In this document: piece by piece, positions 1 to 64,000 of the stretch
Position numbering within the stretch: the stretch's first letter is position 1
How the letters are laid out: every line of letters starts with the position of its first letter
Made by a program: the position numbers and the translations under genes
The notes under the pieces: generated by a model
What the model was told of the DNA's origin: nothing
What the model saw: only the letters and a program-made list of their open reading frames with translations
Databases searched by the model: none
From: Flavobacteriales bacterium
GTDB lineage: Bacteria; Bacteroidota; Bacteroidia; Flavobacteriales_C; GCA-002722245
Reading direction: 5' to 3'
Assembly: GCA_002717515.1 (NCBI GenBank)
Contig: PBEC01000017.1
Location: 9,159-73,158 of the forward strand
Length of the DNA: 64,000 nucleotides

Positions 1-595
1 GATTAGCGCTGTTGATCAAAATTTGCATTTTTTAATTTGTGATAGTTCAGGTAGCGCGGCAGTAATTGAATTCAGCAAAAATGAAATGAAGGTTTATAAA
101 GGTAATGATTTACCTATTCCTGCTTTAGAAAATGAGCCTTATTTAACTTCTCTTGAAAAAAGTAGAAAAAATCAAAGTTGTAGATTTAGAACTGTATCCA
201 GAAAGCTAAAAGAATATAACTTAACATCAAATGATTCTGCTGTTGATTATTCTTTTCAAATACTTGACAAGGTAGCTCTGGATGGTTCATGGTCAATCGT
301 GTATGATATTAAAAATATGGAGATACAATTTAAAACAGCTTCAAACAAATCACTACGAAGAATTCGAGTTAATGATTTTAGTTTTAGTTGTAATCAAAAT
401 AGTTTAATATATGATTTAAAAAGAAAGGATGAGGGTCATATTAATAGTTACTTCATAAATTTCTCCTCAGATTTGAATAAATTGAAATTTATGGATGGTA
501 TTAAAACCAATAACATAAAACTACCCAAAGAAATACTTGTTTTATTTCAAGAGTATTTTAGTAAATGTATTTGTATTAATGACTCCAACAAATAA
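1..595 (+). CDS. Linear amide C-N hydrolase (choloylglycine hydrolase / penicillin V acylase family), C-terminal fragment; 5' end lies outside the window
   Basis: The frame is open from nt 2 (..ISAVDQN before the first Met). The motif HFLICDSSGSAAVIEFSKNEMKVY resembles the conserved HW(L/M)I(A/S)DK.G.S.V(I/V)E..K...K(I/V)(Y/F) block of Ntn-hydrolase CBH/PVA enzymes. Confidence 0.5.
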   Translation, partial: ISAVDQNLHFLICDSSGSAAVIEFSKNEMKVYKGNDLPIPALENEPYLTSLEKSRKNQSCRFRTVSRKLKEYNLTSNDSAVDYSFQILDKVALDGSWSIVYDIKNMEIQFKTASNKSLRRIRVNDFSFSCNQNSLIYDLKRKDEGHINSYFINFSSDLNKLKFMDGIKTNNIKLPKEILVLFQEYFSKCICINDSNK

Positions 596-731
596 TTTTA
601 TCTAAAATTTACCGCCAAAGGTATCGGAACTAAAAAGCTCTTTTCCTTCTCCGCCTTATAAAGTTATTTTTTTATCTGAACTAGATTATAATAACAATTA
701 TTTGCATATTAGTAACTACTAAAAAATTAAC

Positions 732-1124
732 TTGATTGAACAAAACGATATAATAGATGACCACTTATCTGGTAAACAAAAGTCTAATAAAATCTCCTTT
801 AAATTTTGTTCTATTTTTGTTTTGACAGTTTTTATAGGGTTCTATTTTCGTTTAAATCATTGGCCCGGAGCTACAATTTTAATGTTACTTGGATGGAGTA
901 TATTATGTGGATATTTGATTGCTAAGACATTTTTTTTAAAAAAAATTGGACAAATTATTTTAACAAATTCTATTTCAATTCTGATTTCCTTCCTCGTTAT
1001 TAATTCCTATGATTATTTCAACTATACATGTACTTACTCTTCGTTAGTTATAATATCATTTACTGTAACTTTTATTTTTGGATATAGAATAAAAAAGTAT
1101 AATCAAAGGATTCAAAATGAATAA
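732..1124 (+). CDS. Hypothetical small polytopic membrane protein (WPG-motif family, see 12121..12765)
   Basis: There are 3-4 hydrophobic helices. The motif FYFRLNHWPGATILMLLGW is shared with the ORF at 12121. Confidence 0.35.
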   Translation: MIEQNDIIDDHLSGKQKSNKISFKFCSIFVLTVFIGFYFRLNHWPGATILMLLGWSILCGYLIAKTFFLKKIGQIILTNSISILISFLVINSYDYFNYTCTYSSLVIISFTVTFIFGYRIKKYNQRIQNE

Positions 1125-1449
1125 GGTTTATTCAAAAAACACTTTGAAGGAACGCAATAAAACATTTATAAATTCAAGTGGTAAACACGACAGAATAAAT
1201 TAAAAGGTATAATGAACCCATCTATTCCATTTTTTTTAATAGCATTTACTAAAAAATAAACATGGATAATAAACATCCTCATTCAAAAAAACATAATTGA
1301 TTTAATAGTTTCGAATTTAGTTCAATATCAGTTCTGACATTGAAATTCCGGACTTTTAAATTCAATATTTCAGAAAGGTTGGCCCCGAAAGCAATATTAT
1401 TTCAATCTTTTTCGTTTTTCGAAAAATCAGAGAAAATTAAAATAGTAAT

Positions 1450-2313
1450 ATGGGGAAAAAAACAACTTTAACATTGCTTTTTCTGGGACTATTAATTTTA
1501 GTAAATGGACAAAATGTAGATTCTGTATCTTATACTTTCCGTTTAAATGGTTTGGGAACAATATCCCAAAAAATATCGTTTCTTTCTCCAATAAAATATA
1601 CAGGAGTAAATACAAGCTATGATTGGGGCAGATTCCGTCAAATCAATAATAAATTCCTAACAAAAAACCTTTACTTCAATTTTGCTCTGACTTTTAATGG
1701 AAATGACCAAAACACCAATATTGAAAACCCTGAGGAAAGACCGATACCACTTGGTATTTACTCTTTTAACTATGGATATCTTTTTAATAAAAGATACTCC
1801 ATACTTCATAACCATTTACCCAAAAAAGCTCCCTTAATTTCACTGGGTTGGTCATATTGGCTGGATGCAGGACTCGACATAAAACCTTTTAATGTTAATA
1901 ATCCATTTTATTACAACCTAAACAATATGGCAGGACTCTCTCTAGGCTTAAAAAAAAGAGTGAACATAAAAAAAGTTCAGCTTGATATTTCAAACGAATT
2001 TACCTTACCTCTATTTGGGATTTATGCAGCGACAAGATATAGTTCATCTCTACCCTATTCTACCATAGTTGATGACACAAGTTTTTGGGATGCATTTCAA
2101 ATCGGAAGTTTTCAGACTAATTTCCAATTCAGAAACAATTTAAATCTTGATTTTACTATACCAGGGAAAAAGAAAAATGTAAAACACACCTTTCGATTTC
2201 AATATGGGATAAATTACGCGAATCTTCGTGTAAACAACAACCAAAAGATACAAGCTACACATATATTTAAACTAGGTTACTTGTTCAATTCCTCAAGATA
2301 TGTTCATAAATAA
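1450..2313 (+). CDS. Hypothetical secreted / outer-membrane protein
   Basis: N-terminal signal peptide MGKKTTLTLLFLGLLILVNGQ. The protein is Asn/Tyr/Phe-rich, as a beta-rich OM protein would be. No recognisable catalytic motif. Confidence 0.4.
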   Translation: MGKKTTLTLLFLGLLILVNGQNVDSVSYTFRLNGLGTISQKISFLSPIKYTGVNTSYDWGRFRQINNKFLTKNLYFNFALTFNGNDQNTNIENPEERPIPLGIYSFNYGYLFNKRYSILHNHLPKKAPLISLGWSYWLDAGLDIKPFNVNNPFYYNLNNMAGLSLGLKKRVNIKKVQLDISNEFTLPLFGIYAATRYSSSLPYSTIVDDTSFWDAFQIGSFQTNFQFRNNLNLDFTIPGKKKNVKHTFRFQYGINYANLRVNNNQKIQATHIFKLGYLFNSSRYVHK

Positions 2314-3310
2314 ATCCATACTCACGACTTTAATTTTAAGCGTATTTATTACAGCTGGATGTGTAAAAGAAGATCTGTCCGAAACAGGAGGCAATGTATA
2401 TGAAAATTTTGACCTGCTTTGGAATACAATTAACGATAATTATTGTTATTTGGAATATAAAAACCTCAATTGGGATTCAATTGGAAATGAATACAGTTCT
2501 CAGTTACATGAAGGGATGACAGATAAAGATTTTTTTACAGTTTGTTCGAATATGTTAAACGAACTGAAAGATGGACATGTTTGGATTTATTCAGATTTCA
2601 ATACTTCTTCCTACGGGGATTGGTATTTAGACTATCCCCAAAACTTTAATTCAACTATAGTAGAACGAGAATACTTAGGCACTGACGCAATATGGGTGAC
2701 CGGTTTAAAGTCGCAAAAAATTAGAAATGTTGGATATTTACGATGCCCAAGTTTCATGAATTTATTTTCATTCAGTGAAATTGACGAAGCGGTATCTCAA
2801 CTGGGTGATATTGAAGGGTTAATCATTGATATTAGAAATAATACCGGAGGCTCATTGATTCATGCGCAACTATTAGCTTCAGCATTTTGTAAAGTAAAAA
2901 CAAAATATGGTTATTTACGATTTAAAGAAGGAAAAGGAGATAATTATAGTGATTGGTTTCCGCAATATTTAGAGCCAAAATCAAAAACAGTATTCGATGG
3001 AAAAATTGTTGTACTCACCAACAGAATGTGCTACAGTGCTGCCAATGAATTTACTAATGCTATACGCTCCTTGGATAATGTTACAATTATTGGAGATAAA
3101 ACAGGTGGCGGCGGTGGAATGCCAATTTCTTCAGAGCTCTATAATGGATGGCAAATCGGATATTCAACAAACCCAATGTTTGATATAGAAAAAAATCATA
3201 CTGAATCTGGAATTGAACCAGATATTTATTTGAATATGGATAGAGACGATGAATATAATGACATCGATAATATTATTGAGTATTCCATTGACTACCTAAA
3301 GTCAGATTGA
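2300..3310 (+). CDS. S41-family (C-terminal processing peptidase-like) lipoprotein
   Basis: Lipoprotein signal ..ITAGC. The motifs GLIIDIRNNTGGS and VLTNRMCYSAANEF match the S41 GLI(I/L)DLRNN.GG and TASAAE catalytic-Ser blocks. Confidence 0.55.
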   Translation: MFINKSILTTLILSVFITAGCVKEDLSETGGNVYENFDLLWNTINDNYCYLEYKNLNWDSIGNEYSSQLHEGMTDKDFFTVCSNMLNELKDGHVWIYSDFNTSSYGDWYLDYPQNFNSTIVEREYLGTDAIWVTGLKSQKIRNVGYLRCPSFMNLFSFSEIDEAVSQLGDIEGLIIDIRNNTGGSLIHAQLLASAFCKVKTKYGYLRFKEGKGDNYSDWFPQYLEPKSKTVFDGKIVVLTNRMCYSAANEFTNAIRSLDNVTIIGDKTGGGGGMPISSELYNGWQIGYSTNPMFDIEKNHTESGIEPDIYLNMDRDDEYNDIDNIIEYSIDYLKSD

Positions 3311-3582
3311 AAACACATTTTAAATTTCTGAGAACTACTTATCAGAATATAAAGCGCATTTATTTCTTAAGCCCCATCAATTTAACCGGAATTAATTGCT
3401 GTTCACTTACAAAGTTTTTTTTTGAAACATTGACACATTTCTTTTAAGCCTACGTAACCAAAGTACTAAATACATTTAGAATATAGTATTTATTGCGCTT
3501 GATACTGCAATTTACATACTACATAAAATGAGTTATTTAAAAATAAAAGCTACATAAACTGTAGTATTAAAATTTATTAGCC

Positions 3583-5874
3583 ATGAAAAAAACACTAACA
3601 ATTAGTATCGTTTCACTATTTCTTATTGGGGCCTGTACAAGTAGAGAGAATCAAACGGAAATAAAATCAGAGAGTAAAGATGGAGGTTGTCCTTACGGGT
3701 TTGATAAAGATCATAAACAAGAACAAATATCTAAAGTTAAAACCAATAAGGAATGGTGGCCTAATCGAATCAACTTAAGTATTTTATCACAAAACTCTAC
3801 GTTAACAAATCCCATGGGGAAAAGCTTTAATTATCAAAAAGAATTTGAGGAGCTTGACTACGCTCAACTGAAAAAGGATATAGAGGCCGTACTTACCGAC
3901 TCGAAAGATTGGTGGCCTGCTGATTACGGGAATTATGGTCCATTAATGATTCGATTAGCTTGGCACAGTGCGGGAACATACAGGACGGGAGATGGACGCG
4001 GCGGAACAAGAATGGGAATACAGCGCTTTGCTCCTCAAAACAGTTGGCCAGATAATGGAAACCTGGACAAAGCAAGAAGGTTGTTGTGGCCAGTAAAGAA
4101 AAAATATGGAAAGCAAATTTCATGGGCTGACTTAATGATACTAGCAGGAAATGTGGCCCTTGAATCAATGGGATTTGAAACGATTGGATTTGCTGGAGGT
4201 CGTCCCGATGTTTGGGAACCTCAAGAAGATGTGTATTGGGGTCCAGAAGGCAACTGGTTGGAATCAAGAAGGTTAAACAAAGATGGAGAGGTGGATTTAA
4301 ACATGGAAAATCCACTTGCTGCTGTTCAAATGGGATTGATTTACGTAAATCCTGAGGGGCCGAATGGAAATCCCGACCCAATGGCCTCTGCAAAAAATAT
4401 CCGAATCACGTTTGCAAGAATGGGAATGAACGATGAGGAAACTGTTGCTCTAATTGCAGGAGGTCATTCCTTTGGTAAAACCCATGGGGCTGGACCTACG
4501 GATAGTGTTGGTGTTGCTCCCGAGGGGGCTGCTATTGAAGAACAAGGTCTAGGTTGGAAAAGTACTTATAAATCAGGTAAAGGCTCAGATGCTATTACTT
4601 CAGGACTTGAGGTAACCTGGACTCCTACTCCAACGCGTTATAGCCACACTTACCTGACAGTTTTATTCAATAACGAATGGGAATTAACTCAAAGTCCAGC
4701 TGGTGCAAAGCAGTGGGTAGCGAAAGGTAAGGGCGAAATATTCCCTGATGCTTTCGATAAAAACAAACGTGTGAAGCCCATGATGCTGACCTCTGATTTA
4801 GCTTTAAAGTTTGATCCCGTTTACAAAAAAATCTGTGAAGGTTTTATCGAAAATCCGAAAGCATTTGACGAGGCATTTGCAAAAGCCTGGTTTAAATTAA
4901 CTCATAGAGATATGGGACCAAAATCCACCTATTTGGGGCCGGAAATACCCGAAGAAGATTTCATATGGCAGGACCCAATACCTTCAGCAAATTACGAGCC
5001 CATTACAGAATCAGATGTTGAAATACTGAAAGAAAAAATAATAAGCTCGGGAGTACCCATGAATCATTTGGTTGAAACAGCCTGGGCCTCTGCATCAACC
5101 TATAGGGTTTCCGATAGAAGAGGTGGCGCTAATGGTGCAAGAATTCGGTTGGAACCTCAAGTAAACTGGGAATGCAACAACCCTAAACAGCTCAAAGATG
5201 TTTTAGCTGTTTATAAGAATATTCAAACCGAATTTAATTCGACTGCAGAAAATAAAAAAGTATCCTTAGCCGATTTAATCATTCTCGGCGGAAACGCTGC
5301 GGTTGAAGAGGGAATTAAAAAAGCTGGACTTGATATTAAAGTTCCTTTTACTGTGGGAAGAACAGACGCAACACAAGAGCAAACAAATGCTGAATCTTTT
5401 GCCGTTTTGGAACCTATGGCAGATGGTTTTAGAAATTACCAAACGAAAAACTATACTTTGACTACTGAAGAGCTATTAGTAGATAAAGCTCAACTGCTGA
5501 CATTAACCATACCAGAGATGACTGTTCTCATTGGTGGAATGCGAGCACTAAATGCAAATTATGATGAATCGAATTTTGGTATTCTTACAAATACACCGGG
5601 TATTCTTACCAATGATTTTTTCGTGAATTTACTGGATATGAACACCTACTGGGAGCCAACATCAGAAAATAAATCAAATTTTGTTGGAAGAAACAGAGTA
5701 AACAACGAAAAAAAATGGACTGCAACCAGAGCAGATTTAATTTTTGGATCCAACTCAGAACTAAGAGCGATTGCAGAAGTTTATGCAAGTAACGATGCTA
5801 AAGAAAAATTCGCTGTAGATTTTGTTAAAGCCTGGAATAAAGTAATGAACTTAGATCGATTTGACGTAAAATAA
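3583..5874 (+). CDS. katG: Catalase-peroxidase KatG with an N-terminal lipoprotein signal (exported)
   Basis: Hallmarks: WHSAGTYR, two peroxidase lobes, and GGCPYG...[12 protein letters not shown] aligning to the KatG N-terminus. About 33 extra N-terminal residues carry a signal peptide plus the lipobox LIGAC. Confidence 0.95.
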
Positions 5875-5876
5875 AC

Positions 5877-6428
5877 ATGAAAAATATTGCTGTAATTCTC
5901 TCTATACCAATTTTATTTATAGCTTGTGAGAACAAGGTTATTCCAAATAATATGCAATTACAAAATGAGGAGAAAACCTTTTTAAGTAAATACAACAAAA
6001 GTACCTGGACAAATGGGTTTGAAACCTATACATTTGATACAAACTACAGCCAAAATGTGGATGTAGTACTGCCGATTTGTGATACTTGTTTTCTTCCAAC
6101 TTTAGAGTGTCATATGTGTGGTTATACCTGGATGCGGGATGAAATTGGAAAATTTTCATTTGGTAAAAATTATCAGAATGATTTTTTTTACGAAGAAGAT
6201 GAAACACAATTTTATGAAGACAGTACCAACAGTATCTACTCCAGGTATATACGGGGTGGTTTTTCGGAAACCTATGAATCCGGCCCTGTATTATGGGTGC
6301 CTCATAATGAAGATTCTTTAATTGTTGAAAAAGTAAAACTCAAAAACCAATCTTTTTTGGAAGATTTTCATCAGAAAAAAAGAGAAGAGAATGAAAAAAT
6401 AGATGAATATATTGATGAAAATTATTAA
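5877..6428 (+). CDS. Hypothetical lipoprotein with a CxxC-x6-CxxC cluster, co-transcribed with katG
   Basis: It starts 3 nt after the katG stop. Lipoprotein signal ..LFIAC. The motif is CDTCFLPTLECHMC. Confidence 0.4.
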   Translation: MKNIAVILSIPILFIACENKVIPNNMQLQNEEKTFLSKYNKSTWTNGFETYTFDTNYSQNVDVVLPICDTCFLPTLECHMCGYTWMRDEIGKFSFGKNYQNDFFYEEDETQFYEDSTNSIYSRYIRGGFSETYESGPVLWVPHNEDSLIVEKVKLKNQSFLEDFHQKKREENEKIDEYIDENY

Positions 6429-6511
6429 TTGATTTCAAAAATTTCTCAGCGAAATTTAATTAGATTCACTTTTCCATGTTTACCTTTTTTAGTTTTTGTA
6501 TTAAATAATAA

Positions 6512-7057
6512 ATGCTTTACATGAAGGAAACGCAATTAATAGAAAAACTAAAGGAAAATAATGAACAAGCCTTCAAGCTTTTATATAAGTATTTTCCTAA
6601 AATAAGATCGTACTTATTAAAGTTTGGAGCAAGTAAACAGGAAACTGAAGACGTTTACCACGAAGCTCTTTATGTTTTAATTAATAAACTGAAGGACCCT
6701 GATTTTGTTCTAACCTCTAGTGTGAATACATTTCTTTTTAGTATTTGCAAATACAAATACACACGTTTAAATCGCAATAAACAAAAAGAAATTGACATAG
6801 AGATTGAAGCTCATGAAAAAGAAAATATTGAAGCTGCTGTTCAAGAAGACAAAAAATATTATGCAGCTCAAAACGCATTTCAGCAACTGGAAGAAAGCTG
6901 TAAAAAACTTCTCAAAGCATTTTATGTTGAAGGCAAAAGGATGAAACAAATCGCTATTGAATTTGGATTTAGCTCTGATAAAGTAGCGAAAACTCAAAAA
7001 TATCGATGCCTTGAAGCCGCTAAAAAAAATTACCAACAAAAAAATGTTACGCTATGA
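6512..7057 (+). CDS. RNA polymerase sigma-70 family ECF sigma factor
   Basis: About 180 aa. Region-2-like EDVYHEALYVLINK and a region-4 HTH (MKQIAIEFGFSSDKVAKTQKYRCLEAAKK). The stop overlaps the next gene (ATGA). Confidence 0.7.
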   Translation: MLYMKETQLIEKLKENNEQAFKLLYKYFPKIRSYLLKFGASKQETEDVYHEALYVLINKLKDPDFVLTSSVNTFLFSICKYKYTRLNRNKQKEIDIEIEAHEKENIEAAVQEDKKYYAAQNAFQQLEESCKKLLKAFYVEGKRMKQIAIEFGFSSDKVAKTQKYRCLEAAKKNYQQKNVTL

Positions 7058-9300
7058 GAAGAGATTTAGAAATATTAGCACAAATTGACGATTTCCTTGA
7101 TGGTAAAATCACTAAAGAAGAGCTTCAAAATGTAATTGAAAATAATGAGGATTTAGACCTTCAAATTGAAAGTCAAGAAGCCATTCGAAATGTGATGCAA
7201 AAAGAGGCTTTTATAATTCAATCAAAAGATGCATTATCAAAATTAAAGCTACTATCGGTAATAAAAACCGTTATTTTTTGTATAGTACTTTTTGGAGCAA
7301 TAACCACTTCTATTTTACTATTAAGTAGCAATGAAAAGGCCTCCGAATCGAATGCGCCTATTTTGCCAAAAGAAAAAAAGCCATCAGCTATTGCTGACCA
7401 GTTAATAAATACGCAGTTTTTTAAAATAAACAATTCCAGAGACACTGTTATTACAACCCAATCAGGGATGATTTTAAGTATTCCTCAACATACCTTTGAA
7501 ACATCAATGGATAAACAGTGTATGATTGAAATAAAAGAAGCTATTTCTCCAACCGATATTATAAAAGGAGGCTTAAATACAATGGCTGGCCCCACTCTTT
7601 TAGAAACAGGAGGAATGTTCAAAATATCCGCATTTCAAGACGACAAAGAACTGGCACTTAACAATGGTAAATCAATTGAGTTTATGGTGCCTACCACCAA
7701 CAAAACCCCCGGAATGCGTCTCTACAAAGGAAGTGTTCAAGCTAATGGTGATATTAATTGGAAAAGTCCTAAAAAACTTACAAACCCTCTTACACCATCA
7801 GATATCAACTCACTTAATTTCTATCCTAATAAATTTGAGAAATATTTATTAAAGAAGGGATTGAGTAAGAAAAGTAAAAAATGGAAAGACAGTCTTTATT
7901 ATGACGTTACAAATCTCACTGTTGAAGAAAAAACGTTTATTGGTCAAGACACCACTTTAGTATACAAATTCAAATCTTGTATCAATCCGAATTTGATTAA
8001 AACTTTTTGGAACAAAAAATTTAACAATACACTTTTAGCTACTTTGGAATTTGAAAAAAGGATGCCTGCTATTCATAAATCGGGCGACAATCGAATTCTT
8101 AATCTATACACAAACAATCTTGAAAAGAATTTGTTTGAAATAGATTCAATGGCTTGGAAAATAGCTTCACAAAAACATAAAAAATCATTCTATTATTTTA
8201 TGCAATTGAGGGAGCAATCACTCTCTAATTCGAAATCAAAAAGGACATTAGCCCTCTTAAAAAAGGCTATAAAATCAAGTCAGAAAAAAAGAAATAAAAT
8301 AACTTCAAGTACCAATCTAAGTTATTACCGAGGGAGGTTAATGCAAAATGATATTTTCAGATGGATGAACATTGACATTCCATTGGCTATAAGAAAAGCC
8401 ATAATAGCCGCAGAGAAATCCAGGTACAAAGAACTTAAAGAAAACTTGAGAGAAACAGAAAATAACACAGCAGATATTTCTGGTAATAATCTTACAGACG
8501 AACATCAGAGCTTTAATTTAAAAATTAAAAATGCTGAAAAGTTCGAAAGTAAGAAATGCTTTGCCTATTTACTAAGAAAAGATGCTCATTCGTTTGAAAA
8601 AATCCCAATTAAGAACAATCAACTCCATATCAAAAATAGAAAACCTAATGATTATCGATTGGCAATTGTTGGTTTTGAAAAAGATAAAAGCTGGCTGTGT
8701 ATTCCAGAAAAAATTGAAAATCAAAATTTAGAACTGTTTCTTGAAACGGAGGAAAGTTTTACAAAAAAAATTGAAAAAGTAGCCTCTTCAAAAAGATTTT
8801 TAAATACGCTATTGCAGGATATTTCAAAAAAATCAAAATTTTTGGAAAGTAAAAAAGAAGAAGAAAGTAAGCGTTTGGAGTTGGCAAAATTTCTTTACTC
8901 TTCAAAAATAGATACTCTATTCAATGAACCAGACATTTTTGCATTCAAACAAAATCGATTTACTGTTCAAACTTTCGATTATGATCCAAATAAATTAGTG
9001 GTTAAATATTTGCCAACACAAAAAGTGGATAGTATTAATTGTGTAAAGGCCTTCCTAAATTCAGATAAATACGAGTTTAATGGTAAAACAACACAAAATT
9101 TTAAAATTGAAATTTTAAGTCAAAGTGGTAAAAACATGTTGAAAAGTCACTTTGAAGAACCAAATAAGTATTCATGGCCAAAAAACCTACTTATTAGCTC
9201 TGAATTAAGGAGAGGTAAAAAACTATCCAAAGGAACTTATATCGTTAAACTTTTTTATTACAGTCAACTTGTGTCTGTAAAAACATTTGAAGTTTTATAA
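7054..9300 (+). CDS. Anti-sigma-factor-like single-pass membrane protein with a very large (about 650 aa) extracytoplasmic domain
   Basis: There is a 4-nt overlap with the sigma gene. About 70 aa are cytoplasmic at the N-terminus, followed by one TM (VIKTVIFCIVLFGAITTSILLL). The remainder is Lys-rich with no known catalytic motif. Confidence 0.4.
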   Translation: MRRDLEILAQIDDFLDGKITKEELQNVIENNEDLDLQIESQEAIRNVMQKEAFIIQSKDALSKLKLLSVIKTVIFCIVLFGAITTSILLLSSNEKASESNAPILPKEKKPSAIADQLINTQFFKINNSRDTVITTQSGMILSIPQHTFETSMDKQCMIEIKEAISPTDIIKGGLNTMAGPTLLETGGMFKISAFQDDKELALNNGKSIEFMVPTTNKTPGMRLYKGSVQANGDINWKSPKKLTNPLTPSDINSLNFYPNKFEKYLLKKGLSKKSKKWKDSLYYDVTNLTVEEKTFIGQDTTLVYKFKSCINPNLIKTFWNKKFNNTLLATLEFEKRMPAIHKSGDNRILNLYTNNLEKNLFEIDSMAWKIASQKHKKSFYYFMQLREQSLSNSKSKRTLALLKKAIKSSQKKRNKITSSTNLSYYRGRLMQNDIFRWMNIDIPLAIRKAIIAAEKSRYKELKENLRETENNTADISGNNLTDEHQSFNLKIKNAEKFESKKCFAYLLRKDAHSFEKIPIKNNQLHIKNRKPNDYRLAIVGFEKDKSWLCIPEKIENQNLELFLETEESFTKKIEKVASSKRFLNTLLQDISKKSKFLESKKEEESKRLELAKFLYSSKIDTLFNEPDIFAFKQNRFTVQTFDYDPNKLVVKYLPTQKVDSINCVKAFLNSDKYEFNGKTTQNFKIEILSQSGKNMLKSHFEEPNKYSWPKNLLISSELRRGKKLSKGTYIVKLFYYSQLVSVKTFEVL

Positions 9301-9426
9301 TCATTGAAAAAATCAATTTATGAGTTTACATTAGTCAAAGATTACTTTAATCTTAATCTTTTCAATAGTTTTAAATAATAAGGTAAATATGAATATATTT
9401 ATTCCTTAAATCAACAACCTTTACCT

Positions 9427-10086
9427 ATGGATATTTTAAAAATTGCAGCATCACAATTGGGTGTTAAAGAGATTAGAGGAGCTGAGGACAACCCGCAAAT
9501 AGTTGCATACGCAAAAGAAACAAACATTTCTGGAATTAATAACGATGAAATTCCTTGGTGCAGTACGTTTGTGAATTGGTGTGCAAAAGAAGCCGGTTTA
9601 CCAATTTCTGGCAAGCCAAATGCCCGTTCTTGGATTAATGTTGGAAAAACAACTGATAAACCTGTTCCCGGTGATGTAGTTGTATTTTGGAGAGAAAGCA
9701 TCAACTCATGGAAAGGTCACGTTGGAATATTTTTAGGATTTAATAAGGAATCCAACAAAGTATATTGTTTGGGAGGAAATCAAAAAAATGCGGTTACTGT
9801 TGCCGAATACGATGCAAAAAAAGTACTCAGCTTCAGGCGGTTAAGTAAAGTCGCTAATTTAAGTATTCCTGATCCTGTTCTTAAAAAAGGAAATAAAGGA
9901 GAAAGGGTCATTCAGTTGCAATTAATTTTAAATTACCTAGAATACAATTGTGGGGATGCCGACGGAGATTTCGGAACAAAAACTGAAAACTCAATAAAAC
10001 TGTTACAGTCTAATAATCAATTGGTTATTGACGGTGTTTATGGCCCAAATTCCCAAGACTGTATTGAATCGTTGTTACAATCTTAA
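9427..10086 (+). CDS. TIGR02594-type CHAP/NlpC-P60-like cell-wall hydrolase with a C-terminal peptidoglycan-binding (PG_binding_1-like) domain
   Basis: Catalytic-type Cys (PWCSTFVNWC) and His (WKGHVGIF). The C-terminus GERVIQLQLILNYLEYNCGDADGDFGTKTENSIKLLQSNNQLVIDGVYGPNS resembles a PG-binding repeat. Confidence 0.55.
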   Translation: MDILKIAASQLGVKEIRGAEDNPQIVAYAKETNISGINNDEIPWCSTFVNWCAKEAGLPISGKPNARSWINVGKTTDKPVPGDVVVFWRESINSWKGHVGIFLGFNKESNKVYCLGGNQKNAVTVAEYDAKKVLSFRRLSKVANLSIPDPVLKKGNKGERVIQLQLILNYLEYNCGDADGDFGTKTENSIKLLQSNNQLVIDGVYGPNSQDCIESLLQS

Positions 10087-10475
10087 ATTTAAATCAGAGT
10101 TAACCTCAAATTAATTAGGAATCCATTTGTTTCATATTGAAAATATTTTCCTTTGAAAATGAATGCTGAATTGATTTTTCAGCTTGACCCTCTTTAAAAT
10201 ATTTTCAACTTTTTCATAAAGCCTTTCATTTATTAACTGAGGTTTAAACTCTTCCTGCGTTTCACTTCAAAAAAAATCTACTACTCTCCTGTTAAAGCGT
10301 TTAATTGAAAATTGAACGCAAATAATAATTGCGTCAAAATATAGACTTTGTATAGTATTACCTTTAATATCGTAATGTTAAAATTTCTTTACGAAACTTA
10401 TTACTCCTAAAATTTAATACCAAATAAGAATCGGAACCGTTAGCTGAGAAGACTAAAAAATTAAAAACAAAAACT

Positions 10476-11840
10476 ATGCAAGACAAACCCACATTTTCTG
10501 AAAAAGCAAGCAATTGGCTTAAAAATTCCCTTACAATACGATTATTTACCATCGGAATATTAATTTTATTACTACTCATACCGGTTTCCATGGTTGAAAG
10601 TTTAATCCGGGAACGCCAATACAGGCAAAAGGAATCAACTCGAGAAGTAAGCTCTAAATGGGGTGAAAGTCAAACGATTATAGGTTTGGTATTAACTGTA
10701 CCTTACAATACTTACAATAAGGTGTATGATTCTGAAAACAAGAAATATAAACTTATTAAATCCAGAGAGTATGCGCATTTTCTTCCCGATCAATTAAACA
10801 TATCGGGAGAAGTAAATCCAGAAGTGAGATACAGAGGTATCTATGAGATAATCGTTTACAATAGCAAACTGAACTTAACAGGAAATTTTTCACATCCTAA
10901 TTTTAAAGAATGGAACATCACTGAGGAAAACATTCTTTGGAATGAGGCTTTCGTTTCTTTAGGACTTTCTGATTTAAGAGGACTTCAAAATAAAGTCTCA
11001 TTGAATTGGAATGGAGAAAACTTTGACTTCAACCCTGGTATTGAATCCAATGACGTAATTAACAATGGTATCAGCTGTCGTGTACCCGTTAAAACGGAAA
11101 AATCTAAAGGACTTACTAAAAACTTCAGCTTGGAATTAAACTTTAATGGAAGCTCCGATTTAAACTTTACACCCATTGGAAAGTCAACCAATATCAAATT
11201 AACATCACCTTGGAAAAGTCCAAGTTTCAATGGTGCGTTTTTACCCGATAATAGAAATATACATAACAAAGGATTTGATGCAGAATGGGATGTTTTACAT
11301 CTAAATCGGTCCTATCCTCAAAGTTTTAGAGGAACAACTCGAGGGATTCACCAATCATCTTTTGGTGTAAATTTAATTGTTCCTGTTGATGAATATCAAA
11401 AAAGTATGCGCTCAGCCAAATATGCGGTTATGTTCATTACTTTAACCTTTTTACTGTTCTTCTTTGTCCAGGTTTTAAATCATATAAGAATACATCCCAT
11501 ACAGTATATTATTGTTGGTTTAGCTCTCTGTGTTTTTTATACATTGTTGGTAGCATTATCCGAACACATACCTTTTAAATTCAGTTATTTGATTTCAGGT
11601 ATCAGCATCGTTTCCATGATTACTCTTTATGCAAACAGTATTGCAAAAAACAGAAGATTAACAGCATTAATTGGTTTAATACTTGTTCTCTTATACCTAT
11701 TCATTTACTCAATTATTCAAATGCAAGACTATGCTCTACTTATGGGAAGTGTAGGACTATTTTTGGTTTTAGCAACCATTATGTATCTGTCAAGAAAAAT
11801 TGATTGGTATACCATTTCTCCCAACAAAAATAAAAGCTAG
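10476..11840 (+). CDS. creD: Cell envelope integrity inner-membrane protein CreD
   Basis: The length and topology match CreD: an N-terminal TM, a large periplasmic domain and a C-terminal multi-TM bundle. Blocks conserved with E. coli CreD include LSEHI, YLLVGLSL...FY, and NIDWY near the C-terminus. Confidence 0.8.
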   Translation: MQDKPTFSEKASNWLKNSLTIRLFTIGILILLLLIPVSMVESLIRERQYRQKESTREVSSKWGESQTIIGLVLTVPYNTYNKVYDSENKKYKLIKSREYAHFLPDQLNISGEVNPEVRYRGIYEIIVYNSKLNLTGNFSHPNFKEWNITEENILWNEAFVSLGLSDLRGLQNKVSLNWNGENFDFNPGIESNDVINNGISCRVPVKTEKSKGLTKNFSLELNFNGSSDLNFTPIGKSTNIKLTSPWKSPSFNGAFLPDNRNIHNKGFDAEWDVLHLNRSYPQSFRGTTRGIHQSSFGVNLIVPVDEYQKSMRSAKYAVMFITLTFLLFFFVQVLNHIRIHPIQYIIVGLALCVFYTLLVALSEHIPFKFSYLISGISIVSMITLYANSIAKNRRLTALIGLILVLLYLFIYSIIQMQDYALLMGSVGLFLVLATIMYLSRKIDWYTISPNKNKS

Positions 11841-11865
11841 TTTTTATTGAATAATGTTATTAAAT

Positions 11866-11898
11866 AAATAGAGCATCTCAAATCAGGGTGCTCTATTT
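11866..11898 (+). terminator. Rho-independent terminator after creD
   Basis: Inverted repeat aatagagcatc..n9..ggtgctctatt followed by a T-rich run (tcatttt). Confidence 0.5.
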
Positions 11899-12120
11899 CA
11901 TTTTAAGTAAAATTGTCTCGTCCAAAAATTATTTTGCAACTTAGAAATGCAACACTCTCTTAAAATAACTGTGAAAACGCTGATGCCTTTTACCACATTT
12001 TAAATTCAAAACAACAACATCAAAATGACAAAAAGATTATTCTCGTAAGAACTATTAAAATATTAGAATTAAAATTTATTTTTGGGGCAAATTAGAATGT
12101 TAAGTACGTAAAAATAAGAA

Positions 12121-12765
12121 ATGAAAAAATTAGAAATCATTTTTGGTTCATTACTAGTCATAAGCTTCATTTTAAGATTAATGCTTATACCTGGAGGAAC
12201 ATTTTTAAGTGTTGTTATACTCTCACTTTTATCATTGCTATATCTGATTTTCAGTTTTATAATTTTTAATCCTGTAAAATCTGATAATTTATTAAAACAA
12301 GAGTCCTACAGTAATATTGGTAGGTTCAAAATAATTAATTCTGTTGTATTTGGTTTAGGGCTTTCGATTTTATGTATCGGTATTCTATATAAGCTGCAGG
12401 GTTGGCCCGGACCAAATAATACAATAACCATAGGTTTATCTTTAATAATGATTTCATCTTTATTTGCTTTTGTAAAACATCTTAAATCAAAGGATAGTTA
12501 TTTTTCCGGTTTGTTGATACGAGTTTTTATTTTTGGATTATTGGGAGTTGTTTTTATGTCTGTAAGTTCAATGGACATCTTTAGATTCGAATACCGAAGT
12601 CATCCAGAATATATACAAGCTTTTGAAAACTATCTTAGTGATCCAAATAATGAAACCTTGAGAGAAAAAATGGAATACGAATATAAAAGAACTTACATGT
12701 CGGAAGAGGAGATTGAATTTTATCTGGAATTTGAAAAAGACGAGAATCAATTTTACAATCCTTAA
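12121..12765 (+). CDS. Hypothetical polytopic membrane protein (WPG-motif family) with an acidic cytoplasmic tail
   Basis: There are 5-6 hydrophobic helices. The motif ILYKLQGWPGPNNTITIGL parallels 732..1124. Confidence 0.35.
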   Translation: MKKLEIIFGSLLVISFILRLMLIPGGTFLSVVILSLLSLLYLIFSFIIFNPVKSDNLLKQESYSNIGRFKIINSVVFGLGLSILCIGILYKLQGWPGPNNTITIGLSLIMISSLFAFVKHLKSKDSYFSGLLIRVFIFGLLGVVFMSVSSMDIFRFEYRSHPEYIQAFENYLSDPNNETLREKMEYEYKRTYMSEEEIEFYLEFEKDENQFYNP

Positions 12766-12977
12766 AAAAATTCAGGCATTAATTTAATACTGAGATTTGT
12801 TCATAATCGAATCTTATTTTTCTATCCTAGTTTAGTAGAAATTCATAATTAAAGCATTTGTTAATTTAAGCTTTTTAAATTTCGGTTTTACCTTCTTAAA
12901 AGGCTTGTCTTGCATAGAAATATTTCCGAATTTACAGATGAAATACTTTTCATTATTTAGTCAAATAATATCGAGAT

Positions 12978-13673
12978 ATGAAACTATACTTGTTAACCTC
13001 TTCTATCCTACTGCTCACAATAGTAAATAATGAATTAAAAGGCCAAACAATATGGAATGGACCTTCATATGAGTTTAAAAAAAATGACTTCGCAGATCCA
13101 GGCGATAAAATAAATCAAGACTCCTTATCCCCAAGCGTTGCAATAACAAGAGGTAACAATGGTGAAATTTATAATGCTTTCTCCGAAACAGAAGCCGATA
13201 AAGGGATAAGTCCCTTGGGAACTGAGTGGGCAGTTGGCGAAATAAACAATATTGAAAACTTAACATTTACCTCCTTTAGAACAGCAGTTGTTAAGCCTAA
13301 ATTTTCTGTCGGACAAAAACTTGTTTGTCACATTATTAACGAAGATATTTATTTATCGGTTGAATTTACAACTTGGACTCAAGGTAGTTCAGGCGGCGGT
13401 TTTACCTATACTCGCTCAACTGAGCTCTCTACCAATACAAACAGTGATTTATCCCATGAAAAAATAACAGTTTACCCAAATCCATCGACACATTTTTTAA
13501 CAATTATGGGTATTACTCAACCTCAGCACTTTCAAGTATATGATCTTGTAGGCTCGGAAATAATAAAAGGAGAACTTTCAAATAATCAGAAATTAGATAT
13601 TTCACATCTAAACAGTGGAATGTACTTAATGAAATTTGAGGACGGAAGTACTGTTAGATTTTTGAAAAAATAA
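12978..13673 (+). CDS. Secreted protein with a T9SS (Por) C-terminal sorting domain
   Basis: Signal peptide. The C-terminus ITVYPNPSTHFLTIMGI...VYDLVGSEI...LDISHLNSGMYLMKFEDGSTVRFLKK is a classic TIGR04183-type CTD. Confidence 0.6.
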   Translation: MKLYLLTSSILLLTIVNNELKGQTIWNGPSYEFKKNDFADPGDKINQDSLSPSVAITRGNNGEIYNAFSETEADKGISPLGTEWAVGEINNIENLTFTSFRTAVVKPKFSVGQKLVCHIINEDIYLSVEFTTWTQGSSGGGFTYTRSTELSTNTNSDLSHEKITVYPNPSTHFLTIMGITQPQHFQVYDLVGSEIIKGELSNNQKLDISHLNSGMYLMKFEDGSTVRFLKK

Positions 13674-13704
13674 TGGCTTTTTATTTAAGCAGCGAAGCTT
13701 ATGC

Positions 13705-14328
13705 TTACCCCAATTTATGAATCCCACATTCTCTGGACTGCAATGCTTTAACAGGATCGAAATAATCTAAATTTTTAGGAAGATTGTTTTTTTCTAAATA
13801 ATCGTCAAGTTCCTTATCACTCCAATAGTAGAAAGGGCTGACTTTTAATATCCCATCATTACTATAACTCAGGATATCCTGAGAGTCTCTAAATTCCGTT
13901 TGACGCGTTCGGATATTTGTAAACCAAACTTCAGGTTTGTGCTCATCAAGAGCTCTTCTAAAAGGCTCAAGCTTAACCAACTCAGTAAATTCCTCATGTT
14001 TTGGATCATCAACAGTCGGCAAACCTAGTGTTACATCAATATAACCACGAGTTTGTTTCGGTGTGTATATATTGATATTTAATTCAAAATCTTCAATTAA
14101 GCTTTTTGCATGCTTGTATGTTTGAAAATTATTGTATCCTGTATCGCACCATAATACGTTAATGTTTTTATCTCTATTCGAAATAGAACTCAATAATACG
14201 GCAGAATATGTACCAAAGCTAGTCGTAACAACTTTTTTATCAGACAAAGTCAACGCCCATTCTATAATTTCAATAGGCGACTTTTTTCTTAAACGCTTGT
14301 TTTCAGCTTCAATATCAATTTTTACCAT
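13705..14328 (-). CDS. cysH: Phosphoadenosine-phosphosulfate (PAPS) reductase, thioredoxin-dependent CysH type
   Basis: PP-loop ATP-pyrophosphatase fold. C-terminal ECGIH motif with no Fe-S Cys cluster. The start is placed at the internal Met (MVKIDIEAEN...), since the longer ORF adds an unlikely N-terminus. Confidence 0.75.
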   Translation of the reverse strand: MVKIDIEAENKRLRKKSPIEIIEWALTLSDKKVVTTSFGTYSAVLLSSISNRDKNINVLWCDTGYNNFQTYKHAKSLIEDFELNINIYTPKQTRGYIDVTLGLPTVDDPKHEEFTELVKLEPFRRALDEHKPEVWFTNIRTRQTEFRDSQDILSYSNDGILKVSPFYYWSDKELDDYLEKNNLPKNLDYFDPVKALQSRECGIHKLG

Positions 14329-14495
14329 AACCTGTTGCAATGTGCTATAATCCTCAATAAAATAGGTGCACAAATTTAAGATATTTAAATGTTGTAAACA
14401 ATTCTTGATGGCATGACAAAACAACAACTTAAATATTTAACCAGATATGGTAAGAAATTAATGCATAAAAATTAAAAACAAGTTATATTTGCAAA

Positions 14496-17225
14496 ATGTT
14501 TCACTTTTTCAAGAAAATAGCCCTGATTCCACTTTTCCTTTGTTCCATTCAACTGTTGGCACAAAATCCGAGCTCTGTCTTAAGAAACAACATAAATAAA
14601 AAGTTCTTGGAGCACCTTGTAAAAAAAGGAATTGATCAAGTAAGGCATGAGCACAAATTAAATGGTTTGGTAAACGATTCTATCTTATACCTTGCTGCCG
14701 ATTTTCATGCAAAATATCTTCAGGACATAAAAAGGTTAAGCCATACGGAAAACAGCGACTCAATGAAAACCCCTCAAAATAGAGCTGAATATTTCGGTGC
14801 CGTTAATTACAGTGTTGGAGAAAACATACTATTTATTCCGTATGGAGTATTCATAAAACCCAAAAAAGGAAAGCCATACAAAATTGAAACATACCAGGAT
14901 GCAGCCGACGCCATGGTGCAGGGCTGGGTGAATTCACCCAAACATTATCAAAATATAATTACTCCCAATTTTGAAATAACGGGAGTATCCATATCCATTG
15001 ACTACAGTAAAAATCGAATTTATGCTGTTCAAAAATTTGCAGAAGTTTTTTTTAAGTATGAATTTGAGGAAAACAAAGACTTTTTTAAGTACTCCGATTT
15101 TAAAGTTCCTGATCCGATTAATTCACACGAAGATATAGATTGGGGAGAGCATTCAAAAAAATACCCATACAAAATCAAGCCTTTAAAAAAGGATAAAAAC
15201 TACGAGAACGATATTGCAAAACTCAAAAAATCGATTGGTTTTCAGCGCATTAGAGTTGAGAAAAATTCGATTTATCTGGAAATGGATTTAAATGCTGCAG
15301 GTCTTCTTGAGTTTATTGAAAAAGATAAGGACGGTTTAGCTATTGAATATATTAATTACATGCCTTTTGACTGTGGAAATGAGGAATATTATACCCTACC
15401 TTCTCGAAGAAACGGAAAACACCAATTATCCGATACTCTTCTTATCCCGGTATACCGAAAGGATTTAATTAAGGGTTTTAAGCCAAAACGAAAATCAACG
15501 AAATTCAGAATTTTGAAAGAAATCAAAAAAAAGGATAAGGAAAGAAAACTGTTCAAAAAAATTATCGATGGATATAGAATGCCCTACTATCCTGATCGTT
15601 TCAGATATAGAATAGCAAAAATACCCAAAAAGGTAAAAAGCGGTTTTTATGAGATGAATCTCGTGTACATCAAAAACAAACAAATATATTACATACAGCA
15701 TTTTTCAGGAGTTTGTGGCGAATTCCATCAGGAATTCAATGAGCTTGAATACATTTCCGATTTTGGAGAAAAAGAATACGTTCCTATTCCTCAAAATAGA
15801 GACTTGAATTTTGCTTTTAGATTTAAAAAAGGAAAAACCAATTACAGCTACAAAGACTTAAAACCCGCTCTTGACTCTTTAACAAACGATGAATTCATTG
15901 TACTCTCTGCGGATATTGATGCATTCTCATCCGTTGAAGGATCTAACAAAATAAATTCAGAAATTCAGAAAAAGAGAGCAGAGTCAATTGTTAAGGCTTT
16001 GGAAAGTAAACAATCAAAGAAAATTCAATACAAAATAGAAACGCATTCAAACTGGGAGCTTTTTAAAACACAAATTGATTCCTTTGAAGCACTATCGCAT
16101 CTCAAGGATTTAGACTCTGTAGCATTAGCAAGTAAATTAAAAGATCCTAAATTCACAAAACCACTTGAGCGCTACTTATCCAAACAAAGAACAGCTAAGG
16201 TTTATATAAAAACATTATATGACCTGAACGACCGAACACTCTCAAAGTTTTTAAGGAATCAATACGTTTTTCACCAAAATCGACTTTCAGAAAACAGCAA
16301 AAAACTGGAAGAAAACATAATGCTTGAATTTGAAAATGAAGACTTAAAAAATGAAATAAAGAGTAAAATAAATTCCGATTTAGATACACTAAAAAGCATT
16401 TTGCTTTTTACCTTCAACAAAATCAAAGAAGGAAAACTGGATACAAATATAATTTGTGAATTGGATTATCTTGGAATTGACTGGACTTCCCCTCTTTTTC
16501 TGAATCATTTTTTTATGGAGGATTATTTTAAAATTCCAACAAAAAAAAGAAGGTTCAATATTCAAGAACTCAGTGTTTTTGCAGACCTTGACAATTTTTA
16601 CCCCAAAGGTGCATACAATTATTTAAGGTATGTTATTAAAGAATGGGATGGCGAAAAAGAGTTAAGCGGTTTTAAAACTGAGGAAATTCAATATCTTTTA
16701 GAGGAAATTGGTAGAACGCATCGAAGTTTATCCTCTGATTTAGAGAAACTGAAAATTAATTTTTGGTTTAAAGCTGCAGAGTATCACTTCAAAAAAAAGG
16801 AAGTCAACAAAAAAAACGAATATCTTTTAAGAATATTCCTACACTACAAGGACAAAAATCTGGATGAACTTTACGCGCTTAAACTCGCTAAATTTTTTGT
16901 TCACTTTGAAAATTTCAGTCATGCAGTTTCAATAATTGAAAAATTTCACGATACAACGACCAATCAAGAAGTTATAGCATACATCTATAAATTGAAATAC
17001 TACAACAACATTGAATACAATAAAAATGAATTTGCCGAAAGTTGCATTAAAATAAGGGAAAGATTAACCAAAGAAAACTGGTGCAAAATGTTTGTTGGTT
17101 CCTGCAACATAAGCTTTCAGGTCTTTGACCATGAAAAACTTAGAAACTTTTATTGTTCTGAATGTTCTGAATACAAAAATGAAATCCAAAGCCTTTTATC
17201 TAAGAAAATTATTTCTTCCAAATAA
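14496..17225 (+). CDS. Large secreted multidomain protein with an N-terminal CAP/SCP (PR-1-like) domain
   Basis: Signal peptide. ..GENILFIPYG...AMVQGWVNSPKHYQNIITPNFEITGVSI resembles the CAP GH(Y/F)TQ(V/I)VW block. There is a short OmpA-like stretch (NSEIQKKRAESIVKAL). The rest is Lys/Glu-rich with no known motif. Confidence 0.45.
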   Translation: MFHFFKKIALIPLFLCSIQLLAQNPSSVLRNNINKKFLEHLVKKGIDQVRHEHKLNGLVNDSILYLAADFHAKYLQDIKRLSHTENSDSMKTPQNRAEYFGAVNYSVGENILFIPYGVFIKPKKGKPYKIETYQDAADAMVQGWVNSPKHYQNIITPNFEITGVSISIDYSKNRIYAVQKFAEVFFKYEFEENKDFFKYSDFKVPDPINSHEDIDWGEHSKKYPYKIKPLKKDKNYENDIAKLKKSIGFQRIRVEKNSIYLEMDLNAAGLLEFIEKDKDGLAIEYINYMPFDCGNEEYYTLPSRRNGKHQLSDTLLIPVYRKDLIKGFKPKRKSTKFRILKEIKKKDKERKLFKKIIDGYRMPYYPDRFRYRIAKIPKKVKSGFYEMNLVYIKNKQIYYIQHFSGVCGEFHQEFNELEYISDFGEKEYVPIPQNRDLNFAFRFKKGKTNYSYKDLKPALDSLTNDEFIVLSADIDAFSSVEGSNKINSEIQKKRAESIVKALESKQSKKIQYKIETHSNWELFKTQIDSFEALSHLKDLDSVALASKLKDPKFTKPLERYLSKQRTAKVYIKTLYDLNDRTLSKFLRNQYVFHQNRLSENSKKLEENIMLEFENEDLKNEIKSKINSDLDTLKSILLFTFNKIKEGKLDTNIICELDYLGIDWTSPLFLNHFFMEDYFKIPTKKRRFNIQELSVFADLDNFYPKGAYNYLRYVIKEWDGEKELSGFKTEEIQYLLEEIGRTHRSLSSDLEKLKINFWFKAAEYHFKKKEVNKKNEYLLRIFLHYKDKNLDELYALKLAKFFVHFENFSHAVSIIEKFHDTTTNQEVIAYIYKLKYYNNIEYNKNEFAESCIKIRERLTKENWCKMFVGSCNISFQVFDHEKLRNFYCSECSEYKNEIQSLLSKKIISSK

Positions 17226-17442
17226 CTTATACCCTTTGATTTTCGCTTTGTGTGTTTTTGAAAATTTCACTCATTATAAACAATAAAAAATATGGAAAAA
17301 TCATAAAAGAAAACTCTGTAAATGGGGCGATAAACTTAAAGATTCAGCTGAAAAAATAACAAATAAATACTAGTTTGCCTTACTCCGAAGTCTTTCTTTT
17401 TGTAAATTAAGTTCTTAGTTAAAGCTTTGTTTCACTAACATT

Positions 17443-18861
17443 ATGAAGATTCTTTTAACGGGAGCCACAGGTTACATTGGGAAGCGAATACTTCCAATTT
17501 TAGTTCAAAAAGGACACCATGTTGTTTGCTGTGTTCGCGACACAACGCGATTCAACCCTCCTGATTCTTTGAAAGAAAACATTACTGTAATTGAGGCCGA
17601 TTTATTGGATGAAAATTCACTTACGATTATTCCCTCTGATATTGATATTGCCTACTATTTGGTACATTCTATGACTTCATCTGAAAACTACAAGTTGCTG
17701 GAAAAGAAATCTGCTCAAAACTTTAGAGTAAAACTTTCAGAAACAAAAGTCAAGCATGTAATTTACCTTAGTGGAATTACAAACGAAAAGAATTTATCAA
17801 AACATTTACTCTCAAGAAAAGAAGTTGAAACTGAACTTTCAAAAGGAAGTTATAATTTAACCACATTTAGAGCTGGAATTATTGTTGGATCTGGAAGTGC
17901 TTCCTTTGAAATTATAAGGGACTTGGTTGAAAAGCTTCCTGTTATGATTACTCCAAAATGGTTACTCACAAAATGTCAACCGATTGGTGTTAGTGATGTT
18001 TTAAAATTTTTAACGAATGCAATTTTAAAGGAGGAAATTTATAATAAAAACTATGACATTGGCTCCGATGATGTGTTAACTTATAAGGAGATGCTTTTAC
18101 AATTTGCTGAAATTAGAAATTTAAATAGAAGGATTTGGACAGTTCCACTCATGACACCAAAGCTTTCCTCCTACTGGTTGTATTTTGTTACATCTACCTC
18201 ATACAAATTAGCTCGCTCACTTGTTGAAAGTATGAAAGTTGAAGTTGTTTGCCGAAATAATGAAATAAATAAAATTCTTAATATTCAACCCATATCATAC
18301 AAAGAGGCTCTTTTAAAAGCTTTTCAAAAAATTCAAAACAACCTAATCGTTTCCAGCTGGAAGGACTCTTACTCAAGCAGCGAAAGTAATTTTAATATTT
18401 CTGAATTCATAAATGTACCTAAATACGGATGCTTCATTGATAAAAGAATTATGGCTGTTGAAAACTCCAAACTAACTACTGAAAAAATTTGGAGCATTGG
18501 TGGAATGAATGGCTGGTACTATGGAAATTGGCTCTGGAGGATTCGAGGTTTCATCGACAAAATTTTCGGAGGTGTTGGATTGAGAAGAGGAAGAACCAAT
18601 AAATCAATAATTTCAGTTGGGGATTCTTTGGATTTTTGGAGAGTCCTCTATGCAAACAAGCGAGAACCCAGACTTTTATTGTTTGCTGAAATGAAACTCC
18701 CAGGTGAAGCTTGGTTGGAATTTAAAATAGTAGATAATAAATTAATACAAACAGCTACTTTTCGGCCTGTTGGATTGGGAGGAAGACTCTATTGGCTTTT
18801 AGTTTATCCTTTCCACGGTGTGATTTTTCAGGGTTTAATTAAAAAACTTTCAATTCAATAA
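17443..18861 (+). CDS. NAD(P)-binding SDR/NmrA-like protein with a C-terminal DUF2867 domain
   Basis: Rossmann motif LLTGATGYIGKRIL at the N-terminus. The C-terminal block (WRVLYANKREPRLLLFAEMKLPGEAWLEF) is characteristic of DUF2867. Confidence 0.6.
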   Translation: MKILLTGATGYIGKRILPILVQKGHHVVCCVRDTTRFNPPDSLKENITVIEADLLDENSLTIIPSDIDIAYYLVHSMTSSENYKLLEKKSAQNFRVKLSETKVKHVIYLSGITNEKNLSKHLLSRKEVETELSKGSYNLTTFRAGIIVGSGSASFEIIRDLVEKLPVMITPKWLLTKCQPIGVSDVLKFLTNAILKEEIYNKNYDIGSDDVLTYKEMLLQFAEIRNLNRRIWTVPLMTPKLSSYWLYFVTSTSYKLARSLVESMKVEVVCRNNEINKILNIQPISYKEALLKAFQKIQNNLIVSSWKDSYSSSESNFNISEFINVPKYGCFIDKRIMAVENSKLTTEKIWSIGGMNGWYYGNWLWRIRGFIDKIFGGVGLRRGRTNKSIISVGDSLDFWRVLYANKREPRLLLFAEMKLPGEAWLEFKIVDNKLIQTATFRPVGLGGRLYWLLVYPFHGVIFQGLIKKLSIQ

Positions 18862-19044
18862 AAAAGTTAAAAGAAACGCTTTTTTATCATTTGAAGTTTA
18901 ACACGTTTTTAGAATTAGAATTTAACTTGAACAGTCCAATAATTTAACTTTCACAATTTAATTTATTTTAACAAAAATATGTATGGATTTTTAAGCTTTC
19001 TATCAAAAGGTGATTATCTTACTGTCCCCTTGAAATAAGAAGGA

Positions 19045-20847
19045 ATGGTAGCGGAAGTAAAAACATCAATACACTCAAATCGAATTGCAGATTTAGATGC
19101 AAAAATCGTTTCTCTGAACGAAAAAAGAAACAATTTTACTGTTGCTCGATTAACAACCCTGATTGTTGGCTTTATCGGTTGTTTTTTAACTTGGGATTTA
19201 AGTATTTACTATGTTATAGGAGTTATTAATCTTGTAATTATAGCTTTCGTCACTGTGTCTTATTCAGAGACTAAAATCAACAACAAAATAACTTTTTTAA
19301 AAAAGAGAAAAGAAGTATTTGAATTAGAAAATCAATTACACAATAGAAATTTTGATGGACTTGACGAGGGGAAGGAGTTTATTATACCGCTGCATAATTT
19401 TTCTCACGATTTAGATATTTTTGGATACAAATCCATATTTCAGCTTTTAAACAGAACCAGTACTCACAAAGGGAAGCAAATTCTTGGTAAGTGGCTGAAT
19501 AATCCTCTCATAAAACCCGATAAAATAAAAAACAAACAAGAAGCTATAAAAGAACTTGCATCAAAAGATGAGTGGTGTTACAAGTTTCTTGCTTTTGGGA
19601 GATCTAGTAACGATAAATCTGAAACTCAGGAAACAATAAATAAATGGCTGAATGAAAAAGACTTATGCAGCACACCTTTTCTCCGGGTGATAGGAATTTT
19701 ACTTCCATTGATTACAATTGCATTAGGAGTTGGTTTTTTACTTGGACTTTTTGGAAAAAGCTACTTCATTTATGCCTTTCTTATACAGTTAGGGATTTCA
19801 GGAAAATTTGCTGGAAAAATCACAAAAGTTCAAAGTCGACTTGGCAGTAGGTTTGCAATAATAGAAAACTATATAAAAATTGTAAGAAGTATAGAAAATG
19901 AGGATTTTCAGTCCAATTATTTATTAACCCTTAAAAGAATTTTTGTCGACAAGGAGAAGAATTTCTCCGTGACTCAAACTTTAAATCACTTAAAAAAATT
20001 ATTGGATAAACTCGATGCCCGACTGAATATTTATTTGGCCATTCTCCTAAACGGTCTCCTTTTATGGGACATTAACACAACAGCACAAATTGAAAATTGG
20101 AAAAGAAAAAATAAAGAGAATTTAATAAAGTGGATGAATGCTGTTGGTGAGATTGATGCCTTAGTAAGTTTAGCTTTATTTGCTGCCAATCATAGAAATT
20201 ATGTCTATCCTCAGGTTACCTTGGAAAAAAGAGTATTGCATCTTGAAAATGCAGGGCACCCCTTAATTGAAGAAGAAAAATTAATTAAAAACGACTATTA
20301 TCAAGATGGTGAGGCAAAAGTTGATTTGCTTACCGGGGCTAATATGGCTGGAAAAAGCACTTTTTTAAGGACTGTTGGAGTGAATTTAATTCTCGCAAGA
20401 ATAGGTGCTCCAGTTTGTGCAAATAAATTTATTTTTTCTCCATTAAAGCTTTTCAGCAGTTTAAGAACAGTTGATTCATTAAAAGACAACGAATCCTTTT
20501 TTTATGCCGAACTGAAGCGTTTGAAACAATTAATCGAGCTTTATTTATCTGGAGAGGAAATCTTTTTTTTACTTGATGAAATTTTAAAGGGTACCAACTC
20601 AGCTGATCAGCATAAAGGCTCAATTGGGCTAATCAAAAAACTCATAAAGTTAAAAGGCAATGGAATTATTGCAACACATGATATTAAACTTTCCGACCTG
20701 GTGAACGATTACCCCAAAAACATCAGAAACCTTTGTTTTGAAATTGAAATTCTCGAAAATCAACTTGATTTCGACTATAAACTAAAACCTGGATTTTGCA
20801 CCACTATGAATGCAAGCTTTTTAATGGAAAACATGGGTATTATTTAA
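19045..20847 (+). CDS. Membrane-anchored MutS-related ATPase (MutS domain V only)
   Basis: Walker A GANMAGKSTFLRTVGVNLILARIG and MutS ABC-ATPase signatures (FLLDEILKGTNSAD; ATHD). Two N-terminal TM helices plus internal hydrophobic segments. No mismatch-binding or Smr domain. Confidence 0.65.
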   Translation: MVAEVKTSIHSNRIADLDAKIVSLNEKRNNFTVARLTTLIVGFIGCFLTWDLSIYYVIGVINLVIIAFVTVSYSETKINNKITFLKKRKEVFELENQLHNRNFDGLDEGKEFIIPLHNFSHDLDIFGYKSIFQLLNRTSTHKGKQILGKWLNNPLIKPDKIKNKQEAIKELASKDEWCYKFLAFGRSSNDKSETQETINKWLNEKDLCSTPFLRVIGILLPLITIALGVGFLLGLFGKSYFIYAFLIQLGISGKFAGKITKVQSRLGSRFAIIENYIKIVRSIENEDFQSNYLLTLKRIFVDKEKNFSVTQTLNHLKKLLDKLDARLNIYLAILLNGLLLWDINTTAQIENWKRKNKENLIKWMNAVGEIDALVSLALFAANHRNYVYPQVTLEKRVLHLENAGHPLIEEEKLIKNDYYQDGEAKVDLLTGANMAGKSTFLRTVGVNLILARIGAPVCANKFIFSPLKLFSSLRTVDSLKDNESFFYAELKRLKQLIELYLSGEEIFFLLDEILKGTNSADQHKGSIGLIKKLIKLKGNGIIATHDIKLSDLVNDYPKNIRNLCFEIEILENQLDFDYKLKPGFCTTMNASFLMENMGII

Positions 20848-21515
20848 TACATTTCCAATAATGTTGTTACTATCTTGCCTTTCCACTTGAGCTCATCTAC
20901 AGAGACAAGCTCTCTGAAGTTTTTAACTCTCAAATTAAAAGGAGGCTCAAAAAGATTGATACCACTGTTTTTCTTTAAACGTATTCCCTGACCTGAAATC
21001 TGATCAATATTTGGTAAAAAGTCGCCTTTCGGAACGTGTTCCGTGAGAATTACGTATTTATATATAGATAATTTGTCAATTATAATTTGTACCTCTTCAT
21101 TGGATAAATGTTGAAGTACTTGCCTTAAAATTGCACAATCTCCTTTTGGAAGAACTTCTTTTGAAATGTCCAAATTAATGAAACTCAAATTGTTCGCCTG
21201 AAACTTTTTTTTATTTCGATCAATCAAACTTTCAACGACATCTACTGCAGTTAATGTACCCGAAAATTTTAGCAGCTGATTGCCAATATTAAAATCGCCA
21301 CATCCTAAATCAACCAATTTTAATGGTACTTCGAATGAAGTTAAGAATTCAGAGACTACCTTTATATATGGGGCAACAATCGAAGAGTTGTGAGACCCAT
21401 CACCGGAATAAAACTCACCTTTATTTCCTCCCCAAAGATTCAATGTATAAACTTGTTCCATAGCCTCTTTTGTCGGCCATGGCGTTTTGTTCGAATCCTG
21501 AGCCATCTTAACCAT
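20844..21515 (-). CDS. Class I SAM-dependent methyltransferase
   Basis: Motif I LVDLGCGDFNIGNQLL and overall Rossmann MTase layout. The 3' end overlaps the 3' end of the MutS-like gene by 4 nt (convergent). Confidence 0.6.
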   Translation of the reverse strand: MVKMAQDSNKTPWPTKEAMEQVYTLNLWGGNKGEFYSGDGSHNSSIVAPYIKVVSEFLTSFEVPLKLVDLGCGDFNIGNQLLKFSGTLTAVDVVESLIDRNKKKFQANNLSFINLDISKEVLPKGDCAILRQVLQHLSNEEVQIIIDKLSIYKYVILTEHVPKGDFLPNIDQISGQGIRLKKNSGINLFEPPFNLRVKNFRELVSVDELKWKGKIVTTLLEMY

Positions 21516-21625
21516 AAACTATTTAAAATCAATTATTTAACAAGCTGAAACATTTGATATTTCTATAGAAAGATAACGATTTAATTTTACCTGTTCTCGT
21601 AATGGTTTTTTATCTATTTTTAGTT

Positions 21626-22120
21626 ATGAGCACTTCATCGAATCTTTGTTTGTCCTGTAGAATGTGCTGCGATGGAACTGCGGTTGGGTTTGTAAAGGTA
21701 GAAAGCTATGAAGCTGAAAAAATCACAAATATTTTAGACGTTGAAACCGAAAACGGAAAAGGATTTTTTTTACAACCGTGCACCAAACTGACCTCCTGTG
21801 GTTGTGAAATATATAATGAACGGCCTAAGCAGTGTATTGATTTTCAATGCAATATTTTACGTTCTCTTAACCAAAATAAAATCCGTCTTATCGATGCTTT
21901 AGACTTGGTTCGGAAAGCTAAAAGAAAAAAAAACACCATAGAGTCGATGATCCAAAATCAGCAAATCGAATTAACTTCAAACTCTTTTTATTTTAAGGTT
22001 TGGGAACTACGAAAAAAATTAAATCGCCAACCTAACCCTTCCAAGGAGTTAAAAACTTTAATTCAAGAAATTGAAGAGTTGAACAAAATATTTTGTGAAA
22101 ATTCTAATTCCTGTTTTTAA
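21626..22120 (+). CDS. YkgJ-family Cys-cluster (putative Zn/Fe-chelating, PF03692-like) protein
   Basis: CLSCRMCCDGT ... CTKLTSCGCEIYNERPKQC..FQC matches the CxxCxxCC...C pattern. The start is taken at the internal Met MSTSSN. Confidence 0.5.
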   Translation: MSTSSNLCLSCRMCCDGTAVGFVKVESYEAEKITNILDVETENGKGFFLQPCTKLTSCGCEIYNERPKQCIDFQCNILRSLNQNKIRLIDALDLVRKAKRKKNTIESMIQNQQIELTSNSFYFKVWELRKKLNRQPNPSKELKTLIQEIEELNKIFCENSNSCF

Positions 22121-22201
22121 CCTATCACTAAACATCTAACTATTGAATTACCTTTTTAACAATGTAAGGTTTATGAACGACTTATTTGCTAACTTTGTAC
22201 T

Positions 22202-23374
22202 ATGCAAAGGGTTGTTGTAGGTTTAAGTGGAGGAGTTGATTCCAGTGTTTCTGCATACTTGTTAAAAGAGCAAGGTTATGAAGTGATTGGTTTATTCATG
22301 AAAAACTGGCACGACGCATCAGTAACTTTGGAGTCCGATTGCCCATGGATTGAAGATTCTACTGATGCTCTTCTTGTTGCCGAAAAATTAGGAATTCCTT
22401 TTCAGGTTATTGATTTTTCCGAAATTTACAAAAAGCGTATTGTCGACTACATGTTCAATGAGTACGAAAAAGGAAGGACACCCAATCCTGATGTACTTTG
22501 TAATCGTGAAATCAAATTCGATGTTTTTCTTGACAAATGTTTAGAGCTAGGTGCTGACTATGTTGCCACTGGACATTACTGTCAAAAATCAGAATTTAAA
22601 AAAGGAAAAAAAACAATTTTTCAACTCAAGGCCGGTGCAGATAAAAATAAGGATCAAAGCTATTTTTTGTGTCAACTTAATCAAAACCAACTCTCAAAAG
22701 CACTATTTCCTATTGGTCATTTGCAAAAGCCTGAAGTCCGAAAAATTGCTGAAGAACAAGGTCTTGTAACAGCAAATAAAAAAGATTCTCAAGGGCTTTG
22801 TTTTATAGGTAAAGTACATCTTCCGGATTTTCTTCAACAACAACTCAAACCAAAATCCGGAGAAATCATAGAAATACCTAAAGACTCTCCAATATACGAA
22901 TCAGAGGCATCAAATGACATTAAAATTTTAACCGCACCGCATATACATAATCCCGAAAACGGAAAAGTTGTAGGAAAGCATAACGGAGCCCACTTCTTCA
23001 CAATAGGTCAAAGAAAAGGACTTGGTGTTGGAGGTAAAATAGAGCCATTATTCGTAATCGATACTGACGTTGAAAAAAATATTGTTTACACAGGTCAAGG
23101 CCATGATCACCCTGGTTTAAATCGCAAAGGACTATTTATCAAAAAAGATGAAATTCACTGGACACGTGACGATTTAAAAATGAAACCGGGTGATGAACGT
23201 AAATATATGAGTAGAATACGTTATCGACAAAGTCTTTCTCCCGCAATATTGAAGATGTTGCCGGATGGTCTTTACATTACCTTCAAAGAAATACAACGTG
23301 GTGTGGCAGCGGGTCAATTTGCAGCTTGGTATGATGAAGATGAACTTATTGGTTCTGGAGTTATTTCAAGCTGA
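22202..23374 (+). CDS. mnmA: tRNA-specific 2-thiouridylase MnmA
   Basis: PP-loop [18 protein letters not shown], and catalytic Cys blocks (CN..IKF; GLCFIGK). Confidence 0.9.
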
Positions 23375-23441
23375 ATCAAAAAAAATTCTGAGATATTTAA
23401 AAATCTTTCATCCAATTGCTGGTTGGAACTGAAAATCAGTG

Positions 23442-23449
23442 TATTTTTG
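23442..23449 (+). promoter_or_regulatory. Bacteroidota-type -7 promoter element (TAnnTTTG) upstream of the lipoprotein gene
   Basis: TATTTTTG lies about 25 nt upstream of the ATG at 23474. Candidate TTG -33 elements are at 23416 and 23423. Confidence 0.35.
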
Positions 23450-23473
23450 CCCCAAACTTTAATTTTTTATACA

Positions 23474-24154
23474 ATGAAATATTTTATCTCCTCAATTTTT
23501 ATACTTTTTGGTATTTTATCTTGTAAAATTGTTCACTCTACTTCATTCAACAAAAACAACAGTGGTGAAATTTCCGTTTACATCAATATTGAACAGTTTG
23601 CCCAAAAAATGGGAAAAAAATCAACAGGTAAAACAAAAGAAAAACTTGATTTTGATAATAAAAAAAATGAAAACTTAAACAACTTGACAATGGTTGAATA
23701 CATCAGTCAAACCGAGGGAGTCTCTGATGTTAAATCCATATTCGATGAAGAAAAATATACCTACGGATTACAGTTGAAATTCAAAAACACATCCAGTTTA
23801 AATACAGCGATGAATAAGATTAAGCACTATGTAAGCAGTGAAAAAGACTCAACCGCAATTCTTGATAATTTTGAATACTACAAATTCTCGAAGAAAACTT
23901 TAGTAATCAACGAACCACTCAAACGAAAAGGGGAAACAAAAAGATCCAGCGAAGAAATTAAAAAAATGGATGAGATGATGAGCGATATGATTTCTATGGA
24001 ATGGGAAATTTCCTTTGCTTCAAGAAAAATTAAAAAAGTAGATTCAAAACTTGAAGTAGTTTTGAATGGTAAAAAACAGGTGACAATAAGTATCGATGGC
24101 GCTGAAATGAACAAAAGAACAACTGAAACAATCGCTACTATTCTGTTAAAATGA
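23474..24154 (+). CDS. Hypothetical lipoprotein
   Basis: The internal Met gives the signal/lipobox MKYFISSIFILFGILSC. The longer ORF from 23423 lacks a signal peptide and overlaps the promoter-like element. Confidence 0.4.
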   Translation: MKYFISSIFILFGILSCKIVHSTSFNKNNSGEISVYINIEQFAQKMGKKSTGKTKEKLDFDNKKNENLNNLTMVEYISQTEGVSDVKSIFDEEKYTYGLQLKFKNTSSLNTAMNKIKHYVSSEKDSTAILDNFEYYKFSKKTLVINEPLKRKGETKRSSEEIKKMDEMMSDMISMEWEISFASRKIKKVDSKLEVVLNGKKQVTISIDGAEMNKRTTETIATILLK

Positions 24155-24183
24155 TTTTTTTTTGATTAAAATTATCAATAAAT

Positions 24184-24210
24184 AAAAAACGCGCATAATG
24201 CGCGTTTTTT
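24184..24210. terminator. Bidirectional rho-independent terminator shared by the convergent genes 23474..24154 (+) and the alpha-2-macroglobulin gene (-)
   Basis: aaaaaaCGCGCAtaaTGCGCGtttttt is a perfect 6-bp GC-rich stem flanked by an A-tract and a T-tract. Confidence 0.8.
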
Positions 24211-24217
24211 ATTTGAC

Positions 24218-27200
24218 TCATTTTACAACAACCCATCTTCCTTTCTTTCGAGCGTTTATCGTATTGTCATACATCGCTTCGGATTCAATAGATGGTAGAT
24301 AAAATCTCCCTTTGTAAGCTGCATTTAACTTTACTACAAAGGTTTTTGTGTACCCAATACTTAAACCATAATAGGTGTAAACTCTATCGTCTCTTATATC
24401 TTTATAATCAGCTCTACTCCCCTCTTCAGAGTTGTACAAGTCCATCCTTGAATTATGAATCTCCCAACCCGAAGGAAAAATTTGATTAATGGCCATTTCT
24501 CTCAAATATCCCTTCGTACCAGGATTTTTAACTGTTACCTTAACTTTAAAATCGGTACCCTGAAGAATGGTGTCGGGATTAATTCGATTACCATCCAAAT
24601 CATAATATTTTAAATCCATAACCAAATGGCTTTGAGCATCGGTTCTATCATCAGTTGCTGGAACCCCACTTTGAACCAGTTTGACAAACAGTAAACTTTT
24701 CCCTGTATTTTTTATAGTTATTTTATCATCTTTTTCTGGCTTTAAATCAACCTTATAAACAGGTATCTTAGCATTAATAGACTGATTGCTGTTACCTGCC
24801 AATAAGTAATCAAACTGCATAAAATCAGAATTATGTTCACCTAAAAACTTACTCACTGCCAAGAGCGAATATGCTGTGGTTTGTGTACTCATCCAGTAAG
24901 ATTCACCCAAACGTTTTGCAATGTCCTTTGCTAAAAAAATTGCTTTATCCTTGTCTCGAAGCTCAAGCAGTGTTTCTAAAATCATGGCTTTATCTCGGAC
25001 AGCTGAACCAAAAGAGTAACTCAATTCTCGATATTCAGGAATTTCCATAGTTAATGAATAAACGATTTCATTTGCCACATCAGTTTGACCAGCCATAGCG
25101 TATGCTGCGGCCAATCTCCATTTGCAAAGGGTGTTCAATTTCTTTTTCGACTTTAGGTAGTTCATTGATGCAAAATCAGCATGTCCCGCCTTTGCAAGCA
25201 CATATAATCGATAAGCTTGAGTATTAAACTCCCAAGAATGATTTCCACTGTATCGCCACCGCTTAGCTTGTTTTTTTTGATAACTTGCCCAGTTGTCCAA
25301 CAAATGACCAGGCACTTTATAGCCGGCCGCTTTGGCTTCTAATAAAAAGTGTCCGGCATAATTACTTCCCCACTCACTCGGAGATGTTCCTCCAGGCCAA
25401 TAGCTAAAGCCTCCTCTATCGGTTTGAAACTTAGCGATCCTGCTGATTCCTTTGGTTATGTTTTCAATTATTTTACGCTTTTGCTTGGTTGAAAGGTCTA
25501 CCACTTTGTCCAAATGTAATTGAGGAAATACAGATGAAGTAGTTTGCTCAATACAACCATGTGGATATCGAATTAGATATCTGAGTCTTTTAGTTAGGTT
25601 CATTGCAGGAAAGGTTGACACCTCAAAGCTCCCTGAATTTGTTCCTTCTATTCCGGGAAAAACAATTGAACTGTTCCATGTTTGGCCTGGTTTTATTACA
25701 GCCTCAATAACATCATCAATTTCAGGATTCGAAGCACGCACATTTATTTCTATTTCATGTTTTGCCTTTTCCTTACCCGATTCAACTAAAACCTCAACTT
25801 TTCCAAAACCTATCCTGTCGGATACTTTTACAGGAAACTCAATTATTTTATCTCCGGCTTTACTAAAGTTCAAGGTTTGAACACTACCGTTAACGGGCTT
25901 AATTAATTCATTTGTTTTTAAAGTAACCTTAACTTTTCCTTGCCCATCGTTCAGAGCAAATACATTTACGGGAATACTTAACTCTTCATTTGGACCTAAA
26001 ACTCTCGGCAAAGTAGCCAAAACCATCAGTGGTTTTTTTACTTTCACACTTTTATCAACCGAACCGTAAGCTTTTTTATTTCTGGCAACAATCATTACCC
26101 GAACTCTTCCTATATAATTCGGCATTTTAATTTGGTGCTCAAAGGTCTCTCCCTCCTTAAGTTTAAAATCTCCTAGAAACTTAACCATAGGCTTAAATCG
26201 GTTGGCTTTTTTTCCTCCTTTATTTTTTTCATTTTCACCATCACCTCCAATTCCTAAAATTCGATTTAGCTGCGCGCCATAGGCTCCAATAACATTATCA
26301 TACATATCCCACGTTTTGACTCCTAAAGCTTGTTTTGCATAAAAATGCTTCCAAGGATCGGGTGTTGCAAAACGTGTTAAATCCAATAAGCCTTCATCAA
26401 CCATTGCAAGTGTATATATCATCTCTCTTCCTTCCTTTTCACTTACTTTAATGGTTGTTGTAGATTCTGGTCGAATTTCATCCGGCATATCAATTATTGG
26501 ATAAACATGAGATTTCGGGTCCTCAACACTAACAGGAATGGTTCCATACATTCTTATTGGCATATCATTGGTAGTTTGTCCATGCGGTTGAATTAAAGAT
26601 ATACTCACAAATACATTAGGAGCCATTTCAGGAGTTGCTTCTATTTCAAAGCTAGTTTGCTTTTTATTGGTTTGAACCCAAAAAGATTTTAATACAGAGA
26701 CACCATTTTCGATTGTAATCAAAGCTTTTTCTGCTCCACCTGTTGGAAAATTCACTCTTATGTTTTCTCCAACTTTATATGAAGCTTTACTGCTTTGAAA
26801 ATTAAGCATGGTTGCAAAATCCTGATTGTCTCTTTCTGCTCTTCTCCAATATGGCCAATCGATTGTAACCATCTTACCAGAGGAATGACCACTAACAGGA
26901 TCAGTAACTCTAATCAAATAATTACCCCATTCCGGATATTCTTCTCGTATTGTAAAAAATGAGCCACTTTTTTTAACATCCATAACGGTATCCTTAATCA
27001 GCTCCGTTGATTTTCTGTTAATGTAGTTGAACAAATCTCTGTTATAGTTATCCCACCACCTGTTATTTTCAATTTTGTACACTTTTACTTTTACATTTTT
27101 TCTTTCTTGATTCTCGCCTTCTTTGTTTACTACAATTACTCCAATTTGGTGATCTTTTCCTGTTTCTAAAATGTTACCCCATCTCGAACCTTTCGGTATT

Positions 27201-29773
27201 GACACACCAACGTAGGAATCGTAAGGAGAAAATTTAACAGAAAAACGATCTACACTAAAGTCTCCTGTTTTTTCAAAAACTCGTGTTTTAAAGTATGCTT
27301 TCAACATACCTGGAGTGTACTCACTCACATCAAACTTAGGTGTAAATGAGGCTTTCCCTTCATCGTCAATTTTACCATCAAAAACCATTTGGTCAGATGC
27401 TGAAAATTTGAACAACGGATCATTGAATATATAGTCCTTATGCTTTGGGAAGCTGTTATAATCGGCTTCCAAGTGCATTTCAACCTTTGTTTCCAAATCT
27501 CTTGCTGTTGCACCATGCAACCATTCTACTTTTAAATCTGCTTTTGAAACATTGTTTTTCGAAATTATTTCCTGATGAAAATCAATATCTATTTTTAATC
27601 GATTTGGCTTTACGGTTTCTACTTTAATGTTTTTATAAAAAGTAGAATTCCCTACTCTTGCCCTACAGCTCCAGTTTCCAGTAGGATCATCAGAATCCGT
27701 AGCTGTTCTAAAAACATGTATTCCATCTTTACGACCAATTGAGATCGCTTTTTTAATGATTTTTCCTTTGGGATTAATCAACTCAAAATGTACGGGATGT
27801 TCAATAGGTAGTTTATTCGTCTGATCCTCTATCATTAAAGCAACATAAATTGAGTCACCGGGACGACGAACACCTCTCTCAGTATACAGATACCCTTTTA
27901 TTCCTCCTTTATGTGTTTGTCCGCTGGTTTCAAATTTACTTGTTGATAAACTTAAACCGTCTCGAACTTTTAAGTAACCTCTTTGGTCTCCATTTTTTAC
28001 GACAATTAAGAAAGGTTGGCGTTTTGGGGAGATTGTTGACATTCCCTCATTATCCGTTGTTCCTACACCAATGACTTGCTGCTGGTAATCTAAAATTTCA
28101 ACCTCAACATGAGCTGCTGGCTGAGTTGTCAACAAATCGGCTACATAAACATGATATTTCCTATCAGTTCCAGCTTTTACAGTAATTCCTAAATTACTTG
28201 CTAAAATATTTTTACTTACATTTTTATTGTTGAAGTAAGAATCAGAGCAGGGATTATTTCTATCCCCGTGATTATAATGGTAATCGTTATAATATCCTTC
28301 GTACTCATAATCATCCCATTCATAATAATCATAATCTCGAGAATCCTGTTCAGATCCTTCTTCCCAATTTTCAAATCGAGAATTCACATTAAGTTCTGTT
28401 AGGTCGTCAGAATTGTCATTTTTTCCTTTGCAAGGGTAATTGCTTCCCTTTTTATCGATGGCTATGTTAACCCGATAAATAGCACCTGGGTCTACATTTA
28501 TGAATTCACTCAAATCTATACTGAATTCGTTCCAAACTGAAAGGTTTACGTTTTTTAGTGATTTTAAATTTATTCGTCTTCTTAAAACTTTTCGAGATAC
28601 CCGATGCATTTGATAAGTTCCTGATAAATTATTTACTTGTAAAAACTGACCAATATTGTCGGTGAAAACTTTTGTGATTGTAACCACTACAGAATTTACA
28701 TTTACAGACTTAAAAGGAAACAATAATCCTTTATTTGAACTCGGTAAAATGGTTCCTTTTCCCATTAACTTAAGGTCGGGTTTAATGGCAAAAAAGCTCA
28801 ATTGATGTTTAGAACCATTAACCATTTTATTTCCATTGGTGTTTTTTAAACCTGCGAGTACCTCTACTTCCTTTTCTCCATTTTGACGAACTGTTGGGTA
28901 TAGTTTGACAGAATTACCATAAACAACGGTTTTAAATGAAGCACCATCCATTCTGAAAAATGATTTAACACCATGATTATTGGAGATTGGATCAGAGAAA
29001 TTAAAGGTGATGGATTGTTCTAAACCATTATCTACGCTTACATCAGTAACTTTAAAATCACCCAATGCAGGAATTTTAAATTCTTCGGAGAGCTTCTTGT
29101 TTATACCCAGTCCTTTACCGTTAAAGTTAAACTTAACAGTATATTCCTTTTCTTTTCGTGGGCAGTTTTTCAAAGTATATTCGTAGGATAATTCATTTTT
29201 TTCTTCCCAGTGAACCTTTGCATTTTCGACTCCATCAACCTCAATTAATTTTTTCAACTCCGTCGTATCAATCAAATCCGTAAAAATTACTTCTCCACTT
29301 ATGTTTACTTTTTCATAAGAACTGTTTCGATCAATACCTTTTATTAAAATATTGTAATCCAAATCGATTGTATAGAATTTAAAACTAAACTCTTGCAACT
29401 CATCGGGTGCCTCATTGACTATGGACTTTAAATTAAAAGCAACATCATATTTTGTTCCAGACTTAAACCATTTTTCAGGAATAAATTCGATTGAATAAGG
29501 ATCGGAATATCGAGCAACACCGTCGATACTTGGGGATAATTCGAACAAATCTTCGGGTAACGCTTCTCCGATTCTAAACCTATTTGTGTCAATAGGCTGT
29601 GTTAATACAACCCTTATGCCTCTCGACCTCGATACATCTCCTGAGGTAAACGCACTAATGTAGGTACTGTATTCAGGGTTAATGTAGGTGAATTTTTCCT
29701 CTTTTTTTTGTTTACAGGATGTAAAAAACACTCCAATACTCAAAATGAATAAACCAACTAATCTTGTTCTCAT
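24218..29773 (-). CDS. Alpha-2-macroglobulin family lipoprotein (thioester-containing; MG domains)
   Basis: 1851 aa. Lipoprotein signal ..FFTSC. Thioester motif YPHGCIEQTTSS (CxEQ, + strand 25544..25555). Receptor-binding-like C-terminal domain. The size and architecture are typical of bacterial A2M (YfhM-like). Confidence 0.85.
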   Translation of the reverse strand: MRTRLVGLFILSIGVFFTSCKQKKEEKFTYINPEYSTYISAFTSGDVSRSRGIRVVLTQPIDTNRFRIGEALPEDLFELSPSIDGVARYSDPYSIEFIPEKWFKSGTKYDVAFNLKSIVNEAPDELQEFSFKFYTIDLDYNILIKGIDRNSSYEKVNISGEVIFTDLIDTTELKKLIEVDGVENAKVHWEEKNELSYEYTLKNCPRKEKEYTVKFNFNGKGLGINKKLSEEFKIPALGDFKVTDVSVDNGLEQSITFNFSDPISNNHGVKSFFRMDGASFKTVVYGNSVKLYPTVRQNGEKEVEVLAGLKNTNGNKMVNGSKHQLSFFAIKPDLKLMGKGTILPSSNKGLLFPFKSVNVNSVVVTITKVFTDNIGQFLQVNNLSGTYQMHRVSRKVLRRRINLKSLKNVNLSVWNEFSIDLSEFINVDPGAIYRVNIAIDKKGSNYPCKGKNDNSDDLTELNVNSRFENWEEGSEQDSRDYDYYEWDDYEYEGYYNDYHYNHGDRNNPCSDSYFNNKNVSKNILASNLGITVKAGTDRKYHVYVADLLTTQPAAHVEVEILDYQQQVIGVGTTDNEGMSTISPKRQPFLIVVKNGDQRGYLKVRDGLSLSTSKFETSGQTHKGGIKGYLYTERGVRRPGDSIYVALMIEDQTNKLPIEHPVHFELINPKGKIIKKAISIGRKDGIHVFRTATDSDDPTGNWSCRARVGNSTFYKNIKVETVKPNRLKIDIDFHQEIISKNNVSKADLKVEWLHGATARDLETKVEMHLEADYNSFPKHKDYIFNDPLFKFSASDQMVFDGKIDDEGKASFTPKFDVSEYTPGMLKAYFKTRVFEKTGDFSVDRFSVKFSPYDSYVGVSIPKGSRWGNILETGKDHQIGVIVVNKEGENQERKNVKVKVYKIENNRWWDNYNRDLFNYINRKSTELIKDTVMDVKKSGSFFTIREEYPEWGNYLIRVTDPVSGHSSGKMVTIDWPYWRRAERDNQDFATMLNFQSSKASYKVGENIRVNFPTGGAEKALITIENGVSVLKSFWVQTNKKQTSFEIEATPEMAPNVFVSISLIQPHGQTTNDMPIRMYGTIPVSVEDPKSHVYPIIDMPDEIRPESTTTIKVSEKEGREMIYTLAMVDEGLLDLTRFATPDPWKHFYAKQALGVKTWDMYDNVIGAYGAQLNRILGIGGDGENEKNKGGKKANRFKPMVKFLGDFKLKEGETFEHQIKMPNYIGRVRVMIVARNKKAYGSVDKSVKVKKPLMVLATLPRVLGPNEELSIPVNVFALNDGQGKVKVTLKTNELIKPVNGSVQTLNFSKAGDKIIEFPVKVSDRIGFGKVEVLVESGKEKAKHEIEINVRASNPEIDDVIEAVIKPGQTWNSSIVFPGIEGTNSGSFEVSTFPAMNLTKRLRYLIRYPHGCIEQTTSSVFPQLHLDKVVDLSTKQKRKIIENITKGISRIAKFQTDRGGFSYWPGGTSPSEWGSNYAGHFLLEAKAAGYKVPGHLLDNWASYQKKQAKRWRYSGNHSWEFNTQAYRLYVLAKAGHADFASMNYLKSKKKLNTLCKWRLAAAYAMAGQTDVANEIVYSLTMEIPEYRELSYSFGSAVRDKAMILETLLELRDKDKAIFLAKDIAKRLGESYWMSTQTTAYSLLAVSKFLGEHNSDFMQFDYLLAGNSNQSINAKIPVYKVDLKPEKDDKITIKNTGKSLLFVKLVQSGVPATDDRTDAQSHLVMDLKYYDLDGNRINPDTILQGTDFKVKVTVKNPGTKGYLREMAINQIFPSGWEIHNSRMDLYNSEEGSRADYKDIRDDRVYTYYGLSIGYTKTFVVKLNAAYKGRFYLPSIESEAMYDNTINARKKGRWVVVK

Positions 29774-30124
29774 AGGTTAATATTTATAATTTGTATTTGC
29801 TGAATCAAATGTATCGATTCACAGCTTAAAAATGACATTTTATTTATAATACTCTGTAGTTATTTTATTTTTCGTTGAATTTTTTTAATTATTTGATTTT
29901 TATAGTCCCTTGAATCAAATTTCTGTTACATCTACTGAAAATTCAGACGCACAAAAATCGACAATGAAAGAACTATTAAACCCGATAAACAAATAATATA
30001 TTTAGTATTTTAACATTACATCTTAACTTTTTCCATGAAACGAACGTGATTTGCAGAATCTGCGTGTCAAAATATCGTCATCACGTCAATAGAAATAGAT
30101 ATCTTTAAGACAGAATTATTTGTT

Positions 30125-30964
30125 TTGATGAAAAAGATAGCCATACAAGGGATAGAATCTTCTTTTCATGAAGAAGCTGCCTATAAGTATTTTGGGAACA
30201 ATATTGAAACTGTTAAATGCTTATCCTTTCAGGATTTATGCGACAGTTTAAAAAACGGCAATTCGGATTACGCTGTTATGGCAATTGAAAATTCAATAGC
30301 AGGCTCATTACTCCAAAACTACACATTATTACAGGAGTATAACTTTAATATTATCGGGGAGATTTTTCTGAGGATAAAGATGAATCTTATGGTTCTTCCC
30401 GGAACAAAAATCGACGACATTAAAATTGCTCAATCTCATCCAATTGCAATACGTCAGTGCAGCAAATTTCTTACTGGCCTCAAGGATGTATTGTTGGAAG
30501 AAAAAGAAGATACAGCCATTTGCGCTAAAAACATTGCAGAGAAAAAACTTTCCAATGTAGCTGCAGTTGCCAGTGAGTCCGCTGCCGAAATTTTTGGATT
30601 AGAAATTCTTGCAAAAAGTATAGAAACAAATAAAAAGAATTTTACTCGATTTATTATACTGAGTAAAACTCCTGAAAAAGATGTTTTGAAAAATAAAGCA
30701 ACATTGTTTTTCCAACTCCCCCACGATCCGGGAGCGTTAGCAAAAATTCTAAATATTTTGGCTGCATATTCCATTAACTTAACCAAAATACAATCGGTTC
30801 CAATTGTTGGAAAACCATATGAGTACAATTTTCATGTAGACATGATATGGGAGACCTATTCTAATTATCAAAAGGCAATTGAAACTATAAAAGGAATTTC
30901 TGTGAATCTTCAAATATTAGGAGAATATAAGAAAGGTATTGTTGATTTTAAAAACGAAAAATGA
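30125..30964 (+). CDS. pheA: Prephenate dehydratase (PDT domain plus C-terminal ACT domain)
   Basis: KIAIQGIESSFHEEAA at the N-terminus, a TRF-like block (FTRFIILSK), and an ACT domain at the C-terminus. Confidence 0.85.
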   Translation: MMKKIAIQGIESSFHEEAAYKYFGNNIETVKCLSFQDLCDSLKNGNSDYAVMAIENSIAGSLLQNYTLLQEYNFNIIGEIFLRIKMNLMVLPGTKIDDIKIAQSHPIAIRQCSKFLTGLKDVLLEEKEDTAICAKNIAEKKLSNVAAVASESAAEIFGLEILAKSIETNKKNFTRFIILSKTPEKDVLKNKATLFFQLPHDPGALAKILNILAAYSINLTKIQSVPIVGKPYEYNFHVDMIWETYSNYQKAIETIKGISVNLQILGEYKKGIVDFKNEK

Positions 30965-32121
30965 TTATTCAACCTGCAAACAGATTATCAGACGTTCAAG
31001 AATATTACTTTTCCAAAAAATTAAAGGAAATTCGTGAATTGAATGCTTCTGGGAAAAATATTATAAATTTAGGAATAGGAAGCCCTGATCTTGCACCTTC
31101 CCATGAAACAATAGAGGCATTGGTGAAAACAGCTGAGCAAACTAACGCTCATGGTTATCAATCCTACATTGGCATTCCTGAATTCAGAGAAGCTATTAGT
31201 TCCTGGATGGCATTCACATATGGAGTAGGTTTCAGAGCTGAAAATGAGATTCTTCCTTTAATGGGCTCCAAAGAAGGTATTATGCATATAAGTATGGCTT
31301 TCTTAAACCCTGGTGATAAAGTTTTAGTCCCTAACCCCGGTTATCCCACATACACTTCAGTTTCAAATTTATTGAATGCTGAAATTGAATTTTACGACTT
31401 AGACGAGAAAAAAAATTGGAATATTGATGTAAATAATCTTAGAAAAAAAGATTTAAGTAATGTGAAACTTCTGTGGTTAAATTACCCACATATGCCGACA
31501 GGAGCAAGAGCCGACTTAGAGGTCTTAAATGATTTAATTGCACTGGCTAAAGAAAAAAAGTTTTTAATTGTAAACGACAACCCTTACAGTTTAATCCTAA
31601 ATCCTACTCCTAGAAGTATTTTTAATTTAGAGGGGGCTAAAGAGGTTTGCCTAGAGCTTAACTCATTGAGCAAATCTCATAATATGGCCGGATGGAGAAT
31701 TGGTTGGTTATCAGGTTCCTCAGAATACATTTCAACGGTTTTACGTGTAAAAAGTAATATGGATAGCGGTATGTTCCTAGGACTTCAAAAAGCGGCTGTT
31801 CAAGCCTTGTCGAACCCTATGCACTGGCATGAAGATCAAAACAACATATACGCTAAGCGTCGAAAATTAATTGAAGAAATATTTGATTATCTGGAGGTCA
31901 AATACAATCCAAATAGTGTGGGAATGTTTGTTTGGGCAAAAGTTCCTGATTCTGTTGATAATGTTGAAAAATTTGTAGACGATATTTTATACAAAGCCGA
32001 TGTTTTCATAACTCCTGGTTTTATTTTTGGAAGCAATGGCGAGAGATATATAAGAGCTTCACTCTGTGCGAGTCAAGAAACTATAAAAGAAGCATTAAGT
32101 CGAATTAAAGCAAACGTATAA
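30961..32121 (+). CDS. PLP-dependent class I/II aminotransferase (aromatic/aspartate type)
   Basis: PLP lysine block SLSKSHNMAGWRIGWL and a GSPD...NPGYPTY layout. 4-nt overlap with pheA. Confidence 0.8.
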   Translation: MIIQPANRLSDVQEYYFSKKLKEIRELNASGKNIINLGIGSPDLAPSHETIEALVKTAEQTNAHGYQSYIGIPEFREAISSWMAFTYGVGFRAENEILPLMGSKEGIMHISMAFLNPGDKVLVPNPGYPTYTSVSNLLNAEIEFYDLDEKKNWNIDVNNLRKKDLSNVKLLWLNYPHMPTGARADLEVLNDLIALAKEKKFLIVNDNPYSLILNPTPRSIFNLEGAKEVCLELNSLSKSHNMAGWRIGWLSGSSEYISTVLRVKSNMDSGMFLGLQKAAVQALSNPMHWHEDQNNIYAKRRKLIEEIFDYLEVKYNPNSVGMFVWAKVPDSVDNVEKFVDDILYKADVFITPGFIFGSNGERYIRASLCASQETIKEALSRIKANV

Positions 32122-32122
32122 T

Positions 32123-32971
32123 ATGATTGTTGGAATTATTGGTTTAGGATTGATTGGTGGATCTTTAGCAATTAGCCTACGAGAGAGAGGTTTTGCTTCC
32201 AAAATAATAGGGGTGGATAAAAATAAATCCAACTCGGATGATGCTCTGAAGCTTGGTTTAGTCGATGAAATTTGTTCAGTGATTGAAATACTTAAAGAGG
32301 TAGATTTGGTTCTTCTTGCTGTACCTGTTGATGCGGCAAGAAAAATTTTACCCACTCTTTTGAACGAGATAAAACCCAACCAGTTTATAATTGACATGGG
32401 CTCTACCAAAGAAGGTATATGTAAAATTGCCGATGCTCATCCGAATCGTAAGAACTTTGTTGCATCACATCCAATTGCAGGTACAGAGAATGCGGGACCT
32501 TCAGCAGCTTTTGAAGGATTGTTCGACAATAAAATCACAATTATTTGTGACGAAAATAAAAGTAAAGATGATGCTTTAAAATTGTGTAAAGAACTTTACA
32601 GTTTCCTCAATATGAAAGTTCTAACCATGAGTGCTTCGGAACACGATCGCCACATTGCTTATGTTTCTCACCTGTCGCACATCACTTCATTTGTGTTGGG
32701 TCAAACGGTATTGGAAATTGAAAAAGAAGAAAAGCATATATTTAATATGGCTGGATCTGGTTTTGCAAGTACTGTACGTTTAGCAAAATCATCACCCGAT
32801 ATGTGGGCGCCTATTTTTGAGCAAAATAAAGAACATCTTTCAACAGCTCTAGGGACTTATATCACTAATTTACAGGAATTTAAGGATAAAATTGATTCGG
32901 GTAAAAAAGAAGAGCTTCACGATTTAATGGGACAAGTCAACGACATTAGAAGAGTTTTAAAAGGGCTGTAA
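32123..32971 (+). CDS. tyrA: Prephenate dehydrogenase
   Basis: Rossmann IVGIIGLGLIGGSLA and HPIAGTE blocks. It starts 2 nt after the aminotransferase stop. Confidence 0.8.
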   Translation: MIVGIIGLGLIGGSLAISLRERGFASKIIGVDKNKSNSDDALKLGLVDEICSVIEILKEVDLVLLAVPVDAARKILPTLLNEIKPNQFIIDMGSTKEGICKIADAHPNRKNFVASHPIAGTENAGPSAAFEGLFDNKITIICDENKSKDDALKLCKELYSFLNMKVLTMSASEHDRHIAYVSHLSHITSFVLGQTVLEIEKEEKHIFNMAGSGFASTVRLAKSSPDMWAPIFEQNKEHLSTALGTYITNLQEFKDKIDSGKKEELHDLMGQVNDIRRVLKGL

Positions 32972-32975
32972 AATA

Positions 32976-35213
32976 ATGAAAGTTTGTATAGCAGAGAAAC
33001 CTAGTGTTGCTGGAGAAATCGCAAAAATTATTGGAGCAAATTCTCGTAAAAATGGTTATTATGAAGGTAATGGCTATCAGGTAACATGGACGTTTGGCCA
33101 CTTATGTACTCTGAATGAACCAGGAGATTACGACGAGGGGTTCCGAAAATGGAACCTATATGCACTTCCAATCCAGCCCAAAGAATTTAAAATTAAAATC
33201 ATTAATGACAGTGGTGTTGAGAATCAATTTAATAAAATCAAAAGTTTAGTTCAAAACGCAACTGAAATCATTAACTGCGGAGATGCCGGGCAAGAAGGTG
33301 AACTCATCCAGCGATGGGTTCTTCAACACGCAGGTTGCACAGCTCCTATTAAACGTTTGTGGATATCCTCGCTGACTGAAGAAGCCATTAAAAACGGCTT
33401 TAAGAACTTAATGGAAGGAAGTGATTTTGATGCCTTATTCGAAGCAGGAAAAAGCAGAGCAATCTCAGATTGGCTTTATGGTATTAATGCGACAAGACTT
33501 TACACCTTAAAATTCGGAAAAAACAAACAAGTCCTGAGTGTAGGGAGAGTGCAAACCCCTACTCTTGCTATGATTGTAAAACGTCATTTCGATATTAAAA
33601 ACTTTGTCCCCAATCTTTATTTCGAAATTAAAACCGAGTACAAAAGCACAACATTCACCTTTGAAAAAGGCAAGATTGAAAAAAAAATTGAGGCTGAACA
33701 AGTTCTGGAAAAAATAAAAAAGGAATCGCTTTCGATTACAGAGATTTCAGTAAAAGCGGGAAAAGAGCATCCCCCCAATCTATTTGATTTAACTTCTCTT
33801 CAGGTTGAAGGAAATAAAAAGCTTGGTTTAAGTGCTGAACAGACTTTAAACACAGTTCAGTCACTTTATGAAAAAAAACTGGTTTCATACCCAAGAGTAG
33901 ATACCGTATACTTACCAAAAGACCAGTATCCCAAAATTAAAGGAATTCTTAAAGGTTTGGTTATATACCAGGAATTGACCGAACATTTAATTCAAAAACC
34001 AATAAAGAAAAGTAAAAAGGTATTCAACGATAATAAAGTCACTGATCATCATGCAATTATCCCAACAGGAATAAATGCCTCAAATATTTCTGGAAATGAA
34101 GCTGCAGTTTACGATATTATTTCACGACGATTTATCGCTGCTTTTTATCCAGAATGTAAAGTATCCAATACCACAGTTAATGCCGAAGTTTGTAAATTGA
34201 AATTCAAAGCCACAGGTAAACAAATTCTAGACCAAGGTTGGAGAGTAGTTTATCAATCTCAGCAATCTTCATCTAAAGAGGATAAAATTTTACCTCATTT
34301 TGAAAAAGGTGAATCGGGAAGCCATACCCCCTCTATTGGTACAAAAAAAACATCGCCTCCAAAACACTACACTGAAGCTACATTACTCCGAGCAATGGAA
34401 ACAGCCGGAAAAGAAGTCGACGATGATGAATTAAAACAACTTATGAAGGAAAATGGAATTGGTCGACCTTCAACACGAGCGAACATAATTGAAACTCTTT
34501 TCCGAAGAAATTACATCGAAAAAAAGAAGAAAACAATTCTTCCAACAGAAATAGGTATTAAACTCATTCAATTGATTGACAATCCGACTCTAAAATCTCC
34601 TCGTTTAACAGGTCAGTGGGAAAAAAAGATGAAGGATATTGAGGCCGGTGAATTTAGCTCTGATGAATTCATTGGAGGAATGAGAAAACTCGTTAGTGAC
34701 TTGGTTAACGAAGTATCTGCAATAAATCCACACGCATCAGTTTTAACTTGTCCCAAATGTGAATGTGGGAAAATCATAAAAGGAAAATCCGCTTATGGAT
34801 GCACTGAATGGGTAAATGGTTGCACATTTAAAATCCCTTTTGAAATTAATAAGTACTGCATCGATAGTAAGATCGTTGGCAAATTAATTCATCAAAGAAA
34901 AGTAACATTGGCTAAAGATTCAAAAGGAAACGAAACCATTGCTTTGCTTAAAAGTGATTTTGAAACAGAAATCAGGGTTGAAAAACCACTCAACTGTCTA
35001 TGTCCAAAATGCAACAAAGGAAGAATTAAAAAAGGTAAATCGGCTTTCGGATGTTCCGAATTTAAAAAAACATGTGATTTCCTTATTCCGTTTACTTTGC
35101 TGCCGGAGGAAACTCCAAATTCATCGGTCGAAAAGTTTATTGTCGATGGACAAATACAAACATCGGAAAGAGTTTTAAAATTCACCAGTGATTTTGGTAT
35201 AGAATCAGAATAA
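32976..35213 (+). CDS. topB: DNA topoisomerase III (type IA) with two C-terminal zinc-ribbon repeats
   Basis: Toprim start MKVCIAEKPSVAGEIAKII...VTWTFGHL. Two CPKC...GC...C zinc-ribbon motifs near the C-terminus. 4-nt gap after tyrA. Confidence 0.85.
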   Translation: MKVCIAEKPSVAGEIAKIIGANSRKNGYYEGNGYQVTWTFGHLCTLNEPGDYDEGFRKWNLYALPIQPKEFKIKIINDSGVENQFNKIKSLVQNATEIINCGDAGQEGELIQRWVLQHAGCTAPIKRLWISSLTEEAIKNGFKNLMEGSDFDALFEAGKSRAISDWLYGINATRLYTLKFGKNKQVLSVGRVQTPTLAMIVKRHFDIKNFVPNLYFEIKTEYKSTTFTFEKGKIEKKIEAEQVLEKIKKESLSITEISVKAGKEHPPNLFDLTSLQVEGNKKLGLSAEQTLNTVQSLYEKKLVSYPRVDTVYLPKDQYPKIKGILKGLVIYQELTEHLIQKPIKKSKKVFNDNKVTDHHAIIPTGINASNISGNEAAVYDIISRRFIAAFYPECKVSNTTVNAEVCKLKFKATGKQILDQGWRVVYQSQQSSSKEDKILPHFEKGESGSHTPSIGTKKTSPPKHYTEATLLRAMETAGKEVDDDELKQLMKENGIGRPSTRANIIETLFRRNYIEKKKKTILPTEIGIKLIQLIDNPTLKSPRLTGQWEKKMKDIEAGEFSSDEFIGGMRKLVSDLVNEVSAINPHASVLTCPKCECGKIIKGKSAYGCTEWVNGCTFKIPFEINKYCIDSKIVGKLIHQRKVTLAKDSKGNETIALLKSDFETEIRVEKPLNCLCPKCNKGRIKKGKSAFGCSEFKKTCDFLIPFTLLPEETPNSSVEKFIVDGQIQTSERVLKFTSDFGIESE

Positions 35214-35396
35214 AATCCCTTTTAAATTGAAGATTTGAATCTCTCTTTTTCTTTTTCAAAGAAGATGTAAACAAACATTTTTGTTTTGAAAACTCGGTTT
35301 TTTATTTGATACACTAATAAATGTTAATTAATTAACTTCCTTAAAATTGAAAACTAAGAGAGTATTTTTTACTTTTATCAGCTTGTAAACTTTTAA

Positions 35397-36083
35397 ATGA
35401 GTGCAACAATAATCATATTGTTACTTGTCGCCTATTTAATAGGGTCAATACCTTCGGCAGTTTGGATTGGTAAAACTTTTCATGGAATTGATGTTCGAGA
35501 ACATGGATCAGGAAACGCTGGAGCTACCAACACCTTTAGAGTTCTCGGTAAAAAAGCAGGTATCCCTGTTTTATTACTGGATGTTGCCAAAGGTGCATTG
35601 GCTGTTAATCTTGTTTTAATTCAAATGAAATACGATATCGATGATATTGCTCCTTATACAAACCTAAAACTTGCCTTTGGGTTTTGTGCTGTTTTGGGTC
35701 ATATTTTCCCATTATTTGCAGGATTTAGAGGAGGTAAAGGAATTGCTACATTATTAGGTATTGTTTTAGCTGTTCATCCACCTGCCGCTTTATCAGCATT
35801 GGGTGTTTTTCTAGTTGTTTTAACCGTCACAAAGTATGTTTCACTTGGATCCATGATAGCGGGTATCTCTTTCCCCCTTTTTATCCTTCTGGTTTTTACC
35901 AAAAACCAAGTACTATCCTTAATTATTTTTTCATCTGTTGTTTCTGTTTTAATAATTGTAACCCATCAAAAAAATATTATTCGTTTATTGAACAACAATG
36001 AAAACAAAACCTACCTGTTTGGTAAACGCCACAAAATTGCGGGAATTAACGAGGAGCAAGATGTGGATGAATTTTCTAAATAA
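35397..36083 (+). CDS. plsY: Glycerol-3-phosphate acyltransferase PlsY
   Basis: GSIPSAVWIGK...HGSGNAGATN.FRVLGKKAG signature. About 5 TM helices. Confidence 0.85.
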   Translation: MSATIIILLLVAYLIGSIPSAVWIGKTFHGIDVREHGSGNAGATNTFRVLGKKAGIPVLLLDVAKGALAVNLVLIQMKYDIDDIAPYTNLKLAFGFCAVLGHIFPLFAGFRGGKGIATLLGIVLAVHPPAALSALGVFLVVLTVTKYVSLGSMIAGISFPLFILLVFTKNQVLSLIIFSSVVSVLIIVTHQKNIIRLLNNNENKTYLFGKRHKIAGINEEQDVDEFSK

Positions 36084-36096
36084 AACTCTTTATCAA

Positions 36097-37191
36097 TTAC
36101 ACATTTGAAGCGACAAAAGGTAAACTCACAACTTTTGCTTTAATATTTTTATTGCGTATCGAAATATATATTTCGGTATCAACGCCTGAAAAATCTTTGG
36201 AGACATACCCCATTCCAATTGCTTTATTTAAAGTTGGAGACATTGTTCCAGAAGTAACTCTTCCTATTTGATTCCCTTCTTGTGAAAAAATCTGATACTC
36301 TTTTCTGGGTATTCCACGATCAATCAATTCAAAAGCGACTAATTTTTTGGAAACGCCTTCTTCTTTTTGTTTCCTCAAGTAATCTACTCCTGAAAAATCA
36401 GTTCCTAATTTTGTAATCCAACCCAAGCGAGCCTCTAATGGAGATGTCGTATCATCAATATCGTTTCCATAGAGTGCGTACCCCATTTCAAGTCTCAAAG
36501 TATCCCTGGCTGCTAAACCAGTTGGCTTTATACCGAAAGGGGCACCTGTTTCCATTATAGCTTCCCAAACATTAATTGCATGCTCATTTTTAACGTATAT
36601 TTCAAACCCACCTGCACCAGTATACCCTGTTGAAGATATTAAAACACCCTGAACGCCTGCAAAATCTCCAATTTGAAGTGTATAATACTTCATGGCACCA
36701 AGATCAATTTCAGTTAATTTGGAAAGCACTTTTGTAGAATTTGGACCTTGAACTGCAAATAAACTCCATTCATCGCTAACATTCTGGAGAACTGCTGATG
36801 TATCGTTTTTAGAATTTAACCATTCCCAATCTTTATTAATGTTAGAGGCATTTACTACCAATAAGAATTTAGTTTTAGAAAAACGATAAATCAATAAATC
36901 GTCTACAATTCCTCCTTCATTGTTTGGAATACAAGAATACTGTACTTGTCCATCTTTTAAAAGGCTTACATCATTGGATGTTGTTTTTTGAATCAAGGCC
37001 TCTGCCTCATCTCCAATTACTATAAATTCCCCCATGTGACTTACATCAAAAACCCCTACATTTTCTCGAATATTATTGTGTTCAATTTTAACACCTTCGT
37101 ATTGAACAGGCATGTAAAACCCGGCAAAATCAACCATTTTACCCCCTAAATTTTCATGAATTTCACTTAGCACTAATTTTTTCATACTCAT
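36097..37191 (-). CDS. gcvT: Glycine cleavage system aminomethyltransferase (T protein)
   Basis: GcvT-family motifs FAGFYMPVQY...GVFDVSHMGEF. The size fits a canonical T protein. Confidence 0.9.
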   Translation of the reverse strand: MSMKKLVLSEIHENLGGKMVDFAGFYMPVQYEGVKIEHNNIRENVGVFDVSHMGEFIVIGDEAEALIQKTTSNDVSLLKDGQVQYSCIPNNEGGIVDDLLIYRFSKTKFLLVVNASNINKDWEWLNSKNDTSAVLQNVSDEWSLFAVQGPNSTKVLSKLTEIDLGAMKYYTLQIGDFAGVQGVLISSTGYTGAGGFEIYVKNEHAINVWEAIMETGAPFGIKPTGLAARDTLRLEMGYALYGNDIDDTTSPLEARLGWITKLGTDFSGVDYLRKQKEEGVSKKLVAFELIDRGIPRKEYQIFSQEGNQIGRVTSGTMSPTLNKAIGMGYVSKDFSGVDTEIYISIRNKNIKAKVVSLPFVASNV

Positions 37192-38255
37192 TATTGAAAC
37201 AATTGAATAAAATTATTTTTGTTTGAAACAACAGAATAGTTGTCGATTATTTTTTTTCGAGAATTTTTAGAAATCTCTTTTACTTTTTCCTTATCGGATA
37301 AAATCATTCGCAAAGTACTCTCCCACTCCTCTATGGAGTCGCATATGTATCCGTTCACTTTATCATCTACAATTTCCGTATTTACACCAACAGGAGAAAC
37401 CAAAGCGGGAACGCCAAGACTCATATACTGAAGAGCCTTAAAACCACATTTTCCATTTGCCCACTTATCCATCGTCAACGGCATCAACCCGACGTTAAAA
37501 CGCAACAAATCCTCAATTTCTGTTTCTTTATTCCACTTTATAAATTCAAACGAATTGAGGTTAAATTCCGGATTTTTGTCGCTTATAATCAACAATGTGT
37601 ATTCGTATTCTTTTTCTAACTTTTGAAACAATGGAACCATTTCCTTTAAATATCTCAAAGTGGAGTGTGTTCCCGTCCAACCAATTACAAAATCTTTAGA
37701 ATCTTGATTTTTTACTCGGTTGTGATGATTTTCTGTATCAATTGTCGTGGGATTTATCCAAACATTAGAGTTGTACTTCTTTCCATAGTCGGCCAGAAAC
37801 TTATTCCCTACACTCAATTTATAAGCATATTTACAAAGTTTATTCACGTGCCCATAACTCTTAATAAATGCAAATCTCGCATTGTTTGCGGCATAATTTG
37901 GCAACCATATAGCATCGTCAAAATCATAAATTATTTTTTTCTTGTAAACTCGAGCAAGGATAAACTCAACGACTTGAGGGCCCAAAGGATAAACCTCTCT
38001 ATGAATGAAGATTCTATCGTATTTAAAGGCTGTTAAAAGAACAGCATACCTTCTTAACAATCCCCTTAACGTTCCAAGTGCCTTAGCCAAAACCGCTCCT
38101 TTCTTGTACAAAACCGACCAAGCTTTTTTATCCCAAAAAGAGGAAACTCTATAATGAATGTTTTCTTCATCTAAATAATGCATATATTGCTCAAAACGAA
38201 AACGCTGACTTGCAGCTGTTCCAAGTGGATATGGTATTAAAAAAAGGACTTTCAA
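37191..38255 (-). CDS. Glycosyltransferase (GT-B fold, GT4/GT1-like)
   Basis: MKVLFLIPYPLGTAASQRFRFEQY N-terminal GT-B start. C-terminal E..G.P....VG motif. The stop overlaps the gcvT start by 1 nt (TAATG). Confidence 0.55.
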   Translation of the reverse strand: MKVLFLIPYPLGTAASQRFRFEQYMHYLDEENIHYRVSSFWDKKAWSVLYKKGAVLAKALGTLRGLLRRYAVLLTAFKYDRIFIHREVYPLGPQVVEFILARVYKKKIIYDFDDAIWLPNYAANNARFAFIKSYGHVNKLCKYAYKLSVGNKFLADYGKKYNSNVWINPTTIDTENHHNRVKNQDSKDFVIGWTGTHSTLRYLKEMVPLFQKLEKEYEYTLLIISDKNPEFNLNSFEFIKWNKETEIEDLLRFNVGLMPLTMDKWANGKCGFKALQYMSLGVPALVSPVGVNTEIVDDKVNGYICDSIEEWESTLRMILSDKEKVKEISKNSRKKIIDNYSVVSNKNNFIQLFQ

Positions 38256-38345
38256 AACTTGAACTTAGCAGCTGACAAATATATGTAATCAATTAATCAA
38301 ATCCTCAAATATTCGATAACTCAATCAAATTGTTAATTTAGTATA

Positions 38346-39017
38346 ATGTCATTCTCTATAAAAGAAAACTTAAACAAGATAAGGAGCTCAATCCCGAAAC
38401 ACGTTTCTCTTGTTGCTGTTAGTAAAACAAAACCCATCGAGGACATTCAAAAAGCTTTTGATGCCGGGCAAAGAATTTTCGGTGAAAATAAAGTTCAGGA
38501 GCTAAGAGAGAAACAGCCCAACCTGCCAAATGATATTGAATGGCATATGATTGGACATATGCAATCAAACAAAGTTAAATATATCGCTCCATTCATATCT
38601 TTAATTCATGGAGTTGAATCTTTTAAGTTGATAAAAGAAATTAATAAGCAAGGTCTAAAAAACAATCGAGTCATAAGAATCTTGCTCCAATTTCATATTG
38701 CTGATGAATCAACTAAATTTGGATTTAAGATTGAAGAAGTTTTAGAAATCCTGAACAGCAATGAATTTAAAACGCTTAAAAACATTGAAGTACAAGGTGT
38801 TATGGGGATGGCTTCTTTTGTAAGTGATCACGAAAAAATAAGAAAAGAGTTCTCAAATCTTCAAGCTATTTACGAGCAATTAAAAAATTCATTTTTTGCG
38901 AATCAGGAAACATTCAATATTTTAAGTATGGGTATGAGTGGTGATTACAAAATTGCAATAAATGAAGGAAGCACTATGATACGCCTAGGAAGTTCTATTT
39001 TTGGGGCAAGGTATTAA
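38346..39017 (+). CDS. yggS: YggS-family PLP homeostasis protein
   Basis: VAVSKTKPIEDIQKAFDAGQRIFGENKVQEL and HMIGHMQSNK blocks. Confidence 0.85.
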   Translation: MSFSIKENLNKIRSSIPKHVSLVAVSKTKPIEDIQKAFDAGQRIFGENKVQELREKQPNLPNDIEWHMIGHMQSNKVKYIAPFISLIHGVESFKLIKEINKQGLKNNRVIRILLQFHIADESTKFGFKIEEVLEILNSNEFKTLKNIEVQGVMGMASFVSDHEKIRKEFSNLQAIYEQLKNSFFANQETFNILSMGMSGDYKIAINEGSTMIRLGSSIFGARY

Positions 39018-39046
39018 TTGTGTTAAACTTTAATACAAAATCTTAA

Positions 39047-39373
39047 TTGAGATCAAAACTTGAAATAAAAAATAGATATTGGATACTCAATAAGTTCGAG
39101 GAAAATCCAAATTCTGAAATCAGACTGACGGGATATTTAAATTTGAACCAAAAATCCAATTGGGTAACTTTTACCCAGATTGAAAATGACAGTGGAGAGA
39201 GAATAGCAGGACATTTAAATTTCCCTAAACACAAGGTAAGAGAACTGTATCATAGATTTGAAAAATACAATCACAAAAAGTTTATTTTGAAGGGGAAACC
39301 TGGTTTTTACGTTTCTAAAGGAACAAAAAGAGGTTGCATTTTATTGAATCATGTTGATTTACAAACACGATAA
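39047..39373 (+). CDS. Hypothetical small basic protein
   Basis: ORF only; no recognisable motif. Confidence 0.3.
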   Translation: MRSKLEIKNRYWILNKFEENPNSEIRLTGYLNLNQKSNWVTFTQIENDSGERIAGHLNFPKHKVRELYHRFEKYNHKKFILKGKPGFYVSKGTKRGCILLNHVDLQTR

Positions 39374-39408
39374 ATATCAAATTTAAGTCGTAACGTGATT
39401 ATCAATTT

Positions 39409-39945
39409 TTAGTTTTGGGGGAAACTCTGAGGATGGGAACCGGGAACTCTTCCTCTTCTTTCAAAACCTTGGCCACCTTTTCTACCTTTCATTCTATCCA
39501 ATAATTTCTTCTTAAATTTACGCTCAGCCTTATGCAGCATAATTATTTTCTTTGCAGATAAATTAGCCCTTAATTCTCGCTCAAACTCTTTATCCAAGGC
39601 CAATCTTTTTTCTCTGAATTTCATTTCTTTATCGAGCATTTCTTCAGCTTCAGCTTCGGTCAATTCATCAATTGATTTTCCTTTAAACTCTTTTCTTAAT
39701 GACCTAAGTTCTTTACGCAGTTCATCTCGTTTGTTTTCATAATTATCATAAATTGGCCAGAAAACCTTTTCCTCATCTTCAGTTAAATTAAGCTCTGCTT
39801 TAATGAAAGCTTTTTTCATCTCTCTGATTTTCGCTTTTCGATTTTCCCTTTGCTGTATTGATGGTTTCCCTGAAGATTGAGCTATCGCAGCACTCAAAGT
39901 CATGCACACCAATAATAAACCAATAATTGCTCCTCTATTTTTCAT
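39409..39945 (-). CDS. Periplasmic Spy/CpxP-like coiled-coil protein (third gene of an ECF sigma operon)
   Basis: Signal peptide MKNRGAIIGLLLVCMTLSAAIAQ. Lys/Glu-rich helical repeats with L.E.E/Q motifs. Gly/Arg-rich tail. Confidence 0.4.
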   Translation of the reverse strand: MKNRGAIIGLLLVCMTLSAAIAQSSGKPSIQQRENRKAKIREMKKAFIKAELNLTEDEEKVFWPIYDNYENKRDELRKELRSLRKEFKGKSIDELTEAEAEEMLDKEMKFREKRLALDKEFERELRANLSAKKIIMLHKAERKFKKKLLDRMKGRKGGQGFERRGRVPGSHPQSFPQN

Positions 39946-39965
39946 TTTACCGTCTTTTAAAGTTA

Positions 39966-40484
39966 TTATAAATTATCCCATTCTCCACTTCCATATCCCT
40001 CATCAAGCATATATTCATATATTTCCTCATCTGTAAAATCATCCAGCGTGGGAGGTTTTTCATTGCTTTTTTCCTCTATTTTTTTTTCGTCCGTTTTTGT
40101 CGAATCGTTTTTGTGAGTTTGATCGATAAAAACATTCAAATCATTATCGCTTAAACCTTCAAGTATTTCCGATTCTGATATTTCATCAATATTTTCCGAA
40201 AAGTAAGCTATTAAATCTTCCTGATTGAGCTCTGCCCTGGCATACTTTTTATTTTTGTCGAGTTCAAACAATACAATCAAAATAAGGACTATTGACGCAA
40301 ACGTTCCGATTCCAATTGTTAATTTGGGTCTTTTCCACCAAGGAGATATATCTTGATGGATTTTCGAATGAATATTCTTTTGAAATCCATCAAAATAGTT
40401 TTCCGGAACTCTAAACTCTTTTTCAGATGAATTTTTAAGAAAATCCCTTATTCCACTATCTTCTATGTTTTTATCTTCTTCCAT
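39966..40484 (-). CDS. Putative anti-sigma factor (single TM)
   Basis: It lies between the sigma gene and the periplasmic protein. Central TM LTIGIGTFASIVLILIVLF. Acidic extracytoplasmic tail. Confidence 0.4.
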   Translation of the reverse strand: MEEDKNIEDSGIRDFLKNSSEKEFRVPENYFDGFQKNIHSKIHQDISPWWKRPKLTIGIGTFASIVLILIVLFELDKNKKYARAELNQEDLIAYFSENIDEISESEILEGLSDNDLNVFIDQTHKNDSTKTDEKKIEEKSNEKPPTLDDFTDEEIYEYMLDEGYGSGEWDNL

Positions 40485-40517
40485 TCAATTAATTTGATGC
40501 TCATTTATCATAAAGGT

Positions 40518-41063
40518 TTAATCCTCTTGTATAAATTTCTCAATTTTTTTAACAGCATGGTGATATTGTGCCTTTAAACTTCCAACAGAAACATCCATAA
40601 CTTCCGCAATATCTTTAAATTTCATTTCTTCAAAATACTTCATATTAAATACCATTCTTTGTTTTTCCGGTAATTTTAATAAAGATTTTTGAAGTTTCAT
40701 TTGAATTTCATCTCCGCTGTAAAAGTTATCTGCATCCAATGTAGAACTCAACTCATGTTCAACGTCTCCAATCGGTAAAAAAAACCGTCTCTTCTTTTTG
40801 CGCAAGTAATTAAGTGCTTCATTCGTTGCAATTCTGTATATCCATGTATATAATTTAGAATTCCCTTTAAAAGACCCAATGTTTTTCCACACCTTCACAA
40901 AAACCTCTTGAGCAATATCATCTGCCGCATCATGGGCAATTACCATTCTTCGAATTACCCAGTAAACTTTTTCTTGATATTTATCCATTAACAAATTGAA
41001 ACCATAATTAATGGTTTCTTTATCTTGGATTTTTTCAATTATTTCCTCGTCAGTCCAGCTCAA
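40518..41063 (-). CDS. RNA polymerase ECF (sigma-24-like) sigma factor
   Basis: Region 2 (DDIAQEVFVKVWKNIGSF...YTWIYRIATNEALNYLRKK) and a region-4 HTH. Confidence 0.8.
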   Translation of the reverse strand: MSWTDEEIIEKIQDKETINYGFNLLMDKYQEKVYWVIRRMVIAHDAADDIAQEVFVKVWKNIGSFKGNSKLYTWIYRIATNEALNYLRKKKRRFFLPIGDVEHELSSTLDADNFYSGDEIQMKLQKSLLKLPEKQRMVFNMKYFEEMKFKDIAEVMDVSVGSLKAQYHHAVKKIEKFIQED

Positions 41064-41252
41064 TTTTACCCCTAATGTTAGGGTAAGACAAGATTAATTA
41101 AAAAAGGTTTAATTCAATAAAAAAAACTTTGAACTTTATTCAATAAACTTTGAAGTTCAACCCTTTGATATGTCCCTATTTATGACGAAATTTGCCCGTT
41201 TTAAAATCCTTTATTTAAGAACGATTTAAATTTAAGTTTAAAAGCTTAGCAG

Positions 41253-41504
41253 ATGGACAAATTACAACAACTTTCCAACATCAGGGCTGAAGAGGTAAAT
41301 ATCTCCAAAATCACTGATTTTTTTGAAACTATAAAAAGTGTAAAAAACATCAATATAGAAGGTGCTGAAAATCATATTGTAAAATCAGATAACCTTCGAG
41401 AAGATAAAGTTGTTCACTGTAACCCTGAAGAAAAAGCGTTGATTATGGAAAACTTTCCTGCTAAGCAAGGAACGTATTTAGTTGTACCTAAAGTAATTCA
41501 ATAA
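41253..41504 (+). CDS. gatC: Asp-tRNA(Asn)/Glu-tRNA(Gln) amidotransferase subunit C
   Basis: 83 aa. The C-terminal ..GTYLVVPKVIQ matches the GatC ..F.VPKV(I/V)E end. It sits immediately upstream of gatA (2-nt gap). Confidence 0.7.
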   Translation: MDKLQQLSNIRAEEVNISKITDFFETIKSVKNINIEGAENHIVKSDNLREDKVVHCNPEEKALIMENFPAKQGTYLVVPKVIQ

Positions 41505-41506
41505 AG

Positions 41507-42916
41507 ATGAGTCAGTCTATTATTCAAGACATTCAAAATAAACTAAACGAAAAGAAAATATCTTGCGTTCAGTTGGTTCGAGAGAAAATTGCAGCTCTAC
41601 AATCCTCAACTAAAAATGCAAATAATTTAATTCTGGATGAGCAAGCTCTGGAACAAGCAAAAATATGGGATGAAAAAATTGCTTCGGGACATATATTAAG
41701 TGGAATCGAAGGAATTCCATTTGGCGTTAAAGATGTTTATTTGTTGAAAGGAACGATTTCCACAGCGAGTTCAAATATTCTAAAAAACTACAAGTCTCCA
41801 TATACTGCTACAGCCATTCAAAAGTTAATTGACGCGGGAGCGATACCCATATGCAAAGAAAATTGCGATCAATTTGGACATGGTTCTACAAATGAAAATT
41901 CCGTTTTTGGTGTTGCAAAAAATGCACACAATGACGATAAAGTGGCAGGAGGATCATCAGGAGGCTCTGCAGTTAATGTTGCCGAAGGAAATACTGTTTT
42001 CTCAATTGGGGGAGACACAGGTGGTTCTATTCGTCAACCTGCAGGGTACAACAAAGTTTATGGACTAAAACCAACATACGGGCGAGTTTCTCGATATGGC
42101 TTGATGGCCTACACTTCATCTTCTGACTGTGTTGGACCTTTTGCTAATACCGTTAAGGATATCGCTACAACTCTCAATGTTATGAGTGGTAAAGATGGAA
42201 AAGATCAAACCACATTAACTTCTACCCCAATAGATGTTGAATCTTTTGATTCGAAAATAAAGGCTGGAACAAAGATTGGTGTCTATAAATCTTTTATCGA
42301 TCACCCGTCCTTAGAATCGAAAATCAAGACAGACTTTAACTCATTAATTGAAAAATTAAAAGAAAAAGGTGTTGAAATAAAAGAACTTGATTTTTTTGAT
42401 GGAGATACACTAACTGCCACCTATTACATCATTGCCCTTGCTGAAACCGCTAGTAATCTTTCTCGAATTGATGGAATCGCATTCGGAAATAGAGCTATGG
42501 ATAAAGAGAACCTTGCTTTAACTTACCTGGACACAAGAGGTGAAGGGTTCAGTCAAGAAACCAAAAGAAGAATTATCGCAGGAAATCAGGTTTTGTCGGT
42601 TGGTTATTCTGAGGAAATCTATAAAAAAGCCTTGGAGGTAAGAAAAGGAATTGAAGCGAAATTTGCTAAGGATTTTGAAGAAGTAGATTTTGTTTTATCC
42701 CCTACATCCCCACTTCTCCCTCCAACTATTGGAGAATCTTTGAAGGATCCTCTAACCATGTATTTAAGCGATATGTATACGGTAGGATTTAGCCTTGGTG
42801 GATTGCCCACATTGAGTGCTCCTTTTGTGGTTGAAAACAATGTGCAAATAACTGCTGCAAAAGAAAAAGACGAAGAAATATTAAGATTTGCATACGCAAT
42901 TGAGCAATCGTTATAA
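41507..42916 (+). CDS. gatA: Glutamyl/aspartyl-tRNA amidotransferase subunit A (amidase signature family)
   Basis: Amidase signature GGSSGGSAVNVAEG...GGDTGGSIRQPA, the Ser-cisSer-Lys triad context, and the size. Confidence 0.9.
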   Translation: MSQSIIQDIQNKLNEKKISCVQLVREKIAALQSSTKNANNLILDEQALEQAKIWDEKIASGHILSGIEGIPFGVKDVYLLKGTISTASSNILKNYKSPYTATAIQKLIDAGAIPICKENCDQFGHGSTNENSVFGVAKNAHNDDKVAGGSSGGSAVNVAEGNTVFSIGGDTGGSIRQPAGYNKVYGLKPTYGRVSRYGLMAYTSSSDCVGPFANTVKDIATTLNVMSGKDGKDQTTLTSTPIDVESFDSKIKAGTKIGVYKSFIDHPSLESKIKTDFNSLIEKLKEKGVEIKELDFFDGDTLTATYYIIALAETASNLSRIDGIAFGNRAMDKENLALTYLDTRGEGFSQETKRRIIAGNQVLSVGYSEEIYKKALEVRKGIEAKFAKDFEEVDFVLSPTSPLLPPTIGESLKDPLTMYLSDMYTVGFSLGGLPTLSAPFVVENNVQITAAKEKDEEILRFAYAIEQSL

Positions 42917-42958
42917 AGCGATTAAAGTATTAATGGTTTTTTACAGTTTACAAAAACG

Positions 42959-45900
42959 ATGAGTTTAGATAAGAAAATTGAAGAATTAGGATATGAAATT
43001 GTAATGGGTGTTGAAACCCACGTACAACTAAACACTAAAACCAAGTTGTTTTGTTCATGCGATAATGAGGAATCAACAACACCCAATGAAAATATTTGTC
43101 CAGTTTGTACAGGTCAAATGGGTACCCTTCCGGAATTAAATAAAGCCGCGGTAGAAAAATCAATTATTCTAGGTGCTGGTTTAAATGCCAAAATACCTGA
43201 TTTAGTAAGATGGGATAGAAAACACTACCAATACCCTGATTTACCCAAAAACTTTCAATTGACGCAACTCGATCACCCCATCATTGAAGGTGGAAGTGTT
43301 AAATGTTTTCGAGACGACGGAAGTTCTTTTACTGTTGATTTACATCATGCACATTTAGAGGAAGATGCTGGTAAGTTAGTTCACACGGATAAATACTCCT
43401 TAGTTGATTACAACAGATGCGGTACTCCACTGGTTGAGATTGTTACCGAGCCATGTTTACACAAAGTGGAGGATGCAGAGATTTATGCTAAATACATTCA
43501 AAAAATAGCAAGGCATTTAGGTGTTTCGGACGCTGACATGGAAAAAGGCCAAATGCGTTCAGATGTTTCGATTTCATTAAGAAAGATAGGGACTAAAGAT
43601 TTAAACCCGCGTACAGAGATAAAAAACTTAAATTCCTTTGCTTTTATGTCTAAAGCGGTTGCAGAGGCTGTAAGCAAGCAACTTAATTATTACGAAGAGC
43701 ATGGAGTTCCTTCTCCCGACCAGGTAACTGCTCAGTGGGATGCGGAAGCTCAAGTAACTCGTGTGATGCGTTCTAAGGAAGATGCTGCAGATTACCGCTT
43801 CTCGCAAGAACCAGATATTCCATGGTTAGATGTTTCTGATTTAAAAGCGAGAACATCTGTTGATGTTTCATTGCTACCAACTGTTGTTGAAGAGGAATTA
43901 ATTACTGGTGGTGTCAGGCCTCAAGATGCCAAATTCTTCTCTGGTGATAAAGAAAGATCAAGAGTTGTAATTGGACTAAACGAGGGTGTTAATGACATTA
44001 AAGCAGTAGCAACTGTTTTAATGAACAATGTAAAACCAGAAGAATATTCAAACTTCTCAGAATTAAAACCTTACAACTCCTTACTTAAAAAATTCATTAA
44101 TAATGTTATCCCTGTAAATATTGTTAAGGAAGGTTTCCAGAATCTATACACCAACGCTGATTTTGATTACGAAGGATTTATCAAAGCGAACACTGTTTCG
44201 GAAGACCAGATTGATGCTGCAGTTGCTGAAATTGTTGCGGCAAATACAGAGATTGTTACCGCTATTACTAGAGGAAATCAAGGTCAAGCTGGTCGTTTAG
44301 TTCCTCAGGTAATGGCTAAGACTGGAAAAGGAGTTTCTGGTAAGATTATTCGTGAGAAAATTTTAGCAGCTTGTTCTGGCAAAGGAGCACAAACCGAAAA
44401 TGAGGGCGAGAATACTCAAAAAGGAGTAACAAAAGAAGCCAAGAAAAGAGATCTTAACGACGATACGCCGTCTAAATACCAGGATGTAAGAATTGTTAAG
44501 GATACTTACAGAACACATAGAATTCCTGATGTTTCCAAAGAAAACCTAAACCAGGAGTTAACACTTGGTGGATGGATTGCTTCTATTCGTGACCACGGGG
44601 AGCTGGTTTTTATTGACCTTAGAGACGCTTCTAATGAGGTTTTTCAAGTAAGAGTAACGCGTGATCAGGTGAAAGACATCGATGATATCGCTAGACTGAA
44701 AGACGAGTCTGTGATCGCAGTTAAAGGTCAGGTTATCGAAAGAGCTGCTGACGACATTAACCCTAATACAAGAACAGGTAATATCGAGCTGGTTGCAAGT
44801 CACATCGACGTATTAAACGTTTCGAAGAACTTACCTTTCGAGATTAAGAAAGCAGACAAAACGAATGAATCTGTTCGGATGGAGTATAAATTCTTAGACC
44901 ATAGAAATCAGTCGTCAAAGAAGGCTATTATCAACCGTCACAAAGTGATCAAGTTAATCCGTGACATGTTAGATGATCAAAATTTTATTGAAGTAGAAAC
45001 TCCTATACTATCTGGTGGTACAGACGAAGGAGCTCGTGAGTTCATCGTTCCATCAAGGGTTCACAAAGGGAAATTCTACACACTACCTCAAGCACCTCAG
45101 CAATACAAACAAATGCTAATGGTTGGAAGTTTTGAAAGATACTTCCAGATTGCTCGTTGTTTCCGTGATGAGGACTCAAGAGGTGACCGTCAGCCAGAAT
45201 TCACACAAATGGATTTGGAAATGTCCTTTGCGTCAATGGATGAAATTATCCAGCTCAACAGCGACCTATTGGTAAATGTTGTTAAAACGGTTTATGCCAA
45301 ATCCAAATGGCAATTAAAAGATTTTATTACCATTACCTATGCTGAAGCGATGGAAAAGTATGGTTGTGATCGCCCTGATTTGCGTTTTGGTTTACCTATG
45401 AAAACCATTACGGAAGTAGTTGCCAACACTCCTTTTCAGGTATTTAGAAATCCAATTGAAAATGGTGGTATTGTTAAAGCTATCAAAGTCTCCAAAGAGG
45501 AAATGGGTGACAAAAGAATGTCCAAAGGCGCTATTGAAAAGCTCACGACTTTAGCTCAAAGTAATGGTTTAGGTGGACTAGCCTATATTATTGTAAATGA
45601 GAATGATTTACAATCCCCAATAATCAAATTCATAGGGGAGGATATTGCAGCTAACATCATTAAAATAATGGATGCAAATGTAGGAGACATCGTCTTTTTC
45701 TCCGCTGCTGATTTTGGGACAGCAAACAAAGCTTTAGATGCGGTTAGACAAGAATTAGGGGCAATGCTCAACCTTATTCCTAAAAACGTATTGCAACCAG
45801 CTTGGGTCATTGACTTCCCTCAGTTTGAAGAAAAAGAAGACGGTGGATGGACGTTCTCACATAACCCATTCTCCATGCCTAAGCCAGAATTTGTTGAACA

Positions 45901-46291
45901 ACATATGAATGCTGAAAACCCAGGAAAAATCCTGGCACAACAGTACGACTTGATTCTCAATGGTTACGAAATCGGCGGAGGCTCTGTACGTGCCCACAGG
46001 GGCGACATACTTGAAGCTACATTTAAAATTATGGGATACAACCACGAAGAAATGCTGGCTTCAGTCGGAAATGTATACAACGCTTTCCAATACGGAGCTC
46101 CACCACACGGAGGAATTGCTTGGGGATTAGATAGACTCTTGATGATTCTTGAGAAGAAAGATTCGATTAGAGATGTTATGGCCTACCCGAAAACCGGTTC
46201 TGGTGAGGACTATTTATTCAACGCACCAAATGTACTTTCTGCAAAAAAGGTATCTGAAGCGAATGTTCAGTTGATTGAAAAGACCAAATAG
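42959..46291 (+). CDS. gatB-aspS: In-frame fusion of GatB (amidotransferase subunit B, aa 1 to about 475) with aspartate--tRNA ligase (bacterial type, aa about 520-1110)
   Basis: N-terminal GatB blocks: GYEIVMGVETHVQL, CPVCTGQMGTLPELN, YPDLPKNFQLTQ, and a GatB/YqeY tail VMAKTGKGVSGKIIREKIL. A Lys/Glu-rich linker follows. Then comes the AspRS OB-fold LTLGGWIASIRDHGELVFIDLRD, class II motifs FQIARCFRDED (motif 2) and GGGSVRAHRGD...GAPPHGGIAWGLDRL (motif 3), with the bacterial GAD insertion. One continuous 1110-codon ORF. Confidence 0.85.
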   Translation: MSLDKKIEELGYEIVMGVETHVQLNTKTKLFCSCDNEESTTPNENICPVCTGQMGTLPELNKAAVEKSIILGAGLNAKIPDLVRWDRKHYQYPDLPKNFQLTQLDHPIIEGGSVKCFRDDGSSFTVDLHHAHLEEDAGKLVHTDKYSLVDYNRCGTPLVEIVTEPCLHKVEDAEIYAKYIQKIARHLGVSDADMEKGQMRSDVSISLRKIGTKDLNPRTEIKNLNSFAFMSKAVAEAVSKQLNYYEEHGVPSPDQVTAQWDAEAQVTRVMRSKEDAADYRFSQEPDIPWLDVSDLKARTSVDVSLLPTVVEEELITGGVRPQDAKFFSGDKERSRVVIGLNEGVNDIKAVATVLMNNVKPEEYSNFSELKPYNSLLKKFINNVIPVNIVKEGFQNLYTNADFDYEGFIKANTVSEDQIDAAVAEIVAANTEIVTAITRGNQGQAGRLVPQVMAKTGKGVSGKIIREKILAACSGKGAQTENEGENTQKGVTKEAKKRDLNDDTPSKYQDVRIVKDTYRTHRIPDVSKENLNQELTLGGWIASIRDHGELVFIDLRDASNEVFQVRVTRDQVKDIDDIARLKDESVIAVKGQVIERAADDINPNTRTGNIELVASHIDVLNVSKNLPFEIKKADKTNESVRMEYKFLDHRNQSSKKAIINRHKVIKLIRDMLDDQNFIEVETPILSGGTDEGAREFIVPSRVHKGKFYTLPQAPQQYKQMLMVGSFERYFQIARCFRDEDSRGDRQPEFTQMDLEMSFASMDEIIQLNSDLLVNVVKTVYAKSKWQLKDFITITYAEAMEKYGCDRPDLRFGLPMKTITEVVANTPFQVFRNPIENGGIVKAIKVSKEEMGDKRMSKGAIEKLTTLAQSNGLGGLAYIIVNENDLQSPIIKFIGEDIAANIIKIMDANVGDIVFFSAADFGTANKALDAVRQELGAMLNLIPKNVLQPAWVIDFPQFEEKEDGGWTFSHNPFSMPKPEFVEQHMNAENPGKILAQQYDLILNGYEIGGGSVRAHRGDILEATFKIMGYNHEEMLASVGNVYNAFQYGAPPHGGIAWGLDRLLMILEKKDSIRDVMAYPKTGSGEDYLFNAPNVLSAKKVSEANVQLIEKTK

Positions 46292-46318
46292 AAACTCCAT
46301 GAATTAGGAATAAGAATT

Positions 46319-48106
46319 ATGATTCACAGAATTAAAAATATATTTAAAGTCGGTTTCTTGAAAAAACTTCTTAAGGTATCCCTTTTATTTCTAACGTTTT
46401 CAGTTGTTGGTTACTTTCTTCTTGGGAAAATTGAGTACAAGGATGGCTTAACATACAAAACAGTAATCGATAACAAAATATACTCTATTCTCACTGAAAA
46501 AATAAACGACGGAAAGGCTTTTGAGGTTGAATATATAGAACCTTCTGATTTCAGTGAATTTAACTCCATTTCAATAGAGATGGATTCCTCTGTTTGGGAC
46601 AGTATGTTGTCGAATTACACTTTTTATCAAAGCAACAGGGAAAAATTTAGCGTACTGGAAAATAATGATTGGAGAAAAATAAAACTAACAGTTAACGATA
46701 CAACATATAATGCCAAAATGAAATGCCATGGAAAAACCCCTGATGGTCATTTTCATGAAAATATAATGTCATTAACCGTAAAGTTTAAAAAGAAAAGACC
46801 TCACTCCTTCTCAAAAAGAATGAATCTAATCATATACAAAAGGCTAAGAGATAGCCCTGCTGTAATAAATTATTTGAGTAAAAAACTAAATATTCATTAC
46901 ATAGAGAGTAAATTATTTTCAGTAAATATCAACAATGGAAAAAAGCATTTGATGCACTTGGAAGAAAGGTGTAATGAAGGTTTTTTCAAAAAGAGAAATT
47001 TAAACAACATATTAATTTGCAAAAAAGACTTGAACAAAACATTTTTAATTAACTGTTTGGAAGTCGATAAAAAGCAAAAAAACACCTTTTTTAAAAAGGA
47101 TGAAGTTTTGCAAGTATTGGAGAAAAAAATATCAAATTCTGATTTGTCTTCAAAAAATAAAAAAACAATTTACCGCTTAAACAAGCTGATATCCAACCAT
47201 GAAACAGACAGCCTTTTAAAAGTCCTAAACGTTGACTATTTTTCCAGGTATGAAGCATTAAGAAAAATTGGAGGATTTACTAATCATGGATTTGAAAAAC
47301 ACAACTTGCTGCTCTATCCTGATACTTCAAATGGAAAACTAATCATGATTCCTCATCGAGATCATTTTGTAAGAGAAATCGGTAACCAATTTTTCTTTGA
47401 AAAAGAGTTGTTGGACAAATTTTACTGGCAAAAACACCTTTTTCTGGAGTGTCTAGTTCTTAATGATTCTATAAGACTCAAATCTTATAAGCATTTATAT
47501 AATCTGCAAAGGAACAAAACATCAATATTAAGAGAACTAGACAGTATTGCTGATCTTCACTCTAGATTTCAAAGAAAATCTTTAATTAAGAAATGGTTTT
47601 ATCACTCGGCCTTAGGTCAAGAACAAACAGAGATGGATATGACTGATATATTTGTAAATAATTTAGAAAAAATAATGAGCGACTTAAACCCAGGAACACC
47701 TGAAGTTATAGTGAACTCAAACAGCGATTCAACCATTCACCTGTCCATAATTCCAAATTCCCTGAATGAAATAAAAATTAGCGGTATTGAATTGAAAAAC
47801 AATCATGAATTTGATATGATGCTACTCCGAGAATACACATCAAAGGAGGTTCTCATTTCGGATACACTTTTATCTATAAAAAAACAGAAGAATGAAGACT
47901 TTAAAAAACACTTAAAAAAAATTTCCTTTTTTAATAAACTCGATAAAGACTGGAACGAAATAAACTGTACATATCAACTTAAAATCACTGCCCGTTCAAA
48001 TTCGAACAATGTATATGTAAGTTTTGAGAATATGAATATTTTTAATTTTTCAAACAATATGAAAAAATTAAAATTCCTTTTAAACTCTAACCTTGCCGCT
48101 CGGTAA
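46319..48106 (+). CDS. CotH-family (atypical kinase-like) protein, membrane-anchored
   Basis: N-terminal TM. The block IKLTVNDTTYNAKMKCHGK...SLTVKF...IYKRL...YLSKKLNIHYIESKLFSVNINNGK..LMHLEE...FFKKRNL follows the CotH core pattern (..G..Y.V.(I/M)(R/K).(K/H)G..S...KKS.K(I/V)KF........L.NN..D.S..RE.L..ELFR..G.....S.FV.L..NGEY.GLY.L.E.ID..FL.RNF). Confidence 0.5.
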   Translation: MIHRIKNIFKVGFLKKLLKVSLLFLTFSVVGYFLLGKIEYKDGLTYKTVIDNKIYSILTEKINDGKAFEVEYIEPSDFSEFNSISIEMDSSVWDSMLSNYTFYQSNREKFSVLENNDWRKIKLTVNDTTYNAKMKCHGKTPDGHFHENIMSLTVKFKKKRPHSFSKRMNLIIYKRLRDSPAVINYLSKKLNIHYIESKLFSVNINNGKKHLMHLEERCNEGFFKKRNLNNILICKKDLNKTFLINCLEVDKKQKNTFFKKDEVLQVLEKKISNSDLSSKNKKTIYRLNKLISNHETDSLLKVLNVDYFSRYEALRKIGGFTNHGFEKHNLLLYPDTSNGKLIMIPHRDHFVREIGNQFFFEKELLDKFYWQKHLFLECLVLNDSIRLKSYKHLYNLQRNKTSILRELDSIADLHSRFQRKSLIKKWFYHSALGQEQTEMDMTDIFVNNLEKIMSDLNPGTPEVIVNSNSDSTIHLSIIPNSLNEIKISGIELKNNHEFDMMLLREYTSKEVLISDTLLSIKKQKNEDFKKHLKKISFFNKLDKDWNEINCTYQLKITARSNSNNVYVSFENMNIFNFSNNMKKLKFLLNSNLAAR

Positions 48107-48395
48107 TTAATTTTCTTACAAATTGTTTACTCTTGTAATGCAAGAAAAAACAAACGTTCATTAAGACCATATAATTCACATCTATATTTTTAGGTAAAAC
48201 ACATTAAAAAAACAAAAAAGAACTAATATCTCAATTACCTTTTTGCTTAAGACTTAAAAACAAAACTAAAACCCTAAAAAAAAGACTTTTAAATATTTTA
48301 AAACCTATTTTCTAACCTGTATTTTTTTTCCTTTTTTTCTTAATTAAATCAGGTTTTAATTCCATAATTTTGTCCTTAATATAACACCAAATGAT

Positions 48396-50141
48396 ATGAT
48401 GAAAAAATTACTTTTAGTACTTATGGGGACAGCAGCACTGTCCCTCAGCGCACAAGATGACTGCGTATCCTCAACAGGATTTATTGACTCTTACGATGCT
48501 TCCGAAGCACCAAGTGACGGAAACAATCTTTCTCTCGGTTATTGGGGGTCAAGTGGTGGAGTCTATGACTTCACAAGAAATAATGGAGACTTAGAGATCA
48601 CTGTAGATCAAGCTCAAGGAGGATGGACCCCAATGGGATTTACATTTTCAGAATCAGTAGATTTAACTGGTAATACCCTCGATATATCTTTAACCAATGA
48701 TGGATCCGATGGAATTGAAGTTTATTTCTCACTAATTAGTAATAACACAACAGGTGTTGATGCTGAAAGAATTACCGCGACAAATACAGGATCACTTTTC
48801 GGAGGAGTTGTAAGTGGTGGAGCTACAGTAAATTATTCATTTGATATTTCCAATGGTAGGATTCATCAATGGGTTGCAAGTTCTGACGACTGTACAGACG
48901 GAACAATGGCCGGAAGCTACTGTATGAGAGATAAAGGTTTTGACATCACTAAAGTTACAGGGATTGAATGGACAATAAATGGAGCTGCATCTGCAGAAAC
49001 AGGATGGAGCAACCCTGAACTAATAGCTCACCCTGTTAAAATTCATTCAATTGGATCAGGAACATGTACAAATGGCGGTGGAGATAACAGTAACGACGGT
49101 GGAGATGACAGTAACGACGGTGGAGACGACAGTAACGACGGTGATGACAATAGCGACGGAGACACGAATGGTCAGGCCTGTAATGACTTAGACGACCATG
49201 GACACGGTACTTGGTACGATAATTTAGACGTTCAGCCAAATGGTGTTGTAAAGTGTACTTTTGAAAGAGATAGTATCCTAAACACCAAGTATGGAGCTTT
49301 AGACAAAGGTCTTTTACAGGAAAGTAATGATGCAAAATACTGTGGTATGTGTGTTGAAGCAATCGCTCCTGACCACAATAATGTTCCAGTAATTATTCAA
49401 ATTGTAGATGAATGCCCTGATTGTTACGACAGAAATTCTGACGGATCAATCAACACTGGTGTAAATACAAAATTTGGAGATATCGACTTAAGCATTACAG
49501 CTTTTAAAGCTCTGCTTCAAGAGGATCATGTTGCTTTAGGAATTGGTGATTTTGACTGGAAAGAGGTATCATGTCCTTGGCAGAAGCCTTTACACTTAAT
49601 TTTTCAAGGTTCACACGATTGGTACGCCAAGGTTATCGTTGCAAATCATGTAAACAGAATAGCTACTGTTGAAATCTCAAATGACGGTGGAAGTTCATGG
49701 GAACTAATGGAAAGAGGCGAAGACAACGGTTTTGTAAAAGGAAGTTATGGTGGAGAAACTAAGGCCTTTAAAATTACAGATATTTATGGAAGCGAAATCA
49801 TAATGAACAATATTGACATGGTTACAAACGGAAATAACATAGTTGATGGATCTGAAAACTTCCCAGCATGTGGACTTACTACATCAACTCAAGATTTGAA
49901 TACTCTTGATTATGTAACTGCTTTTCCTAACCCTGCAAATTCATCCATTACCTTTGTTGGTATTGAAGATGTTGAAAAAATGGAAATTGTGAGTGTAAAT
50001 GGTCAAGTTGTTGCAAGCAAAAACTTCCAAACAAGCACAGCTCAAATATCACTTGATATTTCACAATTAGCACCTGGCCTCTATGTTGCAAAAATGACAG
50101 GTGAAAACAATACAGGTGTTGTTACATTTGTAAAGAAATAA
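48396..50141 (+). CDS. Secreted bacterial expansin-like protein (EXLX: DPBB D1 plus CBM63-like D2) with an N-terminal unknown domain, an acidic Gly/Asp/Ser/Asn linker and a T9SS C-terminal sorting domain
   Basis: Signal peptide. The D1 region GHGTWYD...CGMCVEAI...VIIQIVDECPDCYDRNSDGSINTGVNTKFGDIDLSITAFKAL parallels EXLX1 T.Y....Y.E...G....VYVTD.CPEC..G.LDLS..AF. The D2 region WKEVSCPWQKPLHLIFQGSHDWYAKVIVANHVNRIATVEIS is like EXLX1 D2. The C-terminal TIGR04183-like CTD is FPNPANSSITFVG...YVAKMTGENNTGVVTFVKK. Confidence 0.7.
   Translation: MMKKLLLVLMGTAALSLSAQDDCVSSTGFIDSYDASEAPSDGNNLSLGYWGSSGGVYDFTRNNGDLEITVDQAQGGWTPMGFTFSESVDLTGNTLDISLTNDGSDGIEVYFSLISNNTTGVDAERITATNTGSLFGGVVSGGATVNYSFDISNGRIHQWVASSDDCTDGTMAGSYCMRDKGFDITKVTGIEWTINGAASAETGWSNPELIAHPVKIHSIGSGTCTNGGGDNSNDGGDDSNDGGDDSNDGDDNSDGDTNGQACNDLDDHGHGTWYDNLDVQPNGVVKCTFERDSILNTKYGALDKGLLQESNDAKYCGMCVEAIAPDHNNVPVIIQIVDECPDCYDRNSDGSINTGVNTKFGDIDLSITAFKALLQEDHVALGIGDFDWKEVSCPWQKPLHLIFQGSHDWYAKVIVANHVNRIATVEISNDGGSSWELMERGEDNGFVKGSYGGETKAFKITDIYGSEIIMNNIDMVTNGNNIVDGSENFPACGLTTSTQDLNTLDYVTAFPNPANSSITFVGIEDVEKMEIVSVNGQVVASKNFQTSTAQISLDISQLAPGLYVAKMTGENNTGVVTFVKK
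49074..49165 (+). repeat. About 4.5 imperfect tandem copies of a 21-bp unit encoding the (G)GDDSND acidic linker of the expansin-like protein
   Basis: ggtggagataacagtaacgac / ggtggagatgacagtaacgac / ggtggagacgacagtaacgac / ggtgatgacaatagcgacgga. On the opposite strand it produces a spurious HRRYCH-repeat ORF (49036..49362). Confidence 0.8.
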
Positions 50142-50162
50142 GTTCTTATGAAAAGAAGCTTT

Positions 50163-50197
50163 AAAAGGGGAGCGTAACGCTCCCCTTTTTTATTTTT
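50163..50197 (+). terminator. Rho-independent terminator after the expansin-like gene
   Basis: aaaaGGGGAGCGtaaCGCTCCCCttttttatttttt is an 8-bp GC-rich stem, a 3-nt loop and a long T-tract. Confidence 0.85.
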
Positions 50198-50235
50198 TTA
50201 ATACCTTCATACATTAATTTTAATTGCTTTAAAAT

Positions 50236-52179
50236 TTGAAGTATCTTTTTTTTGTACTTATTCTTTTACTAGAGATATCGTCAAGCTCATGCAGTCAAAC
50301 CCTGTTACCTGAGAAAAGGCTCGAGGAGCAAAACCATTGGTTTACGTCCTGTGAATCCACAAAATTGATTAATAAAGTTCGGTTTTTTTCAGACGGTAAA
50401 GGTTTAATTAAATCTCAAAACATAATTTGTGATTCCATTTCAAGATCTGGAAAATTTAGTTTGATTATGAAGCAAAACAAAAAATTTGCTTTTGAGACAT
50501 CAATAAAAAAAATAAAAAAAGGCGATTATTTTCTCGCATCCGTCTGGGTCAAGGGTTCAATAAGTTTACCTAAACTAACAGCTGTTTACAACAAAAGATT
50601 TAACACAAAAAACAAAGTTTTAAAAAAAGAGAACGGGTGGAGCTATCTTGAAATAAGAATACATATAAAGGAAGATGCACCAGAATTAAAATTTTATGTT
50701 TTTAAACCGGATAAAATACAGATGATTTTAGACGACTTTCACGTCTATAAGCTCCCCAATAAAATGAACTCAAAAACTAATCAGCTTGAGGGTATCGAAA
50801 AAGTTAACCTAAAAGTTCCTGAGGATAATTTAATTAAAGTTATTGAGCAAAGAAAACAAGCATTTAATGACAAAATGCTAAGTAAAAAAACAAAAAAATG
50901 GATTAAAGTAGAAGCAAACGGAAAAAAGGCAAAAATGAGATTAAAAGGAGATTGGCTGGACCATTTGTCGAACTACAAATGGAGCTACCGAATAAAAACA
51001 ACACAACCACCATTTGTAGAGTATTCGATAACAAATCCTATTTCAAGAAATTTTTTAATTGAATTTTCCGCTCAAAAAATAATGCGCTCAGAAGGAATTT
51101 TTACAACTAATTATTCTTTTTGCTATGTTTCTACGAACGACTCAATGAAGGGGATTTATGGATTGGAACAACACTTTAATAAAAAGTTAATTGAAACCTG
51201 GAAATTCGGAAGTGGAGACATCTTGAAATATGATGAAAATGATGTTTGGAAAATCAGAAAAAAAAATAATCTAAAAGATAGACAGGAGCTCAACTACCTG
51301 GATTGCTCTAATATTCTTTCGTACATAAATAAAGGCAATTCAGAACATATGAAAAACAACGGCAAAACATTGGACATATTAAAGAAAACTGACTTTCCTG
51401 TAGATTCAATATTTGATATTGATTATATGGCAAAATACTGCGCTTTGATTGATTTATTTAACGCACATCACGGTATATTTTGGCACAATATAAGACTCTT
51501 TAAAAGCGATTCAACTCATAAATACTACCCTATTGCCTTTGACTTGAGTACCGATAAAAATTCCAACAATGATGACTTGCTGTTTCAAAAAATAGATAAA
51601 GAGCCAATTTTTATTGGATTATTTCAAAATAAAAAATTTAAAAAGAAATATTTTAATCAACTTAAAATTTATTCATCAGATGATTTTCTGAATCGAATAA
51701 ATACATTTCTAGGTGAAGAGCACAAACTCTATTCGAAAGCCATTCTTCAGGAATACGACTCTGTATGGATTCAAAATGAATTATACCGAGAAAGGGCTCA
51801 GCAAATAAAATTATTAATTCAAAACGGGCTTAAAGACACATTGAACACACTTAAATTCGACACAAAAAACACGAATCTTTTAAACAACGAGTACGAGTTC
51901 GAGCCGGTCATTTCCGCGAAAGCTTACAATCAAGGAAACGGTAAAATACTAATCATGAACTTCTATAATAAACCCATTGAAATAATATCTTTTGAGGATG
52001 ATAAAGGACGACCGGTAAAAACCTCATCAAAACAAATACAAGCATACAAAAAGGCTTTCTCAAAAGCATCGTATTATATACACAGCACGAAAACTAAATT
52101 AAAATGGTGTGTTGTTAGCGTTAACAAAAAAAGATATCGAATAAAAATACGTAAAGGCGCATACCCTATAAGCTATTAA
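50236..52179 (+). CDS. CotH-family (atypical kinase-like) lipoprotein
   Basis: Signal/lipobox ..EISSSSC. The core block KMRLKGDWLDHLSNYKWSYRIK...ITNPISRNFLIEFSAQKIMRSEGIFTTNYSFCYVSTNDSMKGIYGLEQHFNKKLIE matches the CotH pattern. Confidence 0.55.
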   Translation: MKYLFFVLILLLEISSSSCSQTLLPEKRLEEQNHWFTSCESTKLINKVRFFSDGKGLIKSQNIICDSISRSGKFSLIMKQNKKFAFETSIKKIKKGDYFLASVWVKGSISLPKLTAVYNKRFNTKNKVLKKENGWSYLEIRIHIKEDAPELKFYVFKPDKIQMILDDFHVYKLPNKMNSKTNQLEGIEKVNLKVPEDNLIKVIEQRKQAFNDKMLSKKTKKWIKVEANGKKAKMRLKGDWLDHLSNYKWSYRIKTTQPPFVEYSITNPISRNFLIEFSAQKIMRSEGIFTTNYSFCYVSTNDSMKGIYGLEQHFNKKLIETWKFGSGDILKYDENDVWKIRKKNNLKDRQELNYLDCSNILSYINKGNSEHMKNNGKTLDILKKTDFPVDSIFDIDYMAKYCALIDLFNAHHGIFWHNIRLFKSDSTHKYYPIAFDLSTDKNSNNDDLLFQKIDKEPIFIGLFQNKKFKKKYFNQLKIYSSDDFLNRINTFLGEEHKLYSKAILQEYDSVWIQNELYRERAQQIKLLIQNGLKDTLNTLKFDTKNTNLLNNEYEFEPVISAKAYNQGNGKILIMNFYNKPIEIISFEDDKGRPVKTSSKQIQAYKKAFSKASYYIHSTKTKLKWCVVSVNKKRYRIKIRKGAYPISY

Positions 52180-53740
52180 AAAAAACTATTTTCTTCTCCA
52201 GTACATTAGGAGATGTTTCAATTTGATGCTTAAATCGATTTAAATCTTTTGCTAAAAAAGGTATAAAAGACACAACTCTTTCCATGGGTTTTGAACCTGG
52301 AAAAAGTTTATTGATAATATTTACTAATTTCAAAATATCTTCCTGATGCTTTTTCTTTTCTGCCTTTAAGAATCTTTTTTCAACATTTTTGAGAGCTGAA
52401 TTAGCCCTCTTTTCCTCACCTTCAATTACCTTCTTCAATTGCACATCAATCTCATCTCCTTTTATCTTTAAATTATGAAAAAACTTTTTTAAGAATTCAA
52501 AATCCTGATCAAGTGAAATAGGATTGGACGACAAAAACTTGGTTAGTGCATTAATTTGAACATTAACGTCATCAAACAAGGCTTCCGAAAATAAATTTCT
52601 TGAACTGAGCCAATCGAAATTTTTTTCAGTCAATACAAAATAAGAATTTCTCAAAATTGGTATTGGAAAACCAATCTTTAGAGCATTAAAAACAGGTTTA
52701 AGTTCTAACCAATAGGAAACCTCCCCCGCGCCACCAACATAAGCCAGGTTAGGAAACAAGATTTCTTGATAAACAGGGCGAAGCAAAACATTTGGACTAA
52801 TTTTCTCAGGTGTTTTATCAATTAGCTCTTCTATTTCATCAGGGGTCCAAAACATGGATTGATCTGAAGTCGAAAACCCTTCTTTCGTTCTCACAAATCT
52901 CTTTCGAATTCCATTCTCGATGTAAAACAAATTTATCTCCCTAGGTTTAACTTGAAGTTTGTAATCCTGTTTTATTTTGTTGAGATGATCTTTACTTGAA
53001 TTGGTTACAATCTGTTCAAAAAATTCTTTTCGAGCAACGTCTTTAAACAGTGTTTTTAATTCTCTTGAATCCGCATCAAAAATAAGCAAACCCTCTTCTT
53101 TAAAAAGTTCTCTAATAAAAACCCTTGTTATGTGACTTAAGTTCTTTCCTGAATCAAAAGCCTGATTAATAAGCTCTTTAACATGGCTAAATTCTTTATC
53201 ATCTCCTAAAACCTGATTTACCTCTTTTATAAAACTCTTAAAATGTTTACTCTGAATCCTCCCCACAGGTCCAGCGTTGTTTCCGGGACAACTTATGGTT
53301 TTTCCAAACAGGTTCACTTTTGAAATCTCTTGATAATCGTGATCCTCTGATGCCATCCAAAAAATAGGTAAAACTGCATTCTGTGATGTTGAAATTTGTT
53401 TAGAGAGTTTTATTACATCCATAATTTTTGTGTAAAAAAACAACGGCCCTCCTAAAAGCATCAACTGATGTCCTGTGGTTATCGTAAAAGTAGTTTCTTT
53501 CGAAAAAAGAGCTAAGTTAAACTTCTCTTTTTCAGTAAGTTCAAATGGTGAATACTGATTTTTCAGAGCTTTATAAACTATTGCTCTATTACTGGAGCTG
53601 TAACTTCTACCTTTGTTATCCAACAACTGCTTCTCAGAGTAATCCCAGTTAACAATTTTTTTAGCTTTTAACTCTCCCGATAAATAATCTGAAATAATTC
53701 TTGGGTAAAAATCAACTTTATTGGATTTTATTAAATTCAT
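52166..53740 (-). CDS. bshC: Bacillithiol biosynthesis cysteine-adding enzyme BshC
   Basis: TGHQLMLLGGPLFFYTKIMDVIKL and PIFWMASEDHDYQEI align to B. subtilis BshC (..GGQQAGLLTGPLYTIHKI.. and ..PIFWVAGEDHDLDEI..). About 524 aa, as expected. The start overlaps the upstream gene stop (ATGA). Confidence 0.8.
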   Translation of the reverse strand: MNLIKSNKVDFYPRIISDYLSGELKAKKIVNWDYSEKQLLDNKGRSYSSSNRAIVYKALKNQYSPFELTEKEKFNLALFSKETTFTITTGHQLMLLGGPLFFYTKIMDVIKLSKQISTSQNAVLPIFWMASEDHDYQEISKVNLFGKTISCPGNNAGPVGRIQSKHFKSFIKEVNQVLGDDKEFSHVKELINQAFDSGKNLSHITRVFIRELFKEEGLLIFDADSRELKTLFKDVARKEFFEQIVTNSSKDHLNKIKQDYKLQVKPREINLFYIENGIRKRFVRTKEGFSTSDQSMFWTPDEIEELIDKTPEKISPNVLLRPVYQEILFPNLAYVGGAGEVSYWLELKPVFNALKIGFPIPILRNSYFVLTEKNFDWLSSRNLFSEALFDDVNVQINALTKFLSSNPISLDQDFEFLKKFFHNLKIKGDEIDVQLKKVIEGEEKRANSALKNVEKRFLKAEKKKHQEDILKLVNIINKLFPGSKPMERVVSFIPFLAKDLNRFKHQIETSPNVLEKKIVFFNSL

Positions 53741-55200
53741 TTGTTTTGTGTTCCATATTCCTCAATCGGATTCTCCAATACGCTATACCTAGAATTACTC
53801 AACGTAATTATGGAAGAGGCTGTGTAAAACCCAATTCTTGTTTCAGAATATTTGTAATCAATCAACGTTAGTTTTACAATCTTATTTATTGAAAGTTCTA
53901 TGTAATGGCCGTATCTTATAAGCTTGAAGTCTACAGAATAATCGTTACCAACAACAAATTGATTGGTTTGTAAATTTTTGAAAACAAAATTATTTTGAGT
54001 GTCATCAGGGTTGAAACCCCACGCTCTTATTTGAACATAACCACTTTTAAAATCAAGCGATATATAGTAGCCACTTCCATCATCTCCTTCAGCCAACAGC
54101 AATCCACACTTTCCTATGCCTTCCATAGCAATTGTCCCCTCCCATATGTATGCTGCAGAAATTCGCTCGAAAGTAAACAATTCATATCCTGACCTTGATG
54201 TCATCCACCATTTACCCTGTACATTCTCAAACTTGGCAGTAGGATTATTATACATAGGCTTGACTTCTGGAAAGGCTTTTTGAGTATGAATTTCAGTAAC
54301 TTTTTCTGTCCATTTATAAAATGACTTAAGATATAACTTCCCTTCCGAATTGACCGCCAGCTCTTTTGGTGGAGGCAACACTCGTTTAGAATTTACTTTA
54401 CGATCAAGAAAATAAAAACCGTAAACAAGATTATGATCTCCGTCTTTTACAATTCTTGCGGCATAATTTCCTTGAGGCATCAAAACATCATGATGAAAAG
54501 ACTGATACTCTCCATCAAAAGAATCCGAGTGCCAATAACGAACTTTTATATCTTCTCGAATTGATCCAATGAGAAAAAACCGACCTTCCATCTCTATTAA
54601 ACACGGACATTCAATATCATCATAAGCCAAAGGGAATAATATCGGCTTTTCAGGCTCAAATCCATTTTCGGTTCTTTTATAAGCCGCCACACAACCTCTT
54701 CTGTAAACAGGACCCGTGCTTGCTCTGGCACATATTAACAGATACTCCAAGCCTTTATTCTTAAATAAAAAAGGATCTCGAAAACTTAGCCATGTCCTCG
54801 GATTATTCTTAACATCTTCATAGTAAGGAGCCTGAGATTCTATAGGCAAGTCCTCAGGAAAAGTTTTATCCCAACTAATTAAATCTTTAGAAATCGCTCT
54901 TCCAACTCTTTGATTAATCCCTCGCTCCTCCAGCTGCAACCCCGTATAAAACATCTCAAAACTACCGTCTTCACAATCCGAAACGTCCATTGTCCACAAC
55001 ATATCATCATCCCACTCGCCTGGATCTCCAACGAAAATAGCGTTCTTTACCCTACTCCATGAAATTCCGTCCTTAGAAACTGCATGCGCAATGTAATCGT
55101 GATTAGGTATTATTAAATGAAATAAATGATAAACTCCATTATGGACATGAACTTCCACATCCCCAATTTCCCAATCTGTAAACCCACTTCCTGTATACAT
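53737..55200 (-). CDS. GH32-family-like (beta-fructofuranosidase/invertase-like 5-bladed propeller) glycoside hydrolase with a degenerate N-terminal nucleophile motif
   Basis: FRDPFLF matches the RDP motif and DIECPCLIEMEG matches the EC(P) acid/base motif at the expected spacing. GVYHLFHL resembles GEYHLFYQ. The canonical WMNDPNG is replaced by FTDWEIGD right at the N-terminus. A C-terminal beta-sandwich-like domain is present. Confidence 0.5.
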   Translation of the reverse strand: MYTGSGFTDWEIGDVEVHVHNGVYHLFHLIIPNHDYIAHAVSKDGISWSRVKNAIFVGDPGEWDDDMLWTMDVSDCEDGSFEMFYTGLQLEERGINQRVGRAISKDLISWDKTFPEDLPIESQAPYYEDVKNNPRTWLSFRDPFLFKNKGLEYLLICARASTGPVYRRGCVAAYKRTENGFEPEKPILFPLAYDDIECPCLIEMEGRFFLIGSIREDIKVRYWHSDSFDGEYQSFHHDVLMPQGNYAARIVKDGDHNLVYGFYFLDRKVNSKRVLPPPKELAVNSEGKLYLKSFYKWTEKVTEIHTQKAFPEVKPMYNNPTAKFENVQGKWWMTSRSGYELFTFERISAAYIWEGTIAMEGIGKCGLLLAEGDDGSGYYISLDFKSGYVQIRAWGFNPDDTQNNFVFKNLQTNQFVVGNDYSVDFKLIRYGHYIELSINKIVKLTLIDYKYSETRIGFYTASSIITLSNSRYSVLENPIEEYGTQNK

Positions 55201-55205
55201 ATGAA

Positions 55206-57362
55206 CTATTTCAATTTAAAATGCTCAAGTCCTTCCAGAATACCCGCTGCAGCATACTTTTTTGCTACGTATAATTTTTTTCTGGTCCTTAAGTGACTTA
55301 ATTCTTCTGATGCATTACCAACAACAATTCCATTTATGGGTTCCCGGAACATGTCCATATCATTTCCTGAGTCTCCACATGCGTAAACCTTATTCAACTG
55401 TAGGCCCCATTTATGACAAAGATAAAGGATTGCATTTCCCTTTGAGGCTCTTTTCGGAAGGATATCAACAAATTTATTGTGTGACGCTATTACATTTATA
55501 TGATACCAGTCGTTGCCTAATCGTGACTTTATTTTTTCTTCATTATACTTTTGTGAGTCACAGTAATAAGAAATCTTATGTGGGTTTTGAGCATTTTCCT
55601 CCTGTAAAACCAACCAATCTAAAGATTTAAGAGCGTCAACAATTTTAGATCGGTCCCATTTGAAGTCGAGGTATGCACTCCAATCCTCATCTTTACTATT
55701 TAGGTCTGTATCGTAATATATTTGTGTACCAACTGAACACACGATAAAATCAACATCTAATTTATATTCATCAACAACTTCTTTTACCAAATCAAAATTT
55801 CGTCCCGAAGACAAAGCAAAACTAATTCCAGTCTCTCTATTTTGAAGGAATTTTTTTAAATCCTCTATTCCTGGATCGCCATGCTCAGGAGCAATCAAAG
55901 TACCATCAATATCAGAAATAATCAAACTTTTACTCTCTTTTAAATGCTTTATATGTTCTTTTGGAGCGTTAAGTTCCTTGGCTGTTTTTGGCTCAGAACG
56001 ACTGATACTTTCCTGGACCCAGCTAACATACACTTCTATGTGAGCATCCCAACTGTAATGCTTTTTGGTGTTTAATATCCCATTATCACTAAAATGACGC
56101 CATTTTTGCTCATTCGTAAGTATTTTTTTTATACTTCTTGTTATGTCAGCCTTATCCATTGGATCAACCAACAAACCATTTTTCATCCTTGGCACAATTT
56201 CAGATGGACCACCATTCTTTGTAATTACAACAGGTAATCCTGTTCCTCCTGCCTCAATTGTAGTTAAACCGAAATTTTCATGCAAACAGATATTTGCAAA
56301 AACTCCACGCTTATTGGCGCAATATTGATAAATCAGAGCTACTTCATTTTCAATATCGTGTCTTTTAGGTATCGCCATTTTCCCGTATAAATCATACTTG
56401 TCCATAAGGAGCAAAAGTTCTGTAAGAACCTCTTTTTCTTGCTCAGGCATAGTATTTATATCCTTTCTAATACCGGCAAAAATTGCCAGATTAGCTAAAG
56501 CTTGTAACTCCTTATCTTCTCCATACGCCTCAATTAAAAAATGTAAATTTTTTCTTCTATCTGGACGGCTAAGAGCCATAATTACGGGTTTATTCGGGTT
56601 CGTCAAGAACTTTTCGATATTTTGACCAACCCAATACCTACGTTGAAGTTGAATTAAGTCCTCTTCCTCCTGAAATCGTTTAATGTAATAAGGTGTAAAC
56701 TTTTGTATATCTATTCCAGGAGGCTGAACGTGAAATTGAGCCTTATCATAATTATCGTATTCCTCCCAGTCTGCTATTTCTAAATAAGTTGATGTAACTA
56801 TAAACTCACTCAAAGCCAGCGCATTCTCCTCTGCACTGATTCTTTGTTTAAATTTAAACCTTTCCTCAGCCTCCTTTTCTGTCATTCCAGATGCAAGCAT
56901 TTTTTGCTTTTTAGCCAATCCAAGAGAGTGCCCTGTATGAGCGAAAGGAACATTCAAGCGTACAGACAGTCGAGAAGCTGCATAACCAGCGTCTCCATAA
57001 TGAGAATGTATCCAATCCGGCTGAATATCATATTCTTTTATATGTTTCAAAGCATTTTCTACAAATTCATCAAGATGAGCCCAAAGCTCTTCTTTCATTT
57101 TATACTTTAATCCACCAAATTCAATTCGACGAATATCAAACTTAGGATTAATCTCTTCAATGGTCGCACCATACTCCGACGAAACTTCATCATCTTTAAT
57201 TTTTCTTGTGAACAAATGCACATGTTCAACCTCTTCATGATTGGAAAGGTATTCTGAGAGTTCAAGGACATATTTTGTTTGTCCTCCATTATCGGCGTCT
57301 CTTCCAATTTCAAGACCACTTCCCTTTACCAGGCCATGGAGATTAATGATGAATATTCTCAT
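55206..57362 (-). CDS. sps: Bifunctional-architecture sucrose-phosphate synthase (GT4 glucosyltransferase domain plus C-terminal sucrose-phosphatase-like HAD domain)
   Basis: N-terminal HGLVKGSGLEIGRDADNGGQTKYVLEL, the GT-B core, and a C-terminal HAD motif LIISDIDGTLI...GDSGNDMDMF. 718 aa, like the cyanobacterial SPS. Confidence 0.85.
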   Translation of the reverse strand: MRIFIINLHGLVKGSGLEIGRDADNGGQTKYVLELSEYLSNHEEVEHVHLFTRKIKDDEVSSEYGATIEEINPKFDIRRIEFGGLKYKMKEELWAHLDEFVENALKHIKEYDIQPDWIHSHYGDAGYAASRLSVRLNVPFAHTGHSLGLAKKQKMLASGMTEKEAEERFKFKQRISAEENALALSEFIVTSTYLEIADWEEYDNYDKAQFHVQPPGIDIQKFTPYYIKRFQEEEDLIQLQRRYWVGQNIEKFLTNPNKPVIMALSRPDRRKNLHFLIEAYGEDKELQALANLAIFAGIRKDINTMPEQEKEVLTELLLLMDKYDLYGKMAIPKRHDIENEVALIYQYCANKRGVFANICLHENFGLTTIEAGGTGLPVVITKNGGPSEIVPRMKNGLLVDPMDKADITRSIKKILTNEQKWRHFSDNGILNTKKHYSWDAHIEVYVSWVQESISRSEPKTAKELNAPKEHIKHLKESKSLIISDIDGTLIAPEHGDPGIEDLKKFLQNRETGISFALSSGRNFDLVKEVVDEYKLDVDFIVCSVGTQIYYDTDLNSKDEDWSAYLDFKWDRSKIVDALKSLDWLVLQEENAQNPHKISYYCDSQKYNEEKIKSRLGNDWYHINVIASHNKFVDILPKRASKGNAILYLCHKWGLQLNKVYACGDSGNDMDMFREPINGIVVGNASEELSHLRTRKKLYVAKKYAAAGILEGLEHFKLK

Positions 57363-57384
57363 AATATTTTTGTTTCAAACGGAT

Positions 57385-57415
57385 ACAAAAAATCCGAATT
57401 ATTTACAATTCGGAA
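57385..57415 (-). terminator. Rho-independent terminator of the CHI-like gene (minus-strand sense), in the SPS upstream region
   Basis: On the minus strand it reads TTCCGAATTgtaaatAATTCGGA followed by TTTTTTG. It is a perfect 8-bp stem. Confidence 0.6.
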
Positions 57416-57451
57416 ATTTATAAAATTGTTGTTCAAAAATCTCACTCAATA

Positions 57452-58012
57452 TTAATCAGTTCCTAACAATTCATCCTTTAAATCGTCTAAAACAGGATAT
57501 TCTCCTATCCACATTCCAAGCAATGCCTTTTGAAAATCTTTGTTTGCAGGCACCTTAACGGTTTCTTTTCCTGATTTGTAAATTTTTGTTTCTCCAGATT
57601 GATCAAAATACACAATAAACTCATCGTCTGCGGCAAAATCTGAACCAAAACCATTTCGAACTAATGCAATTTCCTTTTTTATAGAATCAGTTTTGCCTTG
57701 GGTTGACTTTTCAAAACCATCGTTCAGGCCCTTGTGAAACTTTTCAGCAGTAATTAAACTGCTTACAATTACTATTCTGACAAATTTGTTAGCATCCGAA
57801 TCTAAAATCACAGAACCGTCTGAGCTCTTTTCTTTAACATAAAGACCTATTGCATAGAGGTCAATAAACCATTTCTCTCTTACCCCGGCACCATTTAAAA
57901 CGTATTCTCCACCCAAGAATTTCTCATTGGATTTATATTTAATATCCGACACCTCTACGTCAGCAGAAACAAATAAAACTGTTGCGAATAATAATGCTAC
58001 AATCTTTTTCAT
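57452..58012 (-). CDS. Chalcone isomerase-like (CHI-fold, Chalcone_3 family) secreted protein
   Basis: Signal peptide. LNGAGVRE...LYAIGLYV blocks typical of CHI-like fatty-acid-binding family proteins. Confidence 0.6.
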   Translation of the reverse strand: MKKIVALLFATVLFVSADVEVSDIKYKSNEKFLGGEYVLNGAGVREKWFIDLYAIGLYVKEKSSDGSVILDSDANKFVRIVIVSSLITAEKFHKGLNDGFEKSTQGKTDSIKKEIALVRNGFGSDFAADDEFIVYFDQSGETKIYKSGKETVKVPANKDFQKALLGMWIGEYPVLDDLKDELLGTD

Positions 58013-58051
58013 AATTTAATTTATAAGGTGAAATCCGAATTTTAATAAAAG

Positions 58052-58708
58052 TCAAATCTCGATCAAATTATTTACTATTGCGTATTTAACCAATTCAGCA
58101 ACATTTTTCACCTTCACTTTTTGCATAATATTTGTCCGATGCGTATCAACGGTTCTGTGAGAAATACCCAATTTATTGGCTATTTTTTGATTACTCAAAC
58201 CATCTGAAAGGAGCTTGATTATTTGAACTTCTCGATCAGTTAAACCGGACAACTTTCTTTTTTTACCATTGAAATCCCCAGCTTTATCCACATAGCTACT
58301 CACCATCAACTGACTAACCTCTGAAGCAAAATACCTTTCCCCTTTGGCAACCTGTTTTATAGCCTTAATTAATTCCTCTTTTGGGGAGTCTTTTAAAATA
58401 TAACCCGATGCACCCGCTTTTATACTCCTTTGAATAAAATCTTCTTTAACATGCATGGATAACATAATAACTTTAACATCTTTATTCTTTTTGATTACCT
58501 CATCGGTAAGAAAAATGCCGTCTCCATCGTCAAGTGAAATATCCATCAATACAACATCAGGCTTTTTTTTATTTATGTATTGTAAAGCATTCGTGGCTGT
58601 ATTGATTTCACCTGTGACATCAATAGCACTCTCCGTTTTAAGCAATGCTTTTATTCCCATTCGTATCAGCTGATGATCATCAACTAAAACAACTTTAATA
58701 GTCTTCAT
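58052..58708 (-). CDS. NarL/LuxR-family response regulator (REC plus HTH_LuxR)
   Basis: Receiver block KVVLVDDHQLIRMGIKALL...VVLMDISLDDGDG. The C-terminal LuxR HTH is LTDREVQIIKLLSDGLSNQKIANKLGISHRTVDTHRTNIMQKV. The start is taken at MKTIK. The ORF track begins 3 codons earlier, at 58717. Confidence 0.8.
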   Translation of the reverse strand: MKTIKVVLVDDHQLIRMGIKALLKTESAIDVTGEINTATNALQYINKKKPDVVLMDISLDDGDGIFLTDEVIKKNKDVKVIMLSMHVKEDFIQRSIKAGASGYILKDSPKEELIKAIKQVAKGERYFASEVSQLMVSSYVDKAGDFNGKKRKLSGLTDREVQIIKLLSDGLSNQKIANKLGISHRTVDTHRTNIMQKVKVKNVAELVKYAIVNNLIEI

Positions 58709-58959
58709 TCCATGCATTTAATTAATTAAATATAACAAAACAATACGGGTTTTTACTTAATTAGAGAATATTAAATAAAACCAAATATTTATGGATAAAA
58801 AATCTTTTGTCATATAAAAAACATTACGAGTAAATTCGTACTTAAGTAATTTCTTTTAATTTTCTAATTGCATTCATTAGGCTCAGAATTGAACAACTTT
58901 TAAAATTCAAATCAATTATTTTTTTTAGAGAATCAAAATGAAGCATGATAAAGATGAAG

Positions 58960-59805
58960 TCATCCAAAAACCTCCTTGGACAGCAACATTGCCTCTTCAA
59001 ATGCAGTTTTATCAAATGATTGATTTACTTCATATTCAAGAAAACTTAGAAGTTTTTCTGTAGCTAAATTTCCTACTAATTCATCCTCTGCCATAGGACA
59101 ACCTCCTATGCCTTTGATTGTTGAATCAAAGCTTTTACATCCAGCACGAGAGGCAGCGAGAATCTTTGCCTCCCAACTGTGAGGACAAGTGTGAAAATGC
59201 GCACTTATTTCAGTTGTTTTAAGTTCTTTGTGCATTAATTCAAACAAAGGCTTAATATTTGAAGGCTGAGAAACGCCTATTGTATCGGAAAGCGCAAGTT
59301 CAGCAACCCCAAGATCGGCAAGTTTAGCCCCCCAATCCAATACAATTTCGGGAGAGTATTCTTCACCGTAAGGATTACCAAATCCCATGGACAAATAAAC
59401 GCGCAGTTTCTTTTTCGATTTTTCACAAATTCGAAGCATTTTTTTAACCGTTTCTAAAGATTGCTCCCGAGTTTTATTTGTGTTATTGATTTGGAATTGT
59501 TCAGAAACGGAAAACGGAAATCCAAGTATATCAATTTGATCAAAATCACCAGCCTCATGAGCCCCTCTCTCATTGGCAACTATAGCAAGAAGCTTTGTTT
59601 GAGACTTTGATAAGTCTAATCTCGACAAAACCTCTGCCGTGTCTTTAAGTTGGGGAATTGCTTTTGGAGAAACAAAGCTACCAAAATCAATAACATCAAA
59701 ACCGACTTTTAGCAAAGCATTGATGTATTTGACCTTTAACGATGTCGGGATGAATTTTTCAATTCCTTGCATCGCATCCCTCGGGCATTCGGTTATTTTA
59801 ATCAT
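58960..59805 (-). CDS. Hydroxymethylglutaryl-CoA lyase (HMGL-like TIM barrel)
   Basis: IKITECPRDAMQG...DVIDFGSFVSPKAIPQ, and a metal-binding HFHTCPHSWEAK... block. The start is taken at MIKIT, so it does not overlap the upstream gene. Confidence 0.8.
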   Translation of the reverse strand: MIKITECPRDAMQGIEKFIPTSLKVKYINALLKVGFDVIDFGSFVSPKAIPQLKDTAEVLSRLDLSKSQTKLLAIVANERGAHEAGDFDQIDILGFPFSVSEQFQINNTNKTREQSLETVKKMLRICEKSKKKLRVYLSMGFGNPYGEEYSPEIVLDWGAKLADLGVAELALSDTIGVSQPSNIKPLFELMHKELKTTEISAHFHTCPHSWEAKILAASRAGCKSFDSTIKGIGGCPMAEDELVGNLATEKLLSFLEYEVNQSFDKTAFEEAMLLSKEVFG

Positions 59806-59806
59806 T

Positions 59807-60418
59807 TTACAAAATTCCCATTTCAATTTTTCTTACAATATCCTCAATCATCCAATGCTTACCTTTTGGTTCGTAATTCAACTTAAGGGAATGACCAAAA
59901 AGAAGAGCTAACCCTTGATACATGGAAGCATTAAAATTCCCTCTTAATTCTTGAACCAATTCAAATGTGGTAAATCCTGTTTGTCGATCGATAAGCAAGA
60001 GCAGTATTTTTCCTTGAGTAACTGTTAAACTCTTCATTGCTTTTCCGTATTTTTTTCTAAGAGCCTTTTCAACTTTTTTCATTGCTTTTTTGCGAGATTC
60101 CGGATTTTTTCTGATTTCAGCCTCACATTCAATTAATTTTCGGGAAGCGAGTTTAGCGTATGGATATACTTTTTTGACATACCTTGTCATTTTTTTGTAC
60201 TTGTAGGATTCACGCTTATTTTTAAACTTCGGAGGTTTTGAATAGTCCCTTCCACCAACCGTGACTACAGACAGGTCACAAACTGCAACAGTATCTCCGT
60301 TTACTACTTTATACCTCAAGTAACTTTGAGCCTGAGTACTTTGAAAAATCAAAACGAATATCAATACAAAACCTATATTTTTTAAAACTTTATTAATCAT
60401 CATTTCCATAAACACCAC
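59807..60418 (-). CDS. Hypothetical secreted protein (DUF4294-like), Lys-rich
   Basis: Signal peptide MINKVLKNIGFVLIFVLIFQSTQA. YPYAKLASRKL...TVTQGKILLLLIDRQTG block. No catalytic motif. Confidence 0.4.
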   Translation of the reverse strand: MVFMEMMINKVLKNIGFVLIFVLIFQSTQAQSYLRYKVVNGDTVAVCDLSVVTVGGRDYSKPPKFKNKRESYKYKKMTRYVKKVYPYAKLASRKLIECEAEIRKNPESRKKAMKKVEKALRKKYGKAMKSLTVTQGKILLLLIDRQTGFTTFELVQELRGNFNASMYQGLALLFGHSLKLNYEPKGKHWMIEDIVRKIEMGIL

Positions 60419-60580
60419 AAACGGGCCTTATATTTTATACTCAGTTACTGCAATTAAGATACCAACTTATTCAAAACAAACTAAAATTACAGAGGTTTTA
60501 TTGCCTAAACAATTTGAAAGGTATTCTGGCGTTAATTGTTAAGCATACTTAACCATAAATAAATCACTAAATTTGCCGCC

Positions 60581-63139
60581 ATGCGAAATTGGCTTGCTGT
60601 ACTTTTTTTCCTCTTAACTCATTTGATTTTTTCTCAATCAACCGCAATGATTAGAGGTAAAATCTCAAATAAAAGCCAATCACCTATTCCAAATGTTCAA
60701 ATTTCAATATACCCCTTAAATTACATCATAACGTCTGATAGCTTAGGCTTTTTCAATGTAAAAGTTCCAGCAAACAAAAAACTTCAAATATCCTATTACC
60801 ACATCAATTATTATCCTTTTGGAGAAGAGGTCAATCTTTCTCCGGGCGAAGTTAAATTTCTATCGGTAATACTTGAAAAAAACACCATCACTACAGAAGC
60901 TGTGGTTATTCAAGAAAAAAAGAAAAATGATGCAACAAAAATTACTATAAATGCAGAAACAGCTCAAGATGTAATTTCCGCTAGTGACGATGGAATTAGT
61001 TTTGTAAAATCTTTAGCCTCAGTTAACAGTAATAATGAACTCTCCTCATCATATTCTGTTCGTGGTGGAAGTTTTGATGAAAATTTAATTTACGTAAACA
61101 ACATCCAGGTTTACCGCCCTTTTCTGGTGAGGGCTGGCCAGCAAGAAGGTTTGAGTTTTGTAAATGGAGATATGATTAAGGACATTTCATTCTCGGCAGG
61201 TGGTTTTGATGCTGTTTATGGAGATAAACTATCCTCTGTTTTGGATATAACTTACCGATCACCCGACTCAATTACTGGAGGATTAAGTGCAAGTATGTTA
61301 GGAGCCAGAGCTACTCTAGGTAACAAACATGGGAAATTATCTTACATTATGAGCGGAAGATACAAATCCAACTCATATCTTTTAGGAAGTCTAGAAACTC
61401 AGGCCGACTATCGTCCTTTATTTTTTGACTATCAAACCTACATTAATTACACAGCCAATAAAAAATGGTCTTTTGGTTTTCTTGGCAACTCAAGTTTAAA
61501 TCAATTTCGTATGGTTCCTCAGTCAAGGACAACTCGGTTTGGAGGTATTAATCAAGCGCTTCAACTCACTGTTTTTTTTACAGGTCAAGAAATAAGTAGT
61601 TTTCAAACCAACTTTGGCGCATTTACAACCGATTTTCACCCTTTTGGAAACGACTCAACTGTTTTAAAATTTACCATTAGTGGTTTCACTACAACAGAAG
61701 AAGAAACTTTTGATATCGAAGGTACTTATCGACTTAATGAATTAGAAACTAATTTTGGAGAAGACGATTTTGGTAAAGAAGCTGCCCTTTTAGGTAATGG
61801 CTCATTTTTAGACCACTCTAGAAACTTCTTAAATGCAACTATATACAACCTTGAACATACTGGGAAAAACGTATGGAAAAAAGGAATACTCAACTGGGGT
61901 GCAAAATACCAACATGAAGAAATTAGTGATCAACTCTTAGAATGGAAAAATCAGGATTCAGCAGGTTATAGCGTCCCTCACATCCAGGACGAAAATTTAA
62001 AATTCGCTTATTACTTGAAATCAAAAAATCAAATGTCAACCAATAGAATCACTGCATTTTTTCAAAACGACTGGAAATTTTTAGACAACAACGGAAGAAG
62101 TCAGCTATATGTTAAAACTGGAATTAGAGCCAACTATTGGGACTATAGTAATGAAACTGTTTTCTCTCCCAGAGCATCACTCACCTACACCCCATCTCCT
62201 CTAAAAAAAGATTCAATTGGCAACACAATAAAAGATTCTACTAATTTTTCCTACCGATTGGCCTGGGGTTATTATTACCAACCACCTTTTTACAGAGAAC
62301 TAAGGAATTTTAATGGAGAGATTGCAACATCAATAAAAGCACAAAAATCCATTCACTACGTTGCAGGTATTGATTACGACTTCTTTAAATGGAAACGACC
62401 ATTTACATGGCGAACTGAGGCTTATTACAAAGACATGGATGATATTATTCCGTTTGACATTGATAATGTTCGAATACGTTACTATGGAACAAATTCTGCA
62501 AAGGCATATGCATATGGACTAGAAACAAGAGTAAACGGTGAATTTGTGAAAGGTTTAGAGTCCTGGATAAGTATAAGTTATATGAAAACAGAGGAAGACA
62601 TAAAAAACGATATTTATTATAAGTATTATAATTCAAATTCTGAACAGATTATCTCAGGATTCACTATGGATCAATCCATCGACGATTCCATAAGCTTCAC
62701 AAGGGGCTACATGCCCAGAGTAACCGATCAAAGGGTTTCCGTAAAAATCTTTTTCCAGGATGAAATGCCAAAATTCAGGCAATTTAAGGTGCATTTAAAT
62801 TTAATTTATGCATCCGGTCAACCCTTTGGGGTGCCAGAATCGGTTGAAGGCAGAAACACCGAGAGAATGCCGGACTACCGTAGAGCAGACATTGGATTTA
62901 CCTACAAAATAGTTGAAGGTGGAAAACTCTATAAAAAAACAGGTAAAGTAGATATGCCTCAAAACCACATACTTAGGAATTTTAGAGAATTTGGAATCAG
63001 AGTCGAAGTATACAATTTACTGGATATTTCAAATACAATAAATCACCTCTGGATTTCCGACATTAACAACCAAGAATATGCTGTTCCAAATTTTTTAACA
63101 CCCAGATTGGTAAATTTAAGAATGACGGCAAAATTCTAA
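60581..63139 (+). CDS. TonB-dependent receptor-like outer-membrane protein with an N-terminal carboxypeptidase-regulatory-like domain
   Basis: Signal peptide. CarbopepD_reg-like IRGKISNKSQSPIPNVQISIYP. Plug-like region (DISFSAGGFDAVYGDK). Beta-rich with a C-terminal aromatic residue (..RMTAKF). Confidence 0.6.
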   Translation: MRNWLAVLFFLLTHLIFSQSTAMIRGKISNKSQSPIPNVQISIYPLNYIITSDSLGFFNVKVPANKKLQISYYHINYYPFGEEVNLSPGEVKFLSVILEKNTITTEAVVIQEKKKNDATKITINAETAQDVISASDDGISFVKSLASVNSNNELSSSYSVRGGSFDENLIYVNNIQVYRPFLVRAGQQEGLSFVNGDMIKDISFSAGGFDAVYGDKLSSVLDITYRSPDSITGGLSASMLGARATLGNKHGKLSYIMSGRYKSNSYLLGSLETQADYRPLFFDYQTYINYTANKKWSFGFLGNSSLNQFRMVPQSRTTRFGGINQALQLTVFFTGQEISSFQTNFGAFTTDFHPFGNDSTVLKFTISGFTTTEEETFDIEGTYRLNELETNFGEDDFGKEAALLGNGSFLDHSRNFLNATIYNLEHTGKNVWKKGILNWGAKYQHEEISDQLLEWKNQDSAGYSVPHIQDENLKFAYYLKSKNQMSTNRITAFFQNDWKFLDNNGRSQLYVKTGIRANYWDYSNETVFSPRASLTYTPSPLKKDSIGNTIKDSTNFSYRLAWGYYYQPPFYRELRNFNGEIATSIKAQKSIHYVAGIDYDFFKWKRPFTWRTEAYYKDMDDIIPFDIDNVRIRYYGTNSAKAYAYGLETRVNGEFVKGLESWISISYMKTEEDIKNDIYYKYYNSNSEQIISGFTMDQSIDDSISFTRGYMPRVTDQRVSVKIFFQDEMPKFRQFKVHLNLIYASGQPFGVPESVEGRNTERMPDYRRADIGFTYKIVEGGKLYKKTGKVDMPQNHILRNFREFGIRVEVYNLLDISNTINHLWISDINNQEYAVPNFLTPRLVNLRMTAKF

Positions 63140-63142
63140 TTT

Positions 63143-64000
63143 CTACTTTTGATTCGCAGAGGCAATTCTCTTAAGGGCCTTTTCACGAATAACATCTTTC
63201 ACGGGACGGCTGTTGATTTTACTTTCCAACCATGAAATAATATCAAAGTAAACGAATGCTCTTTTCTCATAAGGATTAACTGTCAAAGGAATCAATTGAT
63301 CATGAAGTTCTGAAAAAGCTTCTTTTAAGTTGTCTCTGGTTAGCGTATTCAAACGCTTTAAAAAACGTACAATTCGTTTTTGATAAAAGTGTAAATCATC
63401 TTTTTTAGCCAAGAACCTGTAGGTAGAACGCGCATAATATTCGACTAAATCATCATTGTTCAATTCATAGTGAGATATCAAAATTAAAATTCTTGCAAAA
63501 CCTGAGATATCACTACGAATGTCTTCATCTTTTGCATTTATTATTTTGTTTAACCAAGTAATTGCTTCTTTGTATTGATCATTTCCGAAATACATACAGG
63601 CAAATTTATAGTAAAAGATTTGCTTGGAATGATTATTAAGCTTGTCGCTATATACCTCCAGTTTTTTAGCAACATCCTCAACCTCAACGACTCCTTTATT
63701 AAACTCACCAAGCATAAAGTGCTTGTCCAATTTATGTTTTGAGGAATATTTAAACATCAGGTAAGCAACATTTTCTGTTACTTTTAATGACTCTTGACTT
63801 ATTATTGCTTCAAATTTCAAACTAGTTTGAATAAATTCTTCATATTGAGAAAGCTTACTTTGGCTGTCGAGTAATGAATTAATCGATTTAACATACATTT
63901 CAAGTTTACTTTGAATTATACTGTTGTTACCTTCAAACAAAGCCACAAGTTTTTTCGCATAATCGTATGCTCTCCTGTAATCTTGAATAAAGAAATAATA
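63143..64000 (-). CDS. Hypothetical alpha-helical (TPR-like) protein; 5' end runs off the window
   Basis: The frame stays open to the window edge (upstream residues ..YYFFIQDYRRAYDYAKKL). The Met at 63946 in the ORF track is actually a GTG codon, so it is not the true start. Confidence 0.35.
   Translation of the reverse strand, partial: YYFFIQDYRRAYDYAKKLVALFEGNNSIIQSKLEMYVKSINSLLDSQSKLSQYEEFIQTSLKFEAIISQESLKVTENVAYLMFKYSSKHKLDKHFMLGEFNKGVVEVEDVAKKLEVYSDKLNNHSKQIFYYKFACMYFGNDQYKEAITWLNKIINAKDEDIRSDISGFARILILISHYELNNDDLVEYYARSTYRFLAKKDDLHFYQKRIVRFLKRLNTLTRDNLKEAFSELHDQLIPLTVNPYEKRAFVYFDIISWLESKINSRPVKDVIREKALKRIASANQK

What the first reader, a model, noticed from the sequence alone, without database searches (positions are those of the whole stretch)
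42959..46291. GatB fused in-frame to a full-length AspRS: a covalently hard-wired transamidosome
One 1110-codon ORF carries a complete GatB followed by a complete bacterial-type class II aspartyl-tRNA synthetase. The GatB part has the helical/catalytic core with CPVCTGQMG and YPDLPKNFQ, plus the YqeY-like tail VMAKTGKGVSGKIIREKIL. A Lys/Glu-rich linker of about 45 aa (about 44384..44506) joins the two. The AspRS part has the N-terminal anticodon-binding OB fold, the GAD insertion, and motifs 2 and 3. GatCAB converts Asp-tRNA(Asn) made by a non-discriminating AspRS into Asn-tRNA(Asn). In Thermus this happens in a non-covalent transamidosome (AspRS:GatCAB:tRNAAsn). A covalent GatB-AspRS fusion would enforce substrate channelling and 1:1 stoichiometry. 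I do not recognise it as a described architecture; GatB and AspS are normally separate polypeptides. If real, it predicts that this AspRS is non-discriminating and that the organism may lack AsnRS and/or AsnB/AsnA.
Basis: partly seen in the sequence, partly recalled or inferred. Interest (0 to 1): 0.85.

Follow-up and report, generated by a model that had tools for sequence, protein, structure and literature searches.

The report
GatB–AspRS fusion: real, already annotated
The single long gene that joins the amidotransferase subunit GatB to a complete aspartyl-tRNA synthetase is real, but hundreds of Bacteroidota genomes carry it and NCBI already names it as a bifunctional protein, so it is a new copy of a catalogued (though apparently unstudied) architecture.

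Summary
Observation confirmed. Window 42959..46291 (+) is one 1110-codon ORF. It encodes a full GatB (aa 12-468), a roughly 44-aa disordered linker, and a full bacterial-type AspRS with GAD insertion (aa 516-1107). It follows gatC and gatA in one operon.

It is not an assembly artefact. All 76 species-level loci that are not cut by contig ends have the same stop-free ORF, and 412 GTDB species genomes encode the junction.

It is not novel. RefSeq already names it [quoted passage not shown] in Polaribacter, Urechidicola, Seonamhaeicola and others. I found no paper that describes or tests it.

Catalytic residues of both halves are invariant in 121 sequences. The linker varies in sequence but stays 44-56 aa long. 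His546, which matches the His of the known non-discriminating AspRSs aligned, is invariant.

Published gene counts for Polaribacter MED152 show one aspS, GatCAB, AsnRS and GlnRS, but no AsnA or AsnB. The likely role is therefore tRNA-dependent asparagine biosynthesis by a tethered transamidosome, not replacement of AsnRS.

Similar fusions occur in Aminipila (Clostridia; separate origin on an unsupported NJ tree) and in a genetic-code-25 lineage. Interest is low to moderate.

The parts
41253..41504 (+). gatC (83 aa), first gene of the operon
   Evidence: Pfam GatC 30.2 bits. TIGR00135 scores 41 bits, below its 47.1 cutoff, so the protein is divergent. It sits in the same position in nearly all related loci.
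41507..42916 (+). gatA (469 aa), the glutaminase subunit
   Evidence: Pfam Amidase 7.7e-111. TIGR00132 gatA scores 457 bits against a cutoff of 481. The GGSSGGS amidase signature is visible in the translation. It lies immediately upstream of the fusion in every locus with enough flank.
42959..46291 (+). gatB::aspS fusion ORF, 1110 aa
   Evidence: It is 58-93% identical over 98-100% of its length to 120 full-length homologs.
42992..43840 (+). GatB catalytic (cradle) domain, aa 12-294
   Evidence: GatB_N 6.4e-97. E19, H21, K88, E134, E135, D136 and E160 are invariant in 121 of 121 sequences. It aligns with Aquifex GatB 3h0l_B.
43856..44365 (+). GatB helical and YqeY-like tail domains, aa ~300-469
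   Evidence: GatB_Yqey gives a partial, weak hit (30.5 bits). The half aligns to residue 473 of the 478-residue Aquifex GatB, so the tail is complete. AF2 predicts it all-helical. It is the least conserved folded part, with mean conservation 0.58-0.73.
44366..44497 (+). inter-enzyme linker, aa ~470-513
   Evidence: Mean conservation is 0.38, against 0.7-0.97 elsewhere. Length is 44-56 aa with a mode of 48 in 121 sequences. AF2 gives pLDDT below 50 and no secondary structure for 475-504 and 511-521. No Met is conserved here: 101 of 121 sequences have none between aa 465 and 535.
44507..44818 (+). AspRS N-terminal anticodon-binding OB fold, aa 517-620. It includes His546 (codon 44594..44596) and the L1 loop (aa 595-607).
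   Evidence: tRNA_anti-codon 2.3e-09. His546 is invariant in 121 of 121 sequences. It aligns with the His of the P. aeruginosa and mycobacterial Asp/Asn ligases and with Leu in E. coli AspRS.
44864..46195 (+). AspRS class II catalytic core, aa 636-1079 (motifs 2 and 3)
   Evidence: tRNA-synt_2 3.3e-106. FRDEDSRGDRQPEFTQ and GGIAWGLDR are present. R736, E738, R744, E747, R1011 and R1059 are invariant. It is 38% identical to E. coli AspRS end to end.
45443..45736 (+). GAD insertion domain, aa 829-926, the hallmark of bacterial-type AspRS
   Evidence: Pfam GAD 1.8e-19.

Best explanation
The gene encodes a genuine bifunctional polypeptide. GatB is the kinase/transamidase subunit of the tRNA-dependent amidotransferase. 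It is joined by a flexible linker of about 45 residues to the cell's bacterial-type AspRS.

Proposed mechanism, step by step:
- The fusion is co-expressed with GatC and GatA from one operon (shown).
- AspRS is an obligate dimer, so the product should be a (GatB-AspRS)2:(GatA)2:(GatC)2 particle, a covalently tethered Asn-transamidosome (inferred).
- The AspRS half charges tRNAAsp with Asp and releases it for translation.
- It also charges tRNAAsn with Asp. The tethered GatCAB then converts Asp-tRNAAsn to Asn-tRNAAsn before it can escape (inferred).
- Stand-alone bacterial (GAD-bearing) transamidosomes are transient and held together by tRNA. The tether keeps the two enzymes at 1:1 and at high local concentration (inferred).

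Physiological role. Related genomes keep AsnRS and GlnRS but lack AsnA and AsnB. The most likely role is therefore tRNA-dependent biosynthesis of asparagine, as in Bdellovibrio, Legionella, Thermus and Deinococcus, and not compensation for a missing AsnRS.

Shown here: the architecture, its conservation, the operon, the intact catalytic residues and the disordered, length-constrained linker. Inferred: non-discriminating specificity, complex stoichiometry, channelling and physiological role.
For: - Architecture and completeness of both halves.
- The same stop-free ORF occurs in 76 of 76 complete loci from different species. The gatC-gatA-gatB::aspS order occurs in all loci with upstream sequence.
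- Catalytic residues of both enzymes are invariant in 121 sequences.
- The linker is variable in sequence, constrained to 44-56 aa, and predicted disordered.
- There is no conserved internal Met, so a separately translated AspRS is unlikely.
- His546 is invariant and matches the His in P. aeruginosa, M. tuberculosis and M. smegmatis Asp/Asn ligases. E. coli discriminating AspRS has Leu there, and the closest solved AspRS (6wom) has Lys.
- Polaribacter sp. MED152 has asnA 0, asnB 0, gatCAB 1, aspS 1, asnS 1, glnS 1 and a U1-A72 tRNAAsn. Flavobacteriia without GatCAB carry 1-4 asnB genes (PMC4206432 Table S1).
- Bacterial-type Asn-transamidosomes are dynamic, and AspRS leaves after aspartylation (PMC3367201).
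- A fusion in the same order and the same operon sits in Aminipila/Clostridia on 11 contigs. It groups with stand-alone AspRSs on an NJ tree, which suggests a separate origin.
- NCBIfam also holds a curated AspRS-GatC bifunctional model, NF009460.
- These repeated fusions argue that linking AspRS to GatCAB is selected.
Against: - No biochemical data exist for any member that I could find.
- The second published marker of non-discrimination, as I recall it (Gly83 of P. aeruginosa AspRS), is not met. The aligned residue is Asp in most or all family members.
- His at the 546 position is also the majority state among AspRS representatives in general (53 of 76), so it is a weak discriminator.
- asnS, asnA/asnB, glnS and tRNAAsn could not be examined in the window organism or any fusion-bearing genome. 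None lies in the window or in 87 flanks.
- I did not verify that strain MED152 itself carries the fused gene; the link is at genus level.
- GatA and GatC score below NCBI's equivalog cutoffs, and the GatB tail matches Pfam weakly, so altered specificity cannot be excluded.
- Post-translational cleavage of the linker cannot be excluded.
Confidence: 0.75

Rival explanations
1. Assembly or sequencing artefact. Separate gatB and aspS genes were merged by a lost stop codon or a frameshift in this assembly.
For: gatB and aspS are separate genes in most bacteria. The junction is low-complexity sequence.
Against: The uninterrupted ORF recurs in isolate genomes, including the complete genome of Urechidicola croceus CP017478.1, and in independent metagenome assemblies. 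All 76 loci not truncated by contig ends have a stop-free ORF of at least 1090 aa. A total of 412 species-representative genomes match across the junction.
Confidence: 0.01
2. The fusion is the only route to Asn-tRNAAsn, because the organism lacks AsnRS.
For: This is the classical role of ND-AspRS with GatCAB. The window clade is only 51% (GatB half) and 67% (AspRS half) identical to the Polaribacter clade, so its gene content could differ. No asnS lies in the 64-kb window.
Against: Polaribacter MED152, like nearly all Bacteroidetes in the 547-genus survey, encodes AsnRS. What it lacks is AsnA and AsnB. A 64-kb window says nothing about the rest of the genome.
Confidence: 0.15
3. GatCAB here serves mainly Gln-tRNAGln synthesis, because the organism lacks GlnRS. 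On this view the AspRS fusion only ensures co-expression, or serves both amidations.
For: Some Bacteroidetes (Fluviicola, Cytophaga, Belliella, Echinicola) have GatCAB and no GlnRS (PMC3927822). Bacterial GatCAB is often dual-specific.
Against: The partner physically fused is AspRS, not GluRS, in every lineage where the fusion was found. Polaribacter has GlnRS.
Confidence: 0.08
4. The GatB module is catalytically dead. It acts only as an appended tRNA-binding domain for AspRS, like the YqeY/GatB-tail domain appended to Deinococcus GlnRS.
For: There is a precedent for GatB-derived tRNA-binding appendages (PMC1865053). The tail domain matches Pfam only weakly.
Against: The whole GatB is present, not only the tail. 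All checked cradle-domain residues are invariant. gatC and gatA are always co-encoded upstream.
Confidence: 0.02

Closest known systems
RefSeq/PGAP protein family 'bifunctional amidotransferase subunit GatB/aspartate--tRNA ligase AspS' (Polaribacter, Urechidicola croceus, Seonamhaeicola marinus, Flavicella, Marinilabiliaceae MAGs and others)
   Same: It has the same five Pfam domains in the same order and the same length (1101-1123 aa). Identity is 58-60% over 98-100% of the query. It has the same gatC-gatA-fusion operon.
   Different: The window protein belongs to a deeper sister clade of uncultured marine Flavobacteriales MAGs (73-96% identical among themselves). In that clade the sources call the protein only 'aspartyl-tRNA synthetase' or 'hypothetical', or give it no name.
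Bacterial-type Asn-transamidosome (P. aeruginosa ND-AspRS:GatCAB:tRNAAsn, PDB 4WJ3/4WJ4; H. pylori complex)
   Same: It has the same enzymes: a GAD-bearing bacterial AspRS with His at the 'RDHG' position, plus GatC, GatA and GatB. The expected stoichiometry is also the same, one AspRS dimer to two GatCAB (my recollection of Suzuki et al. 2015, which I could not read here).
   Different: There the complex is non-covalent, dependent on tRNA and dynamic (PMC3367201). Here GatB and AspRS are one chain. Those organisms also lack AsnRS, whereas Polaribacter has it.
tRNA-dependent asparagine biosynthesis in bacteria that have AsnRS, GlnRS and GatCAB but no AsnA or AsnB (Bdellovibrio bacteriovorus, Legionella pneumophila, Thermus, Deinococcus)
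   Same: Polaribacter MED152 shows the same gene-content pattern. Like Bdellovibrio, it has a single bacterial-type AspRS (PMC4206432).
   Different: The enzymes are separate in those organisms. Thermus and Deinococcus use a second, archaeal-type ND-AspRS.
NCBIfam NF009460 (PRK12820) 'bifunctional aspartyl-tRNA synthetase/aspartyl/glutamyl-tRNA amidotransferase subunit C'
   Same: AspRS is covalently joined to a GatCAB subunit. A likely example is P0215, an AspRS with a weak C-terminal GatC match.
   Different: The partner is GatC rather than GatB, and it sits at the C-terminus of AspRS. The window protein scores 473 bits against a cutoff of 1379, so it is not a member.
GatB-AspRS fusions outside Bacteroidota: Aminipila sp. 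WP_331655381.1 (Clostridia) and a genetic-code-25 lineage (P0121/P0271)
   Same: The domain order is the same. Aminipila also has the gatC-gatA-fusion operon.
   Different: Identity is only 36-44%. The Aminipila AspRS half nests among stand-alone AspRSs on an NJ tree, which suggests a separate origin. The code-25 version is not next to gatCA, and its AspRS half is sister to the Bacteroidota family on the same tree. That tree has no support values.

Membership tests
GatB (Asp/Glu-tRNA amidotransferase subunit B) | GatB/GatE catalytic cradle domain with conserved metal-binding and catalytic residues | tested here: met
   GatB_N 6.4e-97. NF004012 scores 414 bits, above its cutoff of 338. E19, H21, K88, E134, E135, D136 and E160 are invariant in 121 of 121 sequences. 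The functional assignment of these residues is from my memory of the S. aureus GatCAB structures.
GatB (Asp/Glu-tRNA amidotransferase subunit B) | Helical domain and YqeY-like C-terminal tail that binds the tRNA D-loop | tested here: met
   The half aligns to residue 473 of the 478-residue Aquifex GatB. The Pfam GatB_Yqey match is partial and weak (30.5 bits, cutoff 27), so the tail is divergent.
GatB (Asp/Glu-tRNA amidotransferase subunit B) | Partner subunits GatA and GatC are encoded | tested here: met
   gatC and gatA lie directly upstream. The arrangement is conserved in related loci.
Bacterial-type class IIb AspRS | N-terminal OB-fold anticodon-binding domain, class II motifs 2 and 3, and the GAD insertion | tested here: met
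   NF001750 scores 710 bits against a cutoff of 443, matching positions 3-588 of its 590. tRNA_anti-codon, tRNA-synt_2 and GAD are all found. Identity to E. coli AspRS is 38% end to end.
Non-discriminating AspRS (Asp/Asn ligase) | His at the position of P. aeruginosa His31 ('RDHGG'), where discriminating enzymes have Leu | tested here: met
   His546 is invariant. P. aeruginosa, M. tuberculosis and M. smegmatis Asp/Asn ligases have His, and E. coli has Leu. His is also common among AspRSs in general (53 of 76), so the marker is weak. Its significance is from my memory of Bernard et al. 2006, which I could not read here.
Non-discriminating AspRS (Asp/Asn ligase) | Gly at the position of P. aeruginosa Gly83 in the L1 loop | tested here: not met
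   The aligned residue is Asp in most or all of the family (the loop reads R-x-x-D-D-x-N). E. coli has Lys.
Non-discriminating AspRS (Asp/Asn ligase) | Aspartylation of tRNAAsn as well as tRNAAsp | not testable with these tools
   This needs an in vitro charging assay or the E. coli trpA34 complementation assay.
RefSeq 'bifunctional GatB/AspS' family | A single polypeptide with full GatB followed by full AspRS, alignable over the whole length | tested here: met
   The 120 best hits show 98-100% query coverage at 58-93% identity and all match at least four of the five Pfam domains (119 match all five). Many carry this NCBI name.
Asn-transamidosome | Physical complex of AspRS, GatCAB and tRNAAsn with channelling of Asp-tRNAAsn | not testable with these tools
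   Only the covalent GatB-AspRS link and the operon are shown here. Assembly with GatA and GatC, and channelling, are inferred.
Asn-transamidosome | tRNAAsn with a U1-A72 pair, the GatCAB identity element | not tested
   There is no tRNA gene in the window and no tRNA-Asn in 60 related loci. U1-A72 is reported for Polaribacter MED152.

The most novel reading that the evidence does not exclude
The most novel reading left open is this. The fusion is named in databases, but a natural covalent GatB-AspRS 'hard-wired transamidosome' has never been described or characterised in the literature. It may have arisen more than once: in Bacteroidota, in Clostridia (Aminipila), and possibly by sharing or transfer with a code-25 candidate-phylum lineage. 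In Bacteroidota it would be the cell's only AspRS. All Asp-tRNAAsp for translation would then be made by an enzyme permanently attached to an amidotransferase, and the complex would be the cell's only source of asparagine.
Probability: 0.45. Interest if true: 0.5.

Novelty: already known. Interest (0 to 1): 0.3.

Why it matters
For genome annotation it does not matter much. The architecture is recognised, named and common in marine Flavobacteriia.

It matters modestly for aaRS biology.
- It is a natural experiment in substrate channelling. Bacterial-type Asn-transamidosomes are transient complexes scaffolded by tRNA. Evolution has apparently replaced that weak association with a covalent tether, perhaps more than once.
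- The fusion would make a convenient, stoichiometrically defined particle for structural and kinetic work.
- It is a useful genomic marker for tRNA-dependent asparagine biosynthesis, that is, absence of AsnA and AsnB, in abundant marine Bacteroidota.

Tried and rejected
1. Literature. Seven full-text searches covered GatB/AspRS fusion names, 'transamidosome' with 'fused', the NCBI product name and similar phrases. None found a paper on a natural GatB-AspRS fusion. Suzuki et al. 2015 (PMC4299244) is not held. The search for H31/G83 returned only unrelated papers.
2. Looking for asnS, asnB and glnS near the operon. tblastn of the E. coli proteins against the window and 87 loci gave only cross-hits on the AspRS half. 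Pfam annotation of 40 further window ORFs found no aaRS or Asn synthetase. Whole genomes cannot be reached with these tools.
3. Looking for tRNA-Asn to check U1-A72. There is none in the window or in 60 loci.
4. A conserved neighbour. The asparaginase gene downstream of the fusion in Urechidicola is not conserved in any other locus. I rejected it as part of the system.
5. RNA leader or riboswitch. There are no Rfam hits in the whole window. I could identify no convincing promoter motif by eye upstream of gatC.
6. AlphaFold2 of the monomer gave only moderate confidence (mean pLDDT 67.7, pTM 0.51). It is usable for linker disorder and secondary structure, but not for domain packing. I ran no fold search on it.
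7. Horizontal-transfer island. The operon has higher GC (0.38-0.39) than its flanks (about 0.32). Flanking synteny is kept in a related contig, and conserved housekeeping genes in AT-rich genomes are usually GC-richer. I did not pursue this further.


Full report
**1. The observation**

Window 42959..46291 (+) is a single ATG-started ORF of 1110 codons with no internal stop.

- Pfam places GatB_N at aa 15-294, GatB_Yqey at 372-469, the OB-fold anticodon-binding domain at 535-619, the class II core at 636-1079 and the GAD insertion at 829-926.
- NCBIfam's bacterial AspS equivalog matches aa 516-1107 at 710 bits (cutoff 443). A GatB equivalog matches aa 12-468 at 414 bits (cutoff 338).
- The GatB half aligns to residue 473 of the 478-residue Aquifex GatB.
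- The AspRS half aligns with E. coli AspRS from its second residue to its end, at 38% identity.

Both enzymes are therefore complete. gatC (41253..41504) and gatA (41507..42916) lie immediately upstream on the same strand. The gaps are 2 nt between gatC and gatA and 42 nt between gatA and the fusion.

**2. Not an artefact**

The 120 best database matches are all 1101-1123 aa and cover 98-100% of the query at 58-93% identity. All but one match all five Pfam domains; the exception lacks only the weak GatB_Yqey hit.

- The complete genome of Urechidicola croceus (CP017478.1) shows the same single ORF behind gatC and gatA. So does an independent 352-kb metagenome contig that is syntenic with the window.
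- A scan of one genome per GTDB species, using the junction region (GatB tail, linker and AspRS N-terminus), found 412 genomes encoding it. The 80 best were fetched.
- Of the 82 related loci held at that point, 76 have a stop-free ORF of at least 1090 aa. The other six are cut by contig ends.
- GatA lies directly upstream wherever the flank exists.

**3. Not novel**

NCBI already names the protein [quoted passage not shown]. The name is used in many RefSeq genomes, including Polaribacter spp., Urechidicola croceus, Seonamhaeicola marinus, Flavicella and Marinilabiliaceae MAGs.

The genome scan adds Tamlana, Algibacter, Lutibacter, Jejuia, Flavivirga, Mariniflexile and two Flavobacterium species. 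It also adds MAGs labelled Chitinophagales, Cytophagales, Bacteroidales and Saprospiraceae.

The window copy belongs to a deep sister clade of uncultured marine Flavobacteriales. Its closest relative is MAG SP250, at 93% (GatB half) and 96% (AspRS half). Identity to Polaribacter is only 51% and 67%.

In a library clustered at 50% identity, the whole Bacteroidota family collapses into one cluster.

I found no paper that mentions a natural GatB-AspRS fusion. It is catalogued, but as far as I could search it has not been characterised.

**4. Anatomy and conservation**

In an alignment of 121 family members, both enzyme halves are well conserved (mean 0.58-0.97 per 30-residue block).

- The residues I checked are invariant. 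In the GatB cradle these are E19, H21, K88, E134-E135-D136 and E160. In AspRS motifs 2 and 3 they are R736, E738, R744, E747, R1011 and R1059.
- The linker (aa ~470-513) is the least conserved stretch, at 0.38. Its length is nevertheless held at 44-56 residues, with a mode of 48.
- AlphaFold2 predicts the linker without secondary structure and with pLDDT below 50.
- No Met is conserved around the junction. Translation of a separate AspRS from an internal ATG is therefore unlikely.
- The GatB helical and tail region is the most divergent folded part, and its Pfam match is weak.

**5. Function**

The AspRS carries an invariant His546 in the motif RDHGE.

- The aligned residue is His in the P. 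aeruginosa, M. tuberculosis and M. smegmatis Asp/Asn ligases.
- It is Leu in discriminating E. coli AspRS.
- It is Lys in the closest solved AspRS, 6wom.

From memory, this is one of two positions shown to matter for tRNAAsn recognition in P. aeruginosa. The other, Gly83, is not matched here: the aligned residue is Asp. His is also the majority state among AspRSs generally. The sequence evidence for non-discrimination is therefore suggestive only.

Gene content is more informative. In the 547-genus survey of Alperstein et al. (PMC4206432), Polaribacter sp. MED152 has no asnA and no asnB. It has one gatCAB, one aspS, asnS, glnS and a U1-A72 tRNAAsn. Flavobacteriia without GatCAB carry one to four asnB genes.

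This is the pattern the authors tie to tRNA-dependent asparagine biosynthesis in Bdellovibrio and Legionella. I did not verify strain MED152 itself. However, every Polaribacter genome sampled here carries the fusion.

The likely role is therefore to make asparagine on tRNAAsn. The fused AspRS would also serve as the cell's only AspRS.

**6. Mechanism (inferred)**

AspRS is a dimer, so the product should be (GatB-AspRS)2(GatA)2(GatC)2.

Work on H. pylori shows that bacterial-type, GAD-bearing transamidosomes are dynamic. ND-AspRS docks on GatCAB:tRNAAsn and is released after aspartylation (PMC3367201). A flexible tether of constrained length would keep the two active sites within reach of one tRNA. 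It would also fix 1:1 stoichiometry.

GatB can still reject Asp-tRNAAsp through the G1-C72 and U20a antideterminants (PMC9976931).

The tether joins GatB's tRNA-binding tail to AspRS's anticodon-binding domain. Both modules hold the lower part of the tRNA, so a linker of about 45 residues is geometrically plausible. I could not measure this.

**7. Recurrence elsewhere**

- An Aminipila (Clostridia) protein of 1090 aa has the same order and the same gatC-gatA-fusion operon, and occurs on 11 contigs. It is only 36-42% identical. Its AspRS half nests among stand-alone AspRSs on an NJ tree, which suggests an independent fusion.
- A third version (P0121/P0271) comes from a 27% GC contig. Its gene holds 46 in-frame TGA codons at conserved Gly positions, which indicates genetic code 25. 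It is not next to gatCA. Its AspRS half is sister to the Bacteroidota family on the same tree, which has no support values.
- NCBIfam also curates an AspRS-GatC bifunctional family, NF009460.

**8. Verdict**

The finding is real, functional-looking and biologically neat. It is also widespread and already explicitly annotated, so novelty is "already known".

The residual interest is that no experimental or descriptive literature could be found, and that similar fusions occur outside Bacteroidota. The main gaps are the gene content of the window organism and any biochemical test of specificity or channelling.

Noticed in passing
L084:6001-9351 (ENA ERZ28614712, MUNK22-1 scaffold_230): A GatB-AspRS fusion gene carries 46 in-frame TGA codons that fall on conserved Gly positions. 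The contig is 27% GC, which fits a genetic-code-25 lineage (Gracilibacteria/Absconditabacteria-like). It is not adjacent to gatC or gatA. The database translations of P0121 and P0123 show Trp at these positions.
   Followed up: partly
L085-L087:6001-9273 (Aminipila-like Clostridia contigs): A GatB-AspRS fusion in a gatC-gatA-fusion operon lies beside glutamate synthase and dap genes. NCBI names it only 'aspartate--tRNA ligase' (WP_331655381.1). An NJ tree suggests a separate origin from the Bacteroidota family.
   Followed up: partly
P0138/P0278 (Bacillota); P0141 and P0211; P0215: Other AspRS fusions turned up among the representatives. They are HisRS-AspRS (1029 aa, on 59 contigs), AspRS with a C-terminal YbaK-like tRNA_edit domain (about 745 aa), and AspRS with a weak C-terminal GatC match (710 aa).
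   Followed up: partly
window 53737..57362 (-): A 718-aa sucrose-phosphate synthase fused to sucrose-phosphate phosphatase (GT-B_Sucrose_synth, Glycos_transf_1 and S6PP) sits next to a GH32 glycoside hydrolase. The same pair is kept in the syntenic contig L002. This suggests sucrose synthesis and turnover in a marine Flavobacteriales lineage.
   Followed up: no
window 24218..29773 (-): An 1851-aa bacterial alpha-2-macroglobulin with MG, bait-region and TED domains.
   Followed up: no
window 46319..48106 (+), 50236..52179 (+), 7054..9300 (+): Three large ORFs (595, 647 and 748 aa) have no Pfam match. The first starts 27 nt after the fusion's stop codon, and contig L002 has an ORF of similar size in the same position. 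It may be co-transcribed with the operon in this clade only.
   Followed up: no
window 42001..46000 compared with its flanks: The gatA and gatB::aspS region has GC 0.38-0.39, against about 0.31-0.33 around it. A similar peak lies over the KatG-like peroxidase gene at 3583..5874. This probably reflects constraint on conserved genes in an AT-rich genome, not an island.
   Followed up: partly
L007 (JBLIBC010000031.1) and L008 (JBLIAZ010000028.1): Two MAG contigs come from the same sample (3300053770). One is labelled 'Glaciecola sp.' (a gammaproteobacterium) and the other 'Saprospiraceae'. Both carry fusions 74-87% identical to the window clade. The taxonomic labels are probably binning errors.
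   Followed up: no
L001:11474-12472 (Urechidicola croceus): An Asparaginase_2 (isoaspartyl peptidase/L-asparaginase) gene lies directly downstream of the fusion. It is not conserved in any other locus, so the adjacency is probably coincidental.
   Followed up: yes

Follow-up and report, generated by a model that had tools for sequence, protein, structure and literature searches.

Microbial expansins of the EXLX type (BsEXLX1/YoaJ, 2bh0 and 4fer; CmEX of Clavibacter, 4jcw; the fungal TlEXLX1, 7wvr) have a core of two domains, D1 and D2, and are the closest described counterparts of the middle one of the three genes considered here. For its export the nearest comparison is type-A cargo of the type IX secretion system (T9SS), such as the cellulases of Cytophaga hutchinsonii, which depend on that system (reviewed in PMC11205867). 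The two outer genes compare with the spore-coat Ser/Thr kinase CotH of Bacillus (5jd9/5jda, PF08757), in which Asp228 of the B. subtilis protein is an inactivating site (PMC7821199) and by our inference corresponds to D224 in 5jd9 numbering. An extracellular CotH-module protein beside a cellulose-active gene has a precedent in the cellulosome of Clostridium thermocellum, where CseP (Cthe_0044) adjoins Cel9N (PMC6083626); CseP, however, joins the cellulosome via a dockerin, and in our case the adjacency of CotH-like and expansin genes is not conserved.

The window, by which we mean the whole 64-kb stretch of DNA that was analysed, comes from a Flavobacteriales bacterium that is marine and low in GC. 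Its gatC-gatA-gatB::aspS operon and bshC enclose a variable slot, which holds three ORFs on the plus strand; ORF calling placed them exactly where a sequence-only reading of this DNA had put them:

46319..48106, plus strand: gene A, predicted membrane-anchored CotH-fold protein, 595 aa
48396..50141, plus strand: gene B, predicted modular T9SS-secreted expansin, 581 aa
50236..52179, plus strand: gene C, divergent CotH subfamily, probable lipoprotein, 647 aa, TTG start

Gene A starts 27 nt downstream of the gatB-aspS stop, and the 3′ end of gene C overlaps the convergent bshC by 14 nt. In an NCBI relative of B the start is set at the second Met. An HMM scan of the 64-kb window found no CotH-like ORF other than A and C.

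The product of gene B appears to be built of these parts:

48396..48452, plus strand: Sec signal peptide, residues 1-19 (alignment, hydrophobicity)
48453..49073, plus strand: all-beta N-module, residues 20-226 (about 205 aa, beta-rich)
49074..49175, plus strand: acidic D/N/G/S linker, residues 227-260 (composition, repeat search)
49176..49574, plus strand: expansin domain D1 (DPBB), residues ~261-393 (family profile against 7wvr, 9ms5, 4jcw)
49575..49865, plus strand: expansin domain D2 (CBM63-like), residues ~394-490 (aligned to 2bh0 residues 78-207)
49923..50138, plus strand: T9SS type-A C-terminal sorting domain (CTD), residues 510-581 (PF18962, TIGR04183)

That the middle protein has expansin domains D1 and D2, as had been proposed, is borne out by profile and structure-database matches, from which B reads as a two-domain EXLX-type expansin. 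The expansin_EXLX1 model NF041144 matches residues 295-489 with 77.7 bits (E 7e-22), under its curated cut-off of 100 bits, and it matches all 26 aligned relatives of B at E<=0.001 (best 1.3e-34). The B family profile aligns with TlEXLX1 (7wvr) over residues 3-199 of 199 at E 2.7e-25, and also matches 9ms5, the Clavibacter expansin 4jcw and YoaJ 2bh0 (E 1e-14); as a single sequence B still finds 7wvr at E 7e-14, and the PDB expansin matches span D1 and D2. The core thus aligns end to end with known EXLX expansins, at an identity of about 30% or less, and we take B to represent a divergent subfamily of them, as judged from these alignments.

Polar D1 residues that matter in described expansins are retained. 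B D364 occupies the position of BsEXLX1 D82 and of the residue mutated in 4js7, also an Asp, and T272 and D338, invariant across 26 sequences, align with the equivalent CmEX and TlEXLX1 residues (their correspondence to BsEXLX1 T12 and D71 being an indirect mapping). Invariant in the B family are the Asp that corresponds to BsEXLX1 D82 and to the mutated CmEX Asp, the Thr in GxATxY and the Asp in vDxC. The D1 cysteines occupy invariant columns, and the pattern CGxC...DECPxC is common to B and TlEXLX1. A candidate GH45-type base, D275, follows T-W-Y, in a column where relatives have N, T or D. Conserved surface aromatics, on which the sequence-only reading had made the assignment partly depend, may be present in part: by sequence alignment to 2bh0, W409 and Y410 stand at W125 and W126 of the BsEXLX1 platform, but D443 replaces Y157; F446, in a column that is Trp in most relatives, stands at F160. 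Unlike the known EXLX expansins, B is strongly acidic, its family has an insertion of 14-35 residues between DECPDC and GDIDLS, and the core is extended by the N-module, an acidic repeat linker and the T9SS tag.

Export signals are present at both ends of B. The hydrophobic N-terminus (MMKKLLLVLMGTAALSLSA, followed by Q) has A19 and Q20 nearly invariant in relatives, which is consistent with cleavage leaving an N-terminal Gln. At the other end, Por_Secre_tail PF18962 scores 44.5 bits (cut-off 27) and TIGR04183 39.9 bits (cut-off 23), in agreement with the CTD noticed earlier, and we predict from these signals that B is T9SS cargo. As in the C. hutchinsonii enzymes, a signal peptide is combined with a Por_Secre_tail above cut-offs; the passenger differs in being, by family, a non-hydrolytic expansin. 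A T9SS-exported expansin had been thought an unusual delivery route, yet it turns out to be the rule in this lineage: PF18962 is present in nearly all of 50 B homologue clusters, and NF041144 and TIGR04183 both match 26 of 26 aligned relatives, so that the expansin-plus-CTD architecture is common to all of these. Flavobacteriales normally possess the T9SS, and a second CTD protein is encoded in the window at 12978-13673. Our literature search found no paper describing T9SS-exported expansins; B belongs to a T9SS expansin family that has gone undescribed but is otherwise ordinary, and here it occupies a variable locus.

The N-module, earlier estimated at about 225 aa and without known family, is about 205 aa by our boundaries and likewise gave no match in a family-profile search. 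It is probably a carbohydrate-binding beta-sandwich; its structure model has low confidence (pLDDT 52), and the assignment to carbohydrate-binding modules (CBMs) consequently leans on weak structural evidence together with domain context. The module is portable between proteins: it is 52% identical to that of a T9SS protein of the GH18 (chitinase) family, and N-modules have been exchanged between near-identical expansins. In the acidic linker that follows, also seen earlier, Asp makes up 35% of the residues, Gly 29% and Asn 18%; it contains a 21-bp tandem repeat of 3.2 copies (49076-49143) encoding GGDDSND.

For the flanking proteins the following segments could be delimited:

46367..46423, plus strand: sole transmembrane-like segment of A and likely signal anchor, residues 17-35 (hydrophobicity, model)
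46550..47698, plus strand: CotH-like alpha/beta core of A, residues ~78-460
47285..47305, plus strand: A motif H323-G-F-E-K-H328-N329 (A profile aligned to 5jd9)
47702..48088, plus strand: C-terminal beta-sandwich domain of A, residues 462-590 (model secondary structure)
50236..50292, plus strand: signal sequence of C ending ...ISSSSC, residues 1-19, with lipobox-like site at Cys19
50323..50775, plus strand: N-terminal domain of C, residues ~30-180 (weak match to CBM61 2xom, E 0.17), possibly a beta-sandwich
50893..51855, plus strand: CotH-like core of C, residues ~220-540, boundaries approximate (profile, alignment)

Their assignment to the CotH family holds at the level of the superfamily only, since neither A nor C is matched by Pfam CotH PF08757 when hits up to E<=1 are admitted. 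The same model does match some relatives, 15 of 23 for C and 5 of 49 for A, and among 80 C homologues many carry PF08757 and are named 'CotH kinase family'. The family profiles of C and A match the CotH structure 5jd9 at E 2.1e-9 and E 8e-6, respectively, and the predicted fold of A resembles CotH. On this evidence both are remote members of the CotH superfamily. They are distant paralogues of one another (BLASTP E 0.006) and did not arise by a recent duplication.

In both proteins the catalytic loop is altered at the position of the catalytic Asp. H323-G-F-E-K-H328-N329 of A corresponds to the D-G-F-V-H-N loop of CotH with His in the place of the catalytic Asp; among 49 A relatives H323 is nearly invariant (at least 90%) and N329 is invariant. 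Similarly, the catalytic Asp aligns with H412 of C, invariant in 23 sequences within H412-G-x-x-W-H417-N418, while RLKGDWxDH (235-243) is invariant as well, as are N418 and D436, which align with the catalytic-loop Asn and the metal-binding Asp (B. subtilis D251). In A the acidic D348 lies outside the HMM alignment and is offset by one position from the metal-binding Asp. Compared with Bacillus CotH, then, the His-Asn of the loop is kept in A and C and the metal-binding Asp in C, but His stands for D228, so that the earlier description of the pair as atypical kinases, and kinase activity itself, is unsupported.

They differ from the Bacillus protein, further, in that they appear to be anchored in the envelope and to lie outside the cytoplasm, and in belonging to a Gram-negative bacterium that does not sporulate. 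One had been read as membrane-anchored and one as a lipoprotein: the former stands, residues 17-35 of A giving the only 19-residue Kyte-Doolittle window above 1.8 (mean 2.09) and being modelled within a helix (2-34), with preceding Lys/Arg that suggest an N-in, domain-out topology; the latter is plausible from the recurrence of a Cys at the Cys19 position in many C relatives, whose N-termini end in LSSC, LAGC or LTGC. A is thus probably held by the membrane and C by a lipid anchor. Unlike Bacillus CotH, A carries an additional C-terminal beta domain and C an additional N-terminal domain, possibly of beta type, and a fused right-handed beta-helix occurs in many of their relatives (Beta_helix in 13 of 49 A relatives, placed after the C-terminal beta-sandwich).

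Two predicted signals bear on whether the genes are expressed together:

48365..48372, plus strand: TAATTTTG promoter-like box, 23 nt upstream of the B ATG (sequence reading)
50163..50199, plus strand: predicted intrinsic terminator after B (stem, loop, T-run)

The box lies in the AT-rich A-B gap of 289 nt and matches TAnnTTTG, the Bacteroidota -7 promoter consensus. The terminator, whose 12-bp-stem structure is placed at 50163-50189 between B and C, is rated strong: 7 of the stem pairs are G-C, the loop has 3 nt, and there is a T-run. With a box and a terminator of its own for B, prediction goes against a single A-B-C transcription unit.

We then compared gene order in 34 fetched loci scanned by HMM, several of which had short flanks. 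The full trio occurs in the window only, and a contig of the same species (L030, 99% identity) ends before C; that contig and the closest relative, L026, are the only fetched loci in which a CotH-like ORF adjoins the expansin. When same-species contigs are left out, about 14 related expansin loci from Flavobacteriales and other Bacteroidota remain; in none of them is there an A-like gene, and C stands beside the expansin only in L026, which is without A and keeps the B-C adjacency. Collinear relatives have aspS-expansin-bshC, aspS-expansin-C-bshC or aspS-AraC-GH9 cellulase-expansin. L009 is collinear over the 37-60 kb interval, and there the expansin alone separates aspS (94%) from bshC; L033 reads gatC-gatA-gatB::aspS-expansin. 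In L025, downstream of aspS (91.7% identity) come an AraC regulator, then a GH9+CelD_N+CTD cellulase bearing the same CTD tag as the neighbouring expansin, and then that expansin, an arrangement that links the expansin to cellulose. A C homologue lies next to bshC with no expansin in L027-L029, and the nearest homologues of A (57-59% identity) belong to polysaccharide-biosynthesis clusters, again with no expansin; two of them (P0002, P0003) sit among GT2, AsnB-like, MBOAT, Acyl_transf_3 and Wzm/Wzt genes. Judged by gene order, it is probably chance that has put the three side by side in a spot that varies, and they do not form a unit conserved for joint work; the trio that the sequence-only reading had taken for a functional module, to be sought in other genomes, did not recur in the loci compared.

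That module reading, with the expansin as wall loosener and the CotH-like proteins adhering to plant or algal walls or to the expansin, or modifying one or the other, draws on the adjacency of three same-strand genes with extracytoplasmic products, on two CotH-fold genes falling within one 6-kb stretch of a 64-kb window, on the B-C pair kept in L026, and on CotH-module dockerin proteins in cellulosomes, CseP among them. We consider it very unlikely: every examined relative outside this species lacks the trio, A and C each occur elsewhere without an expansin, the terminator and the 289-nt gap separate B from its neighbours, the catalytic Asp is His on both sides, and A and C would face the periplasm or membrane while T9SS cargo ends outside the cell. 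Somewhat more weight, though still well short of likely, goes to A, and perhaps C, being an active phosphotransferase on the cell's own envelope polysaccharide, in the manner of Fam20-fold glycan kinases, with A a displaced copy. A glycan cluster of the ABC-transporter type (Wzm, Wzt with Wzt_C, GT2, GT1, MBOAT, Acyl_transf_3) houses the closest homologues of A together with a second CotH-like paralogue, and the catalytic and metal loops appear to keep their Asn and acidic residues; against this, the His for Asp exchange extends through both families, the A family also has His at the position equivalent to Lys in the RLKGD motif of C, and the predicted topology would give the domain an extracytoplasmic position, with little ATP around it.

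The target of B may likewise be questioned. The N-module shared with a GH18 protein points to chitin rather than cellulose, and if the exchangeable module sets specificity, B could act on chitin, which is plentiful in the sea, or another algal glycan. The swapping of N-modules and the lack of conservation at platform residue Y157 are in keeping with this, as is the action on chitin networks reported for expansin-related loosenins (PMC9888185). The GH9 cellulase paired with the expansin in L025, the aromatic residues at W125/W126 and the best NCBIfam match, a cellulose-binding EXLX1 model, argue the other way, and we rate a non-cellulose target as unlikely.

We favour, and think probable, a variable slot in which three genes, each evolving on its own, encode envelope or secreted proteins. 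B would be the stable occupant of the aspS-bshC slot in this lineage, exported by Sec and then across the outer membrane via the T9SS, after which its CTD would be removed and the protein either set free or kept bound to the cell surface. With its CBM-like N-module and its D2, B may bind a crystalline beta-glycan, for which cellulose from algal walls or from particles is the most likely candidate; D1 would there loosen the fibre non-hydrolytically and so improve attachment or glycoside hydrolase access. A was most likely inserted recently, its family normally being found in glycan-biosynthesis clusters, and C would be a lineage-conserved neighbour of bshC; both probably act on surface glycans or proteins of the bacterium itself, with no link to the expansin.

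Given the B-C pair of L026 and the CotH modules of cellulosomes, a loose functional link may nevertheless exist. In a bolder reading, which we regard as a distant prospect and which draws on the polysaccharide clusters around relatives of A and on the beta-helix fusions in both families, the His-variant A and C families would be extracytoplasmic glycan-modifying enzymes rather than protein kinases, recruited in this genome beside a surface-displayed expansin; if so, one lineage-specific system would both remodel the bacterium's own glycan coat and loosen algal or particle walls for attachment.

Gene B of the window encodes an expansin with a type IX secretion system (T9SS) sorting tag, and lies between two genes, A and C, for proteins of the CotH fold, in the following setting:

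41253-41504, gatC-like gene, upstream of the GatB::AspRS fusion
41507-42916, gatA, upstream of the GatB::AspRS fusion
42959-46291, + strand, GatB::AspRS fusion, a single ORF of 1110 aa
46319-48106, + strand, gene A, ORF of 595 aa
48396-50141, + strand, gene B, ORF of 581 aa
50236-52179, + strand, gene C, ORF of 647 aa with a TTG start
within 52166-57362, - strand, bshC, a GH32-like gene and a sucrose-phosphate synthase/phosphatase fusion, downstream of C

GC content is 28-39% over the window, and the A, B, C region shows no sharp anomaly. NCBI has a protein identical to B from a 'Flavobacteriales bacterium' MAG, annotated as hypothetical, and relatives come from marine metagenomes, Tara among them.

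The B protein begins with a signal peptide (Ala19-Gln20 is nearly invariant), and its last 72 residues score above both curated cut-offs for a type-A T9SS C-terminal sorting domain (CTD; PF18962, 44.5 bits against 27; TIGR04183, 39.9 bits against 23), a tag that is the generic export signal of Bacteroidota. The expansin part spans residues ~261-490: the NCBIfam model expansin_EXLX1 was matched at E 7e-22 (77.7 bits, under its curated 100); B as a single sequence matched structure 7wvr at E 7e-14; and a 26-sequence B-family profile covered the entire length of 7wvr at E 2.7e-25, also matching 9ms5, Clavibacter 4jcw and B. subtilis YoaJ (2bh0, E 1e-14). The 7wvr entry is the fungal expansin TlEXLX1 (PMC12779228). 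B had been called an expansin in the sequence-only reading, and this was borne out, since both of its domains (D1 and D2) match expansins and Pfam DPBB_1 alone is marginal, which counts against an unrelated DPBB family. An RlpA/MltA-type DPBB protein was rejected on that score (just 12.9 bits) and on the full-length fit of D1+D2 to expansin structures.

T272 and D338 are invariant in the B-family alignment (26 sequences), and D364 is the aligned counterpart of D82 in BsEXLX1 and of the Asp at which the mutant entry 4js7 departs from 4jcw. The expansin surface aromatics are only partly conserved in sequence, because W409 and Y410 keep the sites of BsEXLX1 W125 and W126 aromatic, but the Y157 equivalent is an Asp (D443); F160 aligns with F446, which is Trp in most relatives. 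Seven Cys are invariant in the family, and the CGxC...DECPxC pattern is common to the fungal structure. Residues 227-260 form a D/N/G/S linker, in part from a 21-bp tandem repeat, and in many relatives (for example P0091, P0096, P0125 and P0127 in the expansin alignment A3) the place of this acidic linker is taken by a Cys-rich CSDGI(Q/K/M)NQDETG(I/V)DCGGxxCxxC unit, present once or twice. A family-specific insertion is also seen in D1, between DECPDC and GDIDLS (window ~49420-49480, B residues 343-362), of 14 residues in B (YDRNSDGSINTGVN) and about 35 in some relatives; P0087-P0089 and P0111 of the same alignment bear on it, the longer form reading ADRDADGNK...DADGNK..., and its DxDxDG-like motifs are, as sequence, reminiscent of calcium-binding loops.

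B is preceded by a 289-nt AT-rich spacer with TAATTTTG 23 nt before the ATG, which fits TAnnTTTG, the Bacteroidota -7 promoter consensus, and is followed 3′ by a predicted terminator (50163-50199) with a 12-bp stem (7 GC) and a T-run. A sigma-70 promoter scan gave 30 matches against 25 +/- 5 in shuffled sequence, which is not above expectation, and was ignored. Elsewhere in the window is a small 231-aa protein (12978-13673, + strand) in which a type-A T9SS sorting domain (48.6 bits) is the one recognised domain.

The N-terminal module of B (residues 20-226) matched no family in Pfam or NCBIfam, and AlphaFold, run with six sequences, modelled it at low confidence (pLDDT 52, pTM 0.50) as all-beta with 13 strands. 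We rank its domain context as stronger evidence than this model. In protein P0133 the module (residues 353-561, 52% identity) is flanked by a GH18 catalytic domain on one side and a T9SS CTD on the other, and the expansin of the closest relative, locus L026 (L026:875-2569), is 89% identical to B in its C-terminal half and has an unrelated N-domain in place of the module. The module is thus both portable and exchangeable, and its portability fits, as expected, a substrate-targeting role. We regard this portable, unassigned beta-module (window 48453-49073), present in both an expansin and a GH18 enzyme, as a candidate for a new CBM family.

Searching 185,579 species genomes with the expansin alignment yielded 20 loci, of which 12 were of Bacteroidota type and had a CTD; metagenome look-ups added others. 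The loci examined, 34 in number and several with short flanks, were compared by running the A and C profile HMMs over them and by BLASTP of the window ORFs.

Gene order at loci related to the window (percentages are identities)
L009: aspS-expansin-bshC; A and C both absent; collinear with the window from ~37 to 60 kb; aspS 94%, SPS 91.5%
L033: sigma-gatC-gatA-gatB::aspS-expansin
L026: aspS-expansin-C-bshC; A absent; aspS 91%
L025: aspS-AraC regulator-GH9 cellulase (CelD_N, T9SS CTD)-expansin; aspS 91.7%
L027-L029: C adjoining bshC-GH32-SPS; expansin absent; C 34-47%
L030 (same species): gatA-gatB::aspS-A-B; 99%; the only other locus with A beside B

At the remaining expansin loci, the expansin gene adjoins either unrelated housekeeping genes or genes for large beta-helix/Ig proteins with a type-B CTD. 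These gene orders mark the expansin as the stable occupant of the site downstream of gatB::aspS and C as a gene kept beside bshC within the lineage, and make a recent insertion the most parsimonious origin of A. The earlier suggestion that A, B and C work as one module is therefore opposed by the comparative evidence, as the trio is not conserved in related loci. Such a module would have joined extracellular CotH proteins and microbial expansins, both poorly understood, in algal-wall attack; the trio is instead a set of known protein kinds in a variable locus and not a new system, and extracellular CotH modules are already known from cellulosomes. Intergenic DNA from the window, L026 and L009 was aligned to bound the insertion of A, but these AT-rich stretches agreed at 49% column identity and gave no usable boundary. 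Two contigs of a MAG labelled Glaciecola sp. (L011, L014) carry Bacteroidota-typical T9SS-CTD expansins in a gammaproteobacterial bin, which is probably mis-binning.

The neighbouring genes have features of their own. The 1110-aa fusion ORF comprises a GatB part (GatB_N 15-294, GatB_Yqey 372-469) and a complete AspRS part (OB anticodon domain 535-619, tRNA-synt_2 636-1079, GAD insert), recurs unbroken in independently assembled contigs (L009, 94% identity; L025; L030; L033, 1111 aa) and, from its sequence, would be a covalently linked 'transamidosome'. A natural GatB-AspRS fusion was not found described in our literature search, and it may be the most unusual item in that part of the window. 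The cluster of bshC, GH32-like gene and SPS + S6PP fusion (52166-57362, - strand) is kept in L009, L026 and L027/28, which suggests that these marine Flavobacteriales make and turn over sucrose. The window also encodes (24218-29773, - strand) a bacterial alpha-2-macroglobulin of 1851 aa that has MG, bait-region and TED domains.

Both flanking proteins had been read as CotH family members. At the superfamily level this stands through family profiles and, for A, also through its CotH fold, but the Pfam CotH model is silent on both A and C, and direct Pfam, NCBIfam and PDB sequence searches gave nothing meaningful (FapD and Mis12 matches were noise). For C, 80 homologues were found, many with PF08757 and the NCBI name 'CotH kinase family protein', most being ~1000 aa with a C-terminal right-handed beta-helix; a 23-sequence profile matched the B. 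cereus CotH structure 5jd9 over residues 28-352 (E 2.1e-9). Homologues of A numbered 4 by word-indexed search versus 258 by exhaustive profile search, and a 49-sequence profile matched 5jd9 at E 8e-6. The two families align with each other at E 4.6e-24 (hhalign); a recent tandem duplication flanking B was rejected, the pairwise E-value of A and C being just 0.006. A has one TM-like segment (residues 17-35, with Lys/Arg before it), and C has a signal sequence with Cys19 at its end, where relatives have lipobox-like endings (LSSC, LAGC, LTGC) or a TM anchor.

In HMM alignments to this one solved CotH, from which the catalytic residues were mapped, the Asp of the CotH D-G-F-V-H-N loop is replaced by His in both families (H412 in C, invariant; H323 in A, at least 90%), and the following His-Asn is conserved. 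By its 23-residue spacing to the WDxD Asp (D251) we infer that this Asp is D228, the inactivating site in B. subtilis CotH (PMC7821199). The D251 equivalent is retained in C (D436) and offset by one position in A, where the Lys position of the C-family RLKGD motif is also His. These replacements leave protein-kinase activity unsupported for A and C.

The nearest homologues of A (57-59% identity) lie among GT2, AsnB-like, MBOAT, Acyl_transf_3, GT1 and Wzm/Wzt(Wzt_C) genes, in an ABC-transporter-type glycan cluster (L001:389-19368, ENA KOPF15 scaffold_9; and L004), which hints at a glycan-related role for its subfamily. L001 also has a second CotH-like paralogue (L001:2625-4202; Pfam CotH 23.0 bits; gene A profile A5, E 1.9e-36). 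Two CotH-fold subfamilies missed by Pfam, one tied to glycan-biosynthesis clusters, have His for the catalytic Asp, suggesting that many Bacteroidota 'CotH kinase family' annotations may be no protein kinases. Literature searches on CotH with Bacteroidetes and with polysaccharide found no relevant description.

We propose that B would be exported by Sec and then T9SS, its CTD being removed, and then released or linked to the surface. By analogy with EXLX proteins, D2 and the N-terminal module would bind a crystalline beta-glycan that D1 would loosen non-hydrolytically, and this might help attachment to, or enzyme access into, algal walls or particles. Cellulose is favoured as the target, because a GH9 cellulase adjoins the expansin in L025; the module common to B and the GH18 protein makes chitin or other glycans a less likely but plausible alternative. 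The AraC-family regulator, GH9 cellulase and expansin of L025 (2922-8291; MAG Flavobacteriales 139586_S187), at the site syntenic with A and B, are a candidate compact cellulose-attack cluster. A and C, with no tie to B, would probably have their targets among the glycans or proteins of the cell's own envelope.

Microbial expansins occur in some Bacteroidetes and marine bacteria, and expansin domain fusions are likewise known (Chase et al., bioRxiv 10.1101/637728). Relatives of B carry the database labels 'expansin (peptidoglycan-binding protein)' or 'T9SS type A sorting domain-containing protein', and our literature search found no paper on T9SS-exported expansins. These proteins form a sizeable, apparently undescribed family in planktonic marine Flavobacteriales, with exchangeable N-terminal modules and, in one relative, a GH9 partner, and the family bears on the attachment to, and opening of, phytoplankton walls and marine particles.

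Follow-up and report, generated by a model that had tools for sequence, protein, structure and literature searches.

Bifunctional fusions of sucrose-phosphate synthase (SPS) and sucrose-phosphate phosphatase (SPP) exist in cyanobacteria, and in the methanotroph Methylotuvimicrobium alcaliphilum 20Z the four sucrose enzymes form an operon. They are the same four enzymes as those of the sucrose operon of Synechococcus sp. PCC 7002 (PMC8062543), a co-directional arrangement of spsA-sppA-frkA-amsA that includes a sucrose-consuming enzyme and a fructokinase (PMC11046441). We searched the literature for reports of SPS from Flavobacteria or Bacteroidetes, of SPS clustered with GH32 enzymes and of SPS together with bacillithiol, and found none of relevance. 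How does the locus described here compare? The window, which is the whole 64-kb stretch of Flavobacteriales DNA that was analyzed, holds three tightly packed minus-strand genes, exactly as the initial annotation had them, and the ORF listing of the window confirms their coordinates. Only 5 nt (55201-55205) separate sps from the GH32-like gene, and a 4-nt ATGA overlap (53737-53740) places the start codon of bshC over the stop codon of the GH32-like gene. The SPS, GH32-like and BshC domain calls all pass profile searches. The features are as follows.

55206-57362, minus strand: sps/spp (ORF1, gene 1), 718 aa, predicted bifunctional SPS/SPP
approximately residues 1-470 of SPS/SPP: GT4 GT-B domain
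approximately residues 478-717 of SPS/SPP: HAD-IIB S6PP domain
53737-55200, minus strand: GH32-like gene (ORF2, gene 2), 487 aa, divergent GH32-family enzyme
52166-53740, minus strand: bshC (ORF3, gene 3), 524 aa, bacillithiol cysteine-adding enzyme
57393-57414, minus strand: terminator-like hairpin with a 9-bp stem and T-run, between a chalcone-isomerase-like gene and sps
3583-5874: katG, about 46 kb from the three-gene unit
40518-41063: ECF sigma factor gene, about 11 kb from the three-gene unit

What might explain the presence of a bacillithiol gene behind two putative sucrose genes? We consider it probable that this is a sucrose-cycle operon, transcribed as one unit, which captured bshC once as its third gene. 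The gene 1 protein would convert NDP-glucose and fructose-6-phosphate into sucrose-6-phosphate and then into sucrose, a compatible solute, and the gene 2 protein would hydrolyze sucrose to glucose and fructose, so that the two together could adjust or recycle the sucrose pool; in many relatives an adjacent PfkB kinase could return fructose to fructose-6-phosphate. This two-gene cycle would be the unit conserved across Bacteroidota. bshC would be a normal bacillithiol-pathway gene that a single event, in the ancestor of one clade, placed at the 3' end of the operon. Being translationally overlapped with gene 2, it has probably been co-expressed with the sucrose genes since its capture. The link would then lie in common expression and not in common chemistry.

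The 5' boundary of the three-gene unit is marked by the hairpin at 57393-57414, and a similar hairpin and T-run follow the same upstream gene in three other loci (L001-L003), as read by eye from the alignment. At the other end, a convergent plus-strand ORF (50236-52179) overlaps the bshC stop by 14 nt. With this hairpin upstream and this ORF downstream, the three genes form an isolated unit. They are very probably co-transcribed, because in each trio locus examined the bshC reading frame begins before the GH32-like gene has ended, and the shared operon that had been proposed is well supported because the trio persists while the flanking genes differ. A sigma-70 consensus scan gave 24 sites, versus 29 in shuffled sequence, and no promoter was assignable in the window. 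The Bacteroidetes-type TAnnTTTG motif recurs within coding sequence. In five loci a copy lies some 250 nt ahead of bshC, but as we read the alignment it shares sequence with the codons for the invariant residues N404-F405, and so it gives no evidence either way on an internal bshC promoter. L005, L006 and L084 have an element of the form TTTG-N19-TAACTTTA about 120 nt upstream of sps; its conservation is limited to these three loci and does not extend to the window. An Rfam scan of 51500-58800 at E≤1 returned just two sub-threshold snoRNA-like chance matches.

The pairing of sps with the GH32-like gene extends far beyond the window. The GH32-like protein is present in 355 GTDB species, and we retrieved 80 loci that encode it, all but one labelled Bacteroidota. 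sps adjoins the GH32-like gene in 79 of them, being directly upstream and co-directional in 76 and in another arrangement in three. Sucrose synthesis had been described as uncommon outside cyanobacteria, plants and some halotolerant proteobacteria, a view that these counts do not bear out for Bacteroidota, where, to judge from its predicted genes, it is not rare. A PfkB sugar kinase is encoded in 25 of the 80 loci, beside the sps/GH32-like pair in those inspected; profile searches found no PfkB/fructokinase in the window. The conserved core looks like sps followed by the GH32-like gene, a cycle of sucrose synthesis and turnover. Carriers of the GH32-like partner include marine Flavobacteriales MAGs as well as the Flavobacterium johnsoniae group, which can be cultured and manipulated genetically.

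The third gene has a much narrower distribution. Where the GH32-like protein shares at least 62% identity with that of the window, bshC is directly downstream (13/13 loci), and it overlaps the end of the GH32-like gene in all trio loci examined; where the GH32-like protein is more distant, bshC does not have this position (0/74 loci). In neighbor-joining trees of SPS and of the GH32-like protein alike, the trio loci group in a clade of their own, which suggests that bshC joined the pair once, in one clade labelled mostly marine Flavobacteriales. The genes flanking the trio vary (RR-CHI, SelO, aldehyde dehydrogenase, or RimK-like plus FGase). More distant bshC genes of Bacteroidota occur in other contexts, with ndk downstream in three of the four examined. 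Among relatives, SPS and the GH32-like protein are 82-92% identical and BshC just 51-57%; since the first two identities lie far above the third, recent horizontal transfer of the trio was considered, and it was rejected, the flanks also being syntenic in near relatives at 50-81% identity. The gap simply reflects SPS and GH32-like enzymes that are more constrained. The attachment of bshC offers a neat example of an operon acquiring a housekeeping gene and keeping it for a long time.

As a counterpoint, the trio has stayed together while its surroundings were rearranged, and selection for a genuine functional connection might be the reason. The initial annotation had gone further and proposed a combined osmotic and oxidative stress module, which is an inference from adjacency alone. 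In such a selected module, sucrose as the osmotic and bacillithiol as the redox protectant would be deliberately co-regulated because both stresses come at the same time, for example in sunlit surface seawater. We regard this as unlikely, while ranking it ahead of the other alternatives. The persistence of the trio across a deep clade, in which BshC identity falls to 39-40% and both flanks have been replaced, and the conservation of the overlap in every trio lineage would fit such a module, as would a Flavobacterium locus outside the trio clade (L077), where bshC lies less than 2 kb from sps on the opposite strand. Against it, the bshC link has a single origin and 74 of the 80 loci lack it; with neither bshA nor bshB alongside, co-regulation would be limited to the final step of the pathway; and overlapping frames are hard to separate, so that their retention could be neutral. 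The katG and ECF sigma factor genes that were thought to fit a stress-adapted lifestyle are both in the window; they are, in our judgment, ordinary genes of an aerobe and add nothing specific.

Gene 1 has the GT-B architecture of the GT4 family, with an N-domain of the sucrose-synthase type and a Glycos_transf_1 C-domain (PF00862, 52 bits; PF13439, 42 bits; PF00534, 70 bits), and its top match is the SPS N-domain family TIGR02472, over the full length, at 531.5 bits and below the equivalog cutoff of 576. Its C-terminal half matches PF05116 (S6PP) with 228 bits over profile positions 2-247 of 247, scores 192.7 bits against TIGR02471, below the cutoff of 209.75, and exceeds the cutoff for the SPP subfamily TIGR01482 (127.1 versus 107.15 bits). 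The closest characterized relative of the SPS half is Halothermothrix orenii SPS (2r60; E 6.5e-68, 233 bits, residues 23-467), sucrose synthases are also among the best characterized matches, and the phosphatase half matches Synechocystis SPP (1s2o; E 6.5e-30, 107 bits). The C-terminal domain had been called phosphatase-like: a phosphatase domain it is, and the wording understates it, all of HAD catalytic motifs I-IV being intact (DxDxT, S/T, K and GDxxxD). D484, D486, T488, K641 and D668 are kept in 78/78 SPS/SPP homologues, position 519 is S or T in all 78, and D664 is kept in 75. Gene 1 is thus predicted to encode a bifunctional SPS/SPP, and with all HAD motifs kept a separate SPP is not required. 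Public annotations already exist for all three genes; gene 1 is named 'sucrose-phosphate phosphatase' by NCBI (MBI34999.1) and 'sucrose-phosphate synthase' by JGI.

The sugar donor of gene 1, and hence its product, is not certain, because both halves score just under NCBIfam equivalog cutoffs. Agrobacterium MFPS/MFPP are homologues of SPS/SPP, and gene 1 might make another β-fructofuranoside, such as mannosylfructose, with gene 2 hydrolyzing that compound. The missed cutoffs are sucrose-specific, and a GH32 partner needs merely a β-fructofuranosyl bond. We nevertheless find this alternative improbable, because the characterized proteins that it matches best are genuine sucrose enzymes (H. orenii SPS, the sucrose synthases and Synechocystis SPP) and because TIGR01482 is passed. 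Sucrose is the likelier product.

The gene 2 protein is a highly divergent member of its family. PF00251 (Glyco_hydro_32N) gives a weak match, 34 bits against a gathering score of 22.1, and there is no Pfam match to the GH32 C-terminal domain. Nevertheless, W10-E-I-G-D14, R141-D142-P143 and E197-C198-P199 are invariant among 19 diverse homologues, and in the profile alignment to BT1760 the RDP and ECP of gene 2 line up with FRDPF and YECPD. (PDB 6r3u is a structure of the E221A mutant of BT1760.) Gene 2 carries WEIGD and not the nucleophile motif WMNDPNG, a comparison made by motif, since the profile alignments start after this segment and provide no residue-level alignment of it. The AF2 model (pLDDT 78, pTM 0.84; residues 1-10 of low confidence) is a five-bladed β-propeller followed by a C-terminal β-sandwich, and the top 17 PDB matches found by Foldseek are all GH32 (TM 0.63-0.76 over about 500 aligned columns), led by an endo-levanase at TM 0.76 and including Thermotoga invertase at 0.66, levan fructotransferase and plant 6-SST/6-SFT. 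Identity to characterized GH32 enzymes is 14-19%, and across the phylum the GH32-like proteins are 55-60% identical, a tightly conserved family of their own. There is no obvious signal sequence at the N-terminus, and the protein is probably cytoplasmic. We predict that it is a β-fructofuranosidase acting on sucrose from the upstream enzyme.

Could gene 2 instead be a fructosyltransferase or a fructan enzyme, making kestose-type oligosaccharides or cytoplasmic fructan, or degrading such a product? The endo-levanase and transferase structures among its matches point that way, and its divergence from characterized GH32 enzymes is too great for specificity to be read from sequence. The apparent lack of a signal sequence, the absence of any fructan-related genes seen nearby, and the presence of a PfkB sugar kinase in 25 of 80 loci, implying the release of free fructose, speak for hydrolysis and make a transferase or fructan role doubtful, to about the same degree as a product other than sucrose.

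Gene 3 reaches equivalog level for BshC (TIGR03998, 346.9 bits; cutoff 265.8), has both BshC Pfam domains, with the Rossmann-like and the coiled-coil part (PF10079, 320 bits; PF24850, 67 bits), matches B. subtilis BshC (4wbd) at E 6.6e-30, and is 100% identical to an NCBI MAG protein named BshC. In an alignment of 13 BshC proteins that are 34-57% identical to that of the window, 83 columns are invariant, among them TGHQL, WMAxEDHD and GGxGExxYWLEL, and the window BshC shares all 83. No in vitro reconstitution of BshC activity is known to us; if indeed there has been none, the conserved, overlapped operon would point to a missing partner or substrate. It is nonetheless highly improbable that the bshC link is chemical, with the BshC of this clade depending on the sucrose cycle or making a non-canonical cysteinyl-glycoside. 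The search for bshA and bshB that the initial annotation had proposed found neither in the 64-kb window, and no PIG-L/BshB match. The one other GT4 gene of the window (37191-38255) was rejected as BshA, scoring 34.8 bits against the TIGR03999 cutoff of 273.7. N-methyl-bacillithiol has been measured in the marine flavobacterium Polaribacter MED152 (PMC6282198).

Across the retrieved loci, then, a fused SPS/SPP with intact catalytic motifs goes together with a GH32-type enzyme of its own. This GH32-like partner occurs in at least 355 species, and those inspected are nearly all heterotrophic members of Bacteroidota. Should the predicted activities prove correct, Bacteroidota would make wide use of sucrose as a compatible solute or carbon buffer, sucrose in seawater could also have a non-phototrophic origin in marine Flavobacteriales, and the GH32-like proteins would constitute a new subfamily of cytoplasmic β-fructofuranosidases that has diverged deeply.

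Like the spsA-sppA-frkA-amsA operon, the locus in the window places predicted synthesis, dephosphorylation and consumption of sucrose in adjacent, co-directional genes, with a fructokinase in many relatives. Unlike that operon, it has SPS and SPP in one polypeptide, a divergent GH32 enzyme rather than a GH13 amylosucrase as the consuming enzyme, a non-photosynthetic host of the Bacteroidota, no fructokinase within the window, and, in its clade, an appended bshC. The gene 1 protein shares with H. orenii SPS (2r60) and Synechocystis SPP (1s2o) the GT4 GT-B and HAD-IIB S6PP domains and all HAD motifs, and differs from characterized SPS/SPP in scoring just under the NCBIfam equivalog cutoffs. The gene 2 protein has the two-domain fold of BT1760 (6r3r; Bacteroides thetaiotaomicron) and the Thermotoga maritima invertase (1uyp), with TM 0.76 and 0.66, respectively, and RDP and EC(P) aligning; unlike them, it has WEIGD for WMNDPNG, no Pfam C-domain match and an apparently cytoplasmic location, and is 14-19% identical. 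The gene 3 protein, whose nearest known counterparts are B. subtilis BshC (4wbd) and the bshA-C system of Bacteroidetes and Chlorobi (PMC6282198), has the two-domain architecture and family-invariant residues of BshC, but unlike other Bacteroidota bshC genes, which have ndk downstream in three of the four loci examined, the bshC of the window is translationally overlapped with a gene of the putative sucrose cycle.

Three minus-strand genes at 52166-57362 lie exactly where the initial annotation had placed them, and the ORF table also bears out their described spacing: 5 nt separate sps from the GH32-like gene, and an ATGA stop/start overlap joins the GH32-like gene to bshC. The genes and their immediate surroundings are as follows.

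55206-57362, minus strand: sps (gene 1), 718 aa
53737-55200, minus strand: GH32-like gene (gene 2), 487 aa
52166-53740, minus strand: bshC (gene 3), 524 aa
57452-58717, minus strand: LuxR-type response regulator and chalcone-isomerase-like (CHI-like) gene, just upstream of sps
57452-58012, minus strand: the CHI-like gene itself (PF16036), upstream of sps, with an N-terminus resembling a signal peptide
50236-52179, plus strand: ORF convergent with bshC, 647 aa
48396-50141, plus strand: 581-aa protein with a T9SS C-terminal sorting domain

A hairpin with a T-run (57414-57393) follows the CHI-like gene on the upstream side, and on the downstream side the convergent ORF runs over the bshC stop, so the trio is a self-contained unit. 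A single transcript would carry all three genes, so that bshC would be expressed from the message of the sucrose genes. The window is low in G+C (about 33%), and promoter scans of the operon region were uninformative.

In the sps product a GT4 sucrose-phosphate-synthase domain is joined to a full-length S6PP domain, in agreement with its first description as an SPS with a C-terminal phosphatase-like domain. Its top profile match is TIGR02472 (531.5 bits, just below the cutoff of 576), the S6PP domain scores 228 bits against PF05116 and exceeds the cutoff of TIGR01482, and the nearest solved structures are Halothermothrix orenii SPS, sucrose synthases and Synechocystis SPP. Across 78 aligned homologues the HAD motifs are preserved (D484-x-D486-x-T488, S/T519, K641, D664/D668), so the phosphatase half should be active and a separate SPP not needed. 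Gene 1 would make sucrose, although its exact product is not certain, since scores fall just below equivalog cutoffs. Mannosylfructose-type enzymes are homologues of SPS/SPP.

How distant is gene 2 from characterized GH32 enzymes? It matches Pfam GH32N weakly (34 bits), within a tightly conserved family of its own, with 1096 matches at 55-60% identity across Bacteroidota and invariant W10-E-I-G-D14, R141-D-P143 and E197-C-P199. The family profile detects the GH32 endo-levanase BT1760, with the RDP and ECP motifs aligned. The AlphaFold model (pLDDT 78, pTM 0.84) superimposes over both domains on GH32 structures, with TM-scores of 0.76 (BT1760) and 0.63-0.68 (invertases) despite sequence identities of 14-19%. 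There is no obvious signal sequence at the N-terminus. The protein could act as hydrolase or as transferase, and would turn over the sucrose from gene 1.

All tests agree that gene 3 encodes BshC: it scores 346.9 bits against TIGR03998 (cutoff 265.8), contains both BshC Pfam domains, matches Bacillus subtilis BshC (4wbd, E 6.6e-30), and retains every residue invariant among 13 aligned BshC proteins. An NCBI MAG named 'Flavobacteriales bacterium' encodes a protein with 100% identity to it. The measurement of N-Me-BSH in Polaribacter MED152 (PMC6282198) establishes bacillithiol chemistry for marine flavobacteria, so BshC is ordinary in this organism. Profile searches did not find bshA or bshB within the 64-kb window; the operon can thus couple no more than the final step of the bacillithiol pathway.

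The pair formed by genes 1 and 2 is widespread. In a scan of one genome per GTDB species, the GH32-like protein occurs in 355 stretches, and in 76 of the 80 loci retrieved from these an SPS/SPP gene lies directly upstream on the same strand; three of the remaining four have sps adjoining in another arrangement, and one is without sps. Carriers include the Flavobacterium johnsoniae group, Saprospiraceae, Cyclobacteriaceae, Chitinophagaceae and Lewinellaceae. In F. johnsoniae strain CI04 (locus L068, 5825-7977) the SPS/SPP gene appears split, giving two overlapping tblastn segments and two ORFs from the ORF caller; a frameshift, pseudogene formation or an error in sequencing may explain this.

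The attachment of bshC is far more restricted. The genome scan found bshC directly downstream of the GH32-like gene in six loci only (L001-L006); in one Flavobacterium (L077) it lies 1.8 kb upstream on the opposite strand. All BshC homologues tested at 40-57% identity are in sps-GH32-like-bshC order (L081-L085), and two further trio loci (L090, L091) were reached via GH32-like homologues of 63-66% identity. L081 derives from a JGI marine metagenome. The trio is present in all 13 loci, about 11 lineages, whose GH32-like protein is at least 62% identical to that of the window, and in none of the 74 with a more distant one. When NJ trees of SPS and of the GH32-like protein are rooted at the midpoint, each gathers the trio loci in a clade that contains no others, and BshC homologues just outside this clade (36-41% identity) occur in unrelated contexts, three of four with ndk downstream within about 4.3 kb. 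The simplest reading is that the sucrose operon captured bshC once and has kept it for a long time since.

Upstream neighbours of the trio vary (response regulator and CHI-like gene, SelO, a 279-aa protein without assigned function, a divergent aldehyde dehydrogenase, RimK-like and FGase), as do those downstream. Both the response regulator and the CHI-like gene keep their position in L001-L003 and L081, and the CHI-like gene alone in L004 and L082; in deeper trio lineages this arrangement is not conserved. The three deepest, L005, L006 and L084, have in common a non-coding element, TTTG-N19-TAACTTTA, 117-130 nt upstream of sps (about 5647-5677, 325-355 and 2198-2228, respectively), which matches the Bacteroidetes-type promoter pattern used in the search; the window has no such element upstream of sps. 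L005 and L006, MAGs labelled Glaciecola sp. and Saprospiraceae, come from the same metagenome (3300053770), have the trio and downstream genes in common and nest within a clade otherwise labelled Flavobacteriales; at least one bin label is probably wrong.

What has kept bshC in place? In every trio lineage bshC begins before the GH32-like gene has ended, the two overlapping by ATGA in four lineages and by 11-32 nt in the rest. Selection to keep the genes expressed together may have retained it, as in the combined osmotic and oxidative stress module first proposed; equally, genes that overlap may simply be hard to pull apart. The genes of this one operon evolve at very different rates: between the window and L001-L004, L081 and L082, identity is 87-92% for SPS, 82-87% for the GH32-like protein and 51-57% for BshC, and flanking genes are 50-81% identical.

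Elsewhere in the window, the ORF convergent with bshC matches nothing in Pfam or NCBIfam searches; it is 34% identical to the gene at the same position in L082, which has a CotH domain (PF08757), and is possibly a divergent member of the CotH family. The T9SS-sorted protein also has an expansin EXLX1-like cellulose-binding domain that scores below threshold (77.7 bits, cutoff 100), and in L003 and L081 a homologue lies close to the trio. At lower coordinates is a GatB-AspRS fusion.

41507-42916, plus strand: gatA, GatA-like amidase (TIGR00132, 456.9 bits, just under the cutoff of 481.1)
42959-46291, plus strand: GatB-AspRS fusion, single 1110-aa ORF

Directly after gatA, the fusion joins a complete GatB (GatB_N and Yqey; NF004012, 413.7 bits, cutoff 338) to a complete bacterial-type AspRS (NF001750, 710 bits, cutoff 443), and could be a covalent Asn-transamidosome. 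Independent assemblies contain it as well (1111 aa in L081; 20 members in its 90% cluster, mostly 1110-1113 aa), yet it is rare, with matches over essentially its whole length in just three of 1.84 billion cluster representatives (P0241, 80% identity; P0242, 40%; P0243, 39%). NCBI names it 'GatCAB subunit B' only, and a literature search gave no obvious report.

Public records already annotate all three operon genes, as sucrose-phosphate phosphatase or synthase (gene 1 is MBI34999.1), glycosyl hydrolase family 32 or beta-fructofuranosidase, and BshC; a literature search found no paper that reports SPS in Flavobacteria, pairs SPS with GH32 or links bshC to them. A recent review describes sucrose synthesis as restricted to plants and some phototrophs, and the phylum-wide SPS/SPP-GH32-like module is a weightier point than the attachment of bshC. 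Clustering of flanking ORFs places a 281-aa PfkB sugar kinase in 25 of the 80 retrieved loci, immediately before sps or immediately after the GH32-like gene. Such a grouping of synthesis, cleavage and fructose re-phosphorylation is reminiscent of the spsA-sppA-frkA-amsA operon of Synechococcus PCC 7002 (PMC11046441) and of the same enzyme set in methanotrophs (PMC8062543). Unlike those sets, which use amylosucrase, the Bacteroidota module has a GH32 enzyme in its place.
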